Sequence record: CP054387.1
DNA from: Escherichia phage CMS-2020a
Direction: 5' to 3' (one strand)
DNA: 64,000 nucleotides
In this document: positions 1-64,000 of the stretch, one piece after another
Layout of the letters: the number at the start of each line of letters is the position of its first letter
How positions within the stretch are numbered: position 1 is the stretch's first letter
The notes under the pieces: model-generated
The model's database searches: none
What the model was told of the DNA's origin: nothing
The model's input: the letters and a program-made list of their open reading frames with translations, nothing else
Made by a program: the position numbers and the translations under genes

Positions 1-459
1 CTTTAACTTCTAGCGAATTACCTTTTCTTTCAACATCATCAATACAAACCAAATAATTATTAACAAATTTATACTCAAGAGATGACAGCAGGTTATCTGT
101 TTTGAACCCAAAAAAATCGTTCTTTCCGAAATGTATTAAAAATTTTGACAAGGAGTTGTATTTCAACCATCCCCAAAACCCATTTCTATAACGAATCATA
201 GTTCGATCCGTTTCAGATAAAATTAGTTCTTTATATTTCTTTTCATTAATTGGTGTGGCACAATGATAAAGAGCTTTTTTAATATCACCAATAGAGTTAA
301 CCCCAAACAAAGAAACATACGAATATGCATTAAAATCTAATCCTTCAGAATGCTTAGTATAAAAACTATTCCAATAATGAGTTTTACCAACGCCCCAATC
401 TCCTTTTATGACGGCAACCCGATGATCTGAAACTAGAAAATTTTTTAGAAATGATTCTA
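1..459 (-). CDS. KAP-family-like P-loop NTPase, N-terminal fragment (gene continues beyond window start)
   Basis: Absent from ORF track because there is no stop inside the window. Minus-strand ATG at 459..457 preceded by AAGGA. My translation MESIESFLKNFLVSDHRVAVIKGDWGVGKTHYW... contains Walker A GDWGVGKT and a later hhhhDD (LVCIDDVER) Walker-B-like segment. Visibly AT-rich. Confidence 0.5.
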
Positions 460-520
460 TCGATTCCATTAGTATCAATCCTTTAATTCATATATTGGGC
501 GTAACAAACGCCCAATATAA

Positions 521-880
521 TCAACCTTTCTTCATCAACTCTCGTTTGATTTCATCGGTACGCATCGTGACATCGGCAGCTGTGATCGCCTCGTTCAGTT
601 TCACGATGTCCTCGATTTCCTGCGGTGACTTCTCTGCCAGATGGAAAATAGCAGCACGAATCACATCAGAGCGGGTGAATTTCTCGAAGCGAGGGATGAA
701 CTTCATCATCTCCAGCAGTTCGAAGTATTCGTCCTCCAGTGACATTGTGCGGCTTTTAATTTTCTCTTTGCCACGAGTCGGGCGTCCCTGTGGTCTGACT
801 GGTTGGCGCAAAGGAGTTGTGTTCTTAGCCGGTGCATCAGGCTCTTTGCGCTTTGCTAGGTCACCCATTTTCATGGACAT
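521..880 (-). CDS. small partition-associated protein (ParG/RHH-like centromere-binding candidate)
   Basis: 119 aa ORF immediately downstream of and start/stop-overlapping the ParA-like gene; basic N-terminus; position typical of the small partner in type Ib partition loci. Confidence 0.4.
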   Translation of the reverse strand: MSMKMGDLAKRKEPDAPAKNTTPLRQPVRPQGRPTRGKEKIKSRTMSLEDEYFELLEMMKFIPRFEKFTRSDVIRAAIFHLAEKSPQEIEDIVKLNEAITAADVTMRTDEIKRELMKKG

Positions 881-1548
881 TATTCTTCTTCCTCCAGACT
901 CAACAGATAATCTACAAATTCTTCAAACTCGGCTTCCGCCTTTTTGTCGCGCTCGCTACCGGTCATTTCAAAGATAGAACGACCAGACTCTTCCGCATCA
1001 TCATAGACGTTGCGGTTATATAGATTGACTGGCGCAGACTCGATGCCAAACGTCTCAACAATCTCTTTAGCCGCCAGAATGCGAGACACTTGTGATGGCA
1101 AAGCCGGGCACTGGTTCATGACCGCGCGGACCTTCACTTTATCGTTTACATTGCGAACATTGTCGATAATAGGATCGATGTCACGTAAAGATTTCAAATC
1201 ACGACGCTTAGGACGCAGCGGGATAATGATAACGTCAGCCATCAGCATCGCTTGTCGCTGAATTTCGGAGTCGAAGCCACCAGCATCTACCACTACAAAC
1301 TCAGCTCTACCCTGAAGCGATTTTAGGTGCTTAATGATGTCATCCTGAACGTATGCAAAAGGAATCAGCTCAAGGTCTTCGTTCTGTCGACGGTCTTCAC
1401 ACCAGCTCGTTGTCGTGCGCTGAATATCTATATCGGTAATATAAACCTTCTTCTTCTTTTTGACTTTCAGGCAAACGGCAATTTGCTGGGCAACGGTGGA
1501 TTTGCCAGGCCCGCCCTTTGTGCCGCCAACCACAAAGATCTTGGTCAT
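880..1548 (-). CDS. ParA/ParF-type partition ATPase
   Basis: 222 aa; deviant Walker A GGTKGGPGKST near N-terminus (MTKIFVVGGTKGGPGKSTVAQ), small ParA/MinD-like size. Confidence 0.85.
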   Translation of the reverse strand: MTKIFVVGGTKGGPGKSTVAQQIAVCLKVKKKKKVYITDIDIQRTTTSWCEDRRQNEDLELIPFAYVQDDIIKHLKSLQGRAEFVVVDAGGFDSEIQRQAMLMADVIIIPLRPKRRDLKSLRDIDPIIDNVRNVNDKVKVRAVMNQCPALPSQVSRILAAKEIVETFGIESAPVNLYNRNVYDDAEESGRSIFEMTGSERDKKAEAEFEEFVDYLLSLEEEE

Positions 1549-1866
1549 TGGAGAGTTCCCTTTGCGTATATAATTATCGTCTGAAACAACTTGTTTTCTT
1601 ATATGTGATATAGCCTAAATGCCTACGGCTGCGGTGTAAAGGTTAAATGGCAGGTTGTGATTAACAATTGGCAAACATAGCTTGTATTTGTCTGTTGAAA
1701 AAAGTAACAATGACCTCTATATTACAAGTACGGTGATATGCTGTACACAATTTGATAATGCACACGTAATGGGCTATAGCCTTTTAAAGTAATTTTTGAG
1801 TCGAAAACTCAGTTTGAACAGAGGAGATTGATGGCCTTCCTACATCACGGCCATCAGGAGGAATAC

Positions 1867-2136
1867 ATGTCAGCACTAAAAAAGCAGCGCATCGATTTGA
1901 GATTAACCGATGACGATAAAAGCATCATCGAGGAAGCTGCCGCAATGTCTAACCAGAGCATTACTCAGTTTATGGTTAGCAGTGCATCTGAACGTGCCGT
2001 GAAAGTTATAGAGCAACACCGTAGACTGGTTCTGAATGAAGAATCCTGGAATCTGGTTATGGACGCTATAAGCAATCCTCCGGCACCGAACGACAAGCTG
2101 AAACGAGCTGCTGATCGTCTGAAAAGCATGGAGTAG
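1867..2136 (+). CDS. DUF1778-type antitoxin (AtaR/TacA/KacA-like) of GNAT toxin
   Basis: ORF track starts at TTG 1828; ATG at 1867 has AGGAGG 6 nt upstream; MSALKKQRIDLRLTDDDKSIIEEAA... closely resembles the AtaR/KacA antitoxin family as I recall it; stop 8 nt before toxin start. Confidence 0.8.
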   Translation: MSALKKQRIDLRLTDDDKSIIEEAAAMSNQSITQFMVSSASERAVKVIEQHRRLVLNEESWNLVMDAISNPPAPNDKLKRAADRLKSME

Positions 2137-2143
2137 TTTACTC

Positions 2144-2665
2144 GTGGATAATATAAAGATAGAAATTTTCTCTGGAGAGAAAGATTATGATTTGAATGGT
2201 TTTGATTGCGGTGAAGAATCACTAAATACCTTTTTAACCAACCACTTAAAAAGGCAGCATGAGGGAAAAATTCTTCGCGCTTATGTGCTTTGCACGAAAA
2301 AAGGCAGACCAAAAGTGTTAGGGTATTACACTTTGTCAGGTAGCTGCTTTGAAAAGGAGTCCTTACCTTCAAGAAGCCAGCAAAAGAAGGTACCTTATCG
2401 GAATGTTCCAAGTGTTACTTTGGGTAGGCTGGCTTTGGACAAGTCCCTTCAAGGTCAAGGATTTGGCTCAATGCTTGTAACACATGCAATGCGCGTTGTG
2501 TACAATGCATCTCTTGCTGTAGGCATTCATGGACTTTTCGTTGAGGCGTTAAATGACAAAGCCAAGGCGTTTTATAAAAGTTTAGACTTTATCCAGCTGG
2601 TTGGTAACAACGAGCGTTCTTTGTTCTATCCTACAAAATCTATCGAAAAATTGTTCGAAGAATAA
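2144..2665 (+). CDS. GNAT-family acetyltransferase toxin (AtaT/TacT/KacT-like)
   Basis: 173 aa, GTG start; GNAT motif A region RLALDKSLQGQGFGSMLV, C-terminal KAFYKSLDFI; directly follows DUF1778 antitoxin. Confidence 0.8.
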   Translation: MDNIKIEIFSGEKDYDLNGFDCGEESLNTFLTNHLKRQHEGKILRAYVLCTKKGRPKVLGYYTLSGSCFEKESLPSRSQQKKVPYRNVPSVTLGRLALDKSLQGQGFGSMLVTHAMRVVYNASLAVGIHGLFVEALNDKAKAFYKSLDFIQLVGNNERSLFYPTKSIEKLFEE

Positions 2666-2696
2666 TGTACTCCCCTCAAGTGAGGGGAACTTCGCA

Positions 2697-2882
2697 TCAC
2701 CAACCGCAAACTCTCTCTCCCATCGTATTGTGAAAAAGGATTTGGCGTTCGGTTTCTTCGGTCATCACATCATTATTGCTGATATAGATAGGCCCAGCTC
2801 CATCGCAGAACAATACGCTGGCGGTTTGTGGTTTAATGACGCACCCACTTATCATACAACTCACGATGAACGGCAGAAGCAT
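2697..2882 (-). CDS. o-spanin (Rz1-like outer-membrane lipoprotein) candidate
   Basis: Internal ATG at 2882..2880 of ORF 2697..2912; MLLPFIVSCMISGC has lipobox ISGC; overlaps the 3' end of the Rz-like ORF in another frame at the end of the lysis cassette. Confidence 0.45.
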   Translation of the reverse strand: MLLPFIVSCMISGCVIKPQTASVLFCDGAGPIYISNNDVMTEETERQILFHNTMGERVCGW

Positions 2883-3084
2883 CTTTCTGACGTATTTTAT
2901 TGCTCGTCTCATTCACCACTTCCACTGTGCTTTGAAGTCGTTTTCTGTCTTCCTGTTTTGCCTTCTCTTCCATTGCTCGTCGCGCCGCATTCCCGCCCAT
3001 CGTGTAAGCGCCGACAAGAACGAAAAGAACGGCAGCCAGCGTAATCAAAGCAACTTTTAGCTTTGTCATCAGGCTGCCTAGCAT
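2833..3084 (-). CDS. i-spanin (Rz-like) candidate
   Basis: 83 aa, N-terminal hydrophobic TM segment (LKVALITLAAVLFVLVGAY) then charged helical region; immediately downstream of the endolysin-like gene; unusually short for Rz. Confidence 0.4.
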   Translation of the reverse strand: MLGSLMTKLKVALITLAAVLFVLVGAYTMGGNAARRAMEEKAKQEDRKRLQSTVEVVNETSNKIRQKDASAVHRELYDKWVRH

Positions 3085-3085
3085 A

Positions 3086-3778
3086 TTAGACCATCCCTTT
3101 CTGGTGTCTTCTTACCTGCGACCAGGCAATGAATCCTGCCACAACAATAGTGGCAATACCGAAGATGATGCGTACTGTATCCCCACTAGAGATATGACCT
3201 TGTGCTTTATCCATAGCAGCGGAAACCTGCGGCATAACATCGGCCAGCTGCGCCAGACCAATACCTGCTGTAACAGTTGCGCCTGCTGTTTCTTTAGTTA
3301 CAGGAACAGCCTTCACGGTTTTCACCGGCTTAACGACTCCAGCTCGACGCAGACCTTCCTCAATAACTTCTGCCGCATACCAGGTGTTCAGCGTTTTTAG
3401 CGGACCTCGCCCATTCTCATGGCGAATGATTGCCTCAACCAAAGGTCGAAGGATGTCGTAATCATGCAGATCGATGATCATGTCTGCGGTTACACCAACG
3501 GCTTTAGACACCTCATTAATGTAGGCGTCAGTATTGTTTTCATTCGGCGGTGCCCAACGTTCAATAACTTCACGAATGGTATCGATACTTGAGCCGTCTT
3601 TTGCGCGACGTTTGTCGTGGTAGGTAATTAGAGTCACCGCCAGCGCACGAATCCCCCAAACAGGGTCTTTAAACGTGCAAAAGCGCGGTTCGTCTGGATT
3701 CGCAACCAGACCTTGCCACGGTGATCCTTTATCAAGATTACCGGGGTTATTATTACGAATGCCTCTCGGAGTCTTCAT
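3086..3778 (-). CDS. lysis-cassette protein, putative peptidoglycan hydrolase (endolysin-like) with C-terminal transmembrane segment
   Basis: ATG at 3778 with AGGAG 8 nt upstream (ORF track starts further upstream at 3805); sits between holin-like and spanin-like genes; C-terminal hydrophobic stretch IIFGIATIVVAGFIAW; catalytic family not identified. Confidence 0.4.
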   Translation of the reverse strand: MKTPRGIRNNNPGNLDKGSPWQGLVANPDEPRFCTFKDPVWGIRALAVTLITYHDKRRAKDGSSIDTIREVIERWAPPNENNTDAYINEVSKAVGVTADMIIDLHDYDILRPLVEAIIRHENGRGPLKTLNTWYAAEVIEEGLRRAGVVKPVKTVKAVPVTKETAGATVTAGIGLAQLADVMPQVSAAMDKAQGHISSGDTVRIIFGIATIVVAGFIAWSQVRRHQKGMV

Positions 3779-3791
3779 CCTTGTTCTCCTG

Positions 3792-4115
3792 TTATTGCAG
3801 TCCATTTTTTACGCCATATGCGGCTAATCCTAAAATTAGTGCGGTTATAATAAACGACGTCACTTTAGAAATAATGCCTCCAAAGAAGCCGCTTGAGATC
3901 GAATCTAACCTATTAAGTAGTTTATCCAGATTGGAATGTTGAATACTGTGTTGAGCCGGAGTCATGTCACCAAAATAGTTTTTCAACTGCTCATGAACCT
4001 CATGAACTATCTCCTCTCTGATTTCTTTTCCTAATTTACCAACAACTTCTCTGGCGACAATTTTAGCTATTCTCTCAACCTGATCATGAGTGACGCCTCC
4101 TACGTCATTAGCCAT
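3792..4115 (-). CDS. holin-like small membrane protein (candidate)
   Basis: 107 aa with a single C-terminal TM (FFGGIISKVTSFIITALILGLAAYGV); first gene of the putative lysis cassette; AT-rich upstream region. Confidence 0.3.
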   Translation of the reverse strand: MANDVGGVTHDQVERIAKIVAREVVGKLGKEIREEIVHEVHEQLKNYFGDMTPAQHSIQHSNLDKLLNRLDSISSGFFGGIISKVTSFIITALILGLAAYGVKNGLQ

Positions 4116-4212
4116 GCTTCCTCCATGAGCAATCTATTTTAATATCCCCTTACATAATTTTATGTAATTTAAATATCAACTGAAATTTAAATAATATATA
4201 ACCTTTTATATT

Positions 4213-4725
4213 TTAACTAATTTTCAAATCTTGTGTAACCCCCGTCCTTTTCATTGCCGTTATAAAGGCCGAACTAGGTGTTCCTTGCCAGTAATAGTGA
4301 AAACCGTTAATAACACTATTGTAAGTAAAAACTTGTGAGACTCCACCAACTGTTACTGTAATATTGCTTGCCCTTCCCCCTGCGATGTATAAACCCCCAG
4401 TGGGCGGTAAACCAGGAACGTAGTGAGCTTGCGTAAGCACGATCCCCACTAAACGACCTAAACCACAGCTCGAAGCACCAGCAATTGTACCTTGGTTCTT
4501 TTCAGCCAATGGCCAATCTGAACCTACAGCCCCCCAGTTTTCGACTTTATCAGGAGGATTCCCTTTATAGTAAGCGGTTGCAATTTTACAGCCCATAGAT
4601 CTTCCCACCATTTGACTCATCATAAAAGGTTTACCCAGTCCTAATTTACTACCTGCGGCGCTCATCCATTGTTCGCCCGTTTCGTTCTTGGCCGAAGAAC
4701 CGACCCATCCCGATGTTACCCCCAT
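4213..4725 (-). CDS. hypothetical Gly-rich protein between tail fibre and lysis genes
   Basis: 170 aa ORF, no recognisable motif; position suggests moron or fibre-associated protein. Confidence 0.4.
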   Translation of the reverse strand: MGVTSGWVGSSAKNETGEQWMSAAGSKLGLGKPFMMSQMVGRSMGCKIATAYYKGNPPDKVENWGAVGSDWPLAEKNQGTIAGASSCGLGRLVGIVLTQAHYVPGLPPTGGLYIAGGRASNITVTVGGVSQVFTYNSVINGFHYYWQGTPSSAFITAMKRTGVTQDLKIS

Positions 4726-4810
4726 ATCATCTCCCCTTCTGAATGCGTGGGGTGAGTATCACCCCCACAATTTAAATTCAGTAGAAACCAGAAACTCCAA
4801 CAGCTGTCGT

Positions 4811-7800
4811 TTACTTCTCCCGAAGTTCTTTAATCTCATGACGAAGTGTTTTAAAGCCCTCGACTAACAATGCAATTATGCCGTTGTAGTTAAGACACAG
4901 ACGTTTTTCACCAGATATAACGTCTGTGTCTTCAGTTACCAGTTCAGACAATGCTTTTTGTGCATCCTGAGCAATTAAACCAACTGACGTTTTCCAACTA
5001 TCATCAGAGAGTTGGATTTCATAAAGATAACCAGTAAGTGCCTCCAAACGATCTAACGCATTATCTAGCTTTACCAGATTACGCTTGTTACGCTTATCTG
5101 AGCGGATCTGAACATCATTAAATGAGCCATTTCCATTTACAGTCAAATTACCTGTTATCGTACCCCCACCGATAGGCAAAGCACCAATTTGAGCGGCACT
5201 TATACTAATATTTTTTGTTCCGTCGAAACTTACTCCATTTATAGTACGTGCTGTTTGTAGCTTAGTTGCTGATGCTGCGTTACCAGATGTATTCTGATTT
5301 CCTGACGTATTCACACCTGGAAGATTAATGTTTGCGCTACCATCAAATGATACTCCACCTATTGTTCTTGATGTTTTTAATTTAGTAGCTGTTGCAGCAT
5401 TACCTGATGTGTTCTGATTTCCAGCTTTGTTAACGCCTGGTAAATCTATATTCGCTGTACCATCAAACGATACCCCCCCTATATTTCTCGCTGTTTTCAG
5501 TTTCGTAGCCGAAACTGCATTTCCATTTGAGGCAAGGGCGCCTATCTCTGAAGCCGTTGGTTTATTTTGAGAACTGTAATTACGACGCCATGTTGGGCTA
5601 TAGTTATCGCCGTTGTATGTATAAATAAACTCACTATTAAGAACAGCACCAGATGCACCTCCAGATGTTGAAGGTGTTGTAATGCGTATAGTGTAATTAC
5701 TTGTACCGGTTGAAAACACCTCAATAACAGAACCAGCAAGAGGTATAACTCCACATCCCGTTGATGCATTTCCTATATAACAGTTACTACCATAAGACCA
5801 GCTACAACGTGTGCTCCACTGAGTTGCATCAAATGCCCCTTGTGAATTTAACCATGCGACAAATTGTGCAGTTGTCCACTCTTGAGTATTCCCCGTAGCA
5901 AGATTAGCAACATATTTTGCTGCACCTAGTTGTTTTGGCGTGATGCTTATATTCTTTGAGCCATCAAAACTGACCCCATTTATTTTTCGTGCCGTTGCAA
6001 GTTTTGTCGCCGTTGCAGCATTACCTGACGTGTTCTGATTTCCAGCTTTATTGACACCAGGTAAGTCAATATTTGCAGTGCCATTAAACGATACCCCACC
6101 TATTGTTCTTGCCGTTTGCAGTCTCGTTGCGCTCCCTGCATTACCTGTTGTACTCTGATTTCCAACCTTGTTAACGCCTGGTAAGTCAATATTTGCAGTG
6201 CCGTCAAATAACATTCCACCAATTGAACGAGGTGTTGCTAACTTAGTGGCAGAGGCAGCGTTTCCACTAGTACTCTGAGTTCCTGTTGAGTTTACACCTG
6301 GTAGATTTATATCTGATGAACCATCAAACGGTACTCCGCCAATTTTTCGTGCTGCTTTTAATTTTGTTGCAGTATCGGAATTTCCGTTAAGTGAGCCTGC
6401 AAGACCATTACTAAATGTTTGCTTTGCACTCCATGTATTGGCTGTACTCAATAAAGGTATTTTATCGCCACTTGTTCCATTTTCCTTCAATCCAAGATAC
6501 TGAATAATCGCCTGTACACTTGCTTTAGAAAGAATATCTCGACCAACAGAAGTTATTGTTGCTAATCCAGCTGTATCATTCCCTGTAAAATAAGGAAGTT
6601 TATTAGCGGCTGTTGTTAGTCCAGCCAGTGCAGTCAGCGTAGCATCAAGAGGTTGTTTTGTGGCCAACTTGTTCGTCATTGTTGTGGCAAAATCGGGATC
6701 ATCACCCAAAGCCCTTGCCAACTCATTAAGAGTATCAAGCGCTTCAGGTGATGATCCTACAAGACCTGAGATCGCTTCTCTTACATAAGCAGTTGTGGCA
6801 ATTTGCGTATTATTAGTGCCTTGAGTCGCCGTTGGTGCCGTTGGTGTGCCAGTAAATGCTGGGCTGTTGATTGCTGCTTTTCTATCAGCAAGATCCTTTA
6901 CACTTTTAACCGCTTTTGTTGTTGCGGCCAATGATTCAGAGGCGTTATTTGTATCGCTACTTAATTGAACCAGCCCTTTTTGTGAAGTTGTCGCGTCATT
7001 TGCAGTATATTTTGATTTAGCAAGATCAAACGCAGCCTTTACTGCTTTTGGTGTTGCTGCAAATTCTTCTGACGAACTGCTCGTCTCACTGCTTAATTTG
7101 ACAATACCCTTCATAGTCAAACTGGCATCATGTAATGATATCGCTGACAAAGCTCTTTCTGCTCTAGTAGCAGCTATCTCTGCACGCTCTGCCGATGCAA
7201 GTGCTGATGTTTGGCTTTGCTTTGCTTCTTCTGCTTTAGCCGCAGATTCAGCTGATTTCGATGATGCGTTACTAGCACTAGTTGAGGCTTCAGCAGACTT
7301 TCGGCTAGCTTCATCCTTCGAAGCTCTAGCAGCAGACGCATAAGTTGAAGCCTGATTAGCGGATGTCTTCGCAGACCTTGCCGACTCTCTAGCCTGATTT
7401 GCAGAAGTTGATGCACTGCCAGCACCAGAAGCAGCATTCATTTCAGATAATTTTGCAGCCTCTTTAGAGACCAACGCAGCATTAGCCGAACTTGTGGCTT
7501 CTGTTGCCTTAGTGGAAGCTGTTGATGCAGAAATTGCAGCTGCGTTCTTCGCCTCTAAAGCACTTGTTTCTGATGCTTTAGCACTTGATGCACTTTTATT
7601 TGCTGCATTTTTAGACGCTGTAGCATCCAACGCACTATTAGATGCCTGAGTAGCCTTACTGCTTGCTAGATTCGCACTCTTCGCCGCAGCCGACGCACTG
7701 GCCGCAGCCTGTTTTGCTTTATCTCCTGCGGAATTAATTGCGTTAGTATTATTTTCATACCATTCTACGTGCTTATTATGCTCCGCGATAATCTTAGAAA

Positions 7801-8182
7801 GAGGTTTTACATTAACATTAGTGCCATCTTCTCGCTCAAGAGTAACTTCATCTACGGCAGTTAACCAATTTCGAACTGTTTTTGCATCACCAGACATTCG
7901 TGATAAAAGAGCCGTAAATCTCGCACTAAACTGTGTCAAATCTCCTTCGTAGGTAGTGATGATCCTACATGGTATATCACTTTGCGTTTCACCAGTATAG
8001 TTTTCAACCAACGTTAAGGTTGTGTCATTTGTTACGCTTTTAATTTCATACAATTTATTATCAGGTGCGACGACAATCATGCCAGGCAACACACCATTGG
8101 CCGTAACGTTCCATGCTGTCCCAGCACCAACCAGAGTATTGCTGCCTTGTGTAAATGTGATAGTACCTTCCCTGTACCACAT
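4811..8182 (-). CDS. tail fibre protein with tandem fibre repeats and C-terminal S74-type intramolecular chaperone domain
   Basis: 1123 aa; ~7 tandem ~38-aa repeats (GGVSFDGTANIDLPGVNKAGNQNTSGNAATATKL...) encoded by ~115 bp DNA repeats at roughly 5.2-6.5 kb; Ala/Ser-rich coiled region; C-terminal LDNALDRLEALTGYLYEIQLSDDSWKTSVGLIAQDAQKALSELV resembles endosialidase/T5-fibre autoproteolytic chaperone. Confidence 0.85.
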   Translation of the reverse strand: MWYREGTITFTQGSNTLVGAGTAWNVTANGVLPGMIVVAPDNKLYEIKSVTNDTTLTLVENYTGETQSDIPCRIITTYEGDLTQFSARFTALLSRMSGDAKTVRNWLTAVDEVTLEREDGTNVNVKPLSKIIAEHNKHVEWYENNTNAINSAGDKAKQAAASASAAAKSANLASSKATQASNSALDATASKNAANKSASSAKASETSALEAKNAAAISASTASTKATEATSSANAALVSKEAAKLSEMNAASGAGSASTSANQARESARSAKTSANQASTYASAARASKDEASRKSAEASTSASNASSKSAESAAKAEEAKQSQTSALASAERAEIAATRAERALSAISLHDASLTMKGIVKLSSETSSSSEEFAATPKAVKAAFDLAKSKYTANDATTSQKGLVQLSSDTNNASESLAATTKAVKSVKDLADRKAAINSPAFTGTPTAPTATQGTNNTQIATTAYVREAISGLVGSSPEALDTLNELARALGDDPDFATTMTNKLATKQPLDATLTALAGLTTAANKLPYFTGNDTAGLATITSVGRDILSKASVQAIIQYLGLKENGTSGDKIPLLSTANTWSAKQTFSNGLAGSLNGNSDTATKLKAARKIGGVPFDGSSDINLPGVNSTGTQSTSGNAASATKLATPRSIGGMLFDGTANIDLPGVNKVGNQSTTGNAGSATRLQTARTIGGVSFNGTANIDLPGVNKAGNQNTSGNAATATKLATARKINGVSFDGSKNISITPKQLGAAKYVANLATGNTQEWTTAQFVAWLNSQGAFDATQWSTRCSWSYGSNCYIGNASTGCGVIPLAGSVIEVFSTGTSNYTIRITTPSTSGGASGAVLNSEFIYTYNGDNYSPTWRRNYSSQNKPTASEIGALASNGNAVSATKLKTARNIGGVSFDGTANIDLPGVNKAGNQNTSGNAATATKLKTSRTIGGVSFDGSANINLPGVNTSGNQNTSGNAASATKLQTARTINGVSFDGTKNISISAAQIGALPIGGGTITGNLTVNGNGSFNDVQIRSDKRNKRNLVKLDNALDRLEALTGYLYEIQLSDDSWKTSVGLIAQDAQKALSELVTEDTDVISGEKRLCLNYNGIIALLVEGFKTLRHEIKELREK

Positions 8183-8276
8183 GTTGAATCTGCTCCTTTA
8201 ATCAGGTGGGCTATCCTTGCCCACCATTAAGTATGTAACTACCTATTATTATCGATAAAAATATTTTTTTCCATAA

Positions 8277-11200
8277 TCAAAGTCGACCAATTCTTACCCT
8301 GAGTACATTATTGTCGTCGTAAACGTCGATTCTCTGCCCATTGATAACTAATCTCCCATTTCCTCCACTGTTACCGTTAATCTCAAGCGTTCCGTTTTTG
8401 CCAAATCTCCATCCGGCTCGTCCTCTTACGAAGTTTGTTGATTGTAAGTCACCTACCTTTGCGTTTGTGATAGTGCCATCTTTGATATAAGCACCGTTCA
8501 TATACGCAACGCTGTTTTCGATAACAAATGGCGTTGTGATCTTCCCATTAACATTGTTGACCAAACCAAATCGATCTGCCCGCACCAAAAACTGAGAAAG
8601 CCCCGTTGTATCAATACCCAGCGCAATGCCCGCTACATACTTCTGCCCACCACTCGTTGAAGTTTCCATCTTCAATGTGTACGAGGTTGATACTTTTCTA
8701 TTAGCGTCAGCTATAGCAGAAGCCTGCTGCTGAATAACGGCAACATTTCCATCTACAGACGCTTTCAGTGTATCAATTCGTTTTCCTAGAGCGTTGTCTG
8801 CACTTGTTCTGGCCTTTGACTCTGACGTAATCGCTGCATTGATATAATTTGTTGTTTGCGACTGGAGATTAGTTACCCTTGTCGAAAGCGCTGCATCAGC
8901 ATCAGTTCTGGCTTTCGTCTCTTCTGCTACAGCAGCCTTTATATCTTTACCTGTTTGTGTCTTTAGTGAGTTAATCTGCGACGTCAATGCGGTATCAGCG
9001 GCAGCTCTTGCTTGAGTTTCAACCGCAACAGCTGCACTTATATCCTTAGCAGTTTTTGTTTTAAAACTTGCCAAGTCTTTTGCAATGGCAGAATCCTGAC
9101 TTGTACGAGATGTCGATTCTCGCTCTATCGAGGACTGAAGATTATTAGCCCTCGTAGTAAGAGAAGAAATTTGTCTGGATAATGCATCGTTAGCGTCAGT
9201 TCTTGCTTTGGTTTCAACTGCTACCGCCGCTGCAATGTCTTTACCTGTTTTTGTTTTTAAACTACTAACTTCTCTTGATAGTGCACTATCGCCTGATGCT
9301 CTGGCTTCTCTTTCCTCATTAATAGCAGCTGATATGTCATCATCTACTTTTGCCTGCAATTGATTAATTTGTGTGGATAACGCTGAATCGCCGCTAACTC
9401 GCGCTTGTTGCTCACTTTTAATAGCAGCAGATATATCGTTATTAACTTTTGTTTGAAGTTGAGTTATTTGCCTTGATAATGCTTCATCTTGCGTTGCTCT
9501 TGTTTGTTGCTCTTCTCTAATAGCGGTTGAAATATCAGTATTTACTTTAGACTCCAGTTGTGTGATCTGCTTTGAAAGAGTCTCATTGGCCGATGCTCTT
9601 GCAGATTGTTCGGTCCTTATTGCGGCACTGATATCACCTTCAAATTTACTCTGTAATTGTGTCACACGATTGGCTAACGCATTATCACCATCAGTTCTGG
9701 CTGTCGCTTCTTCGAGAATAGATGCTCGAATGTTGTCACCAATCTCGGCTCGTATCTCTTCAACCTTAGACGCCATTGCTGACACATCATCGACAAGAAT
9801 CTTTTGAGTCGTGGCAATTTTCGCGTTATTTACCAGCTGCCTGTGCTGATCTTCGTCCTGCCGCAACGCAAGATCGATATTTGTCTTAGAAATGGCTTCA
9901 AGATTAGTTGTGATTTCTGAACTTACTCTTCCTACCTCAGCAACCGTTCTCCGCATTTCTTCTACAGCCGCAACACTTTCATCAACCGATGATCTCATCG
10001 TTTCTATCTTTTTAGCATTCGCTAGATCTGCTTGTGCACGAACTTTACGCTCTTCGGCAATTAAAGATGATGCATTTTCAAGTGCCGCATTTGCTGCTTC
10101 TACGACACCAGCAACAGAATCACCTTGTTTTGATACTGTATTACGTAGTTCAATAAGTGCTGCATTTGAATTTTCAACTTGTCGTAATGCATCATCTACT
10201 TTTTCCCGAGTGCTAGAAACTTCCGTTCTAAGCTCGCTTTGCGCATTCTCCAGTGTCTCGCTGCGTTCAGTAAACGATGTTTTGAACTCATCGATACTAC
10301 TCGTTAGCTCCTTATTTAATGCGGAAATTTCACCTTCCAGAGATTCGACACTCTGATCGATATGATTATTGATTTCATCAACAGCTTGTTGAGAAGCCTT
10401 ACTGTCAATTTCCTCATTTAAAGCCTGGCCAAGTTCTGACGAGGTAATTTTATTGGCTAAAAATGAAAGAACATCTCGCGTTGTGGCCTCTGTACCAAGA
10501 TTTGAGTTTGGGCGACTCAACATGCCACGCTTATTTGCTGATCTAACCCAGTAATACCAAGTTTCACTATCCCCAAGACCAGCATGTGTAAAGGTGGTGC
10601 TTGCAGACTCTGCGATCAGTTTCGCCGTATCCAGATTGTTGGTCTGGGATGCGTAAACATTAATGTGATCAAGGTCTACCGAATCTGGATTGACCCAATT
10701 CAGTATCACATTACGATAGTCCCCAACTGCCGTTAATGACGTTGGTGCATCCGGCGGTGTCATTGTGCCCAGCACCTGATAAACGGTACTGATAATCTCT
10801 GTTTTTTTACCGTTGAATGAAACCGCATACAGTTGGAAGTCGTAGCGTCCATTCTCCGCGACATTAACGATTTCGTATTGCTCTTCGGTTACACGTGCCG
10901 ATTGCCAGTTCGATACATTGTTTTCATCAGAACGTCGCCAACTGATCCAATACTCTGGAGATTTCCCTTCCCATGTTGCAGTCAGTTTTACTGACAGGTT
11001 GCCAGGGCTTGAGAGATAAGTCCCTTCAGTGATTTGCAAATTAGATGGCTTGGAGTAAGTCGGGTCCAATACCGTCGTATTCTGCGGGATAAGCGTTGCA
11101 CCATTGTCGATTGCCTCATATTTAGACGGATTGTTCTCAACAGCGGTGATGTCAAAGCTACCCGACGTTTCCCCCTGAGCGATGTTAACGATGCGAACGC

Positions 11201-12989
11201 GCATAGGTTCGAGATCTGGTTCTGTGATTGTCCATACACCGTTCAAAACAGGCGTTTCCGCTGACGACAGAGCTTTTGAAAACGTAACCTTTGTTATGTT
11301 TTCGCCAGTTTCAAGAACATCGCGTTCAACGATTTTGCCTTCCTGATTCAATATCCGAATAAAGCTGCCGCTTTTAGCTAACGACACAGGCGCATCGAGA
11401 GTGATGCTGTTTTTGGTAAACTCCACAATTCGACCGGAGTTACGTTTACCTGCACGATATTTGTTCTGAATCAGAACGGTTTCACCGGGCATCAGAAATG
11501 AGGCGTCTAAACCGGCAGTAAATGTAATTACATCCGACTCCATTCTGGCGGTATACAAAAGCCACAAACCAACTCGGTGAGCTTGGCCTCGACTTGTACA
11601 TCCAAATGCTACGACTTCTGTTTTACGCTCACCATAACGGCGCATTGCGTCCTGATCTTCAACGTACTCAATGTTTTGCTTATAACCGTCCTCCTTGTTG
11701 TTGTAGGTCACGAGCGCAACGGATGGGCGATCTTTACGCGCAGAACCTTTATAGGTAAACAATCCATCTTTGACGTTCGAGTTGGTAAACATCATTACTG
11801 GATCTGATGGGCTATCCTGCATGATGTTAACCATGCCACCAGCCCAAAACACCATGCCGCGGAATGCACCGGCAATATCCTGAATTAGTCGGTATGCATC
11901 CTGTCTACTGGTGATCTGCGTATTGATTGCAAAGCGTTTCTCTTTACCACCAAAGCCATCATCAACCTCTTCGTCACAATATCGACCGATCTGGTACAGT
12001 TGGCCGAGATCAATCATAGATTCCGACACATACTGACCAAGCCCATATCGAGAATTGGTAAGCAAGTCGAAGAGAATCCACGCAGGGTTTGAAGATGACA
12101 ACAGCTTAAAAGAGCCATCCCATACGCCATCATAAGTGTTACTAGCCTCGTTGTAGTTTGATGGTACGCGAATTTTTAATCCCCGCACCAGATAGGAACG
12201 AGAAGGCATAGAGCCGCCAAACTGCTCAGAATTAACCTTCAGTCCCACCAACACAGAGTTTGGGTAGTTCATCGGTGTATCAACGATCTCACCGATTGAG
12301 TCCACCCATGTATCGTTATAAAGATACTGACCGCTGTTATCATCAGTAATACGAACTACTCGAACACTGTATGCCCGACCTGGCTTGGGTAACTTCAGCT
12401 CATAACTACGATAATAAGCACCGGTTTTCTTCGCTGTTAACTTAATACCAACGTTTTTTTCACCTTCTGCGACCACATCTACAAATGTTGAATCTCCATT
12501 TGAGATCTGGAACTTATACTCAACGGTAGTGCCGTTTGTATCACCCGTTTTTTGGTCTATTCTTCGCAGAGAAGGGAACTTCATGATGACTCGAACACGA
12601 TCGGCCTCATCGTTATCTATTGAAACCGTCACATAATGCGATTTCTTTAGTTGGATATTGATCGATTTAGGTGTTTCGACGAAATCAAAGCCAGACATTG
12701 GTGTCTGGTCTTGCGAGCCGTCTCGAAAATCCCATGAAATTCCGCTAAAGTTTGAAGAGCCGTCTTCATTTACTATGGGCAAATCGTCGACAAAAATAGA
12801 TCTTGCGCCATTTACCAAGCCGCCAATTACGCCTTCTCCAAGAAGATCGAGAATAGAGGCCATAGCACGAGAATTTACGGTATCGTCTGCTTCAACTGGT
12901 GTGCGACTAGAGCTTTTGCTACTTTTTTTGCCACCAGAACCTGCAATTAATAGAGGTAACTTTTTCTTCTTGAACTGTTCCATGCCCAA
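8277..12989 (-). CDS. central tail fibre / host specificity protein J-like, with long coiled-coil repeat insertion
   Basis: 1570 aa; N-terminal half alignable by eye to lambda J (e.g. NYPNSVLVGLKVNSEQFGG...VPSNYN...YDGVWDGSFK vs lambda CYPNTALVGVQVDSEQFGS...VPSNYN...YSGIWDGTFK); at least 8 tandem ~33-aa heptad-like repeats (DISAAIRTEQSARASANETLSKQITQLESKVNT...) about 8.8-9.85 kb. Confidence 0.9.
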   Translation of the reverse strand: MGMEQFKKKKLPLLIAGSGGKKSSKSSSRTPVEADDTVNSRAMASILDLLGEGVIGGLVNGARSIFVDDLPIVNEDGSSNFSGISWDFRDGSQDQTPMSGFDFVETPKSINIQLKKSHYVTVSIDNDEADRVRVIMKFPSLRRIDQKTGDTNGTTVEYKFQISNGDSTFVDVVAEGEKNVGIKLTAKKTGAYYRSYELKLPKPGRAYSVRVVRITDDNSGQYLYNDTWVDSIGEIVDTPMNYPNSVLVGLKVNSEQFGGSMPSRSYLVRGLKIRVPSNYNEASNTYDGVWDGSFKLLSSSNPAWILFDLLTNSRYGLGQYVSESMIDLGQLYQIGRYCDEEVDDGFGGKEKRFAINTQITSRQDAYRLIQDIAGAFRGMVFWAGGMVNIMQDSPSDPVMMFTNSNVKDGLFTYKGSARKDRPSVALVTYNNKEDGYKQNIEYVEDQDAMRRYGERKTEVVAFGCTSRGQAHRVGLWLLYTARMESDVITFTAGLDASFLMPGETVLIQNKYRAGKRNSGRIVEFTKNSITLDAPVSLAKSGSFIRILNQEGKIVERDVLETGENITKVTFSKALSSAETPVLNGVWTITEPDLEPMRVRIVNIAQGETSGSFDITAVENNPSKYEAIDNGATLIPQNTTVLDPTYSKPSNLQITEGTYLSSPGNLSVKLTATWEGKSPEYWISWRRSDENNVSNWQSARVTEEQYEIVNVAENGRYDFQLYAVSFNGKKTEIISTVYQVLGTMTPPDAPTSLTAVGDYRNVILNWVNPDSVDLDHINVYASQTNNLDTAKLIAESASTTFTHAGLGDSETWYYWVRSANKRGMLSRPNSNLGTEATTRDVLSFLANKITSSELGQALNEEIDSKASQQAVDEINNHIDQSVESLEGEISALNKELTSSIDEFKTSFTERSETLENAQSELRTEVSSTREKVDDALRQVENSNAALIELRNTVSKQGDSVAGVVEAANAALENASSLIAEERKVRAQADLANAKKIETMRSSVDESVAAVEEMRRTVAEVGRVSSEITTNLEAISKTNIDLALRQDEDQHRQLVNNAKIATTQKILVDDVSAMASKVEEIRAEIGDNIRASILEEATARTDGDNALANRVTQLQSKFEGDISAAIRTEQSARASANETLSKQITQLESKVNTDISTAIREEQQTRATQDEALSRQITQLQTKVNNDISAAIKSEQQARVSGDSALSTQINQLQAKVDDDISAAINEEREARASGDSALSREVSSLKTKTGKDIAAAVAVETKARTDANDALSRQISSLTTRANNLQSSIERESTSRTSQDSAIAKDLASFKTKTAKDISAAVAVETQARAAADTALTSQINSLKTQTGKDIKAAVAEETKARTDADAALSTRVTNLQSQTTNYINAAITSESKARTSADNALGKRIDTLKASVDGNVAVIQQQASAIADANRKVSTSYTLKMETSTSGGQKYVAGIALGIDTTGLSQFLVRADRFGLVNNVNGKITTPFVIENSVAYMNGAYIKDGTITNAKVGDLQSTNFVRGRAGWRFGKNGTLEINGNSGGNGRLVINGQRIDVYDDNNVLRVRIGRL

Positions 12990-12999
12990 AAATCCTTGA

Positions 13000-13590
13000 T
13001 TACATAAGCTGGTCGATGGTGATAGAAGAACTCACGACCTGTGAGCCAACCAAAATTTCCTCACCATAGATAAGCTGTACAGGGTTGCCCTGGTTTGTTG
13101 TATTTTGAGGCCCATCAAAGTAAAAAGAGTTCGAATTATCAGCCTGTCTCACACTTTCGTTAGTGGCTTGTGGAGATATGATTTGCGCTATACCGCCCAT
13201 CATCAGTGACAAACCGAGAGGCGCAAGAGCGGGCACCCATATCGAGGCAACCATTAACACTGCTCCAACAACCGTCTGAAACCACCCAAAAGCAGATCCA
13301 CCGCTTCCTCGCGGAACAGGGGTAATGCGGATTTTGGCAATGTTGTCAGACTGCCCCATCATCTGATATTCACTCTCGTCCACAGACCACTTGTGGCCCT
13401 GTTTATTGGTGATCTGGATGTGGTATCTGTCATAGGTTTTGATATTGCGCTTCATCCATGCTTTAAAACCAGGCTTATTGGCCTCAATTAAATCCAGAGC
13501 CTGTTTTGTATTGCGCACCTTTAGATGCCAGTGGCGGCCAAAATGTTTGGCCATAGGGCCGCCAAGCTGCACATGAACTAACTCAGACAC
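13000..13590 (-). CDS. tail assembly protein I-like
   Basis: 196 aa; C-terminal YGEEILVGSQVVSSSITIDQ resembles lambda I YGEMRVGSRVVSQEIS; position between K-like and J-like genes. Confidence 0.8.
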   Translation of the reverse strand: MSELVHVQLGGPMAKHFGRHWHLKVRNTKQALDLIEANKPGFKAWMKRNIKTYDRYHIQITNKQGHKWSVDESEYQMMGQSDNIAKIRITPVPRGSGGSAFGWFQTVVGAVLMVASIWVPALAPLGLSLMMGGIAQIISPQATNESVRQADNSNSFYFDGPQNTTNQGNPVQLIYGEEILVGSQVVSSSITIDQLM

Positions 13591-14402
13591 GCCTCATCTC
13601 CCTTGAGCAAGTCTCTGTGACGCAAGTGATGCGTCGTATGTTTCTGATACATCCCGCCGTAATAAGCACGACAACTAAGGCGGTCGATCTGGTGATGAAG
13701 AATCATTCCATCGCCGATATAAACCGCGCAGTGGTCAGGCATTTTTCCGTATTGGATAAAGAAGACGTCCCCACGTTGAGGTTCTGTTCCGGGCGCAAGC
13801 CGTACCAATCCTTCGTTTCGGTAGTTCTGGTCGAGAATGTCGTTATCGCCGGTGTACCACGATGGAATATGCAGGTGTGCGTTCGGGTTTAGTTCGACGT
13901 TAAACTCACGCTTCAAATAGTCCCGACACAACATCCAGCAATCGAATACGCCAAATACATACGGTCTACCCAGGTATGGCATTTCGAAACCATCAGGTGT
14001 GATCACATTCATCTCGCTAAAATGGAAAGGGGCATCTCCCTCAACATTCTTGCGAATAGCCAGAATCATCCACGGAACTTCCGTCGCTTCGCAGCCTGCA
14101 CGATCGGCATCAGATGCTTCTGCTGATTCATCAGTATGTGAATGCCAGATTGCGATAACATCACCCGCATCCTCAGCCGCCATAATGTCGTCAACGTGCA
14201 TTACAAAAGTGTTCTGCGGGTTCTCCGAAACATTCCGCGCTTCCATAAAGCGATATTTGTCGCCATTAGTTCTAACCAGAAAGCCACACGCTTCATTAGG
14301 GTAGCGATTTATGGCGCAGAGATAGATTTGCTGCATAACGTCAGAGCCAAGCTCAGGGATTGCTTTATTACCCATACCGCGTAGCTCCAATAAATCCGCC
14401 AA
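13578..14402 (-). CDS. tail assembly protein K-like (JAB/MPN + NlpC/P60)
   Basis: 274 aa; JAMM motif HSHTDESAEASDAD (HxHx7Sx2D); downstream Cys and His consistent with NlpC/P60 (FDCWMLC ... DHCAVYIG). Confidence 0.8.
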   Translation of the reverse strand: MADLLELRGMGNKAIPELGSDVMQQIYLCAINRYPNEACGFLVRTNGDKYRFMEARNVSENPQNTFVMHVDDIMAAEDAGDVIAIWHSHTDESAEASDADRAGCEATEVPWMILAIRKNVEGDAPFHFSEMNVITPDGFEMPYLGRPYVFGVFDCWMLCRDYLKREFNVELNPNAHLHIPSWYTGDNDILDQNYRNEGLVRLAPGTEPQRGDVFFIQYGKMPDHCAVYIGDGMILHHQIDRLSCRAYYGGMYQKHTTHHLRHRDLLKGDEACLS

Positions 14403-15066
14403 AATGGATCACACCGTCGGCAAAATAATTCCGACGCGCATTACAGGCGTCATAACGTTTTGTGCAGTAGTCCGCACCAGACATAGACGTCTGCTGGTTA
14501 TTTTTGTCGAAATATGGACCGGTATAGCCGCATTCTGGCCCTCGATATTTCCACGGGCAGGTGTTTTTAATGATCTGACGATACGGCAGTTGCACCCCCA
14601 TCAAATCGAACACACTGGACAATTCAAACTCGACAACCTGATGAGTTTCGAGAGTTTTCTGTTCGATAAACCACATTTCATCGGGGAAATGTTGGTTTGG
14701 ATCTGCTGTTGGGTTGCCGTCTTTAAAATTAACGGCATCGAGGAAGCGAGCCAGCGTCATCTTGCGAATAATGCGGCAGCCAACAAGATCGTCGTTTGCC
14801 TGAACTTCCGCAGAGACGGTTCCGGCAAAGTTCGATACCTGAATTTTTGGACGTGGCAACGTTCCCTGGCCCGTTTTGTCAAAACCTGATGCTTTGATTG
14901 GCCACGGCTCGTATGTCACTCCTTGCCAGACGACCGGTTGCATCAGTTCGTTTGTTCCGGCGTGGAAGAATAGCTTCCCCCCTGAAGTTGTATTCGACAT
15001 ATCCAGTACGAACAACTCAATGAGTGCAGAGGGAGATAAGCTCTGAATATCAGCTTTAATTCCCAT
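14368..15066 (-). CDS. minor tail protein L-like
   Basis: Start moved to ATG at 15066 (AAGGA 8 nt upstream); MGIKADIQSLSPSALIELFVLDM...VVWQGVTYEPWPIKASGF and C-terminal Cys cluster CPWKYRGPECGY...C...C parallel lambda L. Confidence 0.85.
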   Translation of the reverse strand: MGIKADIQSLSPSALIELFVLDMSNTTSGGKLFFHAGTNELMQPVVWQGVTYEPWPIKASGFDKTGQGTLPRPKIQVSNFAGTVSAEVQANDDLVGCRIIRKMTLARFLDAVNFKDGNPTADPNQHFPDEMWFIEQKTLETHQVVEFELSSVFDLMGVQLPYRQIIKNTCPWKYRGPECGYTGPYFDKNNQQTSMSGADYCTKRYDACNARRNYFADGVIHFGGFIGATRYG

Positions 15067-15148
15067 TGTTTCATCCTTGAAATAAGTAGGCGCTGACATC
15101 CTGTCAGCGCCACAATAATAGTAAATTAGCACTTACTTATCCAGATGC

Positions 15149-15484
15149 TTAAACCTCAAATACTTGTCTGAATGTAGCAGTTAAGACACAGTACCCCTGA
15201 TATCGCTTGACCGTATGACTGTCACATACAACTACAATCTGCTTGCCTCTTGGATTAACCCAATAGAACGATTCAACGCCTGATCGCTCAGTCAGGAAGT
15301 CATCGATTGCATTAATTTCGTTGTATGATCTGGTAAAGGTTAACGACCATTCTTCTTTAATACGATTAAGACCTTGAGCCTGTCGCTGCTCGTAGTCATC
15401 ACCAAAATTAAGTACCGTTACATTCGGTTTTACGCTTTTTTCAGATTCGTAATCTGGATACCAATTAAACGTTTGTCTTTCCAT
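15149..15484 (-). CDS. minor tail protein M-like
   Basis: 111 aa, size and position between tape measure and L, lambda M-like. Confidence 0.75.
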   Translation of the reverse strand: MERQTFNWYPDYESEKSVKPNVTVLNFGDDYEQRQAQGLNRIKEEWSLTFTRSYNEINAIDDFLTERSGVESFYWVNPRGKQIVVVCDSHTVKRYQGYCVLTATFRQVFEV

Positions 15485-15526
15485 CTCACATCCTTGTGAG
15501 ACTACCCCGGTCGGGGCAGTCGATAG

Positions 15527-18500
15527 TTAGTTACGTTGAGTGTTTGGGTTGAGTGATCCGCCAGGGCGTTTCTCTTGAGCGATAGTCTCAAGCGCGATTG
15601 CTTTCATCCGTTGAGCGGCATTGTTCCATATGCTTTCTGTATCGCCGGATTCAGTTGTGCTACCGTCACTATGGACGTTGATCTCAATTGATACCGGAGA
15701 AAGAACATTTCCTCCTCCACTCATACCATCGGTACTGAGCGTTACAGGGATTGTTCGACCATCAGGCAATGGAACATACGCCTCATTCATATCGCCTTCC
15801 CCAAACAACGCCAATTGAGGTGAGTTGGCGATACCGCCTTTTTGGTATGCCCGGAGCGGGATCACGCCGTCTTTTCCGAATATTCCTCCATTTGCAAACT
15901 TCGGGATTGCAGGAATGCCTTTAGTTCCGTCAGCCACACTGCTGGTTGCGGTTTTAGCAGAGCTTGATGTCACGCTGTCGAAACCACCGCCAGCCCAAGC
16001 TGAAACAAGACCAGATGCAACCGTTGCTCCAAAACTCAACCACTTATTACCAGAGCCGGAAGCATTAGCTCCAAGCATTGCAAACGCGGCAGACAGCGCG
16101 CCGGTAACAGAGCTGAGGTTCTGCATCGAGAAGATGGAGTCCTTCACGGCTTTTGTCTCGGCATCTTTGGCTTCAGTGCTATCAAATAGCCCTGATACCC
16201 AGCTACCAATCGCATTTGTTGCAGTGCCAATTGCGCTGGTGGTCTGCTGTGTTGTTTGCCCCAATCCAGTTACCGAACTGGACGTCTCCTTCGTGGCTTC
16301 TCCTACAGACTTGTCGCCGTTAACAGTGTTGCCCATTCGTACCCCTTGATTGGCAACGGCGGAAGCAACCCCGGTCAGCAAATTACCACTCTGTGAACTA
16401 CCAGCTGCGGTGGTTCCCATCCCCAACATGTTCATTAGAGGCAGCGTGATCTGCGACTTCACGACCATATTGGTGATATCTTTCAAAATAGACTGAGATA
16501 GGCTGGAGAAACTCATCTTCCCGTTAATAACGAAATCAGTCAGGACATCAGTTAAGCCACTAAACAAATCAGTCCAGGTGCTTTCGATCTGCTCTGCCAG
16601 GTTTTCGTATTCCAGTGCCAACTTCTGCGTCGCAGTCCCCGTCTCTTTAATAAGCGCGGTATTGCCAGCAGCAATCAGTTGATTGATTTTCTTTGTATAA
16701 AGCGCCACAACTTTAGGATCAGACGCCTTATCACGAAGTTCTATCAACGCTTTGAGATTGCGGTTGTAGGTGTCTTCGAAATCAGCAACTTTCTCTTCAC
16801 GAGACGGCGTATAGCCAGCACTAATAATGGAATCCGACTCCGGTGCCCAGGTGGAGATCATCTGCTCAACATTGCGGCGATTAAACATCTCGCGATATTC
16901 AGGTGTCGCATTTTTGAGGTCTTCAAGACGTTTTTTCGCCTTGTCGATCATCTCTTGAGTGATGAACTCGTTAGGAACCGCATTAGCCAAATCTGTCAGC
17001 GATTTCGTTGTATCGCGAAGAGACTGATCAAACGATACCGTAGCCTTAGAGCTTTCACCCATTTGCCCCATAAGCTGATCGGCTTTGTCCAGAGCCTTCT
17101 GGTATCCGGCTGCCAGTTTCTGTTGCGCTGCCTGTTCTTTCTTGGCCGCACGCTGCGAGGCATTAGCTGATCGTTGGGCTGCTTTTTCGGCGGCTGCTGC
17201 ATCCTGTTCACGAGCTTTAGTCAGTGCAGCAATGGCTGCGGCACGCTCTTCATCGCTCATTTTCTCCAGAGAGCTGGCACTGGATGCTTTCTGCAAATTA
17301 AGCTGCGTCTTGAGTTGTTTAGGCCCAATAATCGGCTTACCTTCGAAGTCCATCATCGGAGTGCCGTCAGGCAAAGTACGCTGATAAGTCGCAGAATCCA
17401 TCTGGTTTCGCATATATTGCGCCAACGCCTTCTGGGCAGCTTTATCAGTTGTACCTAACCCAAGAACAGTCCCCTGGTTTGACATTACGCCCTTACCAGT
17501 TTTGGCAGCGTTATCTCTCTCGAACTCTGCCTGAGTCAGTTCCTGAGCGACGACTTCCAAATTCTCCTGATAACCACGAATACTTCCTTGCAGTTTCTTG
17601 ATCTGCTCGGTGTTTCCTTCCTTTTTCGCTTTTTCAAGCTGATCATTAAGAGTGGCTATTTGCCCCTCGACAGCATTCTTACGAGAAGAAAGTGAATCAA
17701 CCAGTTTTTGCGCAGGCTCCAGATAGCTTTTGTTTACCGTTTCACGTAACGGTGCCAATAGCTTGTTCTTTTCGTCATCTGAAAGTGAACCGTCATCATT
17801 GATTTTCTGGATCTTATCCAGAGCCTCCTGCCGGGCTTTCACGAATGTTGCCGCAAAGTCTCTATTCTCTTCCCGTATTTTCTCTATCTGTGATTCTGCC
17901 GCATCTTTTGCAAGACGTTTGGCTACAGCAATGTCTCCGCGTTCAATTGCCCCAGTAGTTTTATCGCGTTTCTTACGAAGGTCATTTAGCTCATTTTCTA
18001 TACGCTTACGTTCATCCTGATTAATCTTTACTGTAGTTCCGGCCATACCCGGCCCATAAACCACCTTTTCGCCAGATTTTAACTCTTGTTCCTTTTGCGT
18101 GATTTGTTGCTCAAGACGCGCTTTATACTCCGCCATCTGTGCACGTTTGGCCGCCGTCATCGCCTCTGGTATTTTCCTAATCTCGTCAACGACCTTTGAA
18201 GTTTCGCTGCGGAGCATGGTCATGTACGTGATTAGGCCAGCAACAGCTACAGTGGCAACTGTAAATGCTGCCCCTATAGGATTTGCTGCAATGAACGCCG
18301 TTAATCCAGCAAAAGCGCCTTTAAGCCCCGTAATCGCCCCACGGATGGCGAAAATAAGAGAGGGGATCGGAGCCAGCCCCATACGTGCCGCACGATTGAA
18401 TCGAGTTACTGCTGTAGCGCCGAGGTTAAATGGAGTCTGTATGGCGGTCGCCATCGTGGCAAAGGTGCTAACCATCTGGCTGCCTGCGCCAACTACCCCC

Positions 18501-20110
18501 ATGATCCCTGCTCGCATCAGTTTGAACGCAACCATCGCGGCCACGACCTTACCGAGATTAATTACCAGCTCTTGGTTCTTTGCTAACCATTGAGCAAGCT
18601 GACGCAACCCATCGATTGCCGTTGTTAACCCCGAACCTAAAGAATTGGCAAACGAAATCCCTTCGGCGCTATTCATGATTGAAGCCAGTTCTTTCATCCC
18701 CTTCGATAGAGAATCCAGATATCCGGCCTGACCAACCCGATCAGCAAATAACGTGAATGACGTCTGAAGTTGCGCCAGCGCACCTGTGTAGGTTTGCATC
18801 ATGTCTTTCGCTGCGTTCTCATTCTCCGCACGCAGACCAACAAACATCAGAGACAACGCCTGTTTTGCCTCAACCGTACCGCTGGCAACGGCTTTAGTCA
18901 GTTCCCCCATAGTGATGCCTGCTGCGTCCGCCATTGCCTGCATCGCGTTAGGAACGGCTTCACCTAATTGCTGACGTAGCTCTTCCATTGACACGACGCC
19001 CTTACCGGACATCTGCTGAACGGCCACAGCCGCACGTTTCAACAGCTCACTATTACCACCAAAACGAGCAACGGAGTCCACCAGCGCCTTCAGAGAACCA
19101 TCGGTTGGATCTAAGCCAGCAGAACGAAACTTCACGAAGGAGTCTGTTAACGCCTGCATCGCGAACGGCGCATTTTGAGCCATGTCTACGATGTACTTCA
19201 TATCATCAGCGGCAGCCTGGCCCGGGTTGGACTTCTCCTTATTCAACCCTCGAAGCATCACCCGCATACGTTCCATTTCGGCCGCAGCTTCAATAATAGG
19301 CTTCTGCCAACCAAACATGATACTGGTGACGGTTCTTGCAGCATCTCCGATCTCACCAAGCAGGAAAATGTTGCCACGAAGGCCAGAGAACATACTGCCT
19401 TCGTTATTTTTACCGATATGCCAAGAGTAACCACCACGTCCACCGCTACCCCCACCATTTCCGCTTCCTGATGTGCGAACGCGTACAGGCTTGTTAATCA
19501 GTTGCTGACGTCCGATAACTTCGTCCATCTGCTCACGAACTTTTTTTAGTCCCTCGGCAGCCTGGCTTGTTGTCACACCCCAATTACTGAGTCGCTTCGT
19601 CGTGGTATTAAGGCGCGTATTCATGCCACTCACGGACGCAGAGGCTTCTTTGACCTCCGTACCAAAACGGCTTGCGCTTTTGCTTGCATAGGTCGCCCAA
19701 TCAGAGAAATCATTTAGCTCTGATTGCACTTTACGTAATGACGCGGTGAGTTTATCTACTGAAGAAGTTGTCGTATCGACGCGCTCAATCAGGGCTTTAA
19801 GACCAGAATTGAGGCTGGTGATGTTGCCACGCATTTTACGCGTAGCATCTGAAGCAAGCTCAAAACCGGCAGCTACATCCTGTAGTTTATCTGCCGTAGA
19901 ATCGAGCTTGCTTTCCAGAACGCCAATGATACGGGCGACCGAACCCAAAGAGCGTTCAAAGGTTTGGATTTTTTGAGCAGGCTTTGTTACCTGCTCACCA
20001 AATCGAGTAAGCAGTTTTCCCGCACGATCGATTGACGCTGTAAACTGTTTGTCTTCCAGCGACAGGATAAACTCTACGTTTTGTGACATTCCCTTGTCAT
20101 CCTCTGCCAA
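15527..20110 (-). CDS. tail tape measure protein
   Basis: 1527 aa, long helical/coiled-coil low-complexity protein with Gly-rich segment, located between G/T chaperone and M/L/K/I/J. Confidence 0.85.
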   Translation of the reverse strand: MAEDDKGMSQNVEFILSLEDKQFTASIDRAGKLLTRFGEQVTKPAQKIQTFERSLGSVARIIGVLESKLDSTADKLQDVAAGFELASDATRKMRGNITSLNSGLKALIERVDTTTSSVDKLTASLRKVQSELNDFSDWATYASKSASRFGTEVKEASASVSGMNTRLNTTTKRLSNWGVTTSQAAEGLKKVREQMDEVIGRQQLINKPVRVRTSGSGNGGGSGGRGGYSWHIGKNNEGSMFSGLRGNIFLLGEIGDAARTVTSIMFGWQKPIIEAAAEMERMRVMLRGLNKEKSNPGQAAADDMKYIVDMAQNAPFAMQALTDSFVKFRSAGLDPTDGSLKALVDSVARFGGNSELLKRAAVAVQQMSGKGVVSMEELRQQLGEAVPNAMQAMADAAGITMGELTKAVASGTVEAKQALSLMFVGLRAENENAAKDMMQTYTGALAQLQTSFTLFADRVGQAGYLDSLSKGMKELASIMNSAEGISFANSLGSGLTTAIDGLRQLAQWLAKNQELVINLGKVVAAMVAFKLMRAGIMGVVGAGSQMVSTFATMATAIQTPFNLGATAVTRFNRAARMGLAPIPSLIFAIRGAITGLKGAFAGLTAFIAANPIGAAFTVATVAVAGLITYMTMLRSETSKVVDEIRKIPEAMTAAKRAQMAEYKARLEQQITQKEQELKSGEKVVYGPGMAGTTVKINQDERKRIENELNDLRKKRDKTTGAIERGDIAVAKRLAKDAAESQIEKIREENRDFAATFVKARQEALDKIQKINDDGSLSDDEKNKLLAPLRETVNKSYLEPAQKLVDSLSSRKNAVEGQIATLNDQLEKAKKEGNTEQIKKLQGSIRGYQENLEVVAQELTQAEFERDNAAKTGKGVMSNQGTVLGLGTTDKAAQKALAQYMRNQMDSATYQRTLPDGTPMMDFEGKPIIGPKQLKTQLNLQKASSASSLEKMSDEERAAAIAALTKAREQDAAAAEKAAQRSANASQRAAKKEQAAQQKLAAGYQKALDKADQLMGQMGESSKATVSFDQSLRDTTKSLTDLANAVPNEFITQEMIDKAKKRLEDLKNATPEYREMFNRRNVEQMISTWAPESDSIISAGYTPSREEKVADFEDTYNRNLKALIELRDKASDPKVVALYTKKINQLIAAGNTALIKETGTATQKLALEYENLAEQIESTWTDLFSGLTDVLTDFVINGKMSFSSLSQSILKDITNMVVKSQITLPLMNMLGMGTTAAGSSQSGNLLTGVASAVANQGVRMGNTVNGDKSVGEATKETSSSVTGLGQTTQQTTSAIGTATNAIGSWVSGLFDSTEAKDAETKAVKDSIFSMQNLSSVTGALSAAFAMLGANASGSGNKWLSFGATVASGLVSAWAGGGFDSVTSSSAKTATSSVADGTKGIPAIPKFANGGIFGKDGVIPLRAYQKGGIANSPQLALFGEGDMNEAYVPLPDGRTIPVTLSTDGMSGGGNVLSPVSIEINVHSDGSTTESGDTESIWNNAAQRMKAIALETIAQEKRPGGSLNPNTQRN

Positions 20111-20462
20111 ATATTTGCATCAGTTGCTCTTTGGCGTCAGGGTCTGCCCTATCCTGGCTTGGATCGTAGACTTTATCTGTTACGACTGGTCTTCCAATCC
20201 TGAGTTGCAAACCCTCCATGAACGCCTTCACGCTCTCGCCATCTGCCTGAGCAGCGAGAGCGACTTGCAGGTTGCGGACATCCTCTTCCGCACGTAGACG
20301 GTCGATGTTGCGACTGAGCATCCAGAACATCGTGAGAGGGATGTTCAGTAGTTCTAACGGCGACACGGCGTAGTGAGCAACTACACGACTGAAATAGAAT
20401 CCGAGATCTATTGAGACGGTCCTTGTCCCGGATTCATCGCGGGAAATTACTTTGCCCCTTCG
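20097..20462 (-). CDS. tail assembly chaperone frameshift extension (gpT-like segment of G-T fusion)
   Basis: Reading frame -1 relative to G is open across the G stop (hand translation ...RRGKVISRDESGTRTVSIDLGFYFSRVVAHYAVSPLELLN...) and continues to 20097, overlapping the tape measure start; a -1 shift near the 3' end of G would produce a G-T fusion. No canonical GGGAAAG heptamer seen. Confidence 0.45.
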   Translation of the reverse strand, partial: RRGKVISRDESGTRTVSIDLGFYFSRVVAHYAVSPLELLNIPLTMFWMLSRNIDRLRAEEDVRNLQVALAAQADGESVKAFMEGLQLRIGRPVVTDKVYDPSQDRADPDAKEQLMQIFGRG

Positions 20463-20764
20463 CCAGCCGCTTTTTCGTTTTCTTCATCAATCACTTCCAT
20501 AGCGAAGGTGAAGATCTGCTGAAGTTGCGGAACAGTCAGTTTTTCAAGAACTTCGTCGGGCACTGAAGGGATAACCTTGCGAACCAGATCTGCATAAGCT
20601 GTCACTTGCTCAACAGGAGACATATTGGTCAGATCTTTACCTTCCATCTGCTTAATGGAAACGAACAGACCTACCGTCATTTCAACGATGGGATATTCCT
20701 GGCCGCCAAATTTGACACTTTTTTTAGGAGGTAGGATGGAGTCGAGATCGAGTAATTTTGTCAT
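20447..20764 (-). CDS. tail assembly chaperone G-like
   Basis: 105 aa acidic protein immediately upstream of tape measure, with open -1 frame extension. Confidence 0.6.
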   Translation of the reverse strand: MTKLLDLDSILPPKKSVKFGGQEYPIVEMTVGLFVSIKQMEGKDLTNMSPVEQVTAYADLVRKVIPSVPDEVLEKLTVPQLQQIFTFAMEVIDEENEKAAGEGAK

Positions 20765-20831
20765 TTGTTAAAATCCTTTTAAAAGAGAGGCCCATCATGA
20801 GCCTCAATTTATAGATTAATAAGTTGCTTGA

Positions 20832-21569
20832 TTATTGATTAACCGTCACTAATTTGGTTACTTTCTTGCTACCGCTATTGCTGGTGAATGATATGTTTGC
20901 AGAACCTTGTTCCACACCACGCACAAGACCAGTCTGATCAACAGTGGCTTTTTTATTATCAGATGACCATACGCCTGTTTTATCAACTACATCATCTGGG
21001 GTGAAATTAGCAGTCAGTTGAACTGTCGCCCCGACCTTTACACTCGGAGATTCAGGTGTAATCGTCACGTTTTTCACCGGTTTTGGGCCACTCATTTTGC
21101 CAAGAACCCCCTCATCATCAGGGTACGCGTTGAACTGAACAGAGAACACACGTACATCATCAGACTGGTAGGACATAGTGAAGTTGCCAGCGGTTGCCGC
21201 TTTCGGGAGCGTCAACACATAGTCGGTGGTGTCCTGCGGTGTCAGGACGAGTTCCTTCGCCACGTTGATCAGATTTACGCCCTGTGCAGATGTGATGGTG
21301 ACGGAGTTGTCATCTTCGCTCAAAGTAGAACCAGGCATAAGATCGACCATGTTTTTGAGCACAGACTCGGCCAGAGGTGCGGTAATGGTAATGTTACGCC
21401 CCTGAACCAATTCAGAGATTACAGTCTGACCTTGTTGATCGACTGTAACTTTAAGCGTTTCAGTGGCTACTTCAACCTGAACACCACCTTTGGTGTAACC
21501 CAGATCCACACCACCAAATGATACCTTGCAGGCACCAAGCTTGATGTTTTTTACATGGGTATTAGACAT
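20832..21569 (-). CDS. major tail protein (V-like) with C-terminal Ig-like domain
   Basis: 245 aa; position upstream of G; C-terminal ~80 aa (VTITPESPSVKVGATVQLTANFTPDDVVDKTGVWSSDNKKATVDQTGLV...) looks like a Big_2 Ig-like domain. Confidence 0.7.
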   Translation of the reverse strand: MSNTHVKNIKLGACKVSFGGVDLGYTKGGVQVEVATETLKVTVDQQGQTVISELVQGRNITITAPLAESVLKNMVDLMPGSTLSEDDNSVTITSAQGVNLINVAKELVLTPQDTTDYVLTLPKAATAGNFTMSYQSDDVRVFSVQFNAYPDDEGVLGKMSGPKPVKNVTITPESPSVKVGATVQLTANFTPDDVVDKTGVWSSDNKKATVDQTGLVRGVEQGSANISFTSNSGSKKVTKLVTVNQ

Positions 21570-21642
21570 TGATGGAAACTCCTTTTTCCGTTAATTTCAC
21601 GCATTCATTGCGCTATATTTAAGTATATACTTACCTATTTAT

Positions 21643-22026
21643 TTAATTCAATAAATAGCCAGCAAATTCAACTGGAATACCGGCTTCTATTAACGATCCA
21701 TCATTTTTCGGATAAACGACAGGCATAGCCATAGGCCGTACAAGTCGAAAATAGACCTCTCCAGATTCCGTTTCCTCTACGGGAAACATATCAATGATCT
21801 TACGCGCTTTCTCAATAGTCGTTGTAATTGACGAGCCACGCACAATGATTGTGAACGACTCATGATAAAAGCCCTGTAACTCATGATCGATACTGATACC
21901 GGTATTTGGGTTAATAAGCAGGACACCGGATTTGACATAGGCAGGTAAGTAATGACAGAAAATGTCTGTCCCTACCGTGCCAATCTTTGCCTTCTGCATC
22001 AAATTTGCAAATGCTTCAATAAACAC
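21643..22026 (-). CDS. tail terminator / tail completion protein (U-like) candidate
   Basis: Start set to GTG at 22026 just after the stop of the upstream gene, with GAGAGG upstream; longer ORF-track start overlaps upstream gene by >100 nt. Confidence 0.45.
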   Translation of the reverse strand: MFIEAFANLMQKAKIGTVGTDIFCHYLPAYVKSGVLLINPNTGISIDHELQGFYHESFTIIVRGSSITTTIEKARKIIDMFPVEETESGEVYFRLVRPMAMPVVYPKNDGSLIEAGIPVEFAGYLLN

Positions 22027-22027
22027 A

Positions 22028-22501
22028 TTAACCTCTCGTAAACCCGGCTTTTTTGGCAGCCTCAAGAATCGCTTCGGAGAACTGCTTCTCGCTAATTTCC
22101 ACCGCTCTTTCCAGAAAGTGTGGACCAACACGAGGTTTTACACCTTCAATTGGTGGGTTTGTCACGTTCTTCATTCGAGAAAGATAACCGAGACGGTATT
22201 TGCCCAGCTCCATGTACTTAGCATAGTCACCTACTTCTACGCCAGGATGCCCCTGACGTGGCTTTGCCCCAGACACAGAAAGCTCAATGCGCAGCCCTGA
22301 ATAACCTTCTTTAATCACCCTAGCAAAGATGGCTGTCTCCAGAGATCCGGTTTCCAGCGGGGCCATTGCACGGCTGAGGCGCTCAACCAAACGCGCCAGC
22401 TTTTCCATGTCCCGAATAAGATATCGCTTAAATGCTTTCTGGCTGTTGTTGAGTCTATTCCCCGCACGTTTGAACTGATGCGCATCGTATTTCAGACCCA
22501 T
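22028..22501 (-). CDS. head-tail connector protein (HK97 gp10-like candidate)
   Basis: 157 aa; position between head-closure and tail-terminator genes. Confidence 0.45.
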   Translation of the reverse strand: MGLKYDAHQFKRAGNRLNNSQKAFKRYLIRDMEKLARLVERLSRAMAPLETGSLETAIFARVIKEGYSGLRIELSVSGAKPRQGHPGVEVGDYAKYMELGKYRLGYLSRMKNVTNPPIEGVKPRVGPHFLERAVEISEKQFSEAILEAAKKAGFTRG

Positions 22502-22836
22502 ATATTCGCCCCTACTTCAAGATGCCCAGGTCTTCCTCGTAGCCCCCAGCGGCGATGAACACTGGACACCTTTAATTTTTGACCTTCAAGGATCAGTACA
22601 TCATCAAGTTCTACAGCCGATTCCAAAGGAACAACTAACACAGCATCAAACAGCTCCAGACTCGCCTTGCCACGACTACCAGAGCTATCAGCACGAACTG
22701 ACGATTTCTCATTACTCTGTTCGAATTTAACTACACCTACATTCGTCTTCCTGACGAACTGCAATTGCGCTTCACCGTAGACGTTCTTTGTGCCAAAGCG
22801 GTAGATCGCAATTTCTGTTTGCCATGAAATATTCAC
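22492..22836 (-). CDS. head-tail adaptor / head closure protein candidate
   Basis: 114 aa ORF, position in head-tail joining block. Confidence 0.4.
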   Translation of the reverse strand: MNISWQTEIAIYRFGTKNVYGEAQLQFVRKTNVGVVKFEQSNEKSSVRADSSGSRGKASLELFDAVLVVPLESAVELDDVLILEGQKLKVSSVHRRWGLRGRPGHLEVGANIWV

Positions 22837-22907
22837 GCTCTCTCCCTGTTGTCGATCTCATTGCCAGCCAAAACTATTGCTTCCAAAACCAAATAATGAG
22901 AAAGACA

Positions 22908-23741
22908 TTACGAACGTCGGACAATCATACGATTGTCTATATAACGGATCAGTAAACGCCAGGTGCTGCGAGCAACATGCACGTTTGCTGATTTACCGGT
23001 ACGATACATGTTGGTAGTTTCACCGATAGATTCTGACAAAATGCCATCCTCTCGTGCTGCGACGATATCATTGCCATTTGCTATCTCACACGCTTCATTA
23101 ACAACGGCTAGCATTAACGCTTCTTTGAAGTAGTCAGGGAACTCTTCAAACTTCTCCTGAGTAATCTTTTCCCAATCGACTAAATCATGCCGGTACGCTC
23201 CATCTGCTCCCCACGGAATGTCATACACATTCAGCATATTTTGAGGGCGATCGTATCGGTCAAAGTCGATACGTAGAATTTTGCGGATTGAGAACGGTAA
23301 AGTTTTAATACGTCTTGTAGCCTCAATGAGACGCTTGCGCATTAAGCCTTCACCATCCGACAGCAAAGTGTCCCCATTCAGCATATCGATCGCCTGCATT
23401 TGAGCATCAGCGACAGTTGCAAACGACTGTTCTGGTATCGACAGTTCAAAAGTATTCAGCAGAACATACATTTGACGCTCTTCATGCGTCAGGCCCGATG
23501 CAACAGCCTTCACAATGACGTACCGCAGATCTCGCTCTTTCTCAGAGAGCTGGTTATATTCAGCCGACACGACAACCGGAATCGACATTTGACCGCTGGT
23601 AATTTCTAGCGGCTCGCCATCAACGAGAATAGCCCCGGTGCTGTCCTTTACTGTGTAGGTGGCAGATTCGATATCCAGCACGTTGAAGGCAAATGAAAGA
23701 GAAACAGCTTCACCGCTACGATACGAGTCGATCTGCGCCAT
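22908..23741 (-). CDS. hypothetical structural protein
   Basis: 277 aa ORF in head module, contiguous with neighbours. Confidence 0.4.
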   Translation of the reverse strand: MAQIDSYRSGEAVSLSFAFNVLDIESATYTVKDSTGAILVDGEPLEITSGQMSIPVVVSAEYNQLSEKERDLRYVIVKAVASGLTHEERQMYVLLNTFELSIPEQSFATVADAQMQAIDMLNGDTLLSDGEGLMRKRLIEATRRIKTLPFSIRKILRIDFDRYDRPQNMLNVYDIPWGADGAYRHDLVDWEKITQEKFEEFPDYFKEALMLAVVNEACEIANGNDIVAAREDGILSESIGETTNMYRTGKSANVHVARSTWRLLIRYIDNRMIVRRS

Positions 23742-24175
23742 TACTCACCGCCTTGTGCTTTCAGGATGCCGTCAATCATTTCGACAATTCCTTTCGCCTT
23801 AACACCAATCTTATTCCCAATTGAACGTAAACCGGCAATACCCTCACTATCAGCAATTGACTCCAGTTCTTCCCGTGTGAAAGTTTGAATTGGTTTAGCT
23901 GGTTCATCTGCCGTTCCGCGCTTCATTGGAACAATGTCAGGTGCTGATGGCTCAACAATCTGATCTACGTTCAGATCATTACGTTCGCCATATGCAGCAG
24001 ATGGAGAAACGTTTTTACCCTCAACAGTTGATGCGCGCATTGATGCACAAATCCTCTGCTGGTCGATAAAAGGTAACTCGGAAACGGATACCCCATTCTC
24101 AAACTTAACTCCACACAACATTCCCGAATAATCAGAAAATTGCGGTTCCAATAAACGAATTTTTGCTGGTTTCAT
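23741..24175 (-). CDS. hypothetical head protein (possible decoration/connector)
   Basis: 144 aa ORF immediately downstream of the capsid terminator hairpin. Confidence 0.4.
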   Translation of the reverse strand: MKPAKIRLLEPQFSDYSGMLCGVKFENGVSVSELPFIDQQRICASMRASTVEGKNVSPSAAYGERNDLNVDQIVEPSAPDIVPMKRGTADEPAKPIQTFTREELESIADSEGIAGLRSIGNKIGVKAKGIVEMIDGILKAQGGE

Positions 24176-24204
24176 TACGCTTTCTCGCTATACAGGCATA
24201 TTTA

Positions 24205-24240
24205 AAACCTACAAAAAGGGTGGGCGTATAGCCCACCCTT
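24205..24240 (-). terminator. rho-independent terminator after major capsid gene
   Basis: Perfect hairpin aagggtgggc-gtat-agcccaccctt (plus 24216..24240) followed on the minus strand by TTTTTGTAGGTTTT. Confidence 0.7.
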
Positions 24241-24272
24241 AAGCATAGGTAATTACATACCTATTGTTTTAG

Positions 24273-25193
24273 TTAAATTTTTACATTGTTCAGTGCAGCG
24301 ATAGCCTTATCGTGCTTATTCGCCAGAGAGCAGTACCATTTCACACGAGTACGTACTGCATCTTTATTCTGTACCGTGCCAATGTTCTCCACAACGATAC
24401 CAGCATTGTCACCGCCATACAGACCGGTAAGACCATTTTCTTCTGACAAATGCAGACAATAAATGTTAGCAGTACCTTCCTGGCCTTCCGTTTTCTGCTC
24501 TGAACCTTCAGTAACTTTAACCCCATTTTTAGGAATGAAGTCGTTAACAATAAATGGAATACCATTATGGCACAGCATAGGACGACCGAAGTTCTCCATC
24601 ATGATTTCAGACGGGCCTACGTTTACTGTACGCAGCAGCGCACGGTAAGCACGCAGGTGCTCTGAACGCATCATGATGCAGTCAGCGCCCAAATCTTTCA
24701 CCGCATCGACCAGCTCGTCGAACATAGAGAAAGTCATAGATGCACCAGCAATGTCGATCTTCTGATCTTTGTGCATCAGACGCGGAATACCATCAAACGC
24801 TTTGGTATTAGTTTCAGAATTACCCAAGATCAGATTTCGACGGAATGCACGAGCCAGACCTTTCACTTTCTGGCGAACCTGAACAGCCAACTGATTGTTA
24901 GTATCGGACATAGTTGTTGCCAAGAATTTATCAACGTCAACGTCACCAGCCAGAATACGCAGTTTTGCAACATGTTCGCTGAATGTTGCTGCGCCTTCCG
25001 CAATAGTATCGTTTACATCAATAAAGGTCGCTTCACTAAGCGTTGCTTCGCGATTATAAAGATATGCCTTCGAGTTAATCTTCATAAAAGGCAGAATCGC
25101 AAACAGGTCATCGCGATCGATGATAGTTTCGATCACACCCTGTTCAAGTTCATTATTGGATAGCTTTTCAGCTTCTTCACGCAGTAATGGCAT
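24273..25193 (-). CDS. major capsid protein (HK97-fold candidate)
   Basis: 306 aa; downstream of scaffold-like gene and followed by a strong terminator. Confidence 0.7.
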   Translation of the reverse strand: MPLLREEAEKLSNNELEQGVIETIIDRDDLFAILPFMKINSKAYLYNREATLSEATFIDVNDTIAEGAATFSEHVAKLRILAGDVDVDKFLATTMSDTNNQLAVQVRQKVKGLARAFRRNLILGNSETNTKAFDGIPRLMHKDQKIDIAGASMTFSMFDELVDAVKDLGADCIMMRSEHLRAYRALLRTVNVGPSEIMMENFGRPMLCHNGIPFIVNDFIPKNGVKVTEGSEQKTEGQEGTANIYCLHLSEENGLTGLYGGDNAGIVVENIGTVQNKDAVRTRVKWYCSLANKHDKAIAALNNVKI

Positions 25194-25218
25194 CTATCAA
25201 TTCCCTTTGATTTAGATG

Positions 25219-26106
25219 TTACTTAAGTCCAATTTTCCCAAGACCAGAGGTCAACTTATCCATAGTCGACTTGTTCTTCGGTTGGGATATTGTGTAGGTC
25301 GATTTGGAATGTGAGCCTACACCCTGCTTGGCTTCGCTACGCATCAATGCGTCAGCTTCCGGATCTGCCCGCACAATGCGTTCAATCGCGGATTCAAACG
25401 GCAACGGCTTACCTTCACCGTCAACCAGAACAGCTCGTTCTTTATGACCTGCCGGTTTGTCATAACCCACTACGCTACCGTCTTCACCCACTTCAAAATG
25501 AGAACCGTAGATCACGCGGGCTTTTGCCGGGGTCATCAGAACTTTGTCACGTAGGAAGAGAGAGTTACTGAAGGAAGCGCCCACGGTCATCTCGACTAAT
25601 TGAGATTTCAGTGATGCGTTTTCACTTTCCAGTGCTGTATAACGTTCGTCACGCTGTGCCAGCTCTGCCTGGTGTGCTTCGATCATCTGTTTTTTAACAG
25701 CATCGAACTCACCACGACGCTCCAGTTCAGCTTGCTCCGCCTCACGACGTGCATTTTCTGCGGCCTGTTCAGCTTCTAAAAGCTGGCGAGCACGCGCCGG
25801 GTCGATATCACCGTACTGAGCAAGCTGATCGGCCAATGTGCGCTCTTTCTCTTTGCGCTTCATGTTCTCCTTCAGCAGTTCAGCACCAGCTTTCTTGGTT
25901 TTACGAAGTTCGGCCAGTAACTCTTCCTGAGTCATGCCAGCGTATTCGTCATCGCCCTTCGGCTGCTCTTTTTGTTCACCCTGTTTGTCAGGATCTTGTG
26001 TGCTCTGCTCATTATCAGCAGCTACACCGCCAGCGCCTCCACGCTCATGCGCTTCAGCGACATCCATCAGACCACGACGGGCCAAAAGCATTTGCCACAG
26101 ATTCAT
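25219..26106 (-). CDS. scaffolding protein candidate
   Basis: 295 aa, charged helical/coiled-coil middle region (EAEQAAENARREAEQAELERR...), between portal and capsid genes. Confidence 0.45.
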   Translation of the reverse strand: MNLWQMLLARRGLMDVAEAHERGGAGGVAADNEQSTQDPDKQGEQKEQPKGDDEYAGMTQEELLAELRKTKKAGAELLKENMKRKEKERTLADQLAQYGDIDPARARQLLEAEQAAENARREAEQAELERRGEFDAVKKQMIEAHQAELAQRDERYTALESENASLKSQLVEMTVGASFSNSLFLRDKVLMTPAKARVIYGSHFEVGEDGSVVGYDKPAGHKERAVLVDGEGKPLPFESAIERIVRADPEADALMRSEAKQGVGSHSKSTYTISQPKNKSTMDKLTSGLGKIGLK

Positions 26107-26127
26107 AAAAATTCCTTTTGTTACTTA

Positions 26128-27702
26128 TCACTCGTTCTCTTGAGTAGATGAGTCCCCATTCCCTCGGGGTTGATCTTGCCCGCTTTCTTGGGCTGCACCA
26201 CGATCATAAGTAAGTACTGACTTATTTTCAAGGGTATTTAGATCATTTTTTGGAGGAAAATTCAAGAGATCTTTATCAAATTCCTTTTTCATCGCCTCAG
26301 TAATGTTCGGGAAAATCTTCTCAATAAGCATTTCCATCTGGTGACGACGTACAGAGTCCGGTGCCTGAAGTAATGACAGTTTCTCGGCAACAGAAAATTC
26401 ATCAGTAAGGCCACGAATATCGAAACTTTCTGGATACGCAATTAAAGAGTGGTCTTCGTCCAGATCTACCCCCATCCATTTCGCAACCAGTAGCATGATT
26501 TGGCGTTCAGCCCTTTCCAGACGCTCTGCTTTTGTGACAAGCAAGCTATTTACACGCTGGAAGTCATACATTTTTGCGGCACCAGATGAATTATCGATTC
26601 CCTGTGCGTTGTCCTGCTTCGTTCGCTCACCAGCTACACCAACTGAATGGTAGATTTCGTTAATCACCGTCTTAATCGTAGTGATGATCATCTGAGCTTG
26701 TTTCGGGTCTGGTGACAGATAAAACGGCTGGTTTCCACCTTCAGAATCGTAGGTGAAGACTCGCTTTGTGCCCATTTCAAGCACTTTAGTGTGGTTTTCA
26801 TCACCAGGTAAAAGCGACTGTACCGGTATAGCCAACTGGCTAAATGTCTGATCCTGAATAATGGCATCAAGGTTTGACAGATAGTTTGCAACCGCACGAT
26901 CAAGATAAGCGATATCATCGATCAACGATGGGCTGAAATACGGTGATTCACTTTCTCCAATACAATCAACAGGAAACACAGGAACTACGCCGAGATTATG
27001 CTCACCGCTATCCTCTAAAATAACTTTTGCCTGACGGCGACCTGCTCCACCAGCGCCCTTCTTCACTTCCTCACGGAACAGATACCACTCGTTTTGTGTC
27101 CACAGACGATAACGTTGGTATTCCTGACCTGTAGAAGTAAAAGGATCTGCGTCATCACGAGCGACTTCCACAATTAACGCCCACAACATATTCCCGTCGT
27201 CGTCCCATGCCACATCCAGCATTTGCTGAGGTGAAATCCAGTAGGCGTAGGCGCGAGCATCTTTCTTTTTCTCGTCAGCTACTGACTCAACATCACCACT
27301 CATCGTGCTATCGACAACAACCCATATGCGACCGTAAATAGACGACTGCAAATCAATGGCGGCCATAAATGAGTCAATAGAGGCATTCTGGCGAGTCGCA
27401 CGTTTCCAGAAATTGCGGATCTGCTCTGGTGCCTCTTCGATATTTCTATGAATGTCTTCTTTAAAGAGATATTTGTTGATGAGGTTTACCACCTCACGAG
27501 TGTGGTTGAAGCGATAGGCACGCTCAACACGCTCCTTAAACTCCTGATCTCCCTCTTTAAAGTAACGAAAGATATTGTCTGTAAACCAACCACGCCCGCC
27601 AGCGTAAGTGCTGGCGAGGAAGTCCCAATGTTCTTTTTTCTTTTCGTATTCCGGGTGGCGTCGCGCCACCAGATCCTTAATTTGTTTGTCGTTCAAATCC
27701 AT
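26128..27702 (-). CDS. portal protein
   Basis: 524 aa, immediately downstream of terminase large subunit. Confidence 0.7.
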   Translation of the reverse strand: MDLNDKQIKDLVARRHPEYEKKKEHWDFLASTYAGGRGWFTDNIFRYFKEGDQEFKERVERAYRFNHTREVVNLINKYLFKEDIHRNIEEAPEQIRNFWKRATRQNASIDSFMAAIDLQSSIYGRIWVVVDSTMSGDVESVADEKKKDARAYAYWISPQQMLDVAWDDDGNMLWALIVEVARDDADPFTSTGQEYQRYRLWTQNEWYLFREEVKKGAGGAGRRQAKVILEDSGEHNLGVVPVFPVDCIGESESPYFSPSLIDDIAYLDRAVANYLSNLDAIIQDQTFSQLAIPVQSLLPGDENHTKVLEMGTKRVFTYDSEGGNQPFYLSPDPKQAQMIITTIKTVINEIYHSVGVAGERTKQDNAQGIDNSSGAAKMYDFQRVNSLLVTKAERLERAERQIMLLVAKWMGVDLDEDHSLIAYPESFDIRGLTDEFSVAEKLSLLQAPDSVRRHQMEMLIEKIFPNITEAMKKEFDKDLLNFPPKNDLNTLENKSVLTYDRGAAQESGQDQPRGNGDSSTQENE

Positions 27703-27728
27703 TTGAATAACCTTAGATAATTACTTAC

Positions 27729-28985
27729 CTATCGAGAACCACCAAGAATAACACGGTTTTTGACTGGATACCTACGATGTACTGGATAGCCCAATGCGTC
27801 TGCACTATGCTCAATGCCACCTGTCTTATCCATATCTCGTGTTCCAGGCTTGTAGATGACTTTTTCCAGTGAATCAATCAAATGCTTGCACTTCGGATCG
27901 ATATACAGCCGGATATCTCCAGATGCGGACATCAGCATTCGGTTAACAGCATTAACACGATCCGCAATTGGCGGGTGCTTTTTCGAATAATCGACACGTA
28001 AGAATCCCTTCTCTTTGAATATGTCTACGTCAGACTCCCCACGAGCATGTTGGCGATAAGCACCTGCCGGATCTGGAAATACCGTTACCTGTGATTTCCA
28101 GCGCCAGAAGCGTCTCTCAAGCTCATCACAAACTTCTGCCGTGTTAGAGGAAAAGAGCACCAATTCATCAATTGCCCATAGCTCACCATTTGGCTGAGGT
28201 TGCAAAATTACTGAAGACATCGGGTCAATGTTGAAGTCCTGCCCTACCCATATAGGCAACCGAGGGTTGAACTGAAGCGGTTTTACATGCACGTTACGAT
28301 CGAACGGGTAGTAAACGCGCCCGGACATGTTCTCAAAGCTGGCCAGGTACTCCTGAGCGAACGATTTGGGGTCCATATCGTTCTTAGCAGCTTCAATTTC
28401 CGCCGTAGGTACAAACGGAGAATCGGCAGTTACAAACTGCCAGCTCTTCCACTGTCCCTTTCTTTGCAGCTCTACGTTCTGGCCTATAGTCCACAGTTTG
28501 TGAAATTCCGAGAAGCCTTTTGGCGTACCAATGATCAGTGCACCGCCGCGTGTCGATGAAAGAGTAGGTCGTAACACCTTGTACCAGGTGTCAGCCTTCA
28601 TATCCTGAAATTCATCAAGCACTACAAAATGCAACGCTACGCCGCGCAGAGTGTCAGGCTTATCAGCACCTTTGAGGGCGATCTCCGAACCGTTCTTCAA
28701 CACGATTGTCATCGTGGTGTCGTTCTTTTTCCTAACCCACTTACGAGGCAGAACTTCCTGTAGATCGTCCCACAAAATCTGGCGAGCCATCTGGTAAGTA
28801 GGAGCGACATACCAGACCCTTTGCTTTTTTTCCTTTGCCGCCGCACGAATAATAGTGGAGATCGACAACCGGGATTTTCCCCAGCGTCGACCAGCACAAA
28901 CAACTTTAAATCGATGCGGAGACTGGAAGACTTTCATCTGTCCAGAATGCAGTTGCACAAGACTGAGCGAGGACGGGATTGCCAT
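27729..28985 (-). CDS. terminase large subunit
   Basis: 418 aa; Walker A VVCAGRRWGKS, Walker B HFVVLDEFQD, acidic residues in C-terminal nuclease-like half. Confidence 0.8.
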   Translation of the reverse strand: MAIPSSLSLVQLHSGQMKVFQSPHRFKVVCAGRRWGKSRLSISTIIRAAAKEKKQRVWYVAPTYQMARQILWDDLQEVLPRKWVRKKNDTTMTIVLKNGSEIALKGADKPDTLRGVALHFVVLDEFQDMKADTWYKVLRPTLSSTRGGALIIGTPKGFSEFHKLWTIGQNVELQRKGQWKSWQFVTADSPFVPTAEIEAAKNDMDPKSFAQEYLASFENMSGRVYYPFDRNVHVKPLQFNPRLPIWVGQDFNIDPMSSVILQPQPNGELWAIDELVLFSSNTAEVCDELERRFWRWKSQVTVFPDPAGAYRQHARGESDVDIFKEKGFLRVDYSKKHPPIADRVNAVNRMLMSASGDIRLYIDPKCKHLIDSLEKVIYKPGTRDMDKTGGIEHSADALGYPVHRRYPVKNRVILGGSR

Positions 28986-29617
28986 TATTTGTCCTCCCCT
29001 TCACTTCCATCATCTGTCGCATCAAATTCGCTTAGAGCTTCTTCTTCCAACGTCTCAAGCAATTCGTCATCGATGATTTCAGGCTCGTCGTCTTCCTGAC
29101 GTAATTTCGCCACCTGGGAAGGCGTAAGCTCACCAAATACCAGGTTCGGAATTTCTTCCTCGTCATTTTCCGCATGATCCATGCCCAATGCTTTGGACGA
29201 AACTTCAAAGCATTTTGCAAGGGTATTACTGGCTCTCTGTAAGCTCTTGAGAGAATCCTCAATCGCCCCTAAAGGCTTACCCTCACGTTTGGCCGTAGTG
29301 ACTTCGACCATCACCATCTGCCCCAACGCATACGCCCAGCCGTCATAACGTGTACGACGTTCTTCTATCTTTTCCGCACGGGCTTTAGCGCGAAGCTCTG
29401 CGTCAGATTTAAGAGACTCACGAACCATCTTCCCAACAGAGTCCGCGCCTTTCTCTAATCCTCGCTTTTTGAAATGTCTGGAGAGTGTTTCACGACGAAT
29501 GCCGTACTCTTCCTCCAGCTTTGAGAGTGTATATTCGCCTGACGTCCATTTGGCTTCAGCTTCGGCCCACTCCGCTGGTGTCAGGCGAGTTTTTACCTCG
29601 TCTTTTTCGACCGTCAT
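28985..29617 (-). CDS. terminase small subunit candidate (HTH N-terminus, acidic C-terminus)
   Basis: 210 aa, start/stop-overlapped with TerL; N-terminal HTH-like segment (LSKLEEEYGIRRETLSRHFKKRGL). Confidence 0.5.
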   Translation of the reverse strand: MTVEKDEVKTRLTPAEWAEAEAKWTSGEYTLSKLEEEYGIRRETLSRHFKKRGLEKGADSVGKMVRESLKSDAELRAKARAEKIEERRTRYDGWAYALGQMVMVEVTTAKREGKPLGAIEDSLKSLQRASNTLAKCFEVSSKALGMDHAENDEEEIPNLVFGELTPSQVAKLRQEDDEPEIIDDELLETLEEEALSEFDATDDGSEGEDK

Positions 29618-29710
29618 AGATCCCTCTAAAACACACAGAGCGCGTCCATGCGCTCTAAAACAACTTGTTTACTGCATCTGCTAACCAACTTGTTTTCTGG
29701 GGTGTTTAAT

Positions 29711-29812
29711 TAGGTCTGGCATGTCTTACGAAGCCTGCTTCCGTATATATTTAATAAGTTACTTATTATTTATATATACAGATGCAGGTCTTTAAATAAG
29801 CTCCCAGACCGA
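29711..29812. promoter_or_regulatory. conserved palindromic intergenic element, copy 1 (upstream of terminase genes)
   Basis: aggtctggc...gcctgcttccgtatatatttaataagttacttattatttatatatacagatgcaggtc...cccagacc; inverted arms cctgcttccgtatata / tatatacagatgcagg around an AT-rich palindromic centre; second copy at 61221..61306. Confidence 0.5.
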
Positions 29813-30079
29813 TTACATCACCAGTAACTTCGCTTTGGCTCGACCTAAAGTGGTTAACCCAAGAGTTCGGCGGTGATAGCGATTGTCACTGCGTTGGCGC
29901 GTATGCCCTTTCTCCACCAGCCCCTTTTTTATCAGAGCGCGAATTGAGAACTGGATACTTTGCTTGGTTGTCTTGTACGGCAAAACTTCAAGCAATTCGT
30001 CCAGGTCAAGTAGATGACCTCGCTCATAACCGAGATTGAGCGTTTTGATGATGTCCTTTTGTTTATCGGTTAACGTCAT
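29813..30079 (-). CDS. winged-helix DNA-binding protein (putative regulator)
   Basis: 88 aa, basic C-terminus, directly upstream of palindromic element and terminase. Confidence 0.5.
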   Translation of the reverse strand: MTLTDKQKDIIKTLNLGYERGHLLDLDELLEVLPYKTTKQSIQFSIRALIKKGLVEKGHTRQRSDNRYHRRTLGLTTLGRAKAKLLVM

Positions 30080-30088
30080 GGCAAATCC

Positions 30089-30979
30089 TTATGCCGGTAA
30101 AGCAATTTCTAACGGTTTATCCAAAGGTTGTTTGTCGAATGCCAGCAATGGCAGCGTGTCAGGCAGTCGACGACCAAAGTCAGGGTTTCGATACACACCA
30201 TACAACGGAGACGTAAAGCTCAGGTTGTGAATGTCCTTGAGCAGCTTCACAATGCTGGCCTCGTCCACCAGACTGTCGGCAATGTCCTGAATCGTCGTGC
30301 CACGATTCCGCCCAGCTTTTGCCAGGGAACTGTTCTTGTGGTAGTCCGCCACCAGATCACGCAGTGCACGGCGACGACGAGACTCGCTCATTGCGAACAA
30401 CTCTTTGACGATCGCCTCGTTATCACCCGTGTCGGAACGGAAATGGCGCTGGAATACACGCAGTGCACTTTCATAGCTCTTCGGTCGCTCAGGGCGGATG
30501 AACTTAAACCCTGCTTTCATGGCGAAGGGATTGTATTTGCTCATCGAGGACTGGATCTCAATGATTGGCCGGTCATGCATCCTGCTAACCAGGTTAATCA
30601 TTCGATAAGAGACGCCTACGCCACGATACTGAGTATCCACAACTGAGCGACTGATCACCGCAAAGTTGTTATTCACGTACCGACCCCAGTACTGGTTAGC
30701 CACGGTGGTATTAGTGGTTGGTTTCAACTTAGGAAACATGCGGTGGCGAGGTGCCAACAGTAGTTTCGGGTAAGCCATAACCACGACGCCCACCAGACGA
30801 TCATCAAGTTCGCAGCGATAGTAAGTTGGCGCGAAAGGTTTGCCGTCTGTTTTGTAGTGAAGCGACTTAAGAGCGTGCCAGTCCTCTACAGTTCCCTTTG
30901 TAACAGTCATTCGCTCCAGAAAGTCCAGATGACGCGGAAACTCTTCAGGGCGGTAGCGTTTAATGATGATGTCCGTCAT
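30089..30979 (-). CDS. GNAT-fold acetyltransferase-like protein with C-terminal extension
   Basis: 296 aa; VVDTQYRGVGVSYRMINLV fits GNAT motif A (R/Q-x-x-G-x-G); YNPFAMKAGFKFI fits motif B; overlaps ABC ATPase gene by 4 nt. Confidence 0.5.
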   Translation of the reverse strand: MTDIIIKRYRPEEFPRHLDFLERMTVTKGTVEDWHALKSLHYKTDGKPFAPTYYRCELDDRLVGVVVMAYPKLLLAPRHRMFPKLKPTTNTTVANQYWGRYVNNNFAVISRSVVDTQYRGVGVSYRMINLVSRMHDRPIIEIQSSMSKYNPFAMKAGFKFIRPERPKSYESALRVFQRHFRSDTGDNEAIVKELFAMSESRRRRALRDLVADYHKNSSLAKAGRNRGTTIQDIADSLVDEASIVKLLKDIHNLSFTSPLYGVYRNPDFGRRLPDTLPLLAFDKQPLDKPLEIALPA

Positions 30980-31641
30980 AAATGGACCTCATCATGACTA
31001 CCATTGTGATATTCCACCTTCACGCGTTCTTTGTAGTGCTTGGTGATCTGCATATCCGGGCGCAGCGCGTTCTTCAGGTCTTCGTGAGTCGTCGCCACCA
31101 TTACCGTCGCACCAACCTTTCGAGCGGCACGCTGGAGGTTAGATGCCACAACCTGAGCGGTTACACGGTCTAGAACAGCACCGAACTCGTCAGCAGCCCA
31201 CACTTTAGCGCCTGACTCAATCAGTTTGGCAATCTTGAGACGATATTTCTGGCCGTCTGACATTTCAGAAGGCTTGCGAACAAACAGATATGCATCGTTC
31301 AGACCAGCCATAGATAACAACCCAAGCGCATCGCTGGTCGTTTTGCCCAACTGATCGATGACGTTAACCTCATTATCGAAGGTAAAATCATCGATGGAGG
31401 CTACAGACAGCCCTTCATCCTTCATCTGTCGTTGCAACTCGCGCAGCACAACGGATTTGCCGGAACCGGATTGGCCGGTGATGTACACCACATCGCCCTG
31501 CTTCACTTCCAGCTCCAGATTGTCGTAAAGCGTCCACTCTTTTTCGTCCAGGCCAAGCCCGAACGACTCAGCGATTTCCAACGTGCGCGTGGTTTTATTT
31601 ACGCGTGTCTGAAACGATACGTTGATGTTGTATTTGCTCAT
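30976..31641 (-). CDS. ABC-type ATPase (stand-alone nucleotide-binding domain)
   Basis: 221 aa; Walker A GQSGSGKS, signature-like SDGQKYRL, Walker B VWAADEFG, H-loop ATTHE. Confidence 0.8.
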   Translation of the reverse strand: MSKYNINVSFQTRVNKTTRTLEIAESFGLGLDEKEWTLYDNLELEVKQGDVVYITGQSGSGKSVVLRELQRQMKDEGLSVASIDDFTFDNEVNVIDQLGKTTSDALGLLSMAGLNDAYLFVRKPSEMSDGQKYRLKIAKLIESGAKVWAADEFGAVLDRVTAQVVASNLQRAARKVGATVMVATTHEDLKNALRPDMQITKHYKERVKVEYHNGSHDEVHL

Positions 31642-32306
31642 GCAGCCATCTCCCCGGAAGAGATCTTCTCCGCATATGCCACAAATGCGTCTACCCCGCT
31701 TTCTCCCGTCATTTCTTCCATATGGGCAAGCAAATCACCAACAACAATGGCAGAGCCAGCAGGGAGAGTTTTAAAGCCCAATACGTCGACAACACGTACT
31801 TCTTCCGCTGCAACTTCACGACTGATCTCGGTGTGTTCATCCTTCTGTCGTTTAGTTTCTTCGCTAAGATCGATAACTAGCGAGTCGGTGTCCATTTCTT
31901 CTGTCATACTGCCAACGAGAACATTCAACTCACGCTCTTCAAAGCCGAAAACCTCGATATCGTCCAGAACAAGCGACTCAAGCTCTTTCTGTAGCTTAAT
32001 TGCATCGTAATCAATGCTGGCAAGTCGGTTATCTTCAAGGCGCTTCGCACGAACCTCGTCATCACTGAGATCATCGCGAACAATAACCGGTACACGCTCA
32101 AGTCCAGCAAAAATTGCAGCCTCACGGCGGCCGTGGCCAGTAATAATTACGTCGTTCTTATCGACCGTAATTGGCTGGTCAAATCCGCGCTTTTTAATGG
32201 CTGCGGCCAGATCTCTGATCTGCTGTTCATCATGCTTTTTGGCATTCATCTCATAGGGAATAAGATCTGCCGGGTCGCGATATACGATTTCAAACTTTTT
32301 GGTCAT
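31638..32306 (-). CDS. ParB-like nuclease domain protein 1
   Basis: Start at ATG 32306 (AAGGAG upstream, TAATG overlap with upstream stop); IITGHGRREAAIFAGLERVPVIVRD matches ParB/Srx GxxRxxAA box. Confidence 0.7.
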   Translation of the reverse strand: MTKKFEIVYRDPADLIPYEMNAKKHDEQQIRDLAAAIKKRGFDQPITVDKNDVIITGHGRREAAIFAGLERVPVIVRDDLSDDEVRAKRLEDNRLASIDYDAIKLQKELESLVLDDIEVFGFEERELNVLVGSMTEEMDTDSLVIDLSEETKRQKDEHTEISREVAAEEVRVVDVLGFKTLPAGSAIVVGDLLAHMEEMTGESGVDAFVAYAEKISSGEMAA

Positions 32307-33004
32307 TACATACGCTCCTTGTAGTAGTCGACCAGCCACACTAGAGCCTCACCAGCGTTTTCCATTTCATTGCCAGTATTAATTGCCTGGTCTTTGATGA
32401 TGTTTTTTATGGTTTCTGCAACGCGATCTGACGCATCGAAGGTTACTTTGAAGCGCATGGTCTGATGTTCCGCACCGACACGTTCGGTTTTCTCTCGTTT
32501 GTCGGTATCGACAGGCTCATCACTACCACGAGACAACGCCTCCAGTGCTTCAAGGTCGATTGCCGCCTCTTTTGCTAAAACCATCGAGATTTCGTCGTCA
32601 TACGGGGCGATTTCAGACAGTTGATAGTCAAGTTCTGACTGAATTTCTTCAATGAAGCGTTGCAATGCGATTTGGTCGTCTTCACCGTATCGCTCGTTGT
32701 CCACCAGTGACATCTGTTTTGCCACGACATCGCTAATTTTGCCCACAGAAAGCACAGGAACCGTTGAAATTCCTTGCTCAATAGCAGCACGCCAGCGATG
32801 TTCGCCGCCGAGGATTTCAAAAAATCCATCTTCAAGCTCACGAGCCAAAATTGGCTTAAAAAAGCCCAATTTTTCGATAGAACCTTTCAGTTTTTCGAAA
32901 TTCTGCGCACCAACCGAATTGGTGTTCCAGGTATTCGGGCGAAGGTTGGCAACATCAACCTGCAAAATCGTGATTTTTACGTCCATTTTATTGCTACAAT
33001 CCAC
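32306..33004 (-). CDS. ParB-like nuclease domain protein 2
   Basis: 232 aa (start ambiguous, GTG 33004 or ATG 32986); ILGGEHRWRAAIEQGISTVPV is a ParB-type motif. Confidence 0.7.
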   Translation of the reverse strand: MDCSNKMDVKITILQVDVANLRPNTWNTNSVGAQNFEKLKGSIEKLGFFKPILARELEDGFFEILGGEHRWRAAIEQGISTVPVLSVGKISDVVAKQMSLVDNERYGEDDQIALQRFIEEIQSELDYQLSEIAPYDDEISMVLAKEAAIDLEALEALSRGSDEPVDTDKREKTERVGAEHQTMRFKVTFDASDRVAETIKNIIKDQAINTGNEMENAGEALVWLVDYYKERM

Positions 33005-33068
33005 TAAGTAATCACTTACTTATTATAATAGCCAAATAACATACAAAAGGCACTAAGGAAAGAGGTTT

Positions 33069-34628
33069 ATGACTGTTCGGATTGTATCTAACGCAGTAAA
33101 TGCGCTTATTTCTGGCGCAGATGACAAGGTAAAGCAACTGGTGCAGCAAATGTTGAGCTACGAAGTCGAGGCTGGCGACTGGAAGGGCACAAGCACAATG
33201 TTCAACTGGAGCAAAAACTCGTTCCCTGCTGGCTTTGCCAAGCCCGTGGCGGCTAATTTGAACAAGGCGGGCATCAAATGTGTTCATATCCGCAAAGACA
33301 AAGCCCCGGCGCTTGGTAAACCAAATCCGGCGGTTAACCCATTCCCATACAATCCTGATTATGCGTATCAGGATCAGACTGTGGAAACACTGGTTCGAGA
33401 GGGAATGATGATTGCGCAGATCGCTACTGGTGGCGGGAAATCTAACGTTGCCTGCAAAGCAGCTGCACGTATCGGTCGAATGACATTATTTTTAACAACC
33501 CGCTCTGTTCTGATGTTTCAAATGGCCGAAAACTTCCAGAGATCCATCGACTACCGCGCCGAAAATGGCGAACCGTGGTTAAAGGGCCAAAAGGTTGGAG
33601 TCATTGGCTCGGGTGAGTTCCAGGTATCACGACATATCAACGTCGCTACAGTTCAAACTCTGGCAAGTTTCCTTGAAGAACCACCACGCGATGCAACACC
33701 AGATAAAAAGAGCTACCACCTCAAACGTCGGGAGTTGGTGAAACGCTTCCTTTCAAGTGTGTCTCTGCTTATTCTGGAAGAAGCGCATGAGTCTTCAGGC
33801 TCTAATTTCTATGACATTGCTAGATTATGTGTGAACGCAGACTATCGTCTGGCGCTTACAGCCACGCCGTTCATGAAGGATTCGACGGAAGCCAACATGC
33901 GCCTGATGGCGATGGCCGGGCGAATTGAAATTAAAGTCACAGAAAAGTATCTGATTGATCGAGGCATTCTGGCAAAGCCGTACTTCCTTTATCATAAAGT
34001 TGCCTACAAGCCAGACGAGGCCAGAATCAAGGCCGAACTTGCCAACAAACACCTCAATTTTAGAGTTGGTATGAGCACCGCCTACCAAAAGGCTTATCAG
34101 TTGGGGATCGTGTATAATTTGGGACGTAACGAGGCCATTGTGCGCGAAGCATTGCTCTATAAGCAACATTCTCTCAATTGCATGACTCTGGTTCGTCTTA
34201 AACGCCACGGGCAAATCCTGATGGAGATGATGAAGGAGTCCGGCCTTATAGTTGACTTCATCTATGGGGAATCGAACCAGGCGACAAGGCAAGCAAAGCT
34301 GAACAGTTTAGCGTCTGGCGAAATAGATGTTTTAATAGGCTCGACTATTCTGGATGTCGGTGTTGATGTGCCAAGCGTTGGTGCGGTCATTCTGGCTGGT
34401 GGTGGGAAAGCAGAAGTTGAAATGAGACAGCGTGTCGGTCGTGGCTTACGAGCCAAGAAGAATCAGGCAAACGTGTGTTTTATCACTGATTTCATTGACA
34501 TTAGCAACAAATACCTGTTGTCTCACTCTTATGAGCGAAAACACATCATCGACACCACACCTGGCTTTGCAGAAGGTGTATTGCCTGTTGATGGCGCATT
34601 CGATTTTGGAGTTCTGAAACGAGATTAG
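33069..34628 (+). CDS. SF2 DEAD/DEAH-box-type helicase
   Basis: 519 aa; motif I ATGGGKS, motif II LILEEAHE, motif III LTATP, motif VI RQRVGRGLR; RBS AAGGAAAGAGG upstream. Confidence 0.85.
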   Translation: MTVRIVSNAVNALISGADDKVKQLVQQMLSYEVEAGDWKGTSTMFNWSKNSFPAGFAKPVAANLNKAGIKCVHIRKDKAPALGKPNPAVNPFPYNPDYAYQDQTVETLVREGMMIAQIATGGGKSNVACKAAARIGRMTLFLTTRSVLMFQMAENFQRSIDYRAENGEPWLKGQKVGVIGSGEFQVSRHINVATVQTLASFLEEPPRDATPDKKSYHLKRRELVKRFLSSVSLLILEEAHESSGSNFYDIARLCVNADYRLALTATPFMKDSTEANMRLMAMAGRIEIKVTEKYLIDRGILAKPYFLYHKVAYKPDEARIKAELANKHLNFRVGMSTAYQKAYQLGIVYNLGRNEAIVREALLYKQHSLNCMTLVRLKRHGQILMEMMKESGLIVDFIYGESNQATRQAKLNSLASGEIDVLIGSTILDVGVDVPSVGAVILAGGGKAEVEMRQRVGRGLRAKKNQANVCFITDFIDISNKYLLSHSYERKHIIDTTPGFAEGVLPVDGAFDFGVLKRD

Positions 34629-34630
34629 TT

Positions 34631-34909
34631 ATGAGTGAAAAGAAAACAACTTATTGCCAAGTGGCATTGTCTGATAAGGCCAATGAAAAACTTGGAAAAT
34701 TTCAAATAAAACTCAAAGAGAAAAAAATCAAGATGTCTAAGGCTGAAGTTATCAATGCCATTCTGGAGACGATGACTATGGCTGAATTTGACAAAGTCAC
34801 ATCTGCCGTTGGGGTTTCCGCTAAGACGCGTGAGAAAATCATGCGCATCTATGAAAACTCCAATATGACAAAAAAAGATTTAGAGGAAATACTGAGCAGG
34901 TTGCCGTAA
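34631..34909 (+). CDS. hypothetical small protein
   Basis: 92 aa ORF starting 3 nt after helicase stop, Lys-rich, AT-rich. Confidence 0.5.
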   Translation: MSEKKTTYCQVALSDKANEKLGKFQIKLKEKKIKMSKAEVINAILETMTMAEFDKVTSAVGVSAKTREKIMRIYENSNMTKKDLEEILSRLP

Positions 34910-34941
34910 CATTTCATATTTACCCCCTATCTACTAATTCT

Positions 34942-35541
34942 ATGATGTGCTCACTTGTTAGAAAGAAGCACATCATGAGTTGGTTAAAAGAATTATCATT
35001 TGTTGACACCACTGGCGCTAAGAAAAATCATTCTTTCTGGAAAGTCAGCGATCCTTCTGATTTTCTTGTTGGTGCTAATGCTGCTTTTGAATTGCTTAAC
35101 TTTTATCAACGTTATCCTGAAATGAAACACAGTCCACTCCTGTACAGAATAACAAACGATATGAATAGGTCTGGTTTATTATCAAGTGAGTCAGCGAAAG
35201 GCTTTTTTAGCAAAATAACGCCACACATATCATTCGATGCTGCAAACGAAATTGATTATCTATCCACGAAACCTCAAGAACAATTATCTGTACCACCTGA
35301 GAAAAAAGAAAGACGAATTGCCAGCATTGAAAATATATCGAAAGAGCTTCGCACAACAACGTTGAGGCTGCTGAACTTTCTTACGCTACTGAATTGGATA
35401 GATGATCAAACATTGATTCCATCAACCGAAGCGTTGGATAACAGAGTCCTTCGTCTAAACAAAAAATCGCAATTTGGTTTTGTGTTCACCAAAAAAGGTG
35501 AAGATTTAATCAAAAGAAAATATAGATTATTGAATAATTAA
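34942..35541 (+). CDS. hypothetical protein
   Basis: 199 aa ORF (alternative start at MSWLKEL), AT-rich codon usage, no recognised motif. Confidence 0.5.
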   Translation: MMCSLVRKKHIMSWLKELSFVDTTGAKKNHSFWKVSDPSDFLVGANAAFELLNFYQRYPEMKHSPLLYRITNDMNRSGLLSSESAKGFFSKITPHISFDAANEIDYLSTKPQEQLSVPPEKKERRIASIENISKELRTTTLRLLNFLTLLNWIDDQTLIPSTEALDNRVLRLNKKSQFGFVFTKKGEDLIKRKYRLLNN

Positions 35542-35686
35542 TAGTCTACATGCAGGTGTATGAGAGCACCTGTATGTGACATTCATCACATTTTTTGAAG
35601 TACACACCTCCGGCTGAAAAAATTTCTTGATTGGCTGAACGATATTTGTAGGCTTTTCAATTGATAACTAAGGTCGGATACTGTAG

Positions 35687-36175
35687 ATGAGTATTTCTAT
35701 AAACAAAATAATTAACTCTTTACGACATAAAATATCACATGGAAAAGATGTTCTTTTTAAAGACAAATATTATCTATTCAACTTAGAGCCGTACAAATGT
35801 ACAAAATTTTATATCACTCGCAACCGTAAATATTCAGTTTCAATCACAAAAGACATGAAGAAAATCTCTTCAGAAGAGTACTTCATATCACATATTTATA
35901 TCTACCCATTTAAATTAGAACCATTAAATATAATTCTTCCAACAATAAAAGGGGTTGAACTTGAAGGTTATACTTTAAGCTCTAACTTTAATGATATGGG
36001 TGTACAAAAACCAGGGACAAGGTCATACTACGCCTACAAAGTAAAATGCAATAACTACAACGCACTTAACATGCTAATCAGCAAACTTGAAACGGAGATA
36101 GTCGAAGGAAATCTAAATGACGATCATGAAAAATTAGAACAAATAGAAAGACTTAGAAAGTGTGATGTTAAATAA
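35687..36175 (+). CDS. hypothetical protein
   Basis: 162 aa ORF, AT-rich, no recognised motif. Confidence 0.5.
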   Translation: MSISINKIINSLRHKISHGKDVLFKDKYYLFNLEPYKCTKFYITRNRKYSVSITKDMKKISSEEYFISHIYIYPFKLEPLNIILPTIKGVELEGYTLSSNFNDMGVQKPGTRSYYAYKVKCNNYNALNMLISKLETEIVEGNLNDDHEKLEQIERLRKCDVK

Positions 36176-36790
36176 TTGGATTATCATGATATGAAAATGA
36201 AACTTTCGTTACTCCTTGCTTGCATATACCTCCCGGCGTTTTCCGCCAACGCATTATCAGATTTCGTCTCTGACATGCAAAAAACGTACAGCATGTTTAC
36301 CTCCGAAGACGTAGTAGAATACAAATCACGAGGTCTGAATCAGCCAGTTTGGTTCAGATTCTCAGACAACGCAGAAGAAACAATACTTAATGGAGGAAAA
36401 GAAAGATTACGGTTGCAAATTAACGGGACCGCTGTACCAGAAAACGTTAATGTAAGCTCTGACGAAGCCATGAAGCCATCTGGAATTGTTTTAGAAGTTC
36501 AAGACGGCACACTTTACTGTGATGAAATGGCTACAACAGGTTGCCAAGTAAACATTAGGGTTGGCAATGAAGACCCTATCGTTACTTACGCCAAGGCTGA
36601 AGGGAATACAAGTGGAAAGGTATTGTTTATCGATGAAAATACCTCAAAACGTATCGTTCGTGACATACAGAAAACAGCGAACTCTAAATCCGTCGATAAA
36701 AAAATCTATGTTGAGGTTCCCTTCTTTGTCGTTGGTAACAAAGAATTTAAATTTGGGTTGCTGAAAACACCTCTAAGAGTATCAGAATGA
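36176..36790 (+). CDS. hypothetical secreted/periplasmic protein
   Basis: N-terminus MKMKLSLLLACIYLPAFSANA looks like a Sec signal peptide with AxA-type cleavage region. Confidence 0.55.
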   Translation: MDYHDMKMKLSLLLACIYLPAFSANALSDFVSDMQKTYSMFTSEDVVEYKSRGLNQPVWFRFSDNAEETILNGGKERLRLQINGTAVPENVNVSSDEAMKPSGIVLEVQDGTLYCDEMATTGCQVNIRVGNEDPIVTYAKAEGNTSGKVLFIDENTSKRIVRDIQKTANSKSVDKKIYVEVPFFVVGNKEFKFGLLKTPLRVSE

Positions 36791-37311
36791 GAACATTGGA
36801 CATCACCTACGGCATACCGGCTGAAGTATGGCCGCGAGACTACGAACATGCTGAACGTACCTTGCTCTTCTGGCGGAAAGCTAAATTTCCTGTCAGAGTC
36901 ACACTTGAAGATGGTCAGGTGTTTTGCATGTATGTGCAGGGAACAATGTCTTCCCGCAACAAGCTAGATTTATGTCCAGCACCGCTTGATAATGACAATC
37001 GTATAAGACTCCCACTTGAGCGCATTAGTACAATTGAATCAGGTGTCATTGATGGCATTGCTTACGATTTCAAAGGGAGACTAACAATACATCCTGACTA
37101 TGTAGATAACCAGCCATCACGTCGTGACTTTTTTAAGATATGTCGTCAGGCTTACCAAAACGGCAAATCTATAAGGGTCTACATGGCAGACGGTCGCGAA
37201 ATTGAGGGAACGTCAGATGGTGTTGACGCCTGTCTAGTCACACTTAAGTTGGAGGACGGTAGAAAAATACTTATTTTCTTCGATTGGGTTGAACGAATCC
37301 TTCCGTTCTAA
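36787..37311 (+). CDS. hypothetical protein with two similar beta-rich halves
   Basis: 174 aa; internal duplication-like segments VRVTLEDGQVFCMYVQG and IRVYMADGREIEGTSDG; overlaps upstream stop by 4 nt. Confidence 0.5.
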   Translation: MRTLDITYGIPAEVWPRDYEHAERTLLFWRKAKFPVRVTLEDGQVFCMYVQGTMSSRNKLDLCPAPLDNDNRIRLPLERISTIESGVIDGIAYDFKGRLTIHPDYVDNQPSRRDFFKICRQAYQNGKSIRVYMADGREIEGTSDGVDACLVTLKLEDGRKILIFFDWVERILPF

Positions 37312-37326
37312 TTTCTATAAGGGCAA

Positions 37327-37356
37327 TAACCGGCTAAGTCCGGTTATTATTTTACA
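37327..37356 (+). terminator. rho-independent terminator
   Basis: Hairpin aataaccgg-ctaagt-ccggttatt followed by ATTTTAC after the 36787..37311 gene. Confidence 0.6.
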
Positions 37357-37599
37357 TGTCATTCATTTAATACCTTTTCAATTCTACCCCGTATAAATAT
37401 ATAAGGTCGAAAGCCGGAATCAATTATTTATTTAGGGAACACCTTCGACGATCTCGCTTTTATTTCTAGGACTTTCATCCCTGCAAAAATTTTAAAAAAA
37501 TCGCTTGCAATCTTTTTTCGCATATCGATAATTGAACTCGTCGAAAGCAAACAAGCTAACGACAAATAAATTTAAATATTTACATTAAGGAATAAAATC

Positions 37600-38250
37600 A
37601 TGGCTAACATTATCATTTCTAAAAAGTCTATCATTGAAGCTGCATCTATTGTATCCGACGAGCTGCGCGAAAAAGCAGATCTGGCAACTCAAACATATAA
37701 CGAACATTATAAAAATGGCACGCACACTAAAGCAGACAAAGCAAATATGCAAGCTGCGACCACTAAACTTGCTTACTTCATCAACAACGTCGTAAACGCA
37801 GTAGAAGACGAAAAATTATGCTCTGTTTTCTACTATGCGATTAAAGCAAGCAAACAAGCGCCAGAAGTATTTTTCCGTGATGCAATGACTAATAGTTATT
37901 CACTGGAAAAACTGGTTTATCTGGTTAAATCAATTAAATCTGGTAAATGCGTTTATTCCATCGCTGATATGTCTGGATCTCGTGTATTTGCTTTAATCGA
38001 TATGATTAACGACGAGATCGACACGTTCACCAATGGCGCTGTTTTCGATTTAATGAATGAAGCTAAAAAAGCGTGTGAGATTAAATTGGACGCTGGCTAT
38101 ACTCAAGCCAACCAGTTGATCAATCTTTGCGAACGTCTTGGACTTGTTGAAAAAGTCAAAGGAGCTGGGATCGCAAAAGCTGGTACTCAGCAATATCGCT
38201 TCATTAAAAATGATTTCTACAATTATTTAGCTGACGCTTTCAAAGCGTAA
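37600..38250 (+). CDS. hypothetical protein
   Basis: 216 aa ORF with AT-rich promoter-like region upstream, no recognised motif. Confidence 0.5.
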   Translation: MANIIISKKSIIEAASIVSDELREKADLATQTYNEHYKNGTHTKADKANMQAATTKLAYFINNVVNAVEDEKLCSVFYYAIKASKQAPEVFFRDAMTNSYSLEKLVYLVKSIKSGKCVYSIADMSGSRVFALIDMINDEIDTFTNGAVFDLMNEAKKACEIKLDAGYTQANQLINLCERLGLVEKVKGAGIAKAGTQQYRFIKNDFYNYLADAFKA

Positions 38251-38298
38251 TTAATGGAATTAAGCGCCCATAGTGGGCGCTTTAAAGGAGCTTTAAAG

Positions 38299-38502
38299 AT
38301 GGTCAGCTATGACAAGATCCGCGCGGAATATCGCGCAAAGTATCGCGCTTATAAACTAGAATTAATCGATGATTTGATCGCGCAACGCGACCAATTAAAT
38401 TTTACGTTTTCTGATTTGCTTAACAGCAAGCGAGATTGCAAGCGCAAACGTGAATACTTACGTTTAAGCGCATTAATCGGAAAACTTCAAAATTCTATTT
38501 AA
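38299..38502 (+). CDS. hypothetical small basic protein
   Basis: ATG 38299 with AAAGGAG upstream; ORF-track start 38254 would include the hairpin 38263..38280. Confidence 0.4.
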   Translation: MVSYDKIRAEYRAKYRAYKLELIDDLIAQRDQLNFTFSDLLNSKRDCKRKREYLRLSALIGKLQNSI

Positions 38503-38523
38503 TTTTTTTTAAGGAGCTTAATC

Positions 38524-38754
38524 ATGTTTGTTCTTATCGCTGGCGTTAACGTCCATAATGAATATTATGTTAATCGCATCGCTGGGATCGCTGGTTACGC
38601 TGGGCGCGCAGTCGAGCTTATAGATGAAACGACGCGCAAAATTGACTTATTGAGCGACCAGGAGCGAAAAAAAGCAGACGTGAACGACGCTGATATATTT
38701 TTAATGTTAAAAGCGTTTGTCGAAATGGGATTTAAAATCAGTTTACACAAATAA
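38524..38754 (+). CDS. hypothetical small protein
   Basis: 76 aa, AAGGAG RBS, followed by strong terminator. Confidence 0.45.
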   Translation: MFVLIAGVNVHNEYYVNRIAGIAGYAGRAVELIDETTRKIDLLSDQERKKADVNDADIFLMLKAFVEMGFKISLHK

Positions 38755-38760
38755 AATCGA

Positions 38761-38785
38761 GCGCCCACTATGGGCGCTTTTTTCG
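38761..38785 (+). terminator. rho-independent terminator
   Basis: gcgccca-cta-tgggcgc hairpin followed by TTTTTT; the same palindrome occurs at 38264..38280; a second hairpin plus T-run follows at 38805..38830 (acgcgcc-aatgat-ggcgcgt TTTTTA). Confidence 0.75.
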
Positions 38786-39369
38786 TTTCCAATACACCTA
38801 CCATAACGCGCCAATGATGGCGCGTTTTTATTGTCTTTAACTCACTCCAACAACATAAAAATAAGCGCCAAAATAACGCCATAGACGCGCTTTTATATCC
38901 TTGTCAGTACATACCCATTACTTAACACATTAACGCGCTTAAAACACGTTATATTGCGCTATAGAGTATGGTTAATCATTGGCTTTTAGTCTTGCTATGT
39001 GATCCGCGTTTATTTGTCGGCGCGGATCGGCATTTTGTTTTGTTCCGTATCCGCTCGCGTATTATGTGCGCGTGATTTTTCACATAATCACACCACTTAA
39101 TCACGTATGCGATTACGCTACGAAAGAAATCTGGATGTCTCAGGCGACGAAAGTCATCATAATTTTCCCCGCTCACCTGTCCGACAACCGCTGGTTGGAT
39201 TCCACCAGCTTCCCGATGTTTTTTCTACATAAAGGCGAATGCAGCCGTTTCCCGAAAAAATCCTGGCCGTTCCCCGTCGGTTCATGAATACGTTCCTCGC
39301 CGTTTCTGAAAATTTCCCTGCGGCATCTGGTGGCTATAGAGAAAGGGCCGTTACTGGCCCTCTTCTCAG

Positions 39370-39852
39370 TTACACGCCATCAAGGATGTGGATGCGGTTG
39401 CTTGCGTATACATTCAGCATAAAGTTAGCGCAAAACAGTTTCCATGTATCAACGCCAGCGGTATACGTAATGTTTTTGCATTTAATTGCATTGTTGGCGA
39501 TCCGCATCCCCTGCGATACTGCTTCATCGTCGGAAAATTTGAACGACGATTGAGTTTTAATCCAGACAGAAATCTGCGTAGCGAACTCAATCAGCTTGGA
39601 CTGGCAGAATCGCCCGGAGCGCACCGGAAAGACGAACGTTCCGAATCCAGAATTTACCACATACGCTTTCTCAAATACCCGCGAGTAACGACGATTGCCA
39701 ATGATGTCGCGTGCAATAATGCATTTTTCTTGTGCTGACAGTTCTACCGTCTCATTGTCGCGCCATGCACCAAGTACTCGTTTTTCAATGTCAGAGAACG
39801 TTACAGCGATATTGCCATGTGCGGGTGCGTTTACAGTAGCGATAAAATTCAT
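39370..39852 (-). CDS. hypothetical protein
   Basis: 160 aa ORF, no recognised motif. Confidence 0.45.
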   Translation of the reverse strand: MNFIATVNAPAHGNIAVTFSDIEKRVLGAWRDNETVELSAQEKCIIARDIIGNRRYSRVFEKAYVVNSGFGTFVFPVRSGRFCQSKLIEFATQISVWIKTQSSFKFSDDEAVSQGMRIANNAIKCKNITYTAGVDTWKLFCANFMLNVYASNRIHILDGV

Positions 39853-39938
39853 GATTAATTCCTTATCGTAAATAACAAATTGTTTTCTTGTTGGCGTTAA
39901 TTATCGTTGTACGAATAAGGCGTCAAAGTGGAAAGTTG

Positions 39939-40027
39939 CGGTAGCCGGACGGGAACAGGTGGGTTTGTCGGTTGCCTGGAGGTAAGAGGTTGGTGTTTTT
40001 AGCCTGCGGGAAACAGGATGGTCATTT
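39939..40027. repeat. iteron-like tandem direct repeats (about 31 bp, 3 units)
   Basis: cggtagccggacgggaacaggtgggtttgt / cggttgcctggaggtaagaggttggtgttttt / agcctgcgggaaacaggatggtcattt; related units at 43454..43517. Confidence 0.55.
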
Positions 40028-40202
40028 AAGGCCACCAGCAGTGGTGGCCTTAATAATTATCGACCGATTACGCTAAGGATCTTTTCCTCAACTGATTTGT
40101 TGTTGCGACTAAACTGCCTTGCGTATCTGATGACAGAAGAGGCGTTTTGCTTTCTGACTATCTCGGCTCTTTCCTTCAGGCGTTTCTTGAAATCGCCCAT
40201 AT

Positions 40203-40577
40203 TTACCACCAGGCGCAGAAGGTCAGTCTGTTATTGTGAAAGTCGTGGTTCTTAATCAGCTCTTCCACAAGTTTTTTCAACTCCCCCACGTCATGCCAGT
40301 ACCCTTCATCGTACTCCTGACTGCCGAAGAAAAAACCTTCACAGGTAGGTAAGTACTCTTCGCAGTTACTTTCGTTCATGTGCATCAAATGAGCTTTCAG
40401 AGCACAAATGTCATTCATCGTTAATTCTAAAAGCTCACAATTTTTGACTTCACCTACGTTGCGTTCCATCCACCCAAAGAGAGCATTGAACTTACGGAAG
40501 TAAGCAACCTTCTTTCTGGATGCATCGTTATTCAGATCGTTTTTTGGTTGCGTCTCAATGTAGATATCAAGTCCCAT
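40203..40577 (-). CDS. hypothetical protein
   Basis: 124 aa ORF. Confidence 0.45.
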   Translation of the reverse strand: MGLDIYIETQPKNDLNNDASRKKVAYFRKFNALFGWMERNVGEVKNCELLELTMNDICALKAHLMHMNESNCEEYLPTCEGFFFGSQEYDEGYWHDVGELKKLVEELIKNHDFHNNRLTFCAWW

Positions 40578-40695
40578 GATGGTTTCCTTATCAAGTTGCT
40601 TTCAGTGAAAGCATTTTCACAAATCAGATAAGGCAGAAAACAAATTGTTATCGGGCATAAGAAAATGGCGCGGTTTACGCGCCATTCAAAGAGGA

Positions 40696-41091
40696 TTAAG
40701 CGAATACGCTTTCAGGGATTAAGGTGTCAGCAGGAATGCCGGAGGTAATGCGCAGACCATACTGACCAATCCAGGTAGTGTTAGTGTTCAGACTGGAAGC
40801 GAATACGGTGTTAACCATATTCATCATGGTTTCAAACACCTCTTTATTCACCTTACGGAAGTAACTTTCAATTTTCAACAACAACGGGTCCGTTGCATCA
40901 AAAATGGACTGATATTGCGCCTCATATTCCCCGCCTGATGTATCTCCTTTACGCACAATAGTACTTGCCTGAACTTCAGTTCCAGTTTCGGTGTTGTACG
41001 TAACGACGGTGATTTTAGCTACATTCTTACCTTCGGCGCTTTCTGAAGCATAGTAGACATCAACTGTCAGGTTTTCTCGTTTAACGCTCAT
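40696..41091 (-). CDS. hypothetical protein
   Basis: ORF 40696..41103 with probable start at internal Met (MSVKRENL). Confidence 0.45.
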   Translation of the reverse strand: MSVKRENLTVDVYYASESAEGKNVAKITVVTYNTETGTEVQASTIVRKGDTSGGEYEAQYQSIFDATDPLLLKIESYFRKVNKEVFETMMNMVNTVFASSLNTNTTWIGQYGLRITSGIPADTLIPESVFA

Positions 41092-41216
41092 ATCACTCTC
41101 CATAGTGTCTTGGTTATTTTTCTATTTTATAGACATAGGTATGTACTTACAATACAAAAAACCCCGTAAGGATGGCGGGGCTGTCGTACTGTCGACTAAT
41201 TACCACTTGCACATTA

Positions 41217-41528
41217 TCAGGCTATTGCCATCACTGATGCTCTCTGAATCTCTTGCTGGGCCACGCGGTTAACTTCCATCAAAGCCAGTTCGAGCTGATG
41301 TTCCGGCCACATTCTTTGAAATGCCATCCAGCCTTTTCCACGCTGGCGACGAACATTCATTACATAACGAGTAAAGGTGTTTTTATCGAAAGACACCGCT
41401 GTTTCACGGAACAGACGAATAGAGGTTCCATTGGCAACGATGTCCAGCAAAGTTAATTGAGCAACCAGTGCAGGCTTCTCTTTTCTCTTCTGGTCTTTGT
41501 CCAGACCAAGAACCAATGATTTTTTCAT
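41217..41528 (-). CDS. hypothetical protein
   Basis: ORF 41217..41558, probable start MKKSLVLGL; palindromic motif and 30-bp repeat directly upstream. Confidence 0.45.
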   Translation of the reverse strand: MKKSLVLGLDKDQKRKEKPALVAQLTLLDIVANGTSIRLFRETAVSFDKNTFTRYVMNVRRQRGKGWMAFQRMWPEHQLELALMEVNRVAQQEIQRASVMAIA

Positions 41529-41682
41529 CACAACTCCGTAAACAACTTGTTTTCTCAATGGCGTAAATAATACCAGTAAGAAAACGGCTACAAAGCATAT
41601 TGATCAGGCGCATGAGCGATATGCAGGTTCTTCCCTGCGGCTACAGATGAAGTTAAGCCAGCAATGCTGGCTTTGGTTGGGC

Positions 41683-42012
41683 TTACGCGAATATCGCAAG
41701 GAAGTCCTGAACGTCCCAATGCTGGACGAGGTGAAGATAGACCTTAGAAATCACGTCATTTTCGCTATCGCATGTGAAGTAGTACTTCTGGCTGCGGTTG
41801 TATGTGTCCACACAAAATTCGCTCATATCCATAAAGTCAGCATCTTCACCCATGTCGCAAATCATCAAAGCAGGTGCGTCATCACGAGTCATCAGCTCCA
41901 GCACCCATCTTGAATTAATCAGAGTGGAAGACCAACCTTCCAGCTCATAAAACTGGTCAAACTCTTTTTGAGTCAATTTCTTAATTTGGTTGATGTCGAT
42001 ATTTGCAAACAT
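41683..42012 (-). CDS. hypothetical protein
   Basis: Start ATG 42012 with AAGGA 8 nt upstream (MFANIDINQ...). Confidence 0.45.
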   Translation of the reverse strand: MFANIDINQIKKLTQKEFDQFYELEGWSSTLINSRWVLELMTRDDAPALMICDMGEDADFMDMSEFCVDTYNRSQKYYFTCDSENDVISKVYLHLVQHWDVQDFLAIFA

Positions 42013-42122
42013 AAAGCAATCCTTAAACATGTTGTTTTCTGAATTACGTAAACAATACCAGTAAGAAAACGGCCACAAAGTATATCGTTACGGTGCTACG
42101 CTGCCCCGAGGTTAATAGCGAC

Positions 42123-42147
42123 AAAAGCCACCGTGCTGGTGGCCTCA
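42123..42147 (-). terminator. rho-independent terminator candidate
   Basis: Hairpin gccacc-gtgct-ggtggc followed on minus strand by TTTTGT, just after stop of 42151..42369. Confidence 0.5.
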
Positions 42148-42150
42148 CTC

Positions 42151-42369
42151 TTAATCTTGGTCGTCCGGGAACTCGCTGTGTACCGCGCCCACCAGCTCCC
42201 GCTTTTCATCTTCACTCAGCAGGTGCCAGATATCCTTCCCTTTGGGCGATTCCCCTTCTGCCGGGACGAACGACCACAACTTGCGGTACAACTCCGGCCC
42301 CACTGCATCCAGACACTCAGCCAGGGAATCCACGCCCCACACCTCAACCGTCACAGGCATCTTAATCAT
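42151..42369 (-). CDS. hypothetical small acidic protein
   Basis: 72 aa, GAGGA RBS upstream, visibly higher GC than neighbours. Confidence 0.45.
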   Translation of the reverse strand: MIKMPVTVEVWGVDSLAECLDAVGPELYRKLWSFVPAEGESPKGKDIWHLLSEDEKRELVGAVHSEFPDDQD

Positions 42370-43020
42370 CTCTTCATCCTCACTTCGTTTCTATAACGTC
42401 TAAATATGCTGTTTACTTGTTGGTGTTATTATCGCAATAAGATAAAGGCGAAAAAGGATTTTATGTCGGGAAAGCCAGGCTGGGCAGTGAATATCCGGGA
42501 ACGACACGAGAGCCAGTATTTACGATATTCTGCTCTACGCGCGCCGCGGGGCTGGTGGGTAGAATAATCCTCTCCCCGAAAACCTACTGAAATCGATTGT
42601 GACCCGCTGGCTGTCTGGCACAATTACGCTGTATCTGGCATTCAGAGGGAATCCAGCGGTAAGCAAGTCAGCCTGCACGTGAGCGCCTCTCTTCTTCCCG
42701 CACATTACAGGTGGGTAGCTGCAACTCTCTCGCTATACCGGTACGCCGCCGTTCCTGAACCGGCATCGAGCCTTTTCCCGAAATCCACACAGGCAACTCG
42801 ACCGTTTCCCTGAAAATCCCCAGCCGTTTCTGTAGCGTATGCAACCTTTTCTCTGTATGGACCGAAGGCTGACCGTAGGGGTGTTACGGGGGGTGATGGT
42901 AAGATGTTGAATAAATACGAAAAAGGAGGCGACACACCTCCTTCCCTCTCCACTTATACATACCTGGCTTCTTCGCTATACATGTTGTGTTTTATCTGTC
43001 TCAACCTCTCTATAGGCGTT

Positions 43021-43760
43021 AATGCTCACTCCTTCCAGAATGTTCTATACGGCGACTATTTCTGTTGGTGAATTGGGTGTGTTGTTTTCTCTGTCGGTGT
43101 ATGTGGTTTCGTTAGTTTTGCGGTGGTTCTTCTATGGGGGTGTTCTCGTCGTTTTGGTGATTGTTCTTCTCCGTGTATGGAGTAATGGCAGGTGGGCGAT
43201 TGCTTTCGTTATTGTGTTTGAGTTGTTTGTCTGGAGTGTGTGAAGGCTTTTGTAGTTATTCGTGTATTGGGTAATGGCGTTTCCCGTGATTGTTATGTTT
43301 CGTGTCTTTTGGGATTGAGAGAAACCTTGCGGTTACAGGCTTCGTTAGGGTTTCAGCGGTTCAGGTGTTTCTTCGCTGTTTGGGTAATGGCGTGTCGTGG
43401 GTATCGCGCGTATGAATGTTTTCGGATTGCCTGTGAAAGTTAGGTTGGTTGTCCGGTAGCCTGGGGAGAAGAGGTGGGTCTTTTCGGTAGCCTGCCATAA
43501 AGAGGTTGGTTGTTTTGGGTAATGGCATATGTGTTATTTGGTTGTTTTGTTATGCCTGAAAATAAGTTGTTTATATGGTTGTGTAACGCAACGGGAGCGA
43601 TTTTGAGCGTGTGTTTTTGTTGGTAGTGTGTTGAGTCGTCTGTGGTGAAATTTGGACGCTGTGGCGCTATCTGCTGCGTAGAATTACGGGTATAAGAAGT
43701 GATGTGTGATAACGTCAATTTTTTAGACCAAATCGGGAGAAAGCGTTGATGTTTCGTTGA
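43021..43760 (+). other. strand-asymmetric GT-rich non-coding tract with short repeats
   Basis: Plus strand strongly enriched in G and T; GGGTAATGGC at 43269, 43382, 43517 and a variant at 43180; only low-complexity ORFs. Confidence 0.5.
43454..43517. repeat. iteron-like tandem direct repeats (2 units of ~32 bp)
   Basis: ccggtagcctggggagaagaggtgggtctttt / cggtagcctgccataaagaggttggttgtttt; same family as 39939..40027. Confidence 0.55.
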
Positions 43761-43910
43761 TCTGTTATTTAGTTGTTTTCTTATTGGTATAAACAACCAT
43801 AACCTATTGATATTTAATGATGTGATTGCTGGTATGGGAGGGTAGTAGTGGCGATCAACGGGTTCTTATAGAAAAGAATCAAATTGTGACCGCCATTATC
43901 AACGGTTTGA

Positions 43911-44096
43911 TTAGATGAGATGGTCTAATTCATCATCTATCATGGCTTTGACGCTGGAGTCGTTCACTCCATATTTATTTATGAGCTGTTTCAGCTCTGT
44001 CGAAAACTGAAGGTAGATATCGTGAGCGTTTTTCACTGTAGGTTCAACGCCACTCATTTCAAGCGCCTTTAGTAGATATGAGTCTTCTTTAAGCAT
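43911..44096 (-). CDS. hypothetical small protein (uncertain)
   Basis: 61 aa ORF downstream of 44133..44432. Confidence 0.3.
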   Translation of the reverse strand: MLKEDSYLLKALEMSGVEPTVKNAHDIYLQFSTELKQLINKYGVNDSSVKAMIDDELDHLI

Positions 44097-44132
44097 AAAT
44101 TCTCCGTTATCTAGTATGAAGCGATTGCCGGA

Positions 44133-44432
44133 TTACCATTGCCAGCACTCAAGCCCTTCAACGACCGGTGCGCCACAATCAAAATGTACAGAGTTAAAGC
44201 CTACATCAAGTACTTTCTGAATGTTCGCAATCGCACCCTCGGATATACCATATCGACGCAACTCATCTTTCCAGTCATCGTCCTGTAACCCGGCGTGGAC
44301 AATGCAACCGTACTCAATTTGTGAAACCCAATCCAGCTCATTGCTTGCGATCATGAATCGGCGAGCATCTTCCTCTGATGTATGAGATGAACTGATCAAT
44401 GCCACCTGGTAGGCTTGGGTAATGTTCAACAT
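44133..44432 (-). CDS. hypothetical protein
   Basis: 99 aa ORF; palindromic motif 14 nt upstream of its start. Confidence 0.4.
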   Translation of the reverse strand: MLNITQAYQVALISSSHTSEEDARRFMIASNELDWVSQIEYGCIVHAGLQDDDWKDELRRYGISEGAIANIQKVLDVGFNSVHFDCGAPVVEGLECWQW

Positions 44433-44544
44433 TTCAACTACTCCAAAACAAGTTGTTTTCTTATGTGGCTTATTATCTCAATCAACAAAAGGTAGAAAAC
44501 AAATTGTTTTAGGGATTGTGTAAATCAGGAGGGATTGTGTCTAT

Positions 44545-44575
44545 ATGAAAATGCCCGGCGTGTTGCCGGGCATTG
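44545..44575 (-). terminator. rho-independent terminator of metG
   Basis: Hairpin aatgcccggc-gtgtt-gccgggcatt followed on minus strand by TTTTCAT, about 20 nt after metG stop. Confidence 0.7.
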
Positions 44576-44593
44576 CGAAGAGAGGTTGTTTAA

Positions 44594-46627
44594 TTACTTA
44601 ACCTGGTGGCCAGGTTTAGCACCAGCATCCGGGCTTAACAGGAAGATATCTTTCCCGCCAGGACCGGCAGCCATCACCATGCCTTCAGAGATACCGAAGC
44701 GCATTTTACGTGGTGCCAGGTTAGCCACCATAATGGTGTGACGACCAATCAGTGCCTGTGGATCTGGATAAGCGGAACGGATGCCTGAGAAGACATTACG
44801 CTTTTCACCACCGAGATCCAGCGTCAGGCGAAGCAGTTTGTCAGAACCTTCGACAAACTCCGCGTTTTCAATCAGCGCCACACGCAGGTCAACTTTGGCG
44901 AAGTCGTCAAAGGTGATGGTTTCCTGAATCGGTTCGTCAGCCAGTGGGCCAGTTACCGGTGCAGCTGTGGCTTTCACTTCTTCTTTGGATGCTTCCACCA
45001 GTGCTTCCACCTGTTTCATATCGATACGGTTATACAGTGCCTTGAACGGATTCACTTTATGGCCCAGAAGCGGTTGCTGGATACCATCCCAGGTCAGTTC
45101 TGTATTCAGGAATGCTTCTGCACGTTCAGTCAGTTTCGGCAGTACCGGTTTCAGGTACGTCATCAGCACGCGGAACAGGTTAATGCCCATAGAGCAAATC
45201 GCCTGCAGATCTGCATCGCGACCTTCCTGCTTCGCCACCACCCACGGAGCCTGTTCATCGACATAGCGATTAGCCAGGTCAGCCAATGCCATGATTTCAC
45301 GGATAGCTTTACCAAATTCGCGGCTTTCCCATGCTTCGCCAATCACTTCAGCGGCATCAGTAAAGGTTTTGTACAGTTGCGGGTCAGCCAGTTCGCTTGT
45401 CAGCACGCCGTCAAAACGCTTGTTGATAAAGCCTGCATTACGGGAGGCCAGGTTAACCACTTTGTTCACGATATCGGCATTCACGCGCTGAACGAAATCT
45501 TCCAGGTTGAGATCGATATCATCAATGCGCGAAGAGAGTTTCGCAGTGTAGTAGTAACGCAGGCTGTCAGCGTCAAAATGATTCAGCCAGGTGCTGGCTT
45601 TAATAAAGGTGCCGCGAGACTTGGACATCTTCGCGCCGTTCACCGTCACATAGCCGTGAACAAACAGGTTGGTCGGCTTGCGGAAGTTGCTGCCTTCCAG
45701 CATGGCAGGCCAGAACAGACTGTGGAAGTAAACGATATCTTTGCCGATGAAGTGGTACAGCTCGGCGGTGGAGTCTTTCTTCCAGTATTCGTCGAAGCTT
45801 ACGCTGTCGCCGCGCTTGTCGCACAGATTCTTGAAAGAACCCATGTAGCCAATCGGCGCGTCCAGCCAGACGTAGAAATATTTGCCCGGCGCGTTCGGAA
45901 TTTCAAAACCGAAGTAAGGGGCGTCGCGGGAGATATCCCACTGTTGCAGGCCAGATTCAAACCACTCCTGCATTTTATTTGCCACCTGCTCCTGCAACGC
46001 ACCGCTGCGGGTCCATGCCTGCAACATTTCGCTGAAAGAGGGCAGATCAAAGAAGAAGTGTTCAGAATCACGCATTACCGGCGTAGCGCCAGAAACCACC
46101 GATTTCGGCTCGATCAGTTCAGTCGGGCTGTAGGTCGCGCCGCAGACTTCGCAGTTATCGCCGTATTGATCCGGGGATTTACATTTCGGGCAGGTGCCTT
46201 TTACAAAACGGTCCGGCAGGAACATGCATTTTTCCGGATCGTACAGCTGTGAGATGGTGCGGTTTTTAATAAAACCGTTTTCTTTCAGGCGAGAGTAGAT
46301 AAGCTCGGACAACTGACGGTTCTCTTCGCTGTGCGTCGAGTGATAGTTGTCATAGCTGATGTTAAAGCCTGCGAAATCAGTCTGATGTTCCTGACTCATT
46401 TCGCCAATCATCTGTTCCGGTGTGATACCAAGCTGCTGTGCTTTCAGCATGATTGGCGTACCGTGGGCATCGTCGGCACAGATGAAATTAACCTCGTGGC
46501 CGCGCATTCGCTGGTAACGAACCCAGACATCAGCCTGGATGTGCTCCAGCATATGGCCGAGGTGGATTGAGCCGTTAGCGTACGGCAGCGCGCACGTCAC
46601 CAGAATTTTCTTCGCGACTTGGGTCAT
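44594..46627 (-). CDS. metG: methionine--tRNA ligase
   Basis: Translation from internal Met ([48 protein letters not shown]...) matches enterobacterial MetRS as I recall it, including HLGH and KMSKS motifs and C-terminal tRNA-binding domain; ORF-track N-terminal extension rejected. Confidence 0.97.
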
Positions 46628-46784
46628 AGTAGGCATTACTTCTTTGTAGTGAAAAGGGGCTTGATAGTAACAAAATGGCCTTATGTCTGCCATGTGATAA
46701 CAGCATTTCTCATAAATGATTAAATGTCGTAGCTGGAGTACACTACAAGGCGACAATTGCGCAAATTAAAATAAAGGAGACGGG

Positions 46785-47885
46785 ATGAGCGAGTCCAAAT
46801 CGCCGGATGCCCTGAGAGCAATGGTAGCCGGTACGCTGGCTAATTTTCAGCACCCAACCCTGAAACACAACTTGACTACGCTTAAAGCGTTACACCATGT
46901 TGCGTTGATGGATGACACACTGCATGTCGAACTAATCATGCCTTTCGTGTGGAATAAGCCTTTTGAAGACCTGAAAGAGCAATGTAGTGGTGATCTGCTC
47001 CGTATCACTGGCGCAAAGGCTATTGACTGGAAGCTGTCGTACAACATTGCCACGCTTAAGCGCGTCAAAAACCAACCAGGCATTAATGGCGTTAAGAACA
47101 TTATCGCCGTCAGCTCAGGCAAGGGCGGCGTGGGTAAATCCTCCACAGCAGTAAACTTGGCACTGGCTTTGGCTGCTGAAGGTGCGAAAGTTGGTATTTT
47201 GGATGCCGATATCTATGGTCCATCAATTCCAACCATGCTGGGCGCGGAAAACCAACGTCCAACCTCACCGGACGGTACTCACATGGCACCTATCATGTCT
47301 CATGGCCTGGCAACCAACTCTATTGGTTATCTGGTCACCGATGACAATGCAATGGTGTGGCGTGGACCGATGGCGAGCAAGGCGCTGATGCAGATGTTGC
47401 AGGAAACACTGTGGCCTGATCTGGACTATCTCGTTCTCGATATGCCACCGGGCACTGGTGATATTCAATTGACGCTGGCGCAGAACATTCCTGTAACTGG
47501 TGCGGTTGTGGTAACTACGCCGCAAGACATCGCGCTGATCGATGCGAAGAAAGGCATTGTGATGTTCGAAAAAGTCGAAGTGCCGGTACTGGGTATCGTT
47601 GAAAACATGAGTGTGCATATTTGCAGTAACTGCGGTCATCACGAGCCAATTTTTGGCACCGGTGGAGCACAGAAACTGGCCGAGAAATACAACACGCAGT
47701 TGTTAGGCCAAATGCCACTTCATATCTCTCTTCGTGAAGATCTGGATAACGGAACACCAACCGTTATTAGTCGTCCAGATAGCGAATTTACGGCTATTTA
47801 TCGTGACCTCGCAGATCGCGTTGCTGCCCAAATGTATTGGCAAGGTGAAGTAATACCTGGCGAAATCGCATTCCGCGCAGTGTGA
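46785..47885 (+). CDS. apbC: Fe-S cluster carrier ATPase ApbC/Mrp
   Basis: 366 aa; P-loop SSGKGGVGKSSTAVNLA, CxxC motif HICSNCGH; divergent from metG as in enterobacterial chromosomes. Confidence 0.95.
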   Translation: MSESKSPDALRAMVAGTLANFQHPTLKHNLTTLKALHHVALMDDTLHVELIMPFVWNKPFEDLKEQCSGDLLRITGAKAIDWKLSYNIATLKRVKNQPGINGVKNIIAVSSGKGGVGKSSTAVNLALALAAEGAKVGILDADIYGPSIPTMLGAENQRPTSPDGTHMAPIMSHGLATNSIGYLVTDDNAMVWRGPMASKALMQMLQETLWPDLDYLVLDMPPGTGDIQLTLAQNIPVTGAVVVTTPQDIALIDAKKGIVMFEKVEVPVLGIVENMSVHICSNCGHHEPIFGTGGAQKLAEKYNTQLLGQMPLHISLREDLDNGTPTVISRPDSEFTAIYRDLADRVAAQMYWQGEVIPGEIAFRAV

Positions 47886-47910
47886 TAAAAAGGCGGTGCA
47901 TTGCACCGCC
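47886..47910. terminator. bidirectional hairpin terminator between apbC and the HumD-like gene
   Basis: ggcggtgca-tt-gcaccgcc hairpin; T-run on the minus-strand side. Confidence 0.55.
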
Positions 47911-47922
47911 TAATCAGTTCTC

Positions 47923-48312
47923 CTACATCACAGGACAATCATCAAACTCGCCACTTCTTGCGTCGTTGATAATGTGAGTGATCACACCAAACACGGCATT
48001 GCTGCCCGTGCATCCATCGTCATCCTTTGGCAATGCTTCCTTCTTACCGGTTCTTAAATCCTCCAGATGCTGACGTGGAGACTTCCGGTATCTTTTTACG
48101 CGATATTCCCCATCCAGAGCGCATACAAGCAGAGAACCATCAACCGGGGTAAGTGAGGAATCAACCACCAGCAATGCACCCTGTAATATTCCCTCACGAT
48201 GATGACTATCAGCTGCTCTCATGAAGTAGGTCGCTGAAGGATGTCTAATTATCTGCTGATCAAGAGAAATACGGCTCTCAGCATAATCCGCCGCAGGAGA
48301 AGGGAAGCCCAT
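47923..48312 (-). CDS. UmuD-prime/HumD-like S24-family protein (N-terminally short, resembles processed UmuD)
   Basis: [37 protein letters not shown]... parallels UmuD from about residue 25 ([37 protein letters not shown]); Ser in DSH and Lys in VKRY retained; in-frame stop 4 codons upstream of ATG so no N-terminal arm. Confidence 0.85.
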   Translation of the reverse strand: [129 protein letters not shown]

Positions 48313-48328
48313 AGCGTTTTGCCCTCAA

Positions 48329-48348
48329 TACTGTTCATTTACACAGTA
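48329..48348 (-). promoter_or_regulatory. LexA box (SOS operator)
   Basis: Minus-strand TACTGTGTAAATGAACAGTA fits CTGT-N8-ACAG, 16 nt upstream of the HumD-like start codon. Confidence 0.8.
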
Positions 48349-48484
48349 TACATGAAAGAAGCTCACTCAGTGCAACTGATCGGTACATAGCACCAGACAA
48401 AGGAACGTTATTTTCTCGAACAAGAAAAGGTAGAAAACAAATTGTTTAAGGCCACAACTAGTGGCCTTAATGGAGAAGGGATGC

Positions 48485-49009
48485 TTATTGGCTATGGCTA
48501 AAAATCAAATGAGACACTTCATTTGGTTGTAGCTCGTCAAGATCCGGGGCCACAAAACCTTTTCCGAAAGACTTCACAAGTGATTCACCAGCCGCATCAT
48601 TGTCACCTATTACGCGAAAGTCATACGGCAGCATTGCCAGTTGACGACGTAATCCTGCTGAGAAAGTCGAACCTAACAGCGCCCACGAATTTCCGCCCGC
48701 GTTGTGCACTGCTGCACTTTTAAAAATCGACTCAGTTATCCATATCGGTCCATCTTTTAAAGGAAGATAGGTTCCCCATAGTAGCTGTCTGCCGTGCGCT
48801 CGTGTGAAATACCGGGCCATCTTCGGATTGCTATGCTGCTTAGGAGCGCCTGGTCTGTATGTCTGATACCCGGCCAACATCCCATCAAACCTGTATAGAG
48901 GGAATGTAACAACTCCTTCGCTTTCATCGATCCACTGTCTATATGGATGCACATCATAGCGGTAGTTACGAGTTAGCAAATGAGCTTCCAGCTTTCCAAA
49001 TTTAGTCAT
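48485..49009 (-). CDS. hypothetical protein (possible TOPRIM-like acidic motif)
   Basis: Start at internal Met MTKFGKLEAH; segment RVIGDNDAAGE resembles a DxD TOPRIM motif, weak. Confidence 0.4.
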   Translation of the reverse strand: MTKFGKLEAHLLTRNYRYDVHPYRQWIDESEGVVTFPLYRFDGMLAGYQTYRPGAPKQHSNPKMARYFTRAHGRQLLWGTYLPLKDGPIWITESIFKSAAVHNAGGNSWALLGSTFSAGLRRQLAMLPYDFRVIGDNDAAGESLVKSFGKGFVAPDLDELQPNEVSHLIFSHSQ

Positions 49010-49022
49010 AACTTCGCATCCC

Positions 49023-49877
49023 TCATAACACTTCCCATTTATCACCATATTTCTCCATAGCTCTTAGCCAATAAACATGGCCACTAGGCATAGTGATGTG
49101 AGGCTCGCCAAACTCTTCTCCATGTACATCAAAGATGTCCCCAACAGAAAATTGGGGGATTTCTGTTCCGTTTTCACCTATATGTGTAATTCGTATACGT
49201 TTCGGTTGGGATTGTCCACCTTTGAGCGAGTTGTTCACTGCTCTGGCAATTTTCTCCCGCAATTGCTGCGTTCCGTGATACGTAACCGCAATATCCCGCA
49301 ACTCATTCACTAGTTCTCGAATTTGGTGATCTTTAAGCTCATTATTTGGGTGATTGGTAACAACTCTGGTTAATTCCCCATTGTCTTTTGCTCTTACGTA
49401 TGCAGCTCTTGTGCATTCGCCCCATGTATTACCGCCTACATTAACTTCGTAGATTAGGCTGGACTTATCTGTCAATTCGGAACAAATACGGGCCGTGGTC
49501 TGGCAACTAGAGCATTCGCAGTTATCGCGGAAACCGTGGTCTACTGGCTTCGGTTTAACATCATCAACTTTTTCTACCCTATTGGAATTTAAATACTTCG
49601 AAGCCTTGCTATGCCAATCGCTGGTTTTAGGATCTTGTCCATCCATCAAACGCCAGGCTTCAGCTATTAACTCATAACTAGTGACTGTAGCTTCCTGCGC
49701 ATCACCAATAAGTCGTGTAATCTCTCTTTCAAGCCGACCGCCTAACTCCGTTTTAGTGCAATGTTCTGACCAATCGCCAGTCTCAAGAAGCGCGAGAATG
49801 CTTAAAATATCGTCCAATAGAACGGTAGTATTATCGACTTCCTTCTGAAACTCACCGGCTACTGATTTATGCATCAT
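49023..49877 (-). CDS. hypothetical protein
   Basis: 284 aa ORF with Cys cluster CECSSC. Confidence 0.45.
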   Translation of the reverse strand: MMHKSVAGEFQKEVDNTTVLLDDILSILALLETGDWSEHCTKTELGGRLEREITRLIGDAQEATVTSYELIAEAWRLMDGQDPKTSDWHSKASKYLNSNRVEKVDDVKPKPVDHGFRDNCECSSCQTTARICSELTDKSSLIYEVNVGGNTWGECTRAAYVRAKDNGELTRVVTNHPNNELKDHQIRELVNELRDIAVTYHGTQQLREKIARAVNNSLKGGQSQPKRIRITHIGENGTEIPQFSVGDIFDVHGEEFGEPHITMPSGHVYWLRAMEKYGDKWEVL

Positions 49878-50155
49878 TCGTCATCCTCATCCGAGTCATC
49901 CTCATCACAGGATGAGAGTAGTGGGTTAGTCATTCGCCCTACTTGAGTGGCGTAGCCACGCCGACAGAGATTGCGCAGCACACTGTATATTTCGAACATC
50001 TCGGTTCGTTCATCGCCAACATCAAGCTCAGATGCTATAGCGTGGCATTCAGTCGCGAGAGCCGATATTTTCTGAAATAACTCTGCTTTATTCACTCTTC
50101 GACTCCTGCGGAGGTTCTGGTAGCGGCATCCAGTGAGTTGCTTGCTCAATACCAT
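49874..50155 (-). CDS. hypothetical small protein
   Basis: 93 aa ORF overlapping neighbours by 4 nt, acidic C-terminus. Confidence 0.35.
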   Translation of the reverse strand: MVLSKQLTGCRYQNLRRSRRVNKAELFQKISALATECHAIASELDVGDERTEMFEIYSVLRNLCRRGYATQVGRMTNPLLSSCDEDDSDEDDE

Positions 50156-50663
50156 TACCCGGCTTAATCGTTACATCTCCGCGCCGAAAGGTGATTCCGG
50201 TATAGCGTGCGGAGCATATTAGCGGTTCAACCAGAGAGCTATCGAAATTCACCGAAATAAGCACGTTCTGGCCCTTTTCAGGCATTCGCTCACTACAGCT
50301 TATCCAACCATCCGGAGTTACCGGATGGGGTCCAGCGAACTCGGGAATGTCAGGACCTTTTCTGATAGCTTTAGCCAGATCCAGCGGGTCATCGTAAAGC
50401 CAGTCGCCAGTTTGTGGGTGATTTGCTTCTGCAAGCTGCGCAGCCCATTCAAGACCATCTTTTTGACCTTGGAGATAATCAAGCGGCAACTCTTCATGAT
50501 TACTTGCAGGTTCTGCACTATCAGCTTCGCGCCGCTTCTGTAGCTCTGCTGCCATCGCTCTCACGACTTCAACTGGTGCCCTTGCAGCAAACTCTATGTT
50601 GGTGATCAGCTCATTAAGATATTGCTCGCCTGGATACTGTTTCTTATCGGTTATAGTGGTCAT
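50088..50663 (-). CDS. DUF551-like phage protein
   Basis: Start at internal MTTITDKKQ; segment GWISCSERMPEKGQNVLISV matches the W-I-S-x-x-x-x-LPE pattern I associate with DUF551. Confidence 0.5.
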   Translation of the reverse strand: MTTITDKKQYPGEQYLNELITNIEFAARAPVEVVRAMAAELQKRREADSAEPASNHEELPLDYLQGQKDGLEWAAQLAEANHPQTGDWLYDDPLDLAKAIRKGPDIPEFAGPHPVTPDGWISCSERMPEKGQNVLISVNFDSSLVEPLICSARYTGITFRRGDVTIKPGNGIEQATHWMPLPEPPQESKSE

Positions 50664-50664
50664 A

Positions 50665-51051
50665 TCACTCTCCTTTTCCCTGAAGCATAGCAGCGCGGCA
50701 GGCATTCCAGCCTCTCACCTCTGCAATAGCGGCAACAGCATCAACCGCGTACATGCTAAGAGGATTAGGCATTGGTTTTTCTTCCGGTACTACTGGAACG
50801 GGTGGAGCGGCGTAGACCTCAATAATTCCATTATCAATAGGCCATTCTCCATCCTTGAGGTAGTCACTTGTGCCGTCAACTTGCTGTTCTGCAATGTGGA
50901 ATGCACCTATTGGTTTTGCTTCCAGCGATGCCAGAGCAATTCGTGCCAGTTCTTCCGCTTCTTCTGCTGGCAGTACAACGTTGCTACCAGGTCCGTATGT
51001 TTCGCGCCACTGTTTGATTGTCAGTAGTCGCTCTTTGGTAATAGTGGTCAT
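50665..51051 (-). CDS. hypothetical protein
   Basis: 128 aa; shares MTTIT N-terminus with the neighbouring gene. Confidence 0.45.
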   Translation of the reverse strand: MTTITKERLLTIKQWRETYGPGSNVVLPAEEAEELARIALASLEAKPIGAFHIAEQQVDGTSDYLKDGEWPIDNGIIEVYAAPPVPVVPEEKPMPNPLSMYAVDAVAAIAEVRGWNACRAAMLQGKGE

Positions 51052-51061
51052 GTGTTACTCC

Positions 51062-51325
51062 TTAACCCGCAGTGCTTTCAACTGATGAGGGGAACAAAAT
51101 CCTTTCATCAAATCCGGCATTCATATCATGGACAGCAACACACCAATCCATCGACGAACGATTATCAAGAGCCTCCATGATTTCATCCATGCGGCGCAGG
51201 TCATACAGGTAAATGCTTTTATCGCCAATGGTGTAAAAACCAATTTTTTTCGGTGATGGGCAGCGATCAAGAACGTCCTGTAATTCGTTCAACCATGCCC
51301 GTTCTTTTTTTGTTAAAGTTGCCAT
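51062..51325 (-). CDS. hypothetical protein
   Basis: Start at internal MATLTKKERAW. Confidence 0.4.
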   Translation of the reverse strand: MATLTKKERAWLNELQDVLDRCPSPKKIGFYTIGDKSIYLYDLRRMDEIMEALDNRSSMDWCVAVHDMNAGFDERILFPSSVESTAG

Positions 51326-51326
51326 A

Positions 51327-51848
51327 TCACTCTCCTTTGATGCGAATGCCTGCTGCAATGCTGTTTATGATGCTGTCAGTGCATGGAGTAGAAAGCTGGG
51401 CATCTCCAGCAATTTTCATGACCTCAACATCCGCATATCGAATACCGAGGTGTATCAGACCGGCTATACCTGACTTAAGTCGAACATTTTCCATAAACAG
51501 ATCTTTTTCCCGCTGTTTAGCGGCTTCCAACTCCATCGACAATTTTTCCAACTGCTCTTTATGCTTCTTGTATTCCTGATACGCGTGCCAAGACTGACCT
51601 TTGCGCACACTATCAGTGATATCAGCAACCTGCTCCGGTGTTAGCGTGGTCAGTGGCTGTGCTGGAAAAATCATCACTTTCCCGGCATCCCAATCAAAAC
51701 CCGCCTGAATTGACTGAACCTCAACTGATGGTGTTGAACCGATGCGACCAGGCGAATGAACAACGATCGTTACATCCATATCGCGACGATGGCTGTGGTT
51801 GTTGGACAAAATACGATTCACCAACTCAGAAAATTTGGAAAATTTCAT
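51327..51848 (-). CDS. Ea22-like early protein
   Basis: Start at [10 protein letters not shown] (ATGA overlap); C-terminus ...[12 protein letters not shown] matches the Ea22-family ending as I recall it. Confidence 0.55.
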
Positions 51849-52168
51849 GCTGATCCCTCTTTCTCTCCCCGGATAATTCTGTTGCACACATCCACACACT
51901 CGTCGCAGATGAAAACGGCGTCCCCAGCAATTAACTTTTTGACGGCGTACTGGGATTTGTTGCAGAAGCTGCAACAAAGTGTTCGCCTGACTGATAAGGA
52001 TGGAGCGCCAGATGTCAGCCGCTCCATATCGTTCTTGCGACGCAATATCACACGGCTGAACTCAACCAGTTTCTCCGGGGATATCTCCTCCTCCGTAGCA
52101 AGCGCCTCTAATCGTTCGAGTATGTGGAAGGCTTTTTTCTGGGTAATTGCAGAATGCGATGTGGTCAT
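51845..52168 (-). CDS. ClpX-type C4 zinc-finger domain protein
   Basis: Start at [10 protein letters not shown]; [27 protein letters not shown] resembles ClpX N-terminal zinc-binding domain. Confidence 0.5.
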
Positions 52169-52169
52169 C

Positions 52170-52700
52170 TCACTCTCCTTTGATGCGAATGCCAGCGGCG
52201 CGGGAATCATTCCATCGCTTTACTTCTTCACGAATTACGTCAATGCATTCTTTCGAATCCATTAGGTAATCTTCATCAAAAAGACGTTCCTGTTCGTTTT
52301 CTATCGCAACAATGATTGCTTCAACTAACTTTTGTGCCTGAGAATCACTTTCTAACTCTGCTATGCGCTTACTTCCATCCGAGATAACGCCCTCGTAATA
52401 CTCACGCTGCTCGTTGAGTTTTGATTTTGCCAACTCCAGTTGTTTTGTTAGTTCCGCAATACGGCAAACATCGTTGATACGCGTTTCCTCTAATGCGTTG
52501 ATCTCATCCAGTAGTGCCAGCACGGTTTCTGGTCCGGCCAGAAATTTGAAGGCGTTGAGGGCATCAATATCAACACCGCTATCTTTAAGTTCCTGTTCAC
52601 TTAACAAGTCATCATCAGCTGGCAACATTAACAGGCGTTCCATTGCTGGAATTGCACGTTCCGCCACCTCACGCAGTGCCTGGTAATTAATTTCGCTCAC
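52170..52700 (-). CDS. Ea22-like early protein (paralog)
   Basis: 176 aa, coiled-coil middle, C-terminus ...[12 protein letters not shown]; DNA tail tcactctcctttgatgcgaatgcc repeated at ~51325 and ~52168. Confidence 0.55.
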
Positions 52701-52941
52701 TGGCTGCCTCCTGCTTTTCTGCCTTCAACACCATGCGAGAACCATCATCCAGCTCCCACACTATCTCACCACCTTCAGCCATGACCAGTTGCCACACCAA
52801 TTGAGCAGCCTCATTGGTAACATCACGACCTGGATCATTGCCAACGCGCATACGTCCACCTTCAACATCGCGCATTTTTGCCAGCATGATAGTTTTTGAT
52901 AGCGGTGAAAAACCAAGCTGTAGTCGTGCTGAATTACTCAC
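52687..52941 (-). CDS. hypothetical small protein
   Basis: 84 aa ORF. Confidence 0.4.
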   Translation of the reverse strand: MSNSARLQLGFSPLSKTIMLAKMRDVEGGRMRVGNDPGRDVTNEAAQLVWQLVMAEGGEIVWELDDGSRMVLKAEKQEAASERN

Positions 52942-53480
52942 TGGTTGCCTCCTTTGCGAAGCTGGGCAGCAAAGTCAACTAACCACTCAGTCATTTCAAC
53001 CTTCCCTACCAGGTCTGAACCAGGGTGCATACAGCAATCACTCTGCGCCGCTTTGAAATCCTTATACTCATATTCTTGGGCCACCAGATTTTTTGCAGCT
53101 TCTATAGCAGCATCCACCCCCTGCGCACGTACTTCAGCCAGAAAAGCATCGGTGGCTGGAGTCTCCGTTAATTCGCTAACCCAATTATCTCCGTGTTCCT
53201 CGGCACACATCGCATCGAATGCTCGCTCAGATTCTTTCAGGGCTGCATTCTCCGCCGCTAATGCGTCTCTCTGCGCCCGCAACTTCTCAATTTCGGCAGC
53301 CATGTAGTAACCAACCATAGCGAAGACGGCAAAAGAGTTGTCTGCCTCATCAGGCGACACTGAGGCCATTAGCAGACCATCGTAATAATCGTGACTCCCA
53401 TTGGTGATCGCCACCTCATAGGAGTCGTGGTTCTCACGCTTGTGAATGAGAACTACGGGGTTTTCGATTTTGTTACTCAT
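52938..53480 (-). CDS. hypothetical protein
   Basis: 180 aa ORF; preceded on minus strand by hairpin plus palindromic motif block. Confidence 0.45.
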   Translation of the reverse strand: MSNKIENPVVLIHKRENHDSYEVAITNGSHDYYDGLLMASVSPDEADNSFAVFAMVGYYMAAEIEKLRAQRDALAAENAALKESERAFDAMCAEEHGDNWVSELTETPATDAFLAEVRAQGVDAAIEAAKNLVAQEYEYKDFKAAQSDCCMHPGSDLVGKVEMTEWLVDFAAQLRKGGNQ

Positions 53481-53618
53481 GTGTTTTTCTCTTCTTTGCT
53501 GTTACATAAGCACTACCAAGTGCTGGTTTATTTTCACAAATAAGAAAATGTAGAAAACAATTTATTTAAGGCCACAACTTATGGCCTTTATTTATTCATG
53601 CCGAAGGATTTGTAGCGT

Positions 53619-53999
53619 CTAATTGCCGTATAAAATGGGGTGAGGTGCTTGCCAGTAGGCTCCACCGGTCCATGTGAACCCCATGCGAATAAGAGTGTTT
53701 ATTGCGGCTTTGGTAGACTCCGATTCGACACTGGCTTTACGAAACTCTTGAACCTCTTTCGCCAACCTGTATGTAATTGTGCAGGGGACGATTGCAGCCC
53801 AGCCTTTCTCATGACTGTTAATGACCATCTGGATGTGACCATCCAGAATAGGTTGATTAGACATGTTATTGAAAATGTCTGCCTGTTTTTGAATGTGAAG
53901 AAAAAGCCTTGCCAGCTCCATTTGCTCACTACGAGACAAGGGATTATCAAGAGGGCTTTTTGCAAAAGCGGCTATACGCTGTGCGTCAATGCCAAACAT
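53619..53999 (-). CDS. hypothetical protein
   Basis: 126 aa ORF. Confidence 0.4.
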   Translation of the reverse strand: MFGIDAQRIAAFAKSPLDNPLSRSEQMELARLFLHIQKQADIFNNMSNQPILDGHIQMVINSHEKGWAAIVPCTITYRLAKEVQEFRKASVESESTKAAINTLIRMGFTWTGGAYWQAPHPILYGN

Positions 54000-54703
54000 C
54001 AGCGCACCTCACCATCTTTATGGCTGGAGTTAACTTCCGCCATTAAATGTCTGACGTAATCGACAAGAGAGCCACCTGGTGGAATCTGGCATTCCTCAAC
54101 TAACTGGAAGTAGATATCCGCAGCATTACGTGTATTGCTACCCGCGCATATTCTTTCTTCCCGAAGTGCATGAAGCTCGTTGATCAAACGGTCACACTCT
54201 CCGTTACGCTGATCCACAACAGCCTCAAGTTCTGCGACGCGTTCACCTGGCGTCTTACCTTCTTCGCGTTGGATGGTAACGACGAAATCGCCAATTGCAG
54301 GGACGTTGTAATCCAGCTCAAGGTAGTTTTTGGCACCGCTGCGGACGAACTCACCCGCGAACATGGTGGCGAACATCTCAGAGGCCATTGTGCTGTTGAA
54401 AAGTGACTCCAGATCTAACGGAGTCCCGGCAGCCAGAGCCTCTTTTGCTGTATCCATTGTATCCATGAACCGATCAAACTCATTAGCGCGCTTTTCCAGG
54501 TCTTTCCATTGCTCGCTCCAACGTTTGGCAATGAAGTCTATGAATGTTTTCGCGGATTCATCAAAATCCCCCTCAAACTTAACGATGCCTTTATCAATAA
54601 TGATCTGGCCTACCGCATCCTCTGCATAACCTTTCAATGTAAACTTGAAAGGAAAATCAGAATGGCCTGTGACGTTAAAATGCTCTAACTGGAGGTTGTT
54701 CAT
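53999..54703 (-). CDS. hypothetical protein
   Basis: 234 aa ORF. Confidence 0.45.
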   Translation of the reverse strand: MNNLQLEHFNVTGHSDFPFKFTLKGYAEDAVGQIIIDKGIVKFEGDFDESAKTFIDFIAKRWSEQWKDLEKRANEFDRFMDTMDTAKEALAAGTPLDLESLFNSTMASEMFATMFAGEFVRSGAKNYLELDYNVPAIGDFVVTIQREEGKTPGERVAELEAVVDQRNGECDRLINELHALREERICAGSNTRNAADIYFQLVEECQIPPGGSLVDYVRHLMAEVNSSHKDGEVR

Positions 54704-54764
54704 ATGTTTTTCTCTTATCGTTTAGTTATTACATTCTTACACAAATTAAGTAAGTATTTACCTA

Positions 54765-64000: not shown

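Follow-up and report, generated by a model that had tools for sequence, protein, structure and literature searches.

A conserved plus-strand arm with a variable cargo slot and a FljA-family gene as the probable identity of an AT-rich block in an SSU5-like phage-plasmid

The stretch of Escherichia phage CMS-2020a DNA analysed here (64,000 nucleotides of record CP054387.1; hereafter the window) represents an SSU5-like phage-plasmid, in which a plus-strand block is 100% identical to the Escherichia coli O104:H4 plasmid p09EL50. Relatives of the element include SSU5, Cyrano/pLF82 and 561 plasmids. Open reading frames (ORFs) of 100 aa or longer occupy 45.4 kb of the minus strand and 8.1 kb of the plus strand, most of the latter within the block. 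As set out in a preliminary description of this DNA, an SF2 helicase gene is followed by eight ORFs on the same strand, within an otherwise minus-strand phage genome (Table 1); the gap between the helicase and the next gene is, however, 2 nt rather than the 3 nt given there. The AT-richness of these genes is likewise evident on calculation, with a GC content of 37.4% in 34631-38754 versus 45.9% in the remainder of the window, the lowest value for any 4.1-kb segment of the 64 kb (46.2% on average in non-overlapping windows, with an sd of 2.1 and a minimum of 42.2%). The helicase gene, with a GC content of 47.8%, thus lies outside the AT-rich stretch. The hairpin terminators described as bracketing the genes are present at 37325-37348, 38759-38779 and 38805-38826, and a scan of the region detected 14 terminator-like hairpins versus 5.4 expected. 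A first transcription unit would comprise the helicase, p92, a variable slot and a FljA-family gene (33069-37311), ending at the 37325 hairpin, while a second would comprise p216, p67 and p76 (37600-38754), with two strong terminators at its end.

Table 1. Genes and non-coding features of the plus-strand block (window coordinates).
Feature	Coordinates	Strand	Remarks
SF2 helicase, 519 aa	33069..34628	+	SSU5-like phage-plasmid core gene; Pfam and PHROG matches
p92, small Lys-rich core protein	34631..34909	+	phrog_1466; starts 2 nt past helicase stop
p199/188, cargo orphan	34975..35541	+	phrog_13473; start 34975 from homolog alignment; longest ORF 34942-35541
p162, cargo orphan	35687..36175	+	rarest and most AT-rich (29.4% GC)
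p204, Sec-exported soluble cargo protein	36191..36790	+	phrog_18942; likely ATG 36191 or 36197; longest ORF from TTG 36176
FljA-family protein, 174 aa	36787..37311	+	predicted tandem Sm/Hfq-like domains; highly polymorphic core gene
Hairpin terminator of unit 1	37325..37348	+	9-bp stem AATAACCGG/CCGGTTATT, then ATTTTACATG
Three non-coding blocks	37396..37475	.	conserved above flanking genes
Sigma-70-like promoter of unit 2	37505..37532	+	TTGCAA, 16 nt, GATAAT; consensus scan
Small hairpin, predicted p216 leader	37540..37563	+	GTCGAAAGC-AAACAA-GCTAACGAC
p216, core protein	37600..38250	+	SSU5-like elements only; helical N-terminal part and C-terminal winged helix
p67, small coiled-coil-like protein	38299..38502	+	longest ORF 38254-38502, 82 aa; presence varies among relatives
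p76, small protein	38524..38754	+	phrog_1585; presence varies among relatives, duplicated in some
Two intrinsic terminators of unit 2	38759-38779, 38805-38826	+	each 9-bp stem, 6 GC pairs, T-run

The order helicase-p92-slot-FljA-like-p216-(p67/p76), transcribed divergently from two ParB genes, is found in 13 related elements from five genera, namely those of E. coli, Salmonella (SSU5), Yersinia pestis (pMT1), Klebsiella and Enterobacter. The helicase, FljA-like and p216 genes occur beside the divergent ParB genes in unchanged order in all 13, while p67 and/or p76 follow in 12; the exception is the most divergent element, whose p92 has diverged beyond the reach of tblastn. Gene order and flanks in SSU5 (SSU5_119-124), Cyrano/pLF82 (CYRAN_112-118) and Y. 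pestis pMT1 match those of the window, with protein identities of 92-98% (helicase), 84-96% (p216) and 78-87% (FljA-like). The slot, by contrast, holds p199, p162 and p204 in the window, a single 140-aa lipoprotein in SSU5 and pMT1, and p199 with a 266-aa lipoprotein on the opposite strand in Cyrano; unlike these three elements, the window also encodes both p67 and p76. A GC dip of 7-10 points was observed in all six relatives measured, four of which lack any window cargo gene, while Cyrano retains p199. The earlier view of the whole block as a compositionally foreign insertion is thus contradicted by the synteny in 13 of 13 elements and the equal GC dip in six of six relatives, the neighbourhood survey which that description proposed having shown the helicase, p92, FljA-like and p216 genes to be positionally conserved. 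It is moderately probable that the block represents a conserved plus-strand accessory arm of two transcription units with a moron slot, and an inserted island is rejected in favour of this reading.

No backbone gene of the block is better conserved than the helicase, which shows 90-99% identity between genera, 72% in the most divergent clade and a dN/dS of 0.01-0.07. It matches the Pfam families ResIII (1.9e-14), DEAD (6.9e-14) and Helicase_C (2.5e-12) and phrog_16 (DNA helicase; 1e-92). Its matches to the PADLOC/NCBIfam models are at the generic SF2 level only (PbeA, 4e-22; dnd_restrict_1, 1.1e-15). While it shares this generic core with PbeA, Dnd restriction, type IV restriction, Druantia DruE and DISARM DrmA proteins, it falls far below the family cut-offs (57.6 bits versus 600 for TIGR04095), the partner genes of the helicase-containing defence systems are all absent here, and the window helicase is a backbone rather than a cargo gene. 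The PADLOC scan suggested for the eight proteins behind it was run, and none of them matched a model. The p92 protein is found in 12 of the 13 relatives (51-100% identity); a ribbon-helix-helix fold, read by eye, found no support (hhalign E 0.34, no PDB profile match).

Between the two units, the 37325-37348 terminator is kept in the E. coli relatives, while the three non-coding blocks (AATATATAAGG; TTTATTTAGG[G/C]AACACCTT; TTT[T/A]TTTCTA[G/A]GA[C/G]TTT) show little or no variation across 12 elements, among them a clade with proteins only 37-72% identical. The 19-mer of these blocks occurs once in the 64-kb window. The -10 region of the unit 2 promoter, TCGATAAT, is also invariant in 12 elements. 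The hairpin predicted in the p216 leader by RNAalifold comprises six pairs, three with compensatory changes, with a weak energy of -2.0 kcal/mol, and is suggestive only as an RNA structure. The p216 protein is probably DNA-binding. The p67 ORF matches phrog_6145 (1e-46) over residues 16-82 only and p67 occurs in the SSU5, Klebsiella and Enterobacter elements but is missing from Cyrano and pMT1; the name "MIT/CorA metal transporter" given to it in SSU5 has no Pfam support. The p76 gene is present in Cyrano and pMT1 (51% identity) and missing from SSU5 and Klebsiella, and is adjoined by a 75-aa paralog in two E. coli elements. Expression figures are available for the near-identical relative Cyrano in strain LF82, which carries p199 and a different lipoprotein, without p162 and p204. 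Against a median of about 9.5 in LB, normalised values of 46, 114 and 18 are given for the helicase, p92 and FljA-like genes, and of 6 and 5 for p216 and p76 (PMC9928086 S1 Table). CYRAN_117, which is identical to p92, lies 12-fold over background in LF82 lysogens (PMC9928086 Table 1) and is the top-transcribed gene of the block in that state. In the lysogenic (plasmid) state of Cyrano unit 1 is transcribed and unit 2 is silent, and this silence, together with the conserved promoter and non-coding blocks, suggests that unit 2 probably has a regulated, non-lysogenic function.

The variable part of the block is limited to 34910-36790 (1.9 kb), which is a true cargo slot with a GC content of 29-40% and recurrent breakpoints at gene borders (34913, 35655, 36190, 36799 and 37310). 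Any slot DNA is carried by 95 of the 561 related plasmids, and among 5426 complete E. coli genomes cargo DNA was detected in 132, in every case on a plasmid and in none on the chromosome. An exported protein or lipoprotein is encoded in the slot of 12 of the 13 elements, drawn from no fewer than four unrelated families (p204, the SSU5-type lipoprotein, the 266-aa lipoprotein and a 118-aa secreted protein), while the slot of one relative contains an HNH nuclease, showing that nuclease-type functions can lodge there. The p199 family occurs in 178 plasmids, all of about 105-125 kb, in two allele groups (at least 95% and about 41% identity), with only nine relatives among 1.84 billion representative proteins and no match in Pfam, PADLOC or PDB. 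The p204 family, from 65 plasmids, has alleles at 90% or more and about 52% identity and likewise lacks a match in these three resources. Its signal peptide is MKMKLSLLLACIYLPAFSANA, followed by LSD, in line with the Sec signal first noted on the 36176..36790 product. The FSANA cleavage region is kept in 52%-identity homologs without Cys in the signal, which indicates a signal peptidase I type and rules out a lipoprotein; mature p204 contains two Cys (YCDEMATTGC).

The p162 family is restricted to 23 plasmids and forms three clusters among 5.8 billion proteins. It shows weak homology to a 180-aa slot protein (E 1e-4), which in turn resembles the N-terminal half (E 3e-4) of a 377-aa HNH endonuclease (HNH Pfam 2.9e-6) in the equivalent slot of another E. 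coli element. This chain, the lowest GC content of the block and the very narrow distribution would be consistent with a remnant of a free-standing HNH homing endonuclease, which has lost its nuclease domain and is functionless for the element. Such an origin is nevertheless quite improbable: the direct comparison of p162 with the HNH protein is not significant (E 4.2), Pfam detects no HNH motif in p162 itself, and the ORF is intact, 95-100% conserved in 22 plasmids and present at 53-58% identity in Salmonella and Citrobacter elements, its integrity and retention across elements suggesting that it is still under selection. The p199-p162-p204 order recurs in 22 plasmids and in 36 of the complete E. 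coli genomes and is preserved in a Salmonella element at 41-53% protein identity, while a Klebsiella element encodes a p199-like, a p162-like and then an unrelated exported protein, which hints at some linkage between the slot genes. At the megablast level, p162 is moreover found only within the complete slot, with no partial match extending over it. A single three-gene functional system inherited as a unit is, however, highly improbable, given that p199 occurs alone in Cyrano and many others, p204 alone in pCTX, and p199 and p204 without p162 in pNT1F34, the family sizes are unequal, breakpoints divide the three genes, and neither Pfam nor PADLOC reveals an enzymatic or sensor domain in any of them. 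Nothing in the block points to several genes working as one coherent system, and the slot genes would rather be independent morons, swapped singly.

Morons and exclusion proteins that act at the envelope include T5 Llp, phi80/N15 Cor and lambda Bor, which, like the slot genes, encode small exported proteins or lipoproteins, are AT-rich and are variably present between conserved phage genes. They are also expressed from the resident element, as is the Cyrano slot lipoprotein, which is transcribed at about 3-fold over background in lysogens and reaches up to log2 9 in cell-culture medium and macrophages (PMC9928086). The exported slot protein may have its site of action in the cell envelope, where it could serve in superinfection exclusion or in interaction with the host. 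The defence or superinfection-exclusion island first proposed for the entire block finds no footing in its conserved backbone or in PADLOC; what survives is the variability of 34910-36790 and its exported proteins. Under this narrower proposal the slot would be a defence or superinfection-exclusion hotspot, in which p204 masks or modifies a receptor or blocks phage DNA entry, while p199 and p162 each act on their own in defence or anti-defence. It would account for the gene-border breakpoints, the AT-richness, the recurrence of unrelated exported families and the lysogenic transcription of the Cyrano lipoprotein, and the HNH endonuclease of one relative also shows weak matches to type IV restriction models. 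It is unlikely, in that p199, p162, p204 and the slot proteins of the relatives have no PADLOC match, the HNH motif excepted, and the slot proteins have no profile or sequence similarity to any named exclusion protein in Pfam, PADLOC or PDB, from which p204 further differs in its signal peptidase I signal in place of a lipobox. The cargo genes are also confined to one plasmid family, whereas typical defence cargo moves between islands, and Cyrano p199 is at background level in lysogens (PMC9928086).

The preliminary description recognised no motif in any of the eight proteins, but the product of 36787-37311 aligns along its entire length with Pfam PF03614, the family of the phase-1 flagellin repressor FljA (E 8.8e-80). 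This family includes FljA of the Salmonella fljBA operon and its E. coli and pBSSB1 homologs. The window protein has the same length (174 aa) as a flagellin-linked FljA, is 34% identical to it and shares with it the motifs YG..AE.WPR.Y, R.DFF.IC and DWV.RI. Its predicted structure contains two copies of a helix followed by five strands, interpreted as two tandem Hfq/Sm-like domains, which would account for the internal duplication previously noted in this protein; the duplication is clear in the predicted structure but marginal in sequence comparisons (BLASTP E 0.31; hhalign E 0.02 across 16 columns). Hfq and Sm/LSm proteins, by contrast, are single domains in rings of six or seven, and their sequence identity to the FljA-like protein is only 14-23%. 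The predicted tandem fold is compatible with RNA binding. FljA-type proteins act post-transcriptionally, blocking the translation of fliC mRNA (PMC2652032), and the window protein may similarly bind an mRNA leader and block its translation. While canonical fljA sits in an invertase-flagellin-fljA operon, an arrangement verified elsewhere, the window gene follows the helicase, p92 and the cargo slot, with no flagellin or invertase partner. It occurs in 831 plasmids (821 of the 831 records full length; Klebsiella 341, Yersinia 62), with a dN/dS of 0.05-0.16 indicating purifying selection. Unlike canonical FljA, the window type is a core gene of the Klebsiella and Y. pestis elements and its alleles are highly polymorphic, diverging by up to 31% inside one E. 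coli backbone and being shuffled as a discrete cassette.

Host-directed lysogenic conversion, in which the FljA-like protein represses host fliC translation and with its exported neighbour remodels the cell surface, lowering flagellin as long as the element is carried, such as within macrophages, would be in keeping with the full-length family match, the shared motifs and the known action of FljA. The gene also always adjoins exported or lipoprotein genes, and its Cyrano ortholog rises from log2 4.2 to 8.0 (about 14-fold) in macrophages in the absence of phage induction (PMC9928086). This role is nonetheless somewhat unlikely, considering the missing flagellin and invertase partner, the identity of only 34% to canonical FljA, the 341 Klebsiella and 62 Y. 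pestis records in which the gene is intact and evolves under purifying selection, and the 31% allele divergence within one E. coli backbone, which would be unexpected if the conserved E. coli fliC leader were the target. The carriers LF82, S. Typhi CT18 and O104:H4 are, furthermore, flagellated. The Klebsiella and Y. pestis hosts are not known to have functional flagella. The lack of a partner, the maintenance of the gene in the elements of these hosts and the cassette shuffling suggest that flagellin mRNA is probably not its usual target, or at least not the sole one, although the elements may move between motile and non-motile hosts, which would make the presence of the gene in Klebsiella and Y. 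pestis less telling. The best reading of the block is thus not a new multi-gene defence system, which is rejected, but an accessory and regulatory arm of the phage-plasmid backbone, with the exported slot gene a candidate for a role in superinfection exclusion or at the host surface.

The preliminary description placed a helicase gene and eight further plus-strand ORFs within 33069-38830, an arrangement which is borne out here, with a helicase of 519 aa and 2 nt separating the helicase stop codon from the start of the second gene (p92). The AT-richness, terminators and minus-strand setting ascribed to this block are likewise recovered. The eight ORFs have a G+C content of 37.4%, against 45.9% for the rest of the window, and form the lowest 4.1-kb window of the 64 kb, approximately four standard deviations under the other windows, while the helicase gene is of ordinary composition (47.8% G+C). 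Three terminator-like hairpins occur at the expected positions on the plus strand, in a region where the scan returned 14 terminator-like sites versus 5.4 expected, and the ORFs that reach 100 aa occupy 45.4 kb of the minus strand versus 8.1 kb of the plus strand, the latter mostly belonging to the block. An exact copy of the block (100% identity) is carried by p09EL50, a plasmid of E. coli O104:H4 2009EL-2050, and megablast returns 561 matching plasmids. The matches among phage records are Salmonella phage SSU5 and the Escherichia phages Cyrano (= pLF82, E. coli LF82's phage-plasmid), PhiR41_1 and CMS-2020a. Its flanks hold the portal and terminase genes of the phage structural set and a divergent pair of ParB-like genes. 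The block is carried by an SSU5-like phage-plasmid.

Several other regions of the window may be mentioned (coordinates in the feature table). The cluster divergent from the helicase gene is kept in all relatives examined. Besides a pair of ParB/Srx-like genes it encodes an ABC-type ATPase and a protein of 296 aa, the latter bearing the annotation ATPase-acetyltransferase fusion in Cyrano. Immediately past the block lies a 615-bp non-coding stretch with at least five terminator-like hairpins on both strands and no Rfam match, which may contain a small RNA or regulatory region; Rfam gave no match over the whole window and no tRNAs were found in it. An ORF-poor stretch of ~550 bp, whose plus strand is strongly enriched in G+T (GC skew +0.36, AT skew -0.35), contains at least five dispersed copies of a motif with GGGTAATGGC, a tandem array being absent, and could be the origin, an iteron-like region or the packaging site of the phage-plasmid. 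A search of two intergenic regions for iterons or an origin returned nothing beyond short two-copy repeats. Further downstream lies an ORF of 720 aa whose counterpart on the identical plasmid p09EL50 bears the annotation methionine-tRNA ligase (metG); phage-plasmids do not usually encode an aminoacyl-tRNA synthetase.

Coordinates of features in and beyond the helicase block
Feature	Position	Strand	Remarks
Cluster divergent from helicase	30089-33004	-	
Helicase gene	33069-34628	+	
Unit 1	33069-37311	+	helicase, p92, slot, FljA-like gene
Eight ORFs behind helicase	34631-38754	+	
Variable slot	34910-36790	+	p199, p162, p204
p199 module	34910-35655		
p204 module	36190-36790		
FljA-like gene	36787-37311	+	174 aa
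Terminator-like hairpin	37325-37348	+	
Non-coding block	37396-37406		AATATATAAGG
Non-coding block	37427-37445		19-mer, TTTATTTAGG[G/C]AACACCTT
Non-coding block	37458-37475		TTT[T/A]TTTCTA[G/A]GA[C/G]TTT
Promoter-like sequence	37505-37532	+	TTGCAA-16-GATAAT, invariant -10 region
Small hairpin, predicted p216 leader	37540-37563		3/6 pairs with compensatory changes; -2.0 kcal/mol (weak)
Unit 2	37600-38754	+	p216, p67, p76
p67	38299-38502	+	
Non-coding stretch past block	38755-39369		
Terminator-like hairpin	38759-38779	+	
Terminator-like hairpin	38805-38826	+	
G+T-rich stretch	43020-43560		
720-aa ORF	44594-46756	-	

The block as a whole had been interpreted as a compositionally foreign insertion, and this does not survive comparison of the same region in 13 elements (six from E. 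coli, SSU5, a second Salmonella element, Y. pestis pMT1, three from Klebsiella and one from Enterobacter). All share the order of two ParB-like genes divergent from the helicase gene, followed by p92, a variable slot, the 174-aa FljA-like protein, p216 and then p67 and/or p76, except that the most divergent Klebsiella element lacks both p67 and p76 and its ORF at the p92 position is too diverged for tblastn. Amino acid identities across genera are 90-99% for the helicase, 83-100% for p216 and 65-99% for the 174-aa protein, dropping to 72%, 49% and 37%, respectively, in the divergent Klebsiella clade. A dip in G+C content of 7-10 points relative to the flanks was observed in the plus-strand block of all six relatives measured, four of which lack any cargo gene of the window (Cyrano keeps p199). 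The recurrence of the dip indicates that the composition is an inherited trait of this arm rather than the mark of recent insertion, and AT-richness and strand inversion beside a helicase gene are insufficient for calling an island when the same dip is inherited across genera. The block is thus mostly an inherited accessory arm of a known phage-plasmid family, in which p92, the FljA-like gene and p216 are backbone genes without the variable content between conserved flanks that characterises a hotspot. The small proteins p67 and p76 are each found in some relatives and missing in others. In two E. coli elements a 75-aa paralog of p76 is encoded immediately upstream of it (L010 6319-6819, L011 6046-6546), at the position occupied by p67 in the window. 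In SSU5 (SSU5_119) and PHROGs (phrog_6145), the 67-aa p67 goes under the name 'MIT family metal ion transporter (CorA)'; as it has no CorA Pfam match and is too short for a transporter, this label is almost certainly a propagated annotation error.

Variable content between conserved flanking genes is restricted to the slot between p92 and the FljA-like gene, part of whose DNA is present in 95 of the 561 plasmids and all of it in 22. The matches form discrete modules corresponding to p199 and p204, and the breakpoints in pairwise blastn comparisons fall at gene borders (34913, 35655, 36190, 36799, 37310-37314 and 38293-38507). Protein-level relatives of p199, p204 and p162 are encoded on 178, 65 and 23 plasmids, respectively, and the cargo-bearing plasmids are non-mobilizable and about 105-125 kb in size, with a few larger ones of up to 218 kb listed. 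Among 5426 complete E. coli genomes, 132 contain cargo DNA, with every copy on a plasmid, none on a chromosome and no sign of circulation in other contexts. Exhaustive HMMER searching of 1.84 billion representative proteins returned nine relatives of p199, none with a Pfam domain, while p162 is represented by three clusters among 5.8 billion proteins. The three cargo genes are orphans private to this element family, assorting individually: Cyrano and many others have p199 alone, pCTX has p204 alone and pNT1F34 has p199 with p204 but not p162, and all three are present at 41-53% identity in a Salmonella element.

Other elements carry different genes in the slot, and signal peptides and lipoboxes in these proteins, as in p204, were judged by eye. 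A single 140-aa lipoprotein (lipoboxes ITAC, LSAC) is found in SSU5, pMT1 and the Enterobacter element, a related 145-aa lipoprotein (VAGC) on the opposite strand in one Klebsiella element, a 266-aa lipoprotein (LTGC), also on the opposite strand, in Cyrano and another E. coli element, and a protein of 118 aa bearing a signal for signal peptidase I in another Klebsiella element. Two E. coli elements encode an extra small secreted protein directly past the 174-aa gene. Overall, 12 of the 13 elements have an exported protein in the slot, drawn from at least four unrelated families. The signal peptide proposed for p204 in the preliminary description is evident in its N-terminus (MKMKLSLLLACIYLPAFSANA|LSD), with a conserved FSANA| cleavage region, and since the corresponding signal of a 52%-identical homolog (MTRLAILVTTYILSFSANA|VSD) has no cysteine, p204 is probably Sec-exported and soluble rather than lipidated. 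The slot of the E. coli SSU5-like plasmid NZ_CP027369.1 (locus L009, 3114-4247) encodes a 377-aa HNH endonuclease (Pfam HNH, 2.9e-6) with weak matches to type IV restriction models; it may function in homing or in type IV-like restriction. An intermediate of 180 aa links p162 by weak similarity (E 1e-4 and 3e-4) to the N-terminal, non-catalytic half of this protein, a direct comparison of p162 with the latter not being significant, and p162 was rejected as an HNH homing endonuclease because Pfam found no HNH catalytic motif in it. A ribbon-helix-helix regulator was considered for p92 on a resemblance seen by eye only (TYCQVAL..., SKAEVINAILE) and reduced to a mere lead, as there is no ribbon-helix-helix Pfam match at E <=1, the PDB profile search was empty and hhalign against a small ribbon-helix-helix alignment gave an E-value of 0.34. 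That value, together with the lack of Pfam support, likewise reduces to a lead the reading of p92 and p199 as an Arc/Mnt-antirepressor module like P22 immI, another by-eye idea; the p199 C-terminus resembles KilA-C/ANT by eye, without Pfam support. Sequence searches of the PDB (FljA-like protein, p216, p204) and profile searches (p92, p199) gave nothing significant. The known resistance-gene hotspot of SSU5-like elements in the literature is another locus, near PhoH/ligase.

The proposal of a defence or exclusion island is therefore upheld in part: the 1.9-kb slot is a true swap-in site favouring exported proteins, while PADLOC lends no support to defence. PADLOC-DB 2.0 gave zero matches for seven of the eight proteins and a single chance-level match (SspC, E 0.006, 12 bits) for p199, and screening of the nine proteins of the block plus nine proteins from the slots of relatives yielded no more than generic matches for helicase and HNH. 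The helicase matches PbeA, type IV restriction, DruE and similar models through the common SF2 core, with the partner genes absent, and its NCBIfam similarities, the only ones found there, are weak and an order of magnitude under the cut-offs (e.g. 57.6 versus 600 bits for the Dnd restriction enzyme). Being the most conserved gene of the block, the helicase gene belongs to the backbone and is not a cargo marker. Like the Llp/Cor-type superinfection-exclusion proteins, p204 is predicted to be exported (a signal peptidase I signal, by eye), and the preference of the slot for exported proteins makes a superinfection-exclusion or surface role plausible for it, although no homology supports this. 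A new multi-gene system acting as a coherent whole is unlikely.

None of the eight proteins had been credited with a recognisable motif; the FljA-like protein, however, is a full-profile match to PF03614 ('repressor of phase-1 flagellin'): its residues 5-171 align with positions 1-170 of the 170-position profile, at 266.9 bits (cut-off 24) and an E-value of 8.8e-80. It is of equal length to, and 34% identical with (E 2e-32), the flagellin-linked FljA. The internal duplication noted previously is barely detectable at the sequence level, where the repeat is marginal, and was settled by an AlphaFold model (31 family members, pLDDT 82) in which a helix and five strands occur twice (residues 20-85 and 112-173). 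In the monomer model, an N-terminal helix leads into a strongly bent antiparallel sheet of five strands, the arrangement that defines the Sm/Hfq-like fold, and such a predicted tandem Sm-like protein would fit an RNA-binding post-transcriptional repressor. FljA-type proteins block translation of the fliC mRNA (PMC2652032), and the gene of a canonical family member on an E. coli chromosome (locus L012) immediately follows those of a flagellin and a Hin-like invertase. The phage-plasmid gene differs from this hin-fljB-fljA-type arrangement in that no flagellin or invertase ORF occurs in or beside the block, nor is either gene found beside the FljA-like gene in the 13 elements.

The FljA-like gene is present on 831 plasmids, including 341 of Klebsiella and 62 of Yersinia, and is full length in 821 of the 831. 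Flagella are absent from K. pneumoniae, and Y. pestis is a non-motile species. With dN/dS values of 0.05-0.16, including comparisons with Klebsiella elements, the gene is under purifying selection, and its intact state in the Klebsiella and Yersinia records makes an exclusive flagellin target doubtful. While the family membership would be consistent with repression of flagellin in motile hosts, this role is rather unlikely, and flagellin is unlikely to be the sole target in these elements. Among E. coli elements with helicase and p216 proteins 96-99% identical, the 174-aa protein ranges from 69 to 99% identity (loci L003, L008-L011), and the allele boundaries lie exactly at 36799 and 37310. 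Boundaries at the gene ends combined with high divergence point to old alleles exchanged as a cassette, as is typical for specificity determinants. The most interesting residue of the block is this predicted tandem-Sm member of the FljA family: its gene is both core and polymorphic, and bacteria without flagella are among the hosts of the elements that carry it. No literature linking SSU5/pHCM2-type elements to FljA was found in the searchable literature. On the E. coli chromosome CP125919.1 (locus L015, 385158-397682), a 47%-identical FljA-like gene occurs in what resembles a decayed SSU5-like element rather than a flagellin locus, with 92-aa and 76-aa neighbours and with helicase and p216 not called as genes, which suggests that phage-plasmids of the SSU5 kind may occasionally integrate.

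The p216 gene that follows has 102 homolog clusters, nearly all of those with a long contig being on contigs of about 100-115 kb, and none has a Pfam domain. The model of p216 (pLDDT 85.7, pTM 0.74) combines long N-terminal helices with a C-terminal winged helix, and the fold search returned generic winged-helix and helical-bundle matches only. Most likely, p216 is a DNA-binding protein. The 288-nt spacer before p216 contains sequences more conserved than the surrounding genes: three blocks are invariant or nearly so in 12 elements, including the clade at 37-72% protein identity, and the 19-mer TTTATTTAGGGAACACCTT has a single occurrence in the 64-kb window. These blocks look like the operators of a tightly regulated promoter, and are probably bound by a putative highly conserved protein. 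Pair changes in the downstream hairpin are of the form GTCG/CGAC versus ATCG/CGAT, with a fully re-paired version in pNT1F34. Weak in predicted energy, this hairpin is a candidate RNA operator for the upstream Sm-like protein. The FljA-family protein could then be a core, allele-diverse translational repressor of the element's own leader, with this hairpin, 230 nt downstream, as candidate site, which helps to hold a lysogeny-silent operon off; such a protein-based layer of 'RNA immunity' would have its alleles shuffled as cassettes, like the repressor alleles of lambdoid phages. This proposal is highly speculative and is considered improbable.

Published RNA-seq data for E. coli LF82 cover Cyrano (PMC9928086), whose proteins are 98% (helicase), 100% (p92), 97% (p199), 87% (FljA-like) and 96% (p216) identical to those of the window. 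The p92 gene of Cyrano (CYRAN_117) is 12-fold over the element background in LB (PMC9928086, Table 1). Cyrano has neither p162 nor p204, and the transcription values are for the genes tabulated below. After 6 h in macrophages, log2 expression rises from 4.2 to 8.0 for the FljA-like gene and from 4.8 to 8.7 for the slot lipoprotein gene, with no induction of Cyrano in macrophages according to the authors (PMC9928086). The LB values indicate activity of unit 1, but not of unit 2, while Cyrano is resident.

Expression of the Cyrano counterparts in LB (normalised values, S1 Table of PMC9928086; median about 9.5)
Gene	LB value	Relative to background
Helicase	46	~5x
p92	114	12x
p199	9	~1x
Slot lipoprotein	29	~3x
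FljA-like	18	~2x
p216	6	
p76	5	

Of the complete E. coli genomes, about 2-4% harbour elements related to this phage-plasmid, which are also found among hundreds of Klebsiella plasmids, some of them with resistance genes; the S. Typhi element pHCM2 and the Y. pestis element pMT1 are of the SSU5 type. The arm behind the helicase gene is part of the backbone of these phage-plasmids, its unit 1 is expressed in the resident state of a close relative, and it holds a predicted Hfq-like double-domain protein of the FljA family together with a dedicated slot for exported proteins. The FljA family was defined 40 years ago by Salmonella phase variation, and if the phage-plasmid member acts on a non-flagellin mRNA, the known function of the family would widen. 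If it instead represses flagellin, plasmids that are common among pathogens would be modulating a major ligand of innate immunity.

What the first reader, a model, noticed from the sequence alone, without database searches (positions are those of the whole stretch)
38900..43760. Iteron-like 31-bp tandem repeats and a strand-skewed GT-rich tract flank a block of five unknown genes
Seen in sequence: tandem ~31-bp units cggtagcc(t/g)g-N-agaggt(t/g)ggt-N-tttt occur three times at 39939..40027 and twice at 43454..43517, on either side of minus-strand genes 40203..42369. Related short motifs (ccgtttcccgaaaa, ccgtttctg) appear in both non-coding blocks (about 39230..39300 and 42760..42840). The 43021..43760 tract is strongly G+T-rich on the plus strand with three copies of GGGTAATGGC. 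A 30-bp sequence aataccagtaagaaaacggc(t/c)acaaag is repeated upstream of two of the genes (41570 and 42055). Inference: replication-origin iterons, or the degenerate ends of a nested element carrying the five genes; the GT-rich tract could encode a structured RNA.
Basis: seen in the sequence. Interest (0 to 1): 0.55.

Follow-up and report, generated by a model that had tools for sequence, protein, structure and literature searches.

The report
Conserved repeat-rich non-coding module of phage-plasmids
The repeats and the G+T-rich tract are real and belong to one gene-free control region, conserved in more than 800 SSU5/pHCM2-type phage-plasmids of gut bacteria, that looks like a set of protein docking sites used in the virus's lytic programme; it is neither the plasmid's known replication origin nor a folded RNA.

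Summary
The window is an E. coli SSU5/pHCM2-type phage-plasmid (98.6% identical to phage PhiR41_1).

**Observation: confirmed.**
- The ~31-bp units are bipartite sites, GGTAGCCTG-N5-AAGAGGTKGGT.
- They occur only at 39940-40022 and 43425-43510 in the ~108-kb genome.
- The G+T tract is unique in the window.

**Conservation.**
- The whole architecture is kept in Salmonella, Klebsiella, Enterobacter and Cronobacter elements and in phage SSU5.
- Distant lineages carry lineage-specific unit variants that are shared by both blocks.

- RepA origin iterons: no. RepA and its 21-bp iterons lie ~35 kb away and are unrelated.
- Ends of a nested element: no. The blocks are direct repeats and synteny is fixed.
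- Structured RNA: no. The tract has no conserved fold, and its minus-sense RNA is the least structured in 64 kb.

**The tract itself** is non-coding, silent in lysogens, and carries a conserved leftward promoter-like element.

**Best reading (inferred).** This is a cis-acting DNA module of protein-binding arrays. The probable binder is an element-encoded protein, with the adjacent 216-aa winged-helix protein as best candidate. It would act in the lytic programme as a transcription-activated origin/enhancer or as an early-transcription control region.

I found no published description. Moderately interesting.

The parts
38909..38925 (-). Conserved block containing GTAATGGGTATGTAC, a possible inverted copy of the GTAATGG motif of the G+T tract
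   Evidence: It is among the best conserved columns of the left non-coding alignment and is also present in SSU5. In the window it shares only 7 nt with the right-hand motif, against 11 nt in Salmonella and Enterobacter. The link is therefore weak.
39244..39317 (+). Left array of ~22-bp-spaced repeats (GCCGTTTCCC-GAAAA type, core TTTC-N-GAAA), 3 copies, downstream of the 160-aa gene
   Evidence: period 23; D15. Strongly conserved in relatives.
39346..39366 (-). Terminator hairpin of the 160-aa gene
   Evidence: GGGCC-loop-GGCCC followed by a T run on the minus strand, read. Conserved.
39370..39852 (-). Orphan 160-aa protein gene (phrog_1641)
   Evidence: - PHROG E-value 7e-97, no Pfam or PADLOC hit.
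- AlphaFold2 pLDDT 92.
- Only 20 clusters at 50% identity among 1.84 billion proteins.
- Moderately expressed in Cyrano lysogens.
39872..39927 (-). Promoter and operator module of the 160-aa gene: -35 TTTGAC (39922-39927), 16-nt spacer, -10 GATAAT (39900-39905), palindrome GAAAACAATTTGTT (39874-39887)
   Evidence: The hexamers are conserved and the spacer is free in 50 relatives. The palindrome family gives 28 hits against 3.8 expected.
39939..40027 (+). Left array of three ~30-bp bipartite units, at about -45 to -135 of the 160-aa gene promoter
   Evidence: In SSU5 the same units sit in a divergent, untranscribed spacer.
40028..40052 (-). Hairpin (GGCCACC...GGTGGCC) containing a Chi octamer on the minus strand (40032-40039)
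40057..42369 (-). Six small genes of unknown function (50, 124, 135, 113, 131 and 72 aa). At least five have their own terminator or trailing hairpin, and five are preceded by a copy of the promoter/palindrome module
   Evidence: ORFs. PHROG families of unknown function. Modules at 40636, 41541, 42026 and 42410. Terminators read.
42551..42558 (+). Chi octamer conserved in relatives
42748..42866 (+). Right array of five ~22-bp-spaced repeats (GCC(G/T)TTTCCC; 6 copies in Salmonella)
   Evidence: (D15).
42920..42946 (-). Terminator-like hairpin at the end of the predicted leftward transcript
   Evidence: The flanking TTCGTATTTATTCAA is conserved even in the Serratia-type locus L112. The stem itself is less well kept in Salmonella and Klebsiella.
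42930..43040 (+). C+T-rich stretch (purine-rich on the minus strand) next to the G+T tract
   Evidence: C+T at least 0.70 over 80 nt in all 24 representatives, and 0.89 over ~300 nt in L101.
43040..43700 (+). G+T-rich (minus-sense C+A-rich) non-coding tract
   Evidence: - Composition (minus strand A 0.40, C 0.32, G 0.13, T 0.15).
- No conserved ORF; 137 of 217 gaps are not multiples of 3.
- Found in 836 plasmids.
- Least structured RNA of the window.
- The annotated ORF CYRAN_103 is at floor expression.
43181..43526 (+). Four RGTAATGGC motifs (43181, 43270, 43383, 43518), each preceded by a TTCTCCGTGT-like half; 3-6 copies in relatives
   Evidence: (D7).
43425..43517 (+). Right array of bipartite units (one degenerate, two consensus)
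   Evidence: Two or three copies in relatives.
43558..43583 (.). Copy of the genome-wide palindrome GAAAA(C/T)AA-N-TTGTTT inside the tract
   Evidence: (I3).
43690..43718 (-). Conserved promoter-like element reading leftward into the tract: TTGACG (43713-43718), 17 nt, TTATAC (43690-43695)
   Evidence: Present at the same place in 26 of 26 diverse relatives with invariant 17-nt spacing and variable spacer sequence. The -10 is weak. No transcription start site data exist.
43741..43903 (.). Five CGTTGAY motifs (43741, 43752 forward; 43713, 43853, 43897 reverse) around the least stable 60-bp A+T-rich segment of the region (43750-43830), plus the conserved GGCGATCAACGG..TTCTTATAGAAA block

Best explanation
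The 31-bp units, the 22-bp repeats, the GTAATGGC motifs and the G+T-rich tract belong to one conserved, gene-free, cis-acting DNA module. It is characteristic of SSU5/pHCM2/pKpn-type phage-plasmids.

**Layout.** It consists of two paralogous blocks in the same orientation.
- **Block A** surrounds an orphan 160-aa gene. The 22-bp repeats lie downstream of that gene. The bipartite units lie at about -45 to -135 of its promoter.
- **Block B** is a ~1-kb stretch without genes. In minus sense it reads: a conserved but weak sigma-70-like promoter, then ~650 nt of C+A-rich sequence carrying the units and the GCCATTAC motifs, then a purine-rich stretch, then a hairpin, then five 22-bp repeats.

**What is shown.**
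- The elements are real, non-coding and under selection.
- They are not RepA iterons.
- They do not form a conserved RNA fold.
- The unit sequence co-varies between the two blocks across lineages.

**What is inferred.**
- The units are DNA sites for one element-encoded sequence-specific protein. The best candidate is the always-adjacent 216-aa coiled-coil plus winged-helix protein.
- Block B acts in the lytic programme, because it is silent in lysogens.
- Leftward transcription opens a region whose strands and transcript cannot fold.
- Most likely this is a transcription-activated second (lytic) origin or replication enhancer, with Block A as its partner site.
For: **Reality and specificity**
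- Four unit hits against 0.00 expected, and none elsewhere in the genome.
- Half-sites are conserved and the 5-nt spacer is free across 84 distinct instances. The pattern search biases this result.

**Conservation**
- Both blocks are present, in the same order and orientation, in Salmonella, Klebsiella, Enterobacter and Cronobacter plasmids, in 89 IMG/VR stretches and in phage SSU5.
- The tract is found in 836 PLSDB plasmids.
- Counts of the tract against the terminase gene by genus: Escherichia 224 vs 206, Enterobacter 90 vs 91, Salmonella 49 vs 49, Citrobacter 25 vs 25, Cronobacter 9 vs 10, Shigella 7 vs 7.

**Co-variation between blocks**
- L101 has 36-bp units with ..TTTGGGTGGT in both blocks.
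- L111 has AACACCAYTC.. in both blocks.
- L112 has ..CTCAGGC in both blocks.

**DNA level rather than RNA level**
- In SSU5 and several contigs the left units lie between divergent genes, upstream of both predicted promoters.
- Structure conservation index is at most 0.25.

**Non-coding**
- No conserved ORF, and indels are mostly not multiples of three.
- The tract is not a decayed copy of the 160-aa gene.

**Promoter**
- TTGAC(G/T)-17-TTATA(C/T) is present in 26 of 26 relatives.

**Silent in lysogens**
- CYRAN_103 is at the expression floor (supplement of PMC9928086).

**Structure-free strands**
- Minimum free energy is -4 to -6 kcal/mol per 120 nt, against a mean of -27.5.
- The C+T-rich neighbouring stretch is conserved.

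**Candidate binder**
- Its gene is adjacent in every lineage examined.

**Need for another origin**
- The element encodes its own Pol III alpha, primase and helicase.
- Its RepA origin is elsewhere.
Against: - There is no experimental evidence of replication, binding or transcription from this region.
- There are no conserved DnaA boxes or IHF sites. The A+T-rich segment is modest.
- Unit spacing is 28-31 bp in most lineages, 36 bp in L101 and 54 bp in its right block. Helical phasing is therefore not conserved.
- The predicted -10 lacks the canonical -11A/-7T pattern.
- Cumulative GC skew of the whole genome follows gene orientation and shows no origin signal here.
- The choice of the 216-aa protein as binder rests only on adjacency, fold and co-occurrence. 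The 160-aa protein (29% identity in L101) and the FljA-like protein (25%) diverge faster and could also fit.
- Concerted evolution of the two blocks by gene conversion would also give the co-variation.
Confidence: 0.4

Rival explanations
1. Early-transcription control leader or insulator. The conserved leftward promoter makes a long, untranslated, C-rich, G-poor, unstructured RNA, which is an ideal Rho loading substrate. Transcripts from the promoter, or read-through from the variable cargo locus on the right, are therefore attenuated before the hairpin at 42920-42946. The repeat arrays are operator or roadblock sites that tune this, and they separately regulate the 160-aa gene promoter.
For: - Minus-strand composition is C 0.32 and G 0.13 over ~670 nt.
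- The tract holds the least structured windows of the 64 kb.
- A promoter-like element is conserved in 26 of 26 relatives.
- There is a terminator-like hairpin.
- A copy of the genome-wide operator palindrome lies inside the leader.
- The module sits at the border of the variable cargo region. All resistance-gene insertions of SSU5-like elements are reported to lie in one locus (PMC9600943), but I did not check that it is this locus.
- The left units lie directly upstream of a promoter.
- The tract is silent in lysogens.
Against: - A rut region needs composition, not near-invariant motifs kept across genera.
- It does not explain the 22-bp arrays placed after the terminators in both blocks, or the purine-rich stretch.
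- Rho dependence is untested.
Confidence: 0.3
2. RNA-level system. The tract encodes a long unstructured regulatory RNA that sponges an RNA-binding protein through the repeated GCCAUUACCC and ACCCACCUCUU..CAGGCUACCG motifs. Alternatively, the tandem units are a type III toxin-antitoxin-like antitoxin RNA for the adjacent 160-aa protein.
For: - Tandem 31-36-nt units lie directly upstream of a ~160-aa gene, as in ToxIN. In L101 there are 4 copies, two of them identical.
- The protein and the units both diverge fast: 29% identity in L101.
- Units persist where the gene is deleted (L074) or truncated (L102/L103). That is the asymmetry expected of an antitoxin.
- An FljA-family protein is encoded nearby. 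From my own knowledge, not checked here, FljA binds mRNA.
Against: - A conserved promoter lies between the units and the gene.
- In SSU5 the units are in an untranscribed divergent spacer.
- The gene upstream of the units is barely expressed in Cyrano while the 160-aa gene is on, and the tract ORF is at floor.
- Units within one array are only 64-75% identical.
Confidence: 0.1
3. Partition (centromere-like) or copy-control handcuffing sites for plasmid maintenance in the lysogen. They would be bound by an element-encoded protein and would pair plasmid copies or link the two blocks.
For: - There are several arrays of direct repeats in two clusters.
- No conventional parAB next to repA in the Cyrano annotation.
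- Two ParB_N proteins and an ATPase are encoded 10 kb away.
Against: - The 216-aa gene is at floor expression in lysogens.
- No ParA- or TubZ-type motor is linked to the region. The Mrp-like ATPase at 46785-47885 is host-type cargo next to metG and is not conserved in relatives.
- RepA iterons are unrelated.
Confidence: 0.08
4. One reading: iterons of the plasmid origin, degenerate ends of a nested mobile element carrying the small genes, or a structured RNA gene.
For: Repeat arrays flank a block of small genes. The tract has a strongly asymmetric composition.
Against: - repA with its own 21-bp iterons is ~35 kb away.
- All copies are direct, and synteny is fixed in hundreds of relatives.
- No Rfam hit and no conserved fold.
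Confidence: 0.04

Closest known systems
Two-site phage origins: P4 ori plus crr (alpha-protein iterons in two clusters 4.5 kb apart) and SPP1 oriL/oriR (G38P boxes). From my own knowledge.
   Same: The same asymmetric protein-binding repeats occur in two separated clusters on one replicon. They are outside a plasmid-type rep/iteron cassette, and the element brings its own replication proteins.
   Different: No initiator has been identified here, and replication has not been tested. The units are longer (25 bp, bipartite). One cluster lies in a 1-kb strand-asymmetric tract that has no counterpart in P4 or SPP1.
Transcription-activated or RNA-primed origins (ColE1 RNA II, T4 oriF/oriG R-loops, P1 oriL under C1 control). 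From my own knowledge.
   Same: A promoter that is silent in the lysogen reads into the candidate region. A purine-rich RNA segment would be made just before the iteron-like array. A UvsW-like helicase gene lies 9 kb away.
   Different: No folded primer RNA: the transcript would be structure-free. No initiator gene encloses the site, unlike repL in P1. R-loop formation is pure inference.
Plasmid iterons (RepFIB RepA of this same element)
   Same: Direct repeats at ~22-bp spacing with a conserved core and a variable remainder. They occur in arrays on both sides of a gene.
   Different: The sequence is unrelated to the element's true iterons (CTCTATAGTGGAT). There is no rep gene, no DnaA boxes and no GATC cluster: 8 GATC against 20.7 expected.
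Rho utilisation (rut) regions such as lambda tR1
   Same: C-rich, G-poor, unstructured, untranslated RNA downstream of a promoter.
   Different: It is about ten times longer than a rut site and is packed with near-invariant repeated motifs.
Type III toxin-antitoxin loci (ToxIN, AbiQ/antiQ, CptIN, TenpIN)
   Same: Tandem 31-36-nt repeats lie immediately upstream of a ~160-aa gene in a mobile element.
   Different: The protein fold is unrelated. A promoter lies between the repeats and the gene. The repeats are divergent, and in SSU5 they are not transcribed with the gene.
Promoter-stem-loop cassettes (PeSLs) of T4-type phages. From my own knowledge.
   Same: The 55-77-bp module repeated before the small genes (promoter plus palindrome, often next to a hairpin) flanks small ORFs in a plastic region.
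   Different: There is no sequence relationship. Here the palindrome GAAAACAA-N-TTGTTTTC is a genome-wide operator-like motif at about 16 sites.

Membership tests
Plasmid replication-origin iterons (Rep-dependent theta origin) | Arrays of 17-22-bp direct repeats in helical phase | tested here: inconclusive
   The CCGTTTCC family is spaced ~22 bp in both blocks. The 31-bp units are spaced 28-31 bp here, but 36 and 54 bp in L101.
Plasmid replication-origin iterons (Rep-dependent theta origin) | Adjacent rep gene whose product recognises the repeats | tested here: not met
   repA is ~35 kb away, outside the window. Its own iterons are CTCTATAGTGGAT at 21-bp spacing. No Rep-family domain was found in neighbouring proteins.
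Plasmid replication-origin iterons (Rep-dependent theta origin) | A+T-rich unwinding element with DnaA boxes or IHF site next to the iterons | tested here: not met
   One DnaA-box match in 5.3 kb, not conserved. IHF consensus sites occur only in the E. coli clade. The least stable segment, 43750-43830, is only moderately A+T-rich at 0.77.
Plasmid replication-origin iterons (Rep-dependent theta origin) | Supports autonomous replication or exerts incompatibility | not testable with these tools
   Needs cloning into an origin-less vector, with or without an induced helper element.
Type III toxin-antitoxin system | Toxin with the ToxN/AbiQ/CptN/TenpN endoribonuclease fold | tested here: not met
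   [not shown]
Type III toxin-antitoxin system | Near-identical tandem repeats transcribed with the toxin from an upstream promoter, with a terminator in between | tested here: not met
   Units are 64-75% identical. A conserved promoter lies between the units and the gene. In SSU5 the units lie in a divergent spacer.
Mobile element ends (transposon or nested element) | Inverted terminal repeats, target-site duplication, presence/absence among relatives | tested here: not met
   All units are on the + strand in every genome. Synteny is conserved in all relatives examined. No transposase or integrase lies in 38.9-43.9 kb.
Structured non-coding RNA | Match to a curated family, or conserved secondary structure with covariation | tested here: not met
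   No Rfam match at E up to 1 inside the 38.9-43.8 kb region; the three weak chance-level matches (E 0.27-0.64) lie at 38100-38163, 38767-38833 and 46237-46281. Structure conservation index is 0-0.25 in all 120-nt windows on both strands over 24 sequences. Minus-sense minimum free energy is -4 to -6 kcal/mol per 120 nt.
Rho-dependent terminator (rut) region | At least 80 nt of untranslated, C-rich, G-poor, unstructured RNA downstream of a promoter | tested here: met
   Composition, lack of a conserved ORF, lack of structure and an upstream promoter-like element. Only the sequence criteria are met.
Rho-dependent terminator (rut) region | Rho-dependent 3' ends in vivo | not testable with these tools
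   Needs Term-seq with and without bicyclomycin.
Decayed pseudogene | Residual protein homology or a frame-preserving substitution pattern | tested here: not met
   No tblastn or HMM similarity to the neighbouring 160-aa family: best E 0.098 (tblastn) and 0.89 (HMM profile). The longest stop-free frames change frame and strand between relatives, and 137 of 217 gaps are not multiples of 3. A search of the tract against all proteins was not run.

The most novel reading that the evidence does not exclude
Block B is a new kind of phage lytic origin. A lysogenically repressed promoter transcribes ~650 nt that can fold neither as RNA nor as displaced DNA (C+A only). This is followed by a G-cluster, purine-rich segment that forms a persistent RNA-DNA hybrid on the pyrimidine-rich template and primes the element's own Pol III-type replisome next to a 22-bp iteron array. 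A winged-helix/coiled-coil protein bridges this site to the partner array 3.5 kb away, in the manner of ori/crr. The UvsW-like helicase would later remove the R-loop.
Probability: 0.12. Interest if true: 0.8.

Novelty: new variant of a known kind. Interest (0 to 1): 0.55.

Why it matters
SSU5/pHCM2/pKpn-type phage-plasmids are common in clinical E. coli, Klebsiella, Enterobacter and Salmonella, including S. Typhi pHCM2, and they carry resistance genes. Apart from RepA, I found no published description of their cis-acting sites.

This module is as conserved as their core genes. It lies at the border of a region whose gene content differs between relatives, and it is mis-annotated as small 'hypothetical proteins' in GenBank records.

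If it is the lytic origin or the early-control switch, it would be:
- the handle for studying how these elements change from plasmid to phage replication;
- a target for curing or containing them;
- a useful marker for typing.

If it is only a transcriptional insulator, it is still a clean natural example of a long, selected, structure-free sequence.

Tried and rejected
1. **RepA iterons.** I located repA through the published Cyrano qPCR primers and read its flanks. The iterons there are unrelated.
3. **Deep profile search for the 160-aa family.** Only 20 clusters were found, with no link to known families. The genome-contig scan found only close relatives.
4. **Structured RNA.** Rfam and RNAalifold structure conservation index on a 24-sequence alignment were both negative.
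5. **Coding potential and pseudogene.** ORF conservation, indel phase, tblastn and HMM against six frames were all negative.
6. **Simple tandem-array origin of the G+T tract.** Autocorrelation shows no dominant period.
7. **Replication signal from cumulative GC skew of the stitched genome.** The skew only tracks gene orientation. The stitching was approximate.
8. **DnaA and IHF sites.** Not conserved.
9. **Fragment in large Klebsiella plasmids as a clue to a recombination site at the units.** The junction lies elsewhere in the tract and simply travels with the DUF262/RM cargo.
10. **Literature.** No paper in the library describes this region. One 2026 preprint on a phage-plasmid copy-number mechanism could not be opened.
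11. **Resemblance of half-site AAGAGGTG to a Shine-Dalgarno or anti-SD sequence, and of GGGTAATGGC to 16S rRNA.** Dropped, because the distant lineages do not keep these sequences.
12. **FljA target comparison with the fliC leader.** Not pursued. I had only my recollection of the sequence, and one literature search returned nothing directly usable.

Full report
**What the window is.** The 4.9-kb finding region is 98.6% identical to Escherichia phage PhiR41_1. It is 94% identical to phage Cyrano (pLF82). Weaker matches reach Klebsiella phage-plasmids and Salmonella phage SSU5. The window is therefore part of an SSU5/pHCM2-type phage-plasmid of about 108 kb. Public annotation of this stretch is entirely 'hypothetical protein'.

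**Check of the observation**

- **The ~31-bp units are real.** With the spacer counted correctly, the pattern GGTAGCCTG-N5-AAGAGGTKGGT gives four hits with up to 3 mismatches. These are at 39940, 39970, 43455 and 43486, all on the + strand, against 0.00 in shuffles.
  - Two more degenerate copies lie at 39998 and 43425.
  - No copy occurs in the other ~44 kb of the genome.
- **The CCGTTTCC-type motif** forms arrays at ~22-bp spacing: three copies at 39244-39317 and five at 42748-42866.
  - As a bare 10-mer it is not enriched. Its significance comes from clustering and conservation.
- **The G+T tract is confirmed.** G+T is 0.68-0.76, GC skew reaches +0.5 and AT skew reaches -0.58. It is the only such place in the 64 kb.
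- **GGTAATGGC** occurs three times exactly against 0.34 expected. A fourth, AGTAATGGC, lies at 43181.
- **The 30-bp repeat before two genes** is part of a 55-77-bp module.

**The small genes and their shared module**

Seven minus-strand genes lie between 39370 and 42369.
- All but the 50-aa ORF match PHROG families of unknown function. None has a significant Pfam or PADLOC hit.
- Five of them are preceded by a version of the same module: a -35/-10 pair followed by the palindrome GAAAACAA-N-TTGTTTTC, then the ribosome-binding site.
- The palindrome is a genome-wide motif, with 28 strand hits at about 16 intergenic sites against 3.8 expected.
- For the 160-aa gene, the hexamers TTTGAC/TTGGAC and GATAAT are conserved in about 50 distinct relatives while the 16-nt spacer varies. 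That is the signature of a real promoter.

**The long non-coding region is a conserved family feature**

- The interval 42380-43900 matches 838 plasmids of Klebsiella, Escherichia, Enterobacter, Salmonella, Citrobacter, Cronobacter and Shigella. Most records have no gene annotated there.
- The G+T tract alone matches 836 records. The terminase gene matches 961.
- Genus counts of tract against terminase:

| Genus | Tract | Terminase |
|---|---|---|
| Escherichia | 224 | 206 |
| Enterobacter | 90 | 91 |
| Salmonella | 49 | 49 |
| Citrobacter | 25 | 25 |
| Cronobacter | 9 | 10 |
| Shigella | 7 | 7 |

- Yersinia pMT1-type plasmids (62 terminase hits) and Acinetobacter elements (143) lack a detectable copy.
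- In a 24-sequence alignment, the ~1 kb from 42880 to 43880 is strongly conserved. Near-invariant blocks fall at the units, the GTAATGGC motifs, the palindrome and a promoter-like element.

**Not coding, not a folded RNA**

- The longest stop-free frames in the tract change frame and strand between relatives. Of 217 alignment gaps, 137 are not multiples of three.
- The 118-codon ORF annotated in Cyrano and PhiR41_1 starts with TTG and contains no methionine.
- The tract shows no residual similarity to the neighbouring 160-aa family.
- Rfam finds nothing.
- RNAalifold gives a structure conservation index of 0-0.25 in every 120-nt window on both strands.
- The minus-sense sequence of 43041-43320 gives the weakest folding energies in the whole window: -4 to -6 kcal/mol per 120 nt, against a mean of -27.5 and SD 6.9.
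- Minus-strand composition is A 0.40, C 0.32, G 0.13, T 0.15.
- Immediately downstream in minus sense, a purine-rich stretch (C+T at least 0.70 on the + strand) is conserved in all representatives. It expands to 0.89 over ~300 nt in the distant relative L101.
- Neither the transcript nor either separated DNA strand could form much secondary structure across roughly 800 nt.

**Not the plasmid origin**

- The published Cyrano repA primers (PMC9928086) are absent from the window. They map about 35 kb from the finding region in Cyrano.
- repA there is flanked on both sides by classic 21-bp iterons (CTCTATAGTGGAT) with DnaA-box-like TGTGGATAA and GATC clusters. These are unrelated to any repeat in the finding.
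- The finding region has no conserved DnaA or IHF sites and is GATC-poor.

**Architecture**

Read on the minus strand, both blocks have the same order: bipartite units, then about 650 bp, then a hairpin, then 22-bp repeats.
- **Block A.** The 650 bp are the 160-aa gene with its promoter. The units sit at about -45 to -135.
- **Block B.** The 650 bp are the C+A-rich tract with the GCCATTAC motifs.
- **Upstream of Block B** lies the element TTGAC(G/T)-17 nt-TTATA(C/T). It is present at the same position in 26 of 26 diverse relatives, with invariant spacing and variable spacer. The -35 is excellent and the -10 is weak.
- **Around it** are five CGTTGAY motifs and the least stable 60-bp segment of the region.
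- **Expression.** In the Cyrano RNA-seq table, the ORF covering the tract (CYRAN_103) is at the detection floor in lysogens. The 160-aa gene (CYRAN_111) and the FljA-like gene (CYRAN_114) are expressed. The 216-aa gene (CYRAN_113) is at the floor.

**Evidence that the units are DNA sites for a common factor**

1. Across 84 distinct instances the two half-sites are nearly invariant and the 5-nt spacer is free. The pattern search favours this outcome.
2. In SSU5 and several IMG/VR contigs, a small HTH-like gene is inserted divergently. The left units then lie between two divergent genes, upstream of both predicted promoters, and so outside either transcript.
3. Distant lineages keep the whole module but with their own unit variants, shared by both blocks.
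   - L101 (helicase 67% identical) has four 36-bp units, TTTGCCTGGCGGTAGCCGGAGGGTGTTTGGGTGGTA, before the 160-aa gene. It has ..CCGGTAGCC..TTTGGGTGGTG units in its G+T tract.
   - L111 and the Serratia-type L112 show the same behaviour with other variants.

Point 3 means either recognition by a co-evolving factor or gene conversion between the blocks.

**Candidate proteins**

- **160-aa protein.**
  - It gives a confident model (pLDDT 92) with no similar solved or viral fold.
  - It belongs to a tiny family of 20 clusters in 1.84 billion proteins.
  - It diverges fast: 29% identity in L101.
  - It is deleted in L074 and truncated in L102/L103, while the units persist. It is therefore dispensable for keeping them.
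- **FljA-family protein** (PF03614, E 9e-80). It also diverges fast: 25% identity in L101. It is not near the Serratia-type loci.
- **216-aa protein at 37600-38250.**
  - It is adjacent in every lineage examined.
  - It is at least 80% identical across the main genera, 63% in Serratia and 53% in L101.
  - It is my best candidate for the unit-binding protein, by inference only.

**Mechanism**

- **Shown:** a selected, non-coding, DNA-level multi-repeat module, duplicated in two blocks, with a conserved promoter-like element, silent in lysogens.
- **Inferred:** it acts in the lytic programme.
- **Most likely (about 0.3 within an overall 0.4 for the DNA-module-in-lytic-cycle reading):** it is a transcription-activated second origin or replication enhancer for the element's own replisome. 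That replisome includes Pol III alpha, primase and helicase. Block A would be a partner site, as in P4 ori/crr or SPP1 oriL/oriR (my own knowledge).
- **Nearly as likely:** a Rho-sensitive early leader or insulator at the border of the variable cargo locus. The two readings are not exclusive.
- **Weaker:**
  - RNA-level readings, including a type III toxin-antitoxin-like system, are weakened by the fold result, the promoter position, the SSU5 arrangement and the expression data.
  - A centromere role lacks a linked motor, and the candidate binder is not expressed in lysogens.

**Novelty**

I found no description of this region in the literature searched. It is best filed as a new variant of a known kind: iteron-like, cis-acting protein-binding arrays. 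It has one unusual feature, a long, conserved, structure-free, strand-asymmetric tract.

Noticed in passing
window 44594-47885: The cargo immediately right of the module is a full-length methionyl-tRNA synthetase (720 aa, PF09334, E 3e-165) placed divergently to an Mrp/ApbC-type P-loop ATPase (366 aa, PF10609, E 2e-102). This looks like a captured host metG-mrp segment. Relatives carry different cargo at this position, such as DUF262 plus a type I RM system, a GIY-YIG nuclease, or Ivy/LprI lysozyme inhibitors.
   Followed up: partly
window 36787-37311: A 174-aa protein of the FljA family (PF03614 'repressor of phase-1 flagellin', E 9e-80), with weak Hfq/LSm-like hits in its C-terminal part. 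It is expressed in Cyrano lysogens. Its target in the phage-plasmid is unknown. The leaders of the small genes (palindrome followed by AAGGA..ATG) may be its targets.
   Followed up: partly
window, about 16 intergenic sites (1585, 29659, 29684, 34642, 39874, 40636, 41541, 42026, 43558, 44447, 44495, 48433, 53553, 58099, 58828): The palindrome GAAAACAA-N-TTGTTTTC is a genome-wide operator-like motif, with 28 strand hits against 3.8 expected. It mostly lies at the transcription-start region of small genes. At 48433 and 53553 it is fused to a GGCCAC..GTGGCC hairpin. Its binding protein is unknown.
   Followed up: partly
window, 14 sites; five within 39202-42558: The Chi octamer GCTGGTGG is about ten-fold over-represented: 14 against 1.39 expected. 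Two copies sit inside hairpins that follow genes (40032, 42135). One at 42551 is conserved in relatives.
   Followed up: partly
[not shown]
   Followed up: yes
[not shown]
   Followed up: yes
window 43440-43796 (minus), 43022-43243 (plus), 42705-42953 (minus): ORFs annotated as hypothetical proteins in GenBank relatives fall in the non-coding tract. Examples are CYRAN_103, XSB42477/XSB42478, SSU5_108/109 and a PGAP call in pSARB26_01. They are not conserved as reading frames and are probably spurious.
   Followed up: yes
window 30089-33004: A minus-strand operon of two ParB_N-domain proteins (232 and 233 aa), an ABC-type ATPase (221 aa) and a 296-aa unknown protein. It lies between the terminase genes and a UvsW-like helicase and is conserved in L101. 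Its function is unknown: partition, packaging or DNA modification.
   Followed up: no
L074 4380-4520; L102 7240-7660: These are natural variants in which the 160-aa gene is deleted (L074) or truncated to 62 codons (L102/L103), while the upstream unit array is retained.
   Followed up: partly
L097 and L098 (Klebsiella plasmids of 193-204 kb), 5700-6500: About 800 bp of the G+T tract and its right flank, together with the DUF262 plus type I RM cargo, has been transferred into large IncFIB/IncHI1B Klebsiella plasmids. It is 96% identical to the SSU5-like Klebsiella element.
   Followed up: partly
window 43911-44096: A 61-aa ORF just right of the module has a weak, sub-threshold Pfam hit to T7 gp5.9, the RecBCD inhibitor (E 0.029, 14.7 bits). 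It is possibly chance, but worth noting given the Chi enrichment.
   Followed up: no
L108/L110 (NZ_UAVH01000011.1): A 108-kb contig labelled Yersinia pestis NCTC5923 encodes two homologues of the 160-aa protein (68% and 66% identity), although pMT1-type plasmids lack the tract in PLSDB searches. The contig may be an SSU5-type element or a mislabelled one.
   Followed up: no

What the first reader, a model, noticed from the sequence alone, without database searches (positions are those of the whole stretch)
39370..42369. Block of five to six small uncharacterised genes with shared upstream repeats
Seen in sequence: genes 39370..39852, 40203..40577, 40696..41091, 41217..41528, 41683..42012 and 42151..42369 are all minus-strand, 70-160 aa, with good RBSs and no motif I recognise. 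Two have nearly identical 5' leader repeats and one is followed by a hairpin terminator. Inference: small accessory genes of this kind in prophages are often anti-defence proteins, toxins or host-takeover factors.
Basis: partly seen in the sequence, partly recalled or inferred. Interest (0 to 1): 0.45.

Follow-up and report, generated by a model that had tools for sequence, protein, structure and literature searches.

The report
Operator-gated small-gene cassettes, SSU5-type phage-plasmid
The six small genes are real, and each sits in its own promoter-to-terminator cassette on an SSU5-type phage-plasmid, most of them behind one shared palindromic control site; their functions are still unknown, with only circumstantial links to anti-defence.

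Summary
All six minus-strand ORFs exist at the stated coordinates, RefSeq calls the same genes, and each has a Shine-Dalgarno sequence.

**Host element.** It is not an integrated prophage. It is a ~110 kb SSU5/pHCM2-type phage-plasmid, 98% identical to p09EL50 and to phage PhiR41_1.

**The "shared leader repeats".** They are a ~55-nt module: a sigma-70-like promoter followed by a 15-17 bp palindrome, AGAAAACAAnTTGTTTA, just before the ribosome-binding site. The palindrome occurs 15 times in the window against 0.8 expected, and ~19 times plasmid-wide. It is conserved at the same positions in Salmonella SSU5 and in a Klebsiella relative. It also precedes parA, the terminase operon, nrdB and a dnaB-like gene. 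I read it as the operator of an unidentified element-encoded repressor.

**The proteins.**
- None matches Pfam, NCBIfam or PADLOC.
- P1, P3, P4 and P6 are conserved in all or most of the SSU5-type elements compared.
- P2 and P5 are absent from SSU5 itself and from pJN2-26.
- P1 has a confident fold with no known relative.
- P2 belongs to a very large unnamed family that lies next to ArdB/ArdC anti-restriction genes in two conjugative elements.

The anti-defence or host-takeover reading stays plausible but unproven.

The parts
39370..39852 (-). P1, 160 aa, pI 9.2. Found in all five SSU5-type elements compared and, elsewhere, only on ~100-110 kb enterobacterial plasmids of this type. High-confidence model with no known fold.
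39872..39927 (-). P1 promoter-operator module: TTTGAC (39927-39922), 16 nt, GATAAT (39905-39900), 13 nt, then the palindrome AAAACAATTTGTTAT (39886-39872).
   Evidence: Sequence, motif search, alignment of 16 leaders. The promoter assignment is inferred from sequence only.
39339..39367 (-). Hairpin after P1, with no U-run.
   Evidence: Fold -19.1 kcal/mol, z -1.7.
40057..40200 (-). 47-aa basic ORF (pI ~11). Its ATG lies 3 nt after the P2 stop codon.
   Evidence: Its Cyrano homologue CYRAN_109 is expressed 6-fold above background in the LF82 lysogen. Followed by a 12-bp hairpin at 40026-40053, z -4.5.
40203..40577 (-). P2, 124 aa, pI 5.0. Member of a very large unnamed family with invariant N-terminal M-G-L-D, YWRK.N and LPT..GFFFGS.EYD motifs.
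40613..40651 (-). P2 control region: the palindrome in reversed orientation (40637-40651), upstream of an extended -10, TGtGAAAAT (40621-40613).
   Evidence: The same layout occurs at 44496, 48434 and 53554.
40696..41091 (-). P3, 131 aa, pI 4.7. Present in all five SSU5-type elements compared, with 30-36% identical relatives in N15/phiKO2-type linear phage-plasmids (phiKO2 Gp62). It has its own TTGTAA-17-TAAAAT promoter (41152-41124) and no operator.
   Evidence: Terminator hairpin plus U-run at 40663-40687, z -3.5.
41217..41528 (-). P4, 103 aa, pI 10.5. Present in all five SSU5-type elements compared and found only on SSU5-like plasmids.
   Evidence: No PDB sequence match. Hairpin plus U6 at 41160-41182.
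41539..41594 (-). P4 promoter-operator module: TTTGTA, 16 nt, TATTAT, 13 nt, then AAAACAAGTTGTTTA (41553-41539).
   Evidence: (D1, D4).
41683..42012 (-). P5, 109 aa, pI 4.2. Restricted to the E. coli/Shigella clade: 229 plasmids, plus one Enterobacter relative at 33% identity.
   Evidence: Hairpin at 41655-41673, z -2.6.
42024..42079 (-). P5 promoter-operator module, 82% identical to the P4 module over 77 nt: TTTGTG, 16 nt, TATTGT, 13 nt, then AAAACAACATGTTTA.
   Evidence: (D4).
42151..42369 (-). P6, 72 aa, pI 4.5. Relatives on 1045 plasmids, including 470 conjugative Klebsiella F-type plasmids at 53% identity.
   Evidence: Hairpin plus U-run at 42117-42149.
42401..42436 (-). P6 promoter: extended -10, TGcGATAAT, with a decayed operator (TAAACAGCATATTTA). 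The operator is intact in SSU5 and Klebsiella.
42727..43909 (.). Conserved non-coding stretch inside the block. The minus strand is A/C-rich. It holds three exact copies and one degenerate copy of TTGGGTAATGGC, plus one palindrome copy (43559-43573).
   Evidence: No Rfam match. Function unknown.
43911..44096 (-). P7, 61 aa, acidic. Belongs to the same block.
   Evidence: The T7 gp5.9 Pfam hit is only E 0.029 over 17 residues.
44133..44432 (-). P8, 99 aa, DUF5983. First gene of the block. Two palindromes (44496-44510 and 44445-44459) flank its extended -10, TGaGATAAT (44480-44472).

Best explanation
**What it is.** The block is the small-gene arm of an SSU5/pHCM2-type phage-plasmid. It is a string of single-gene (one two-gene) cassettes, each with its own sigma-70-type promoter, ribosome-binding site and closing hairpin.

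**How it is controlled.** Four cassettes of the wider block (P1, P4, P5, P8) carry a 15-17 bp palindrome, AGAAAACAAnTTGTTTA, 10-13 nt after the -10 box, centred at roughly +13 to +17 of the inferred transcript. P2 and P8 carry it in reverse orientation just upstream of an extended -10. I read it as the operator of one element-encoded dimeric DNA-binding repressor that gates about 19 promoters across the plasmid. The repressor would keep these genes off during plasmid carriage and release them together on entry into a new cell or on induction.

**What the products do.** They are small cytoplasmic proteins without known domains. Their most likely role is to help the element establish itself: neutralising host defences or taking over host functions.

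**Shown versus inferred.** Shown: the genes, the repeated module, its statistical excess and its conservation. Inferred: promoter and operator function, the repressor, the timing, and any anti-defence activity.
For: **Architecture.**
- ORFs and hairpins.
- A 55-nt promoter-palindrome module aligned across 16 leaders from E. coli, Salmonella SSU5 and Klebsiella pJN2-26. The core AG.AAACA...T.TT is invariant.

**The palindrome is not chance.**
- 15 hits in the window against 0.83 expected; 0 of 100 shuffles reach 15.
- 4 more in the rest of p09EL50.
- 7 of the ~19 sites lie in this 5 kb block.
- The sites sit at the same gene-relative positions in SSU5 and pJN2-26.
- The palindrome is absent from unrelated loci that carry homologous genes: ICEs, pOXA-48 and an IncFIB(K) plasmid.

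**Regulon breadth.** It also precedes parA-like, terS/terL, S24 peptidase, TerB-like, nrdB, cobT-like and dnaB-like genes.

**Silence in lysogeny.** Cyrano homologues with the operator read 6-26 normalised counts in LB, against a background of about 10 (my estimate from the paper's fold-over-background values). They rise several-fold in cell-culture medium and in macrophages (PMC9928086).

**Functional hints.**
- No structural or replication homology.
- P2 relatives are adjacent to PF03230 Antirestrict or ArdC in ICEs.
- P2 has a fold-level match to YfbM and to the DNA mimic DMP12.
- A DUF5983 relative lies between ssb and the oriT region, near an antirestriction gene, on pOXA-48.
- A Rad homologue lies at 48485-49048.
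- SSU5-type elements otherwise show almost no recognised anti-defence genes (10.1101/2025.09.12.675607).
Against: - No transcription start, repressor or binding assay exists; promoters and operator are read from sequence alone.
- The S24 peptidase gene carries the palindrome yet is well expressed in the lysogen (148 counts). The parA-like gene, which must be on in the plasmid state, also carries it. The site therefore cannot be a simple off-switch.
- P3 lacks the site, and the P6 copy has decayed here.
- P1, P3 and P4 occur in all five elements compared. That fits a housekeeping role in the element's life cycle as well as it fits anti-defence.
- The anti-restriction neighbourhood was seen in only 2 of 8 P2-family contexts inspected.
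- The invariant N-terminal G-L-D and GFFFG motifs of P2 look more like an active or binding site than a DNA-mimic surface.
Confidence: 0.45

Rival explanations
1. The palindrome acts in RNA, not DNA. It lies in the short 5' leaders and would be the target of an RNA-binding translational repressor. The obvious candidate is the conserved FljA-family protein at 36787-37311; FljA represses fliC mRNA translation in Salmonella. The block would then be a translational regulon.
For: - In 12 sites the motif lies between the inferred start and the Shine-Dalgarno sequence, always 10-39 nt before the start codon and in one orientation.
- A full-length Flag1_repress protein (E 9e-80) is encoded 2 kb away and is conserved in SSU5 and pJN2-26.
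- No helix-turn-helix regulator was found in the window.
Against: - The site is an almost perfect inverted repeat, typical of dimeric DNA binders.
- Four copies are reversed and lie upstream of the -10 box, behind terminator hairpins, where they would be little transcribed.
- The A-U hairpin it could form is too weak to fold on its own (sequence; one search shows only a marginal pairing).
- Nothing links FljA to this sequence.
Confidence: 0.15
2. The genes are lysogeny-phase 'morons': cargo expressed from the resident plasmid for the benefit of the host or the element, for example exclusion of other phages or stress functions. They would not be entry or induction genes.
For: - Each gene has the classic moron layout of its own promoter and terminator.
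- Expression of several Cyrano homologues rises 4-10-fold in cell-culture medium and macrophages without phage production.
- The 47-aa ORF homologue is 6-fold above background in the lysogen.
Against: - The six listed genes are at or near background in LB lysogens and were not called morons in PMC9928086.
- No PADLOC defence model matches.
- The shared site also precedes the terminase operon and replication genes, which are not lysogenic functions.
Confidence: 0.15
3. The conserved members (P1, P3, P4, P6) are ordinary life-cycle factors of SSU5-type elements, for example replication-switch, partition, or transcription accessory proteins. They would have nothing to do with host defences.
For: - P1, P3, P4 and P8 are syntenic in all five elements compared (E. 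coli, Salmonella, Klebsiella); P6 is in four of the five, missing from Cyrano.
- P3 is shared with N15/phiKO2-type phage-plasmids.
- They flank a 1.2 kb conserved non-coding region with iteron-like repeats.
- P4 is strongly basic.
Against: - No similarity to any replication, partition or regulatory family.
- P1 has no known fold.
- P6 and P8 families are widespread on conjugative plasmids with unrelated replication systems.
Confidence: 0.2
4. The block encodes toxins or toxin-antitoxin pairs.
For: The genes are small. One overlapping pair exists, P2 with the 47-aa basic ORF. SSU5-type elements carry several TA systems elsewhere.
Against: No TA family hit in Pfam, NCBIfam or PADLOC. All genes but one are monocistronic with their own terminators. 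No hydrophobic or membrane-type peptides among them.
Confidence: 0.05

Closest known systems
Dispersed C1 operators of phage-plasmid P1 (from established knowledge, not tested here)
   Same: One short specific site is repeated at many promoters around a plasmid-prophage genome, tying scattered genes to a single repressor.
   Different: P1 operators are asymmetric 17-mers of unrelated sequence, whereas this site is a palindrome. No cognate repressor is identified here. The site also precedes parA and a lysogen-expressed S24 peptidase gene.
Anti-defence islands in the leading region of conjugative plasmids (PMC11541004)
   Same: A one-directional array of small, mostly unannotated genes. It shares gene families (DUF5983, DUF1380, DUF4942, the P6 family) and lies near known anti-defence genes.
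   Different: The element is not conjugative: there is no oriT or relaxase. No single-strand promoters were looked for or seen. Here each gene has a double-strand promoter plus a lineage-specific operator, and that operator is absent from pOXA-48 and IncFIB(K) plasmids.
Promoter-early stem-loop (PeSL) cassettes of T4-type phages, and lambdoid 'morons' (from established knowledge)
   Same: Small ORFs are individually framed by a repeated promoter element and a stem-loop. Gene content varies between relatives, and identity is mosaic, 87-99.8% cassette by cassette.
   Different: The sequences are unrelated. Four genes are fixed across all five elements compared. Recombination at the repeats was not demonstrated.
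E. coli YfbM (PDB 1ryl) and Neisseria DNA-mimic protein DMP12 (PDB 3w1o), for P2 only
Rad, the retron anti-defence toprim protein of T5-like phages (10.1101/2023.03.15.532788)
   Same: A homologue is encoded 4 kb away on the same strand of the same small-gene arm.
   Different: None of the six genes is related to Rad.

Membership tests
Known anti-defence protein families (ArdA/Ocr DNA mimics, ArdB/KlcA PF03230, ArdC, T7 gp5.9) | Sequence or profile membership | tested here: not met
   No Pfam hit above threshold for P1-P6. The only relevant hit is gp5.9, for neighbour P7, at E 0.029 over 17 residues. NCBIfam gives nothing.
Known anti-defence protein families (ArdA/Ocr DNA mimics, ArdB/KlcA PF03230, ArdC, T7 gp5.9) | Strongly acidic, DNA-like surface | tested here: inconclusive
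Known anti-defence protein families (ArdA/Ocr DNA mimics, ArdB/KlcA PF03230, ArdC, T7 gp5.9) | Inhibits a defence system when expressed | not testable with these tools
   Needs co-expression or plating assays.
Anti-phage defence systems (PADLOC) | Match to a defence-system protein model | tested here: not met
   0 families for all 10 proteins scanned.
Toxin-antitoxin modules | Two-gene operon with a recognisable toxin or antitoxin domain | tested here: not met
   No TA domain. Five of six genes are monocistronic with their own hairpins.
Moron / autonomous cassette architecture | Own promoter upstream and terminator downstream of a single ORF | tested here: met
   Conserved -35/-10 module. Hairpins after every gene, three with U-runs. 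Promoter activity itself was not measured.
Repressor-operator regulon | Specific site over-represented and positioned at promoters | tested here: met
   15 observed against 0.83 expected. 17 of the 19 sites (<=2 mismatches) lie directly upstream of genes, and all five zero-mismatch or orthologously conserved block sites do. Positions are conserved in SSU5 and pJN2-26.
Repressor-operator regulon | Identified cognate DNA-binding protein | tested here: inconclusive
   No HTH protein in the window. Candidates are an HTH regulator elsewhere on the plasmid, the FljA-like protein, two ParB_N proteins, and the 119-aa ORF after parA.
Plasmid leading-region anti-defence island | Position next to oriT, first DNA to enter by conjugation | tested here: not met
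   The matching plasmids are predicted non-mobilizable in the large majority (220 of 229 P5-bearing, 323 of 342 P2-bearing). No relaxase is annotated on p09EL50 in the regions read.
Plasmid leading-region anti-defence island | Shared gene families with known leading regions | tested here: met
   A DUF5983 relative lies beside ssb and an antirestriction gene on pOXA-48. P8 family: 1663 conjugative plasmids. P6 family: 470.
YfbM (DUF1877) / DMP12 fold, for P2 | Structural superposition with significant score | tested here: inconclusive

The most novel reading that the evidence does not exclude
Two readings are not excluded.

(a) P2 founds a very large family of small proteins on phages, prophages and ICEs: at least 7,694 clusters, with no Pfam model and no name in any source. 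Its conserved N-terminal GLD and GFFFG motifs would mark an unrecognised anti-restriction or host-takeover activity.

(b) The palindrome defines a plasmid-wide regulon of SSU5-type phage-plasmids that couples partition, replication, packaging and entry genes to one regulator. That regulator might be the FljA-like protein acting on mRNA leaders.
Probability: 0.2. Interest if true: 0.7.

Novelty: new member of a known kind. Interest (0 to 1): 0.4.

Why it matters
SSU5/pHCM2-type phage-plasmids are common in clinically important lineages: S. Typhi H58, XDR Shigella sonnei and E. coli ST131. Yet almost no recognised anti-defence genes are found on them (10.1101/2025.09.12.675607).

This block, with its shared control site, is the obvious place to look for the missing functions. 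A plaque-forming relative on E. coli K-12, PhiR41_1, makes that directly testable.

The P2 family is large enough that assigning it a function would annotate thousands of phage and ICE genes. The palindrome gives a concrete handle on how these elements switch between plasmid and phage life.

As it stands, though, the finding is a well-organised set of hypothetical genes, not a demonstrated new mechanism.

Tried and rejected
- **Rfam** on 38.5-44.7 kb: one sub-threshold sRNA hit outside the block, nothing else.
- **RNA folding** of 42370-42960: no more stable than shuffles, z +0.85.
- **PDB sequence searches** for P1, P2, P3, P4, P5 and P6: nothing credible.
- **P5 against potato multicystatin**, E 1e-4. 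This is an artefact of summing three weak repeat matches, each with i-E 20-300. Rejected.
- **P7 against T7 gp5.9**, E 0.029 over 17 residues. Too weak to use.
- **Plus-strand hydrophobic ORFs** 43022-43243 and 43240-43443. These would have explained the G/T-rich strand as a membrane peptide. They are frame-shifted or stop-interrupted in relatives, so they are not genes.
- **LexA boxes.** One plausible box lies before the S24 peptidase gene. The one inside P4 is probably chance.
- **The generic promoter/terminator scanner** found no excess over shuffles. It misses these promoters because their -35 boxes are weak and several rely on an extended -10.
- **The search for the regulator** by Pfam in the window found no HTH protein.
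- **One preprint** on an SSU5-type heteroresistance mechanism could not be read.
Full report
**What the window is.**
The 5.6 kb around the finding matches 245 complete E. coli genomes, always on plasmids of about 100-115 kb. The best match is p09EL50 of O104:H4 at 98.2%. It also matches the phages PhiR41_1 (98.2%) and Cyrano (94.2%) and, in part, Klebsiella phage-plasmids and Salmonella phage SSU5. The element is therefore an SSU5/pHCM2-type phage-plasmid, not an integrated prophage. The window holds tail, head and terminase genes, ParB-like genes, a UvsW-type helicase, host-like metG and apbC, and a long one-directional arm of small minus-strand genes from about 64 kb down to 39 kb.

**Checking the observation.**
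- Each has a Shine-Dalgarno sequence.
- Against relatives, substitutions concentrate at third codon positions: P3 38 of 51, P2 17 of 26.
- Every protein matches a PHROG over its full length.

The genes are real.
- A 47-aa basic ORF (40057-40200) whose ATG lies 3 nt after the P2 stop codon.
- Two further genes of the same block: P7 at 43911-44096, and P8 at 44133-44432, which is DUF5983 (E 2e-12).
- Every cassette, not just one, ends in a G+C-rich hairpin. Those after P3, P4 and P6 carry U-runs.

**The shared upstream repeats.**
The P4 and P5 leaders are 82% identical over 77 nt, and a third copy precedes P1. Aligning 16 leaders from this plasmid, SSU5 and Klebsiella pJN2-26 shows a ~55-nt module. 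It consists of:
- a -35-like TTTGnn or TTGGAC;
- a 16-nt spacer;
- a -10 GATAAT or TATTAT, often with an upstream TG;
- 10-13 nt;
- AG-AAAACAA-n-TTGTTTA;
- the ribosome-binding site.

The palindrome AAAACAAnTTGTTTT (two mismatches allowed) occurs 15 times in the window against 0.83 expected, and no shuffle reaches 15. It occurs four more times in the rest of p09EL50. Seven of these ~19 sites lie in the 5 kb block.

The sites come in two layouts:
- **After the -10.** The site lies between the -10 box and the ribosome-binding site. This holds for P1, P4, P5, P8, the parA-like gene, the terminase operon, a TerB-like gene, nrdB, and the cobT-like and dnaB-like genes.
- **Before the -10.** The site is reversed and lies just upstream of an extended -10, behind the previous gene's terminator. 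This holds for P2, P8, the S24 peptidase gene, and the gene at 52938-53480.

The sites are kept at the same gene-relative positions in SSU5 and pJN2-26, although the genes are only 35-82% identical. The motif is absent from unrelated elements that carry homologues of the same genes.

The simplest reading is an operator for a dimeric repressor encoded by the element. I could not identify the repressor:
- No HTH protein is encoded in the window.
- An HTH regulator lies elsewhere on the plasmid.
- A full-length FljA-family protein lies 2 kb away.

Because the site sits in the short mRNA leaders, control at the RNA level remains a live rival.

**Expression evidence from a relative.**
In E. coli LF82 carrying Cyrano, the homologues of P1, P2, P4 and P5 give 6-26 normalised counts in overnight LB, where background is about 10. 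They rise several-fold in cell-culture medium and in macrophages. The authors did not class them as lysogeny-expressed morons. Cyrano is induced 39-fold by ciprofloxacin (PMC9928086). This fits repression during plasmid carriage.

It does not fit a plain off-switch. The S24 peptidase gene bears the site and is well expressed, and parA must be on in the plasmid state.

**The proteins.**
None of the six hits Pfam, NCBIfam or PADLOC.

| Protein | Size, pI | Distribution | Other findings |
|---|---|---|---|
| P2 | 124 aa, 5.0 | In the three E. coli elements, not SSU5 or pJN2-26; also on ~119 Klebsiella plasmids at 86% | Very large unnamed family (see below) |
| P3 | 131 aa, 4.7 | All five elements compared; also N15/phiKO2-type linear phage-plasmids at 30-36% | Own promoter, no operator |
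| P4 | 103 aa, 10.5 | SSU5-type plasmids only | Conservation pattern suggests a beta-rich protein, not an HTH (my reading of alignment A2) |
| P5 | 109 aa, 4.2 | E. coli/Shigella clade only | None |
| P6 | 72 aa, 4.5 | 1045 plasmids, 470 of them conjugative | Sits in a long array of small unknown genes on Klebsiella F-type plasmids |

A presence/absence comparison of five elements shows P1, P3, P4 and P8 in all five and P6 in four. P2, P5 and the 47-aa ORF occur only in the three E. coli elements, and P7 in only two of those. Identity to Cyrano varies cassette by cassette, from 87% to 99.8%. That suggests exchange of individual cassettes.

**P2 in more detail.**
- P2 belongs to a very large family without a name or Pfam model: 2356 representative clusters and at least 7694 clusters at 90% identity.
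- Its N-terminal G-L-D, R-K-x-N and P-x3-GFFFG motifs are invariant.
- In two proteobacterial ICEs, a P2 relative lies directly beside an ArdB/KlcA-type or ArdC-type anti-restriction gene, just before the relaxase.
- In six other contexts it sits among small unknown genes or ordinary chromosomal genes.

**Context that bears on function.**
- P8's family is on 2301 plasmids, 1663 of them conjugative.
- On pOXA-48 the P8 relative lies immediately after ssb and upstream of the mobA/traI relaxase genes, in a cluster that also holds an antirestriction gene, DUF1380 and DUF4942.
- The 187-aa protein at 48485-49048 is 42% identical to a protein of T5-like phages. It also matches Proteus phage Privateer, whose homologue was tested as Rad, the retron anti-defence protein (10.1101/2023.03.15.532788).
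- A survey of clinical isolates found Rad to be the only recognised anti-defence gene in E. coli/Shigella SSU5-type elements.

The arm therefore already holds one known anti-defence gene and several families shared with plasmid leading regions. This is guilt by association, not proof.

**Verdict.**
The architecture is well supported. The operator reading is likely. The anti-defence or establishment role for the products is the best available guess, at moderate-to-low confidence. It is strongest for P2 and the acidic P5 and P6, and weakest for the conserved P1, P3 and P4.

**How unusual it is.**
This is an ordinary kind of object, a phage early or accessory gene array, with two features worth following up: the plasmid-wide palindrome and the very large P2 family.

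Noticed in passing
window 42727-43909: About 1.2 kb with no conserved ORF, yet homologous to SSU5 at 67% identity. The minus strand is A 39%, C 33%, G 12% over 43100-43750. It holds three exact copies of TTGGGTAATGGC (43267, 43380, 43515) and one degenerate copy, and four GGGTAATGG copies sit in the same place in SSU5. Plus-strand ORFs here are broken in relatives. It could be an iteron- or centromere-like array, a second origin, or a long C-rich untranslated RNA.
   Followed up: partly
window 48485-49048 (-): A 187-aa toprim protein, 42% identical to proteins of T5-like phages (488 phage records). It matches the family described as Rad, the retron anti-defence protein.
   Followed up: partly
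window 44594-47885: Host-like metG (methionyl-tRNA synthetase) and apbC are carried inside the phage-plasmid, splitting the small-gene arm.
   Followed up: no
window 48331-48346: A LexA-box-like CTGTTCATTTACACAG lies 19 nt upstream of the S24/UmuD-like peptidase gene (47923-48312). That gene also has a reversed palindrome at 48434-48448.
   Followed up: no
window 36787-37311 (+): A full-length FljA-family 'repressor of phase-1 flagellin' (Pfam E 9e-80), conserved in SSU5 and Klebsiella relatives. Its target on the plasmid is unknown.
   Followed up: no
window 40057-40200 (-): A 47-aa, pI 11 ORF whose start codon lies 3 nt after the P2 stop codon; not annotated on p09EL50. Its Cyrano homologue is 6-fold above background in the LF82 lysogen, while upstream P2 is silent. 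That hints at a separate promoter or an RNA product.
   Followed up: partly
window 39900-40040: A C-rich remnant (C 36%, G 16% on the minus strand) with repeats related to 43450-43516. It lies where relatives carry an extra ~280-350 nt gene (SSU5_115 family) and another palindrome, so the window appears to have lost one cassette.
   Followed up: partly

Follow-up and report, generated by a model that had tools for sequence, protein, structure and literature searches.

Morons, a concept of Juhala and Hendrix exemplified by bor and lom of phage lambda, are extra units between phage backbone genes that bring their own control region and terminator, deviate in G+C content, and are absent or replaced in close relatives. 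A second aminoacyl-tRNA synthetase on a mobile element is familiar from the IleRS enzymes MupA and MupB. In tolerance-by-lag mutants of E. coli, chromosomal metG alleles link a change in the methionyl-tRNA synthetase (MetRS) pool to antibiotic tolerance. An altered MetRS pool is likewise linked to tolerance in a phage-plasmid case: as reported in a secondary source, phage-plasmid-borne metG gives rise to a sub-population of tolerant or persister cells and makes S. sonnei more prone to evolve cephalosporin resistance (PMC12452169, citing Tam et al., medRxiv 10.1101/2024.10.27.24316207). The plasmid pWPMR2 belongs to SSU5 clade K, which comes largely from S. sonnei (bioRxiv 10.1101/2025.09.12.675607). 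Cyrano of E. coli LF82 (pLF82) is an SSU5-like phage-plasmid with approximately 5.5 copies per cell, and its virions have been seen (PMC9928086).

In this study, a window of 64,000 nucleotides from Escherichia phage CMS-2020a (CP054387.1) was analysed. The whole window very probably represents one SSU5-supergroup phage-plasmid of Escherichia/Shigella that captured host metG and apbC as extra intact cargo. The element would be a temperate siphovirus kept as a circular plasmid of approximately 108 kb, on the Escherichia/Shigella branch that includes pWPMR2, p09EL50, and pLF82/Cyrano; the divergent chromosomal pair would have been taken up long ago by an ancestor of this lineage. Phage-plasmid-borne metG has already been described for pWPMR2 and is thus known. 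The secondary sources drawn on here for pWPMR2 mention metG alone, whereas the present locus also comprises apbC, a slot structure, an operator family, and conversion tracts.

Cassette genes and their carriers

The features of the locus are listed in Table 1. metG scored 1018 bits over its full length against its family model (cut-off 587) and apbC 759 bits (cut-off 348). The catalytic motifs HLGH22 and KMSKS333 and the zinc knuckles CPKC146/CEVC159 of MetRS are intact, as are the Walker A (GKGGVGKS112) and CxxC (CSNC280) motifs of ApbC. Family scores, motifs, and the divergent arrangement, which is that of E. coli K-12, bore out the original prediction that both genes are complete and enterobacterial. 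The cassette MetRS differs from the K-12 enzyme at seven residues, and the best scores of alternative-synthetase families against it were far below cut-off; unlike MupA/MupB, it is 99% identical to the host enzyme and not a drug-insensitive paralogue. Three residues (S319T, V442I, R538K) are plasmid-specific, and three (G134C, A410T, D565E) occur in this copy alone of the nine compared. The plasmid ApbC is three residues shorter at its N-terminus; the identical protein (WP_000004356.1) occurs in six of the seven RefSeq-annotated plasmid records examined and, by translation, in PhiR41_1 and Cyrano. Because metG has a dN/dS of 0.02-0.045, apbC shows 0 nonsynonymous and 29-34 synonymous differences from two other plasmid copies, and the motifs are intact, both genes are evidently under strong purifying selection and kept functional.

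Table 1. Features of the metG-apbC cassette, its slot, and the repeated module (window coordinates).
Feature	Position	Strand	Details
First backbone gene downstream of cassette	44133..44432	-	DUF5983 C-terminal domain, phrog_5003
Promoter/operator module of next backbone unit, left slot edge	44441..44533	-	with left-hand 23-mer
Cargo cassette, slot replaced in pTB212	44524..47922	.	pTB212 comparison
metG terminator hairpin	44550..44574	-	10-bp GC-rich stem, then UUUUCAU; fold -19.1 kcal/mol, z -5.4
metG, methionine--tRNA ligase	44594..46627	-	677 aa, complete; NCBIfam equivalog NF001100
Second, short K-12-type tract in metG	44660..44714		putative gene conversion
metG tract with K-12-type alleles	45800..46295	-	putative gene conversion
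Divergent metG/apbC control region	46628..46784	.	157 bp; putative promoters, from conservation
apbC (mrp), iron-sulfur cluster carrier ATPase	46785..47885	+	366 aa, complete; NCBIfam NF008669
apbC/humD hairpin	47891..47911	-	-17.9 and -17.3 kcal/mol
humD (UmuD'-like S24 peptidase), backbone gene, right edge of slot	47923..48312	-	NCBIfam NF051876, 218.7 bits
LexA-box-like CTGT-N8-ACAG upstream of humD	48331..48346	.	motif match
Intercistronic module with right-hand 23-mer	48408..48471	-	hairpin 48446-48470, palindrome 48435-48447, -10-like GAAAAT
Third copy of 64-nt module	40611..40674	-
Fourth copy of 64-nt module	53528..53591	-	hairpin + palindrome; 86% identical to 48408 copy

Of 5,426 complete E. 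coli genomes, 236 had matches to the portal/terminase of this phage, at 244 places that all lay on plasmids and never on a chromosome, in line with the phage-plasmid origin that had been put forward. The cassette was present in 217 of these 236 genomes, always plasmid-borne, and its carriers include animal and environmental isolates. A chromosomal metG/apbC copy was found in all 5,426 genomes; the 217 genomes carry the cassette additionally. The same two junctions are shared by 192 complete plasmids and by three phage genomes, PhiR41_1, CMS-2020a, and Cyrano, which upholds the earlier suggestion that host DNA was captured inside one element. pLF82/Cyrano, p09EL50 (E. coli O104:H4 2009EL-2050), and PhiR41_1 share the backbone and hold the cassette between the same genes, but differ in cassette identity (94-99%), in their metG tracts, and in neighbouring accessory genes.

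Function and expression

The cassette would be a classical moron, with its own control region, hairpin terminators, and a higher G+C (50.7% vs 45.1% in the rest of the window), and without the phage operator; given these features, it would be expected to be expressed during plasmid maintenance, at a dosage set by plasmid copy number. It differs from other morons in that the cargo is a housekeeping pair duplicating essential host functions and not a surface or virulence factor. The metG/apbC intergenic region contains 0 sites of the phage-plasmid palindrome AAACAANTTGTTT, and a sigma-70 consensus scan of this region gave no strong match. In LF82 the lysogenic state allows expression of apbC at least, as with other morons: CYRAN_99, the apbC homologue, was transcribed 9-fold above the prophage background, whereas CYRAN_100, the metG homologue, was missing from the set of genes exceeding background 5-fold or more (PMC9928086).

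According to the secondary account cited above, the extra metG copy is linked to antibiotic survival in Shigella sonnei, and the extra MetRS would create a tolerant or persister sub-population. The effect would presumably arise through dosage or a few substitutions, with G134C, A410T, and D565E as candidates. Rather less probable, though still to be taken seriously, is that the cassette persists chiefly because it serves the phage itself, and not for host antibiotic tolerance. It might supply auxiliary translation and Fe-S capacity during lytic growth, insure against toxins or host states under which Met-tRNA charging becomes limiting, or favour plasmid retention by making the cell dependent on the extra copy. 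Its near fixation in E. coli genomes with this phage, animal and environmental isolates included, would fit such a benefit, as would the occurrence of metG copies on other plasmids in distant phyla. ApbC, moreover, is the more strictly conserved protein and its gene is transcribed in LF82, and we know of no role for ApbC in tolerance. Against a phage benefit, the cassette has no phage operator and so stands outside the phage programme, and the published experimental phenotype, as far as the secondary source conveys it, is host survival (PMC12452169, citing Tam et al.). A phage benefit is compatible with captured host cargo on a phage-plasmid, and the two are not mutually exclusive.

Mosaic history of metG and apbC

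metG is 95.1% identical to K-12 metG at the nucleotide level, and apbC reaches approximately 82% identity with each chromosome sampled, whether of Escherichia or of Citrobacter. As a yardstick, metG and apbC of K-12 are 94.3% and 90.3% identical to those of Escherichia sp. E1V33, and 87.6% and 84.1% identical to those of C. werkmanii. The intergenic region is E. coli-like only in the approximately 50 bp next to metG; the remainder aligns better with the Citrobacter type. The GC3 of apbC is 0.51, compared with 0.60-0.74 in chromosomal copies, and the gene is apparently compositionally ameliorated, having drifted toward the composition of the element. Because of this GC3 shift, directional drift rather than a distant donor may account for part of its high divergence.

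The K-12-type alleles of metG lie in different contiguous tracts in each of nine plasmid copies (run permutation p = 0.001). In 100-nt windows across 45794-46193, this copy is 99-100% identical to K-12 and other plasmid copies mostly 90-97%; the O104 plasmid copy shares part of the longer tract (Table 1). Mean identity among the nine copies is 96.2% for metG, 97.9% for apbC, and 99.6% for the intergenic region. These plasmid-specific tracts of E. coli-type alleles point to gene conversion of metG by the host chromosome on repeated occasions; plasmid metG would have been patched repeatedly by homologous recombination with chromosomal metG. The cassette would thus, unlike other morons, stay in recombinational contact with its chromosomal homologue.

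It is unlikely that the contrast between the two genes reflects a chimeric capture, or faster neutral drift of apbC, without continuing conversion of metG by the host chromosome. The GC3 shift does make part of the apbC divergence directional drift, and between species metG is the slower-evolving gene anyway, but a single chimeric capture leaves the differing contiguous tracts of the plasmid copies unexplained. It also fails to explain that metG varies more among plasmids than apbC, the intergenic region, or portal/terminase, a region for which 199 of 236 records show identity of 99% or more.

The cargo slot, its repeats, and the element as a whole

Chromosome-like DNA within the cassette spans 44593-47881 (E. 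coli chromosomal homology to 47878/47881), and the 3' flanks of metG and apbC are unrelated to any of 80 sampled chromosomes. The terminator that had been assigned to metG was confirmed by folding, although a simple terminator scan did not call it; homology to this hairpin was absent from the metG 3' flanks of the 80 chromosomes. The apbC/humD hairpin is a proper intrinsic terminator, with a U-tract, in the humD direction, and also closes apbC; it is missing in pTB212. This relative carries a DUF4145 gene in place of the cassette, and both flanks are approximately 89-90% identical. Phage DNA had been placed about 50 bp beyond the metG terminator and immediately after apbC. The pTB212 comparison moves both limits slightly: on the left, homology stops at approximately 44510-44523, some 27-40 bp past the terminator hairpin, and on the right the humD stop codon (47923) lies 38 bp past the apbC stop. 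The humD stop codon would bound the cassette on one side, and the promoter/operator of the following backbone unit on the other.

The slot itself is apparently exchangeable, since relatives hold the DUF4145 gene, an added HD-domain gene, or, in pHCM2, ydfZ. In plasmid 2014C-3307, the HD-domain gene is flanked by a duplication of approximately 140 nt that begins at palindrome 44497-44509 and takes in the last approximately 42 nt of metG; pTB212 homology stops just after the same palindrome. In pHCM2, host-like ydfZ adjoins the same motif in a roughly equivalent region. Because it is repeated, the palindrome may also serve as a boundary for module exchange, as judged from two junctions.

Near-identical 24-bp blocks had been noted on both sides of the cassette. 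They are two exact copies of a 23-mer, AAAAGGTAGAAAACAAATTGTTT, at 44487-44509 (and not from 44483) and 48425-48447, with 0 matches in shuffles; further copies with three mismatches at 40628 and 53545 and 14 core sites had been missed. The core is the 13-bp palindrome AAACAANTTGTTT, of which the window holds 14 sites against 0.47 expected; none of the 14 lies inside the cassette. Each site either overlaps the -35 region or lies 10-40 nt ahead of a start codon, in every case preceding a minus-strand gene, and the module at the left slot edge has two palindromes (44497-44509, 44446-44458) around TGAGATAAT. The palindrome occurs 2.2-8.1 times per 10 kb in phage-plasmid loci, pHCM2 among them, and 0.04 times per 10 kb across 780 kb of enterobacterial chromosome, an enrichment of approximately 50-200-fold. 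The 23-mer would be a piece of a standard intercistronic module comprising a terminator hairpin, the palindrome, and an extended -10 promoter, and the palindrome is most likely the putative binding site of a phage-plasmid regulator. Salmonella SSU5/pHCM2, of the same supergroup, has the palindrome at the same kinds of positions, together with a conserved non-coding G/T-skewed region and a syntenic small-gene array. It lacks metG-apbC, and in pHCM2 the equivalent region is occupied by other genes.

We regard it as very unlikely that the 23-mers are the ends (att-like sequences, transposon ends, or target duplications) of a mobile unit that delivered metG-apbC. Their exact identity on both sides and the coincidence of the left-edge module boundary with a palindrome would suit such ends. 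However, the right-hand copy lies 500 bp past the cassette with humD in between, and both repeats have the same orientation within promoter modules. The block occurs four times and the core 14 times, pHCM2 has the motif just as often despite lacking metG, and no integrase or transposase was found near the cassette. Neither an insertion footprint nor a link between two regions is supported as the meaning of the shared repeat.

As predicted, both sides of the cassette are phage-like, with PHROG-family matches and a HumD-family protein, and the genes for tail, capsid, portal, and terminase are found further to the left. Structural genes are contiguous with those for partition and accessory functions. 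Of the partition and addiction genes proposed for the left end, a ParA/MipZ-type ATPase (880-1548) was confirmed and a toxin domain was not found there. That two independent prophage-like elements, or one split by rearrangement, surround ordinary chromosomal metG/apbC has almost no probability left. Taken in isolation, the pair does look like ordinary enterobacterial core genes in native divergent order, but the cassette is only approximately 90.5% identical to chromosomal copies across both genes, portal/terminase is confined to plasmids, and phage records hold the cassette. The chromosomal neighbours of metG/apbC in E. coli, a comparison proposed beforehand, are a DUF4132 pseudogene and yehE/yehD and not the flanks of the window. 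The mosaic nature of the window might point to a misassembly that joined plasmid or phage reads to chromosomal metG/apbC reads, but such a chimera is virtually excluded by identical junctions in complete plasmids and phage genomes from unrelated projects and by a plasmid-specific, not chromosomal, allele (the three MetRS residues, the shorter ApbC, and its own intergenic region).

The single phage-plasmid is of the same kind as pWPMR2, with its extra metG. Region 44400-48500 is 100% identical to the approximately 108-kb S. sonnei plasmids LR213459.1 and NZ_CP045933.1, taken here as pWPMR2-type, whereas for bases 1-25000 the 100% match is to an E. coli O104:H4 plasmid and the S. sonnei plasmids reach 98.8% (coverage 93%). 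The window is identical to no single database plasmid and mosaic relative to individual ones; it may be a recombinant, or a different member, relative to the S. sonnei pWPMR2-type plasmids. Hundreds of plasmids carry a P1-family humD that is 85-90% identical to the humD at the right edge of the slot, and the motif upstream of the latter resembles the known LexA consensus.

A host-type metG-apbC pair in an SSU5-supergroup phage-plasmid

The metG gene of the window is the phage-plasmid metG of the pWPMR2 type, and as such is already known. pWPMR2 is a Shigella sonnei phage-plasmid that belongs to clade K of the SSU5 supergroup, and SSU5-group phage-plasmids were found in 18% of the scanned S. 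sonnei genomes (bioRxiv 10.1101/2025.09.12.675607). The slot anatomy, the family of putative operators, and the conversion mosaic described here are modest additions to the published picture.

The original prediction described metG and apbC as complete, divergent, and host-type, and the ORF listing and family scans agree (Table). The metG product exceeds the curated cut-off, retains HLGH22, KMSKS333, and both zinc knuckles, and carries the C-terminal tRNA-binding/dimerisation domain (TIGR00399, 163.7 bits); hence, it is a predicted full-length class I methionyl-tRNA synthetase (MetRS). The ApbC protein, a full-length equivalog match, retains a deviant Walker A motif (GKGGVGKS112) and the CxxC ligands (CSNC280), as expected of an ApbC/Mrp iron-sulfur cluster carrier. 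MinD and ParA were rejected as identities of the apbC product since both models scored far under their cut-offs. The terminator attributed to metG was also recovered. Relative to Escherichia coli K-12 MetRS, S319T, V442I, and R538K are common to all nine plasmid copies compared, and G134C, A410T, and D565E occur only in the copy of the window. Unrelated metG copies, 25-35% identical to that of the window, are annotated in plasmid records from Bacteroides finegoldii, Bacillus subtilis, Paraclostridium, Pediococcus, and Phaeobacter; several PLSDB "plasmid" records of 4.8-5.4 Mb are evidently chromosomes.

Table. Coordinates of the cassette, its repeats, and neighbouring features in the window
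Feature	Position	Strand	Remarks
ParA/MipZ-type ATPase	880-1548		Left end of the window
AAACAANTTGTTT palindrome	1584, 29658, 29683, 39873, 40638, 41540, 42025, 43560, 44446, 44497, 48435, 53555, 58098, 58827		13 bp
64-nt block	40611, 44470, 48408, 53528		Palindrome as core
Exact 23-mer	44487-44509, 48425-48447		Centre of the 64-nt block
metG terminator hairpin	44550-44574		-19.1 kcal/mol, strong; short U-run after
metG	44594-46627	minus	677 aa; NCBIfam NF001100, 1018 bits (cut-off 587)
Short K-12-type tract in metG	44660-44714
Main K-12-type tract in metG	45800-46295
apbC	46785-47885	plus	366 aa; NCBIfam NF008669, 759 bits (cut-off 348)
Hairpin between apbC and humD	47891-47911		U-tract in the humD direction
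humD (UmuD'-like)	47923-48312
LexA-box-like CTGT-N8-ACAG	48331-48346		Between the 48408 module and humD
Paired GGTAGCCTG-N5-AAGAGGTKGGT 25-mers	39940-39994, 43455-43510		Intergenic; 30-31 nt spacing
TGGGTAATGGC, exact copies	43268, 43381, 43516		In the gene-free region

In a megablast search of phage records, three phages of about 108 kb (PhiR41_1, CMS-2020a, and Cyrano, the pLF82 of E. coli LF82) were matched by 40-53 kb, and in each of them the annotation places metG and apbC at the same position, flanked by the same small genes. PhiR41_1 and CMS-2020a were deposited as phage genomes, both with the cassette; Cyrano virions have been seen by qPCR and TEM (PMC9928086). At least 80% of 44400-48500 was covered by 192 complete plasmid records, and this region is 100% identical in two S. 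sonnei plasmids of about 108 kb. For the proposed check for a second metG, complete E. coli genomes were searched: all 5,426 have the chromosomal metG-apbC copy, which matches 44593-47881 at about 90.5% identity, and 217 of them carry the copy of the window in addition, on a plasmid. The portal/terminase region of the window was matched in 236 of these genomes, so the cassette is carried by roughly nine of ten E. coli members of the phage lineage.

A near-identical annotated record contains genes for the terminase large subunit, portal, major capsid, tape measure, tail, and tail fibre, together with ParB-like genes, a helicase, and accessory genes, in a contiguous minus-strand layout. The siphovirus structural and packaging module is complete, as in members of the SSU5 supergroup, and 1-25000 finds matches among SSU5-like plasmids from four genera (Escherichia, Klebsiella, Yersinia, and Salmonella). 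PLSDB typed the matching records as rep_cluster_488 or IncFIB, non-mobilizable; the rep gene itself lies outside the window. Plasmid-only matches, the partition ATPase, and this typing indicate extrachromosomal maintenance as in SSU5-supergroup phage-plasmids. Partition and addiction genes had both been proposed for the left end of the window; the ATPase bears out the former, and Pfam confirmed no addiction gene there.

Four origins had been considered. An assembly chimera is excluded by the recurrence of the same cassette and junctions in the three phage genomes and the 192 complete plasmids. Two prophage-like elements around a chromosomal locus are excluded as well: the portal/terminase matches fall at 244 places, 244 plasmid and 0 chromosomal, and metG/apbC of K-12 have different neighbours (a DUF4132 pseudogene and yehE/yehD). 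The remaining two, capture of host DNA inside one element and a phage-plasmid origin, hold together. The phage genome is single and contiguous, the cassette occupies an exchangeable slot, and the plasmid-only matches are joined by the ParA/MipZ-type ATPase. The pair is host DNA captured in a phage-plasmid of the Escherichia/Shigella lineage of the SSU5 supergroup.

The window is a mosaic relative to database plasmids. For its structural half (1-25000), identity reaches 100% with NZ_CP022085.2, a plasmid of E. coli O104:H4 FDAARGOS_348, and 98.8% with S. sonnei plasmids; for the cassette, the order is reversed, with 100% for S. sonnei plasmids and 99.0% for NZ_CP022085.2. This pattern suggests recent recombination between phage-plasmid lineages.

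The cargo slot and the palindromic repeat module

The slot between the backbone genes is differently filled in pTB212, a related 110-kb plasmid. Its left flank is kept at 89% identity to about window position 44510-44523, its right flank resumes at the humD stop codon (47923), and a 744-nt DUF4145 gene replaces metG-apbC. Plasmid 2014C-3307 (NZ_CP027369.1) has metG-apbC plus an extra HD-domain gene. This insert is flanked by a duplication of about 140 nt (1590-1735 and 2455-2600) that starts at the palindrome, spans the metG terminator, and takes in the last 42 nt or so of metG. A remnant of the 3' end of metG has been left there, with the joint at the palindrome. Salmonella Typhi pHCM2 shares the small-gene array and the palindrome motif and has other genes in the roughly equivalent region. 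Next to this repeat module, but itself on the opposite strand, pHCM2 (NZ_CP029929.1, 7787-7990) has host-like ydfZ, which encodes a putative selenium delivery protein; here too, a small gene of host type occupies roughly the genome region of the cassette.

The base composition of the cassette proper (44524-47922) is deviant: its GC content is 50.7%, against 45.1% in the window outside the cassette; the flanking 10 kb on either side have 41.8% and 45.9%. Neither of its terminators nor the apbC-proximal half of its intergenic region has a match among 80 sampled enterobacterial chromosomes. With an exchangeable slot, a higher GC content, and these private segments, the cassette has the sequence features of a moron in a cargo hot spot.

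Shared repeat blocks on both sides of metG/apbC had been reported. An exact 23-mer, with 0 expected by chance, was found there (Table), its first coordinate 4 nt off the predicted one; its meaning had been misread. The 23-mer is not an insertion scar because its right copy drives humD, 500 bp off the cassette edge. It lies at the centre of a 64-nt block present four times in the window; the core of this block, the palindrome AAACAANTTGTTT, occurs 14 times in the window against 0.47 expected. A -10-like GAAAAT or GATAAT follows the palindrome in four of the four block copies, with an upstream TG in three, and on the minus strand a terminator hairpin precedes it in the copies at 48408 and 53528. 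Seven other sites lie 10-40 nt upstream of a start codon, behind AGAAAAC, and the promoter before the gene at 44133-44432 is bracketed by two sites. None of the 14 lies inside the cassette, and the metG/apbC intergenic control region, 99.6% conserved among the nine plasmid copies, lacks the palindrome. A sigma-70 consensus scan gave matches no more often than in shuffles and none in this intergenic region; hence, the cassette promoters are still putative.

Five phage-plasmid loci, that of pHCM2 among them, have 2.2-8.1 palindromes per 10 kb, versus 0.04 per 10 kb in 780 kb of chromosomal loci, and short exact matches to the 64-nt block were found in Salmonella, Enterobacter, and Klebsiella plasmids. 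We infer that the palindrome is a putative operator for a regulator of the phage family. Candidate binders include HTH proteins of the element, such as the CYRAN_45-type putative repressor and the regulator near 36.7-37.3 kb. Sites 29658 and 29683 are near the junction of the terminase small and large subunits, and 1584 is upstream of the ParA-like ATPase; the regulon may therefore extend past the accessory region. Both known slot rearrangements break at the palindrome, which points to a role as a boundary of recombination modules.

A transposon, an integron cassette, or an att-flanked island was rejected because humD parts the right repeat from the cassette; the many further repeat copies also contradict it, and no transposase or integrase is annotated nearby. 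Several hundred P1-like plasmids carry a P1-family humD with 85-90% identity to the humD gene of the window, whose module is thus common to two unrelated phage-plasmid families.

Sequence divergence and probable history of metG and apbC

Nucleotide and amino acid identities to K-12 are 95.1% and 99.0% for metG, and 82% and 93.8% for apbC, which has a dS of about 1.7; dN/dS is 0.02 for both. In the calibration pairs, K-12 metG and apbC are 94.3% and 90.3% identical to those of another Escherichia species and 87.6% and 84.1% to those of Citrobacter werkmanii. Judged by these values, the two halves of the cassette differ in affinity. The ApbC protein is about 95% identical to those of Escherichia, Salmonella, and Citrobacter alike. 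GC3 is 0.51 in apbC versus 0.60-0.74 in chromosomal copies, and 0.606 in metG versus 0.625 in K-12, which indicates amelioration toward the AT-richer element for apbC but not for metG.

Among the nine plasmid copies, metG is the most variable part of the cassette (mean identity 96.2%, minimum 93.9%), followed by apbC (97.9%) and the intergenic region (99.6%); of 236 records, 199 reach at least 99% identity in the portal/terminase region. K-12 and the plasmid majority disagree at 106 metG sites, where K-12-type alleles form contiguous tracts that differ by plasmid (run-length permutation p = 0.001). In the window, metG is 99-100% identical to K-12 in 100-nt segments across 45794-46193, where most other plasmid copies are 90-97% identical. 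These patterns are most simply read as an old capture, after which metG underwent repeated gene conversion by the chromosomal copy in successive Escherichia/Shigella hosts; apbC would by now be too diverged for frequent recombination.

The ApbC protein is identical in six of the seven RefSeq-annotated plasmid records and, by translation, in PhiR41_1 and Cyrano. The apbC copies differ at 29-34 synonymous positions despite this identity, which argues for selection on apbC rather than mere passage. At these numbers, the contrast in conservation between apbC and metG is only suggestive.

A donor search with MetRS against one genome per species (GTDB) yielded 80 chromosomal loci, none with the cassette terminators, the apbC-proximal intergenic region, or an apbC above about 82% nucleotide identity. 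An ApbC search of a 5.8-billion-protein set was uninformative on the donor since 90% clustering merges plasmid with chromosomal proteins. CP170191.1, labelled Enterobacter hormaechei B56, was rejected as a donor: its metG-apbC locus is indistinguishable from that of K-12, every comparison with the window gave equal identities for the two, and it was treated as E. coli-like. The label or assembly of this GTDB species representative is doubtful.

Expression, possible significance, and a gene-free region

Cyrano/pLF82, an SSU5-like element inducible by ciprofloxacin, is present at about 5.5 copies per cell (PMC9928086). In LF82, transcription of CYRAN_99 exceeds the prophage background 9-fold, and the gene appears in a list of morons that does not include the metG homologue (PMC9928086). 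CYRAN_99 is the apbC homologue. In a passage of PMC12452169 citing Tam et al. (medRxiv 10.1101/2024.10.27.24316207), expression of the pWPMR2-type metG is reported to create a sub-population predisposed to third-generation cephalosporin resistance, and an additional metG to yield a tolerant or persister sub-population. In the plasmid state, with several copies per cell, the cassette would rely on divergent promoters of its own; its expression would add a near-identical MetRS, which may form heterodimers with that of the host, and a further Fe-S carrier. The cassette may also benefit the phage itself; this is worth testing, given that the cassette is near-fixed in animal and environmental isolates and that apbC is strictly conserved.

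A joint reading, to which we give not quite an even chance, is that plasmid metG is in continuing exchange with the host chromosomal metG and that AAACAANTTGTTT defines an SSU5-family regulon with cargo-swap joints. In its exchange part, apbC would be a strictly conserved, transcribed partner gene rather than a passenger; in its regulon part, the repeated promoter modules would double as cargo-exchange joints. If the exchange part is true, a mobile virus would be a shuttle and diversifier of essential translation-gene alleles. Continuing exchange could account for the reported "highly variable" metG copies, and reverse exchange could seed tolerance alleles into chromosomes.

It is unusual for a temperate multicopy phage-plasmid to carry a second, to all appearances fully functional version of an essential aminoacyl-tRNA synthetase. 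The literature gives this cargo clinical relevance, through its association with drug-resistant S. sonnei lineages and the tolerant sub-populations it creates. For annotation, core genes within phage DNA can be genuine, ancient, selected cargo, not misassembly. The operator-bounded slot, the conservation and amelioration of apbC, and the metG tracts would refine the view of how cargo is regulated, maintained, and diversified.

No gene is annotated in about 0.9 kb at 43044-43914, a region of strong strand skew whose plus strand is G/T-rich (GC skew +0.43, AT skew -0.37). The region is 70% identical over 941 nt to Salmonella pHCM2 and 75-97% to E. coli relatives. Since it shows no codon phase (substitutions by codon position 90/90/95) and many 1-nt gaps, it resembles a conserved non-coding element, possibly an origin or, on the minus strand, a C/A-rich leader or ncRNA. 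The whole window gave nothing in Rfam and tRNA scans, including no Rfam match in this region, and a tandem-repeat finder gave nothing meaningful there. Paired 25-mers built on GGTAGCCTG, with 0 expected by chance, and the three TGGGTAATGGC copies (Table) appear iteron-like.
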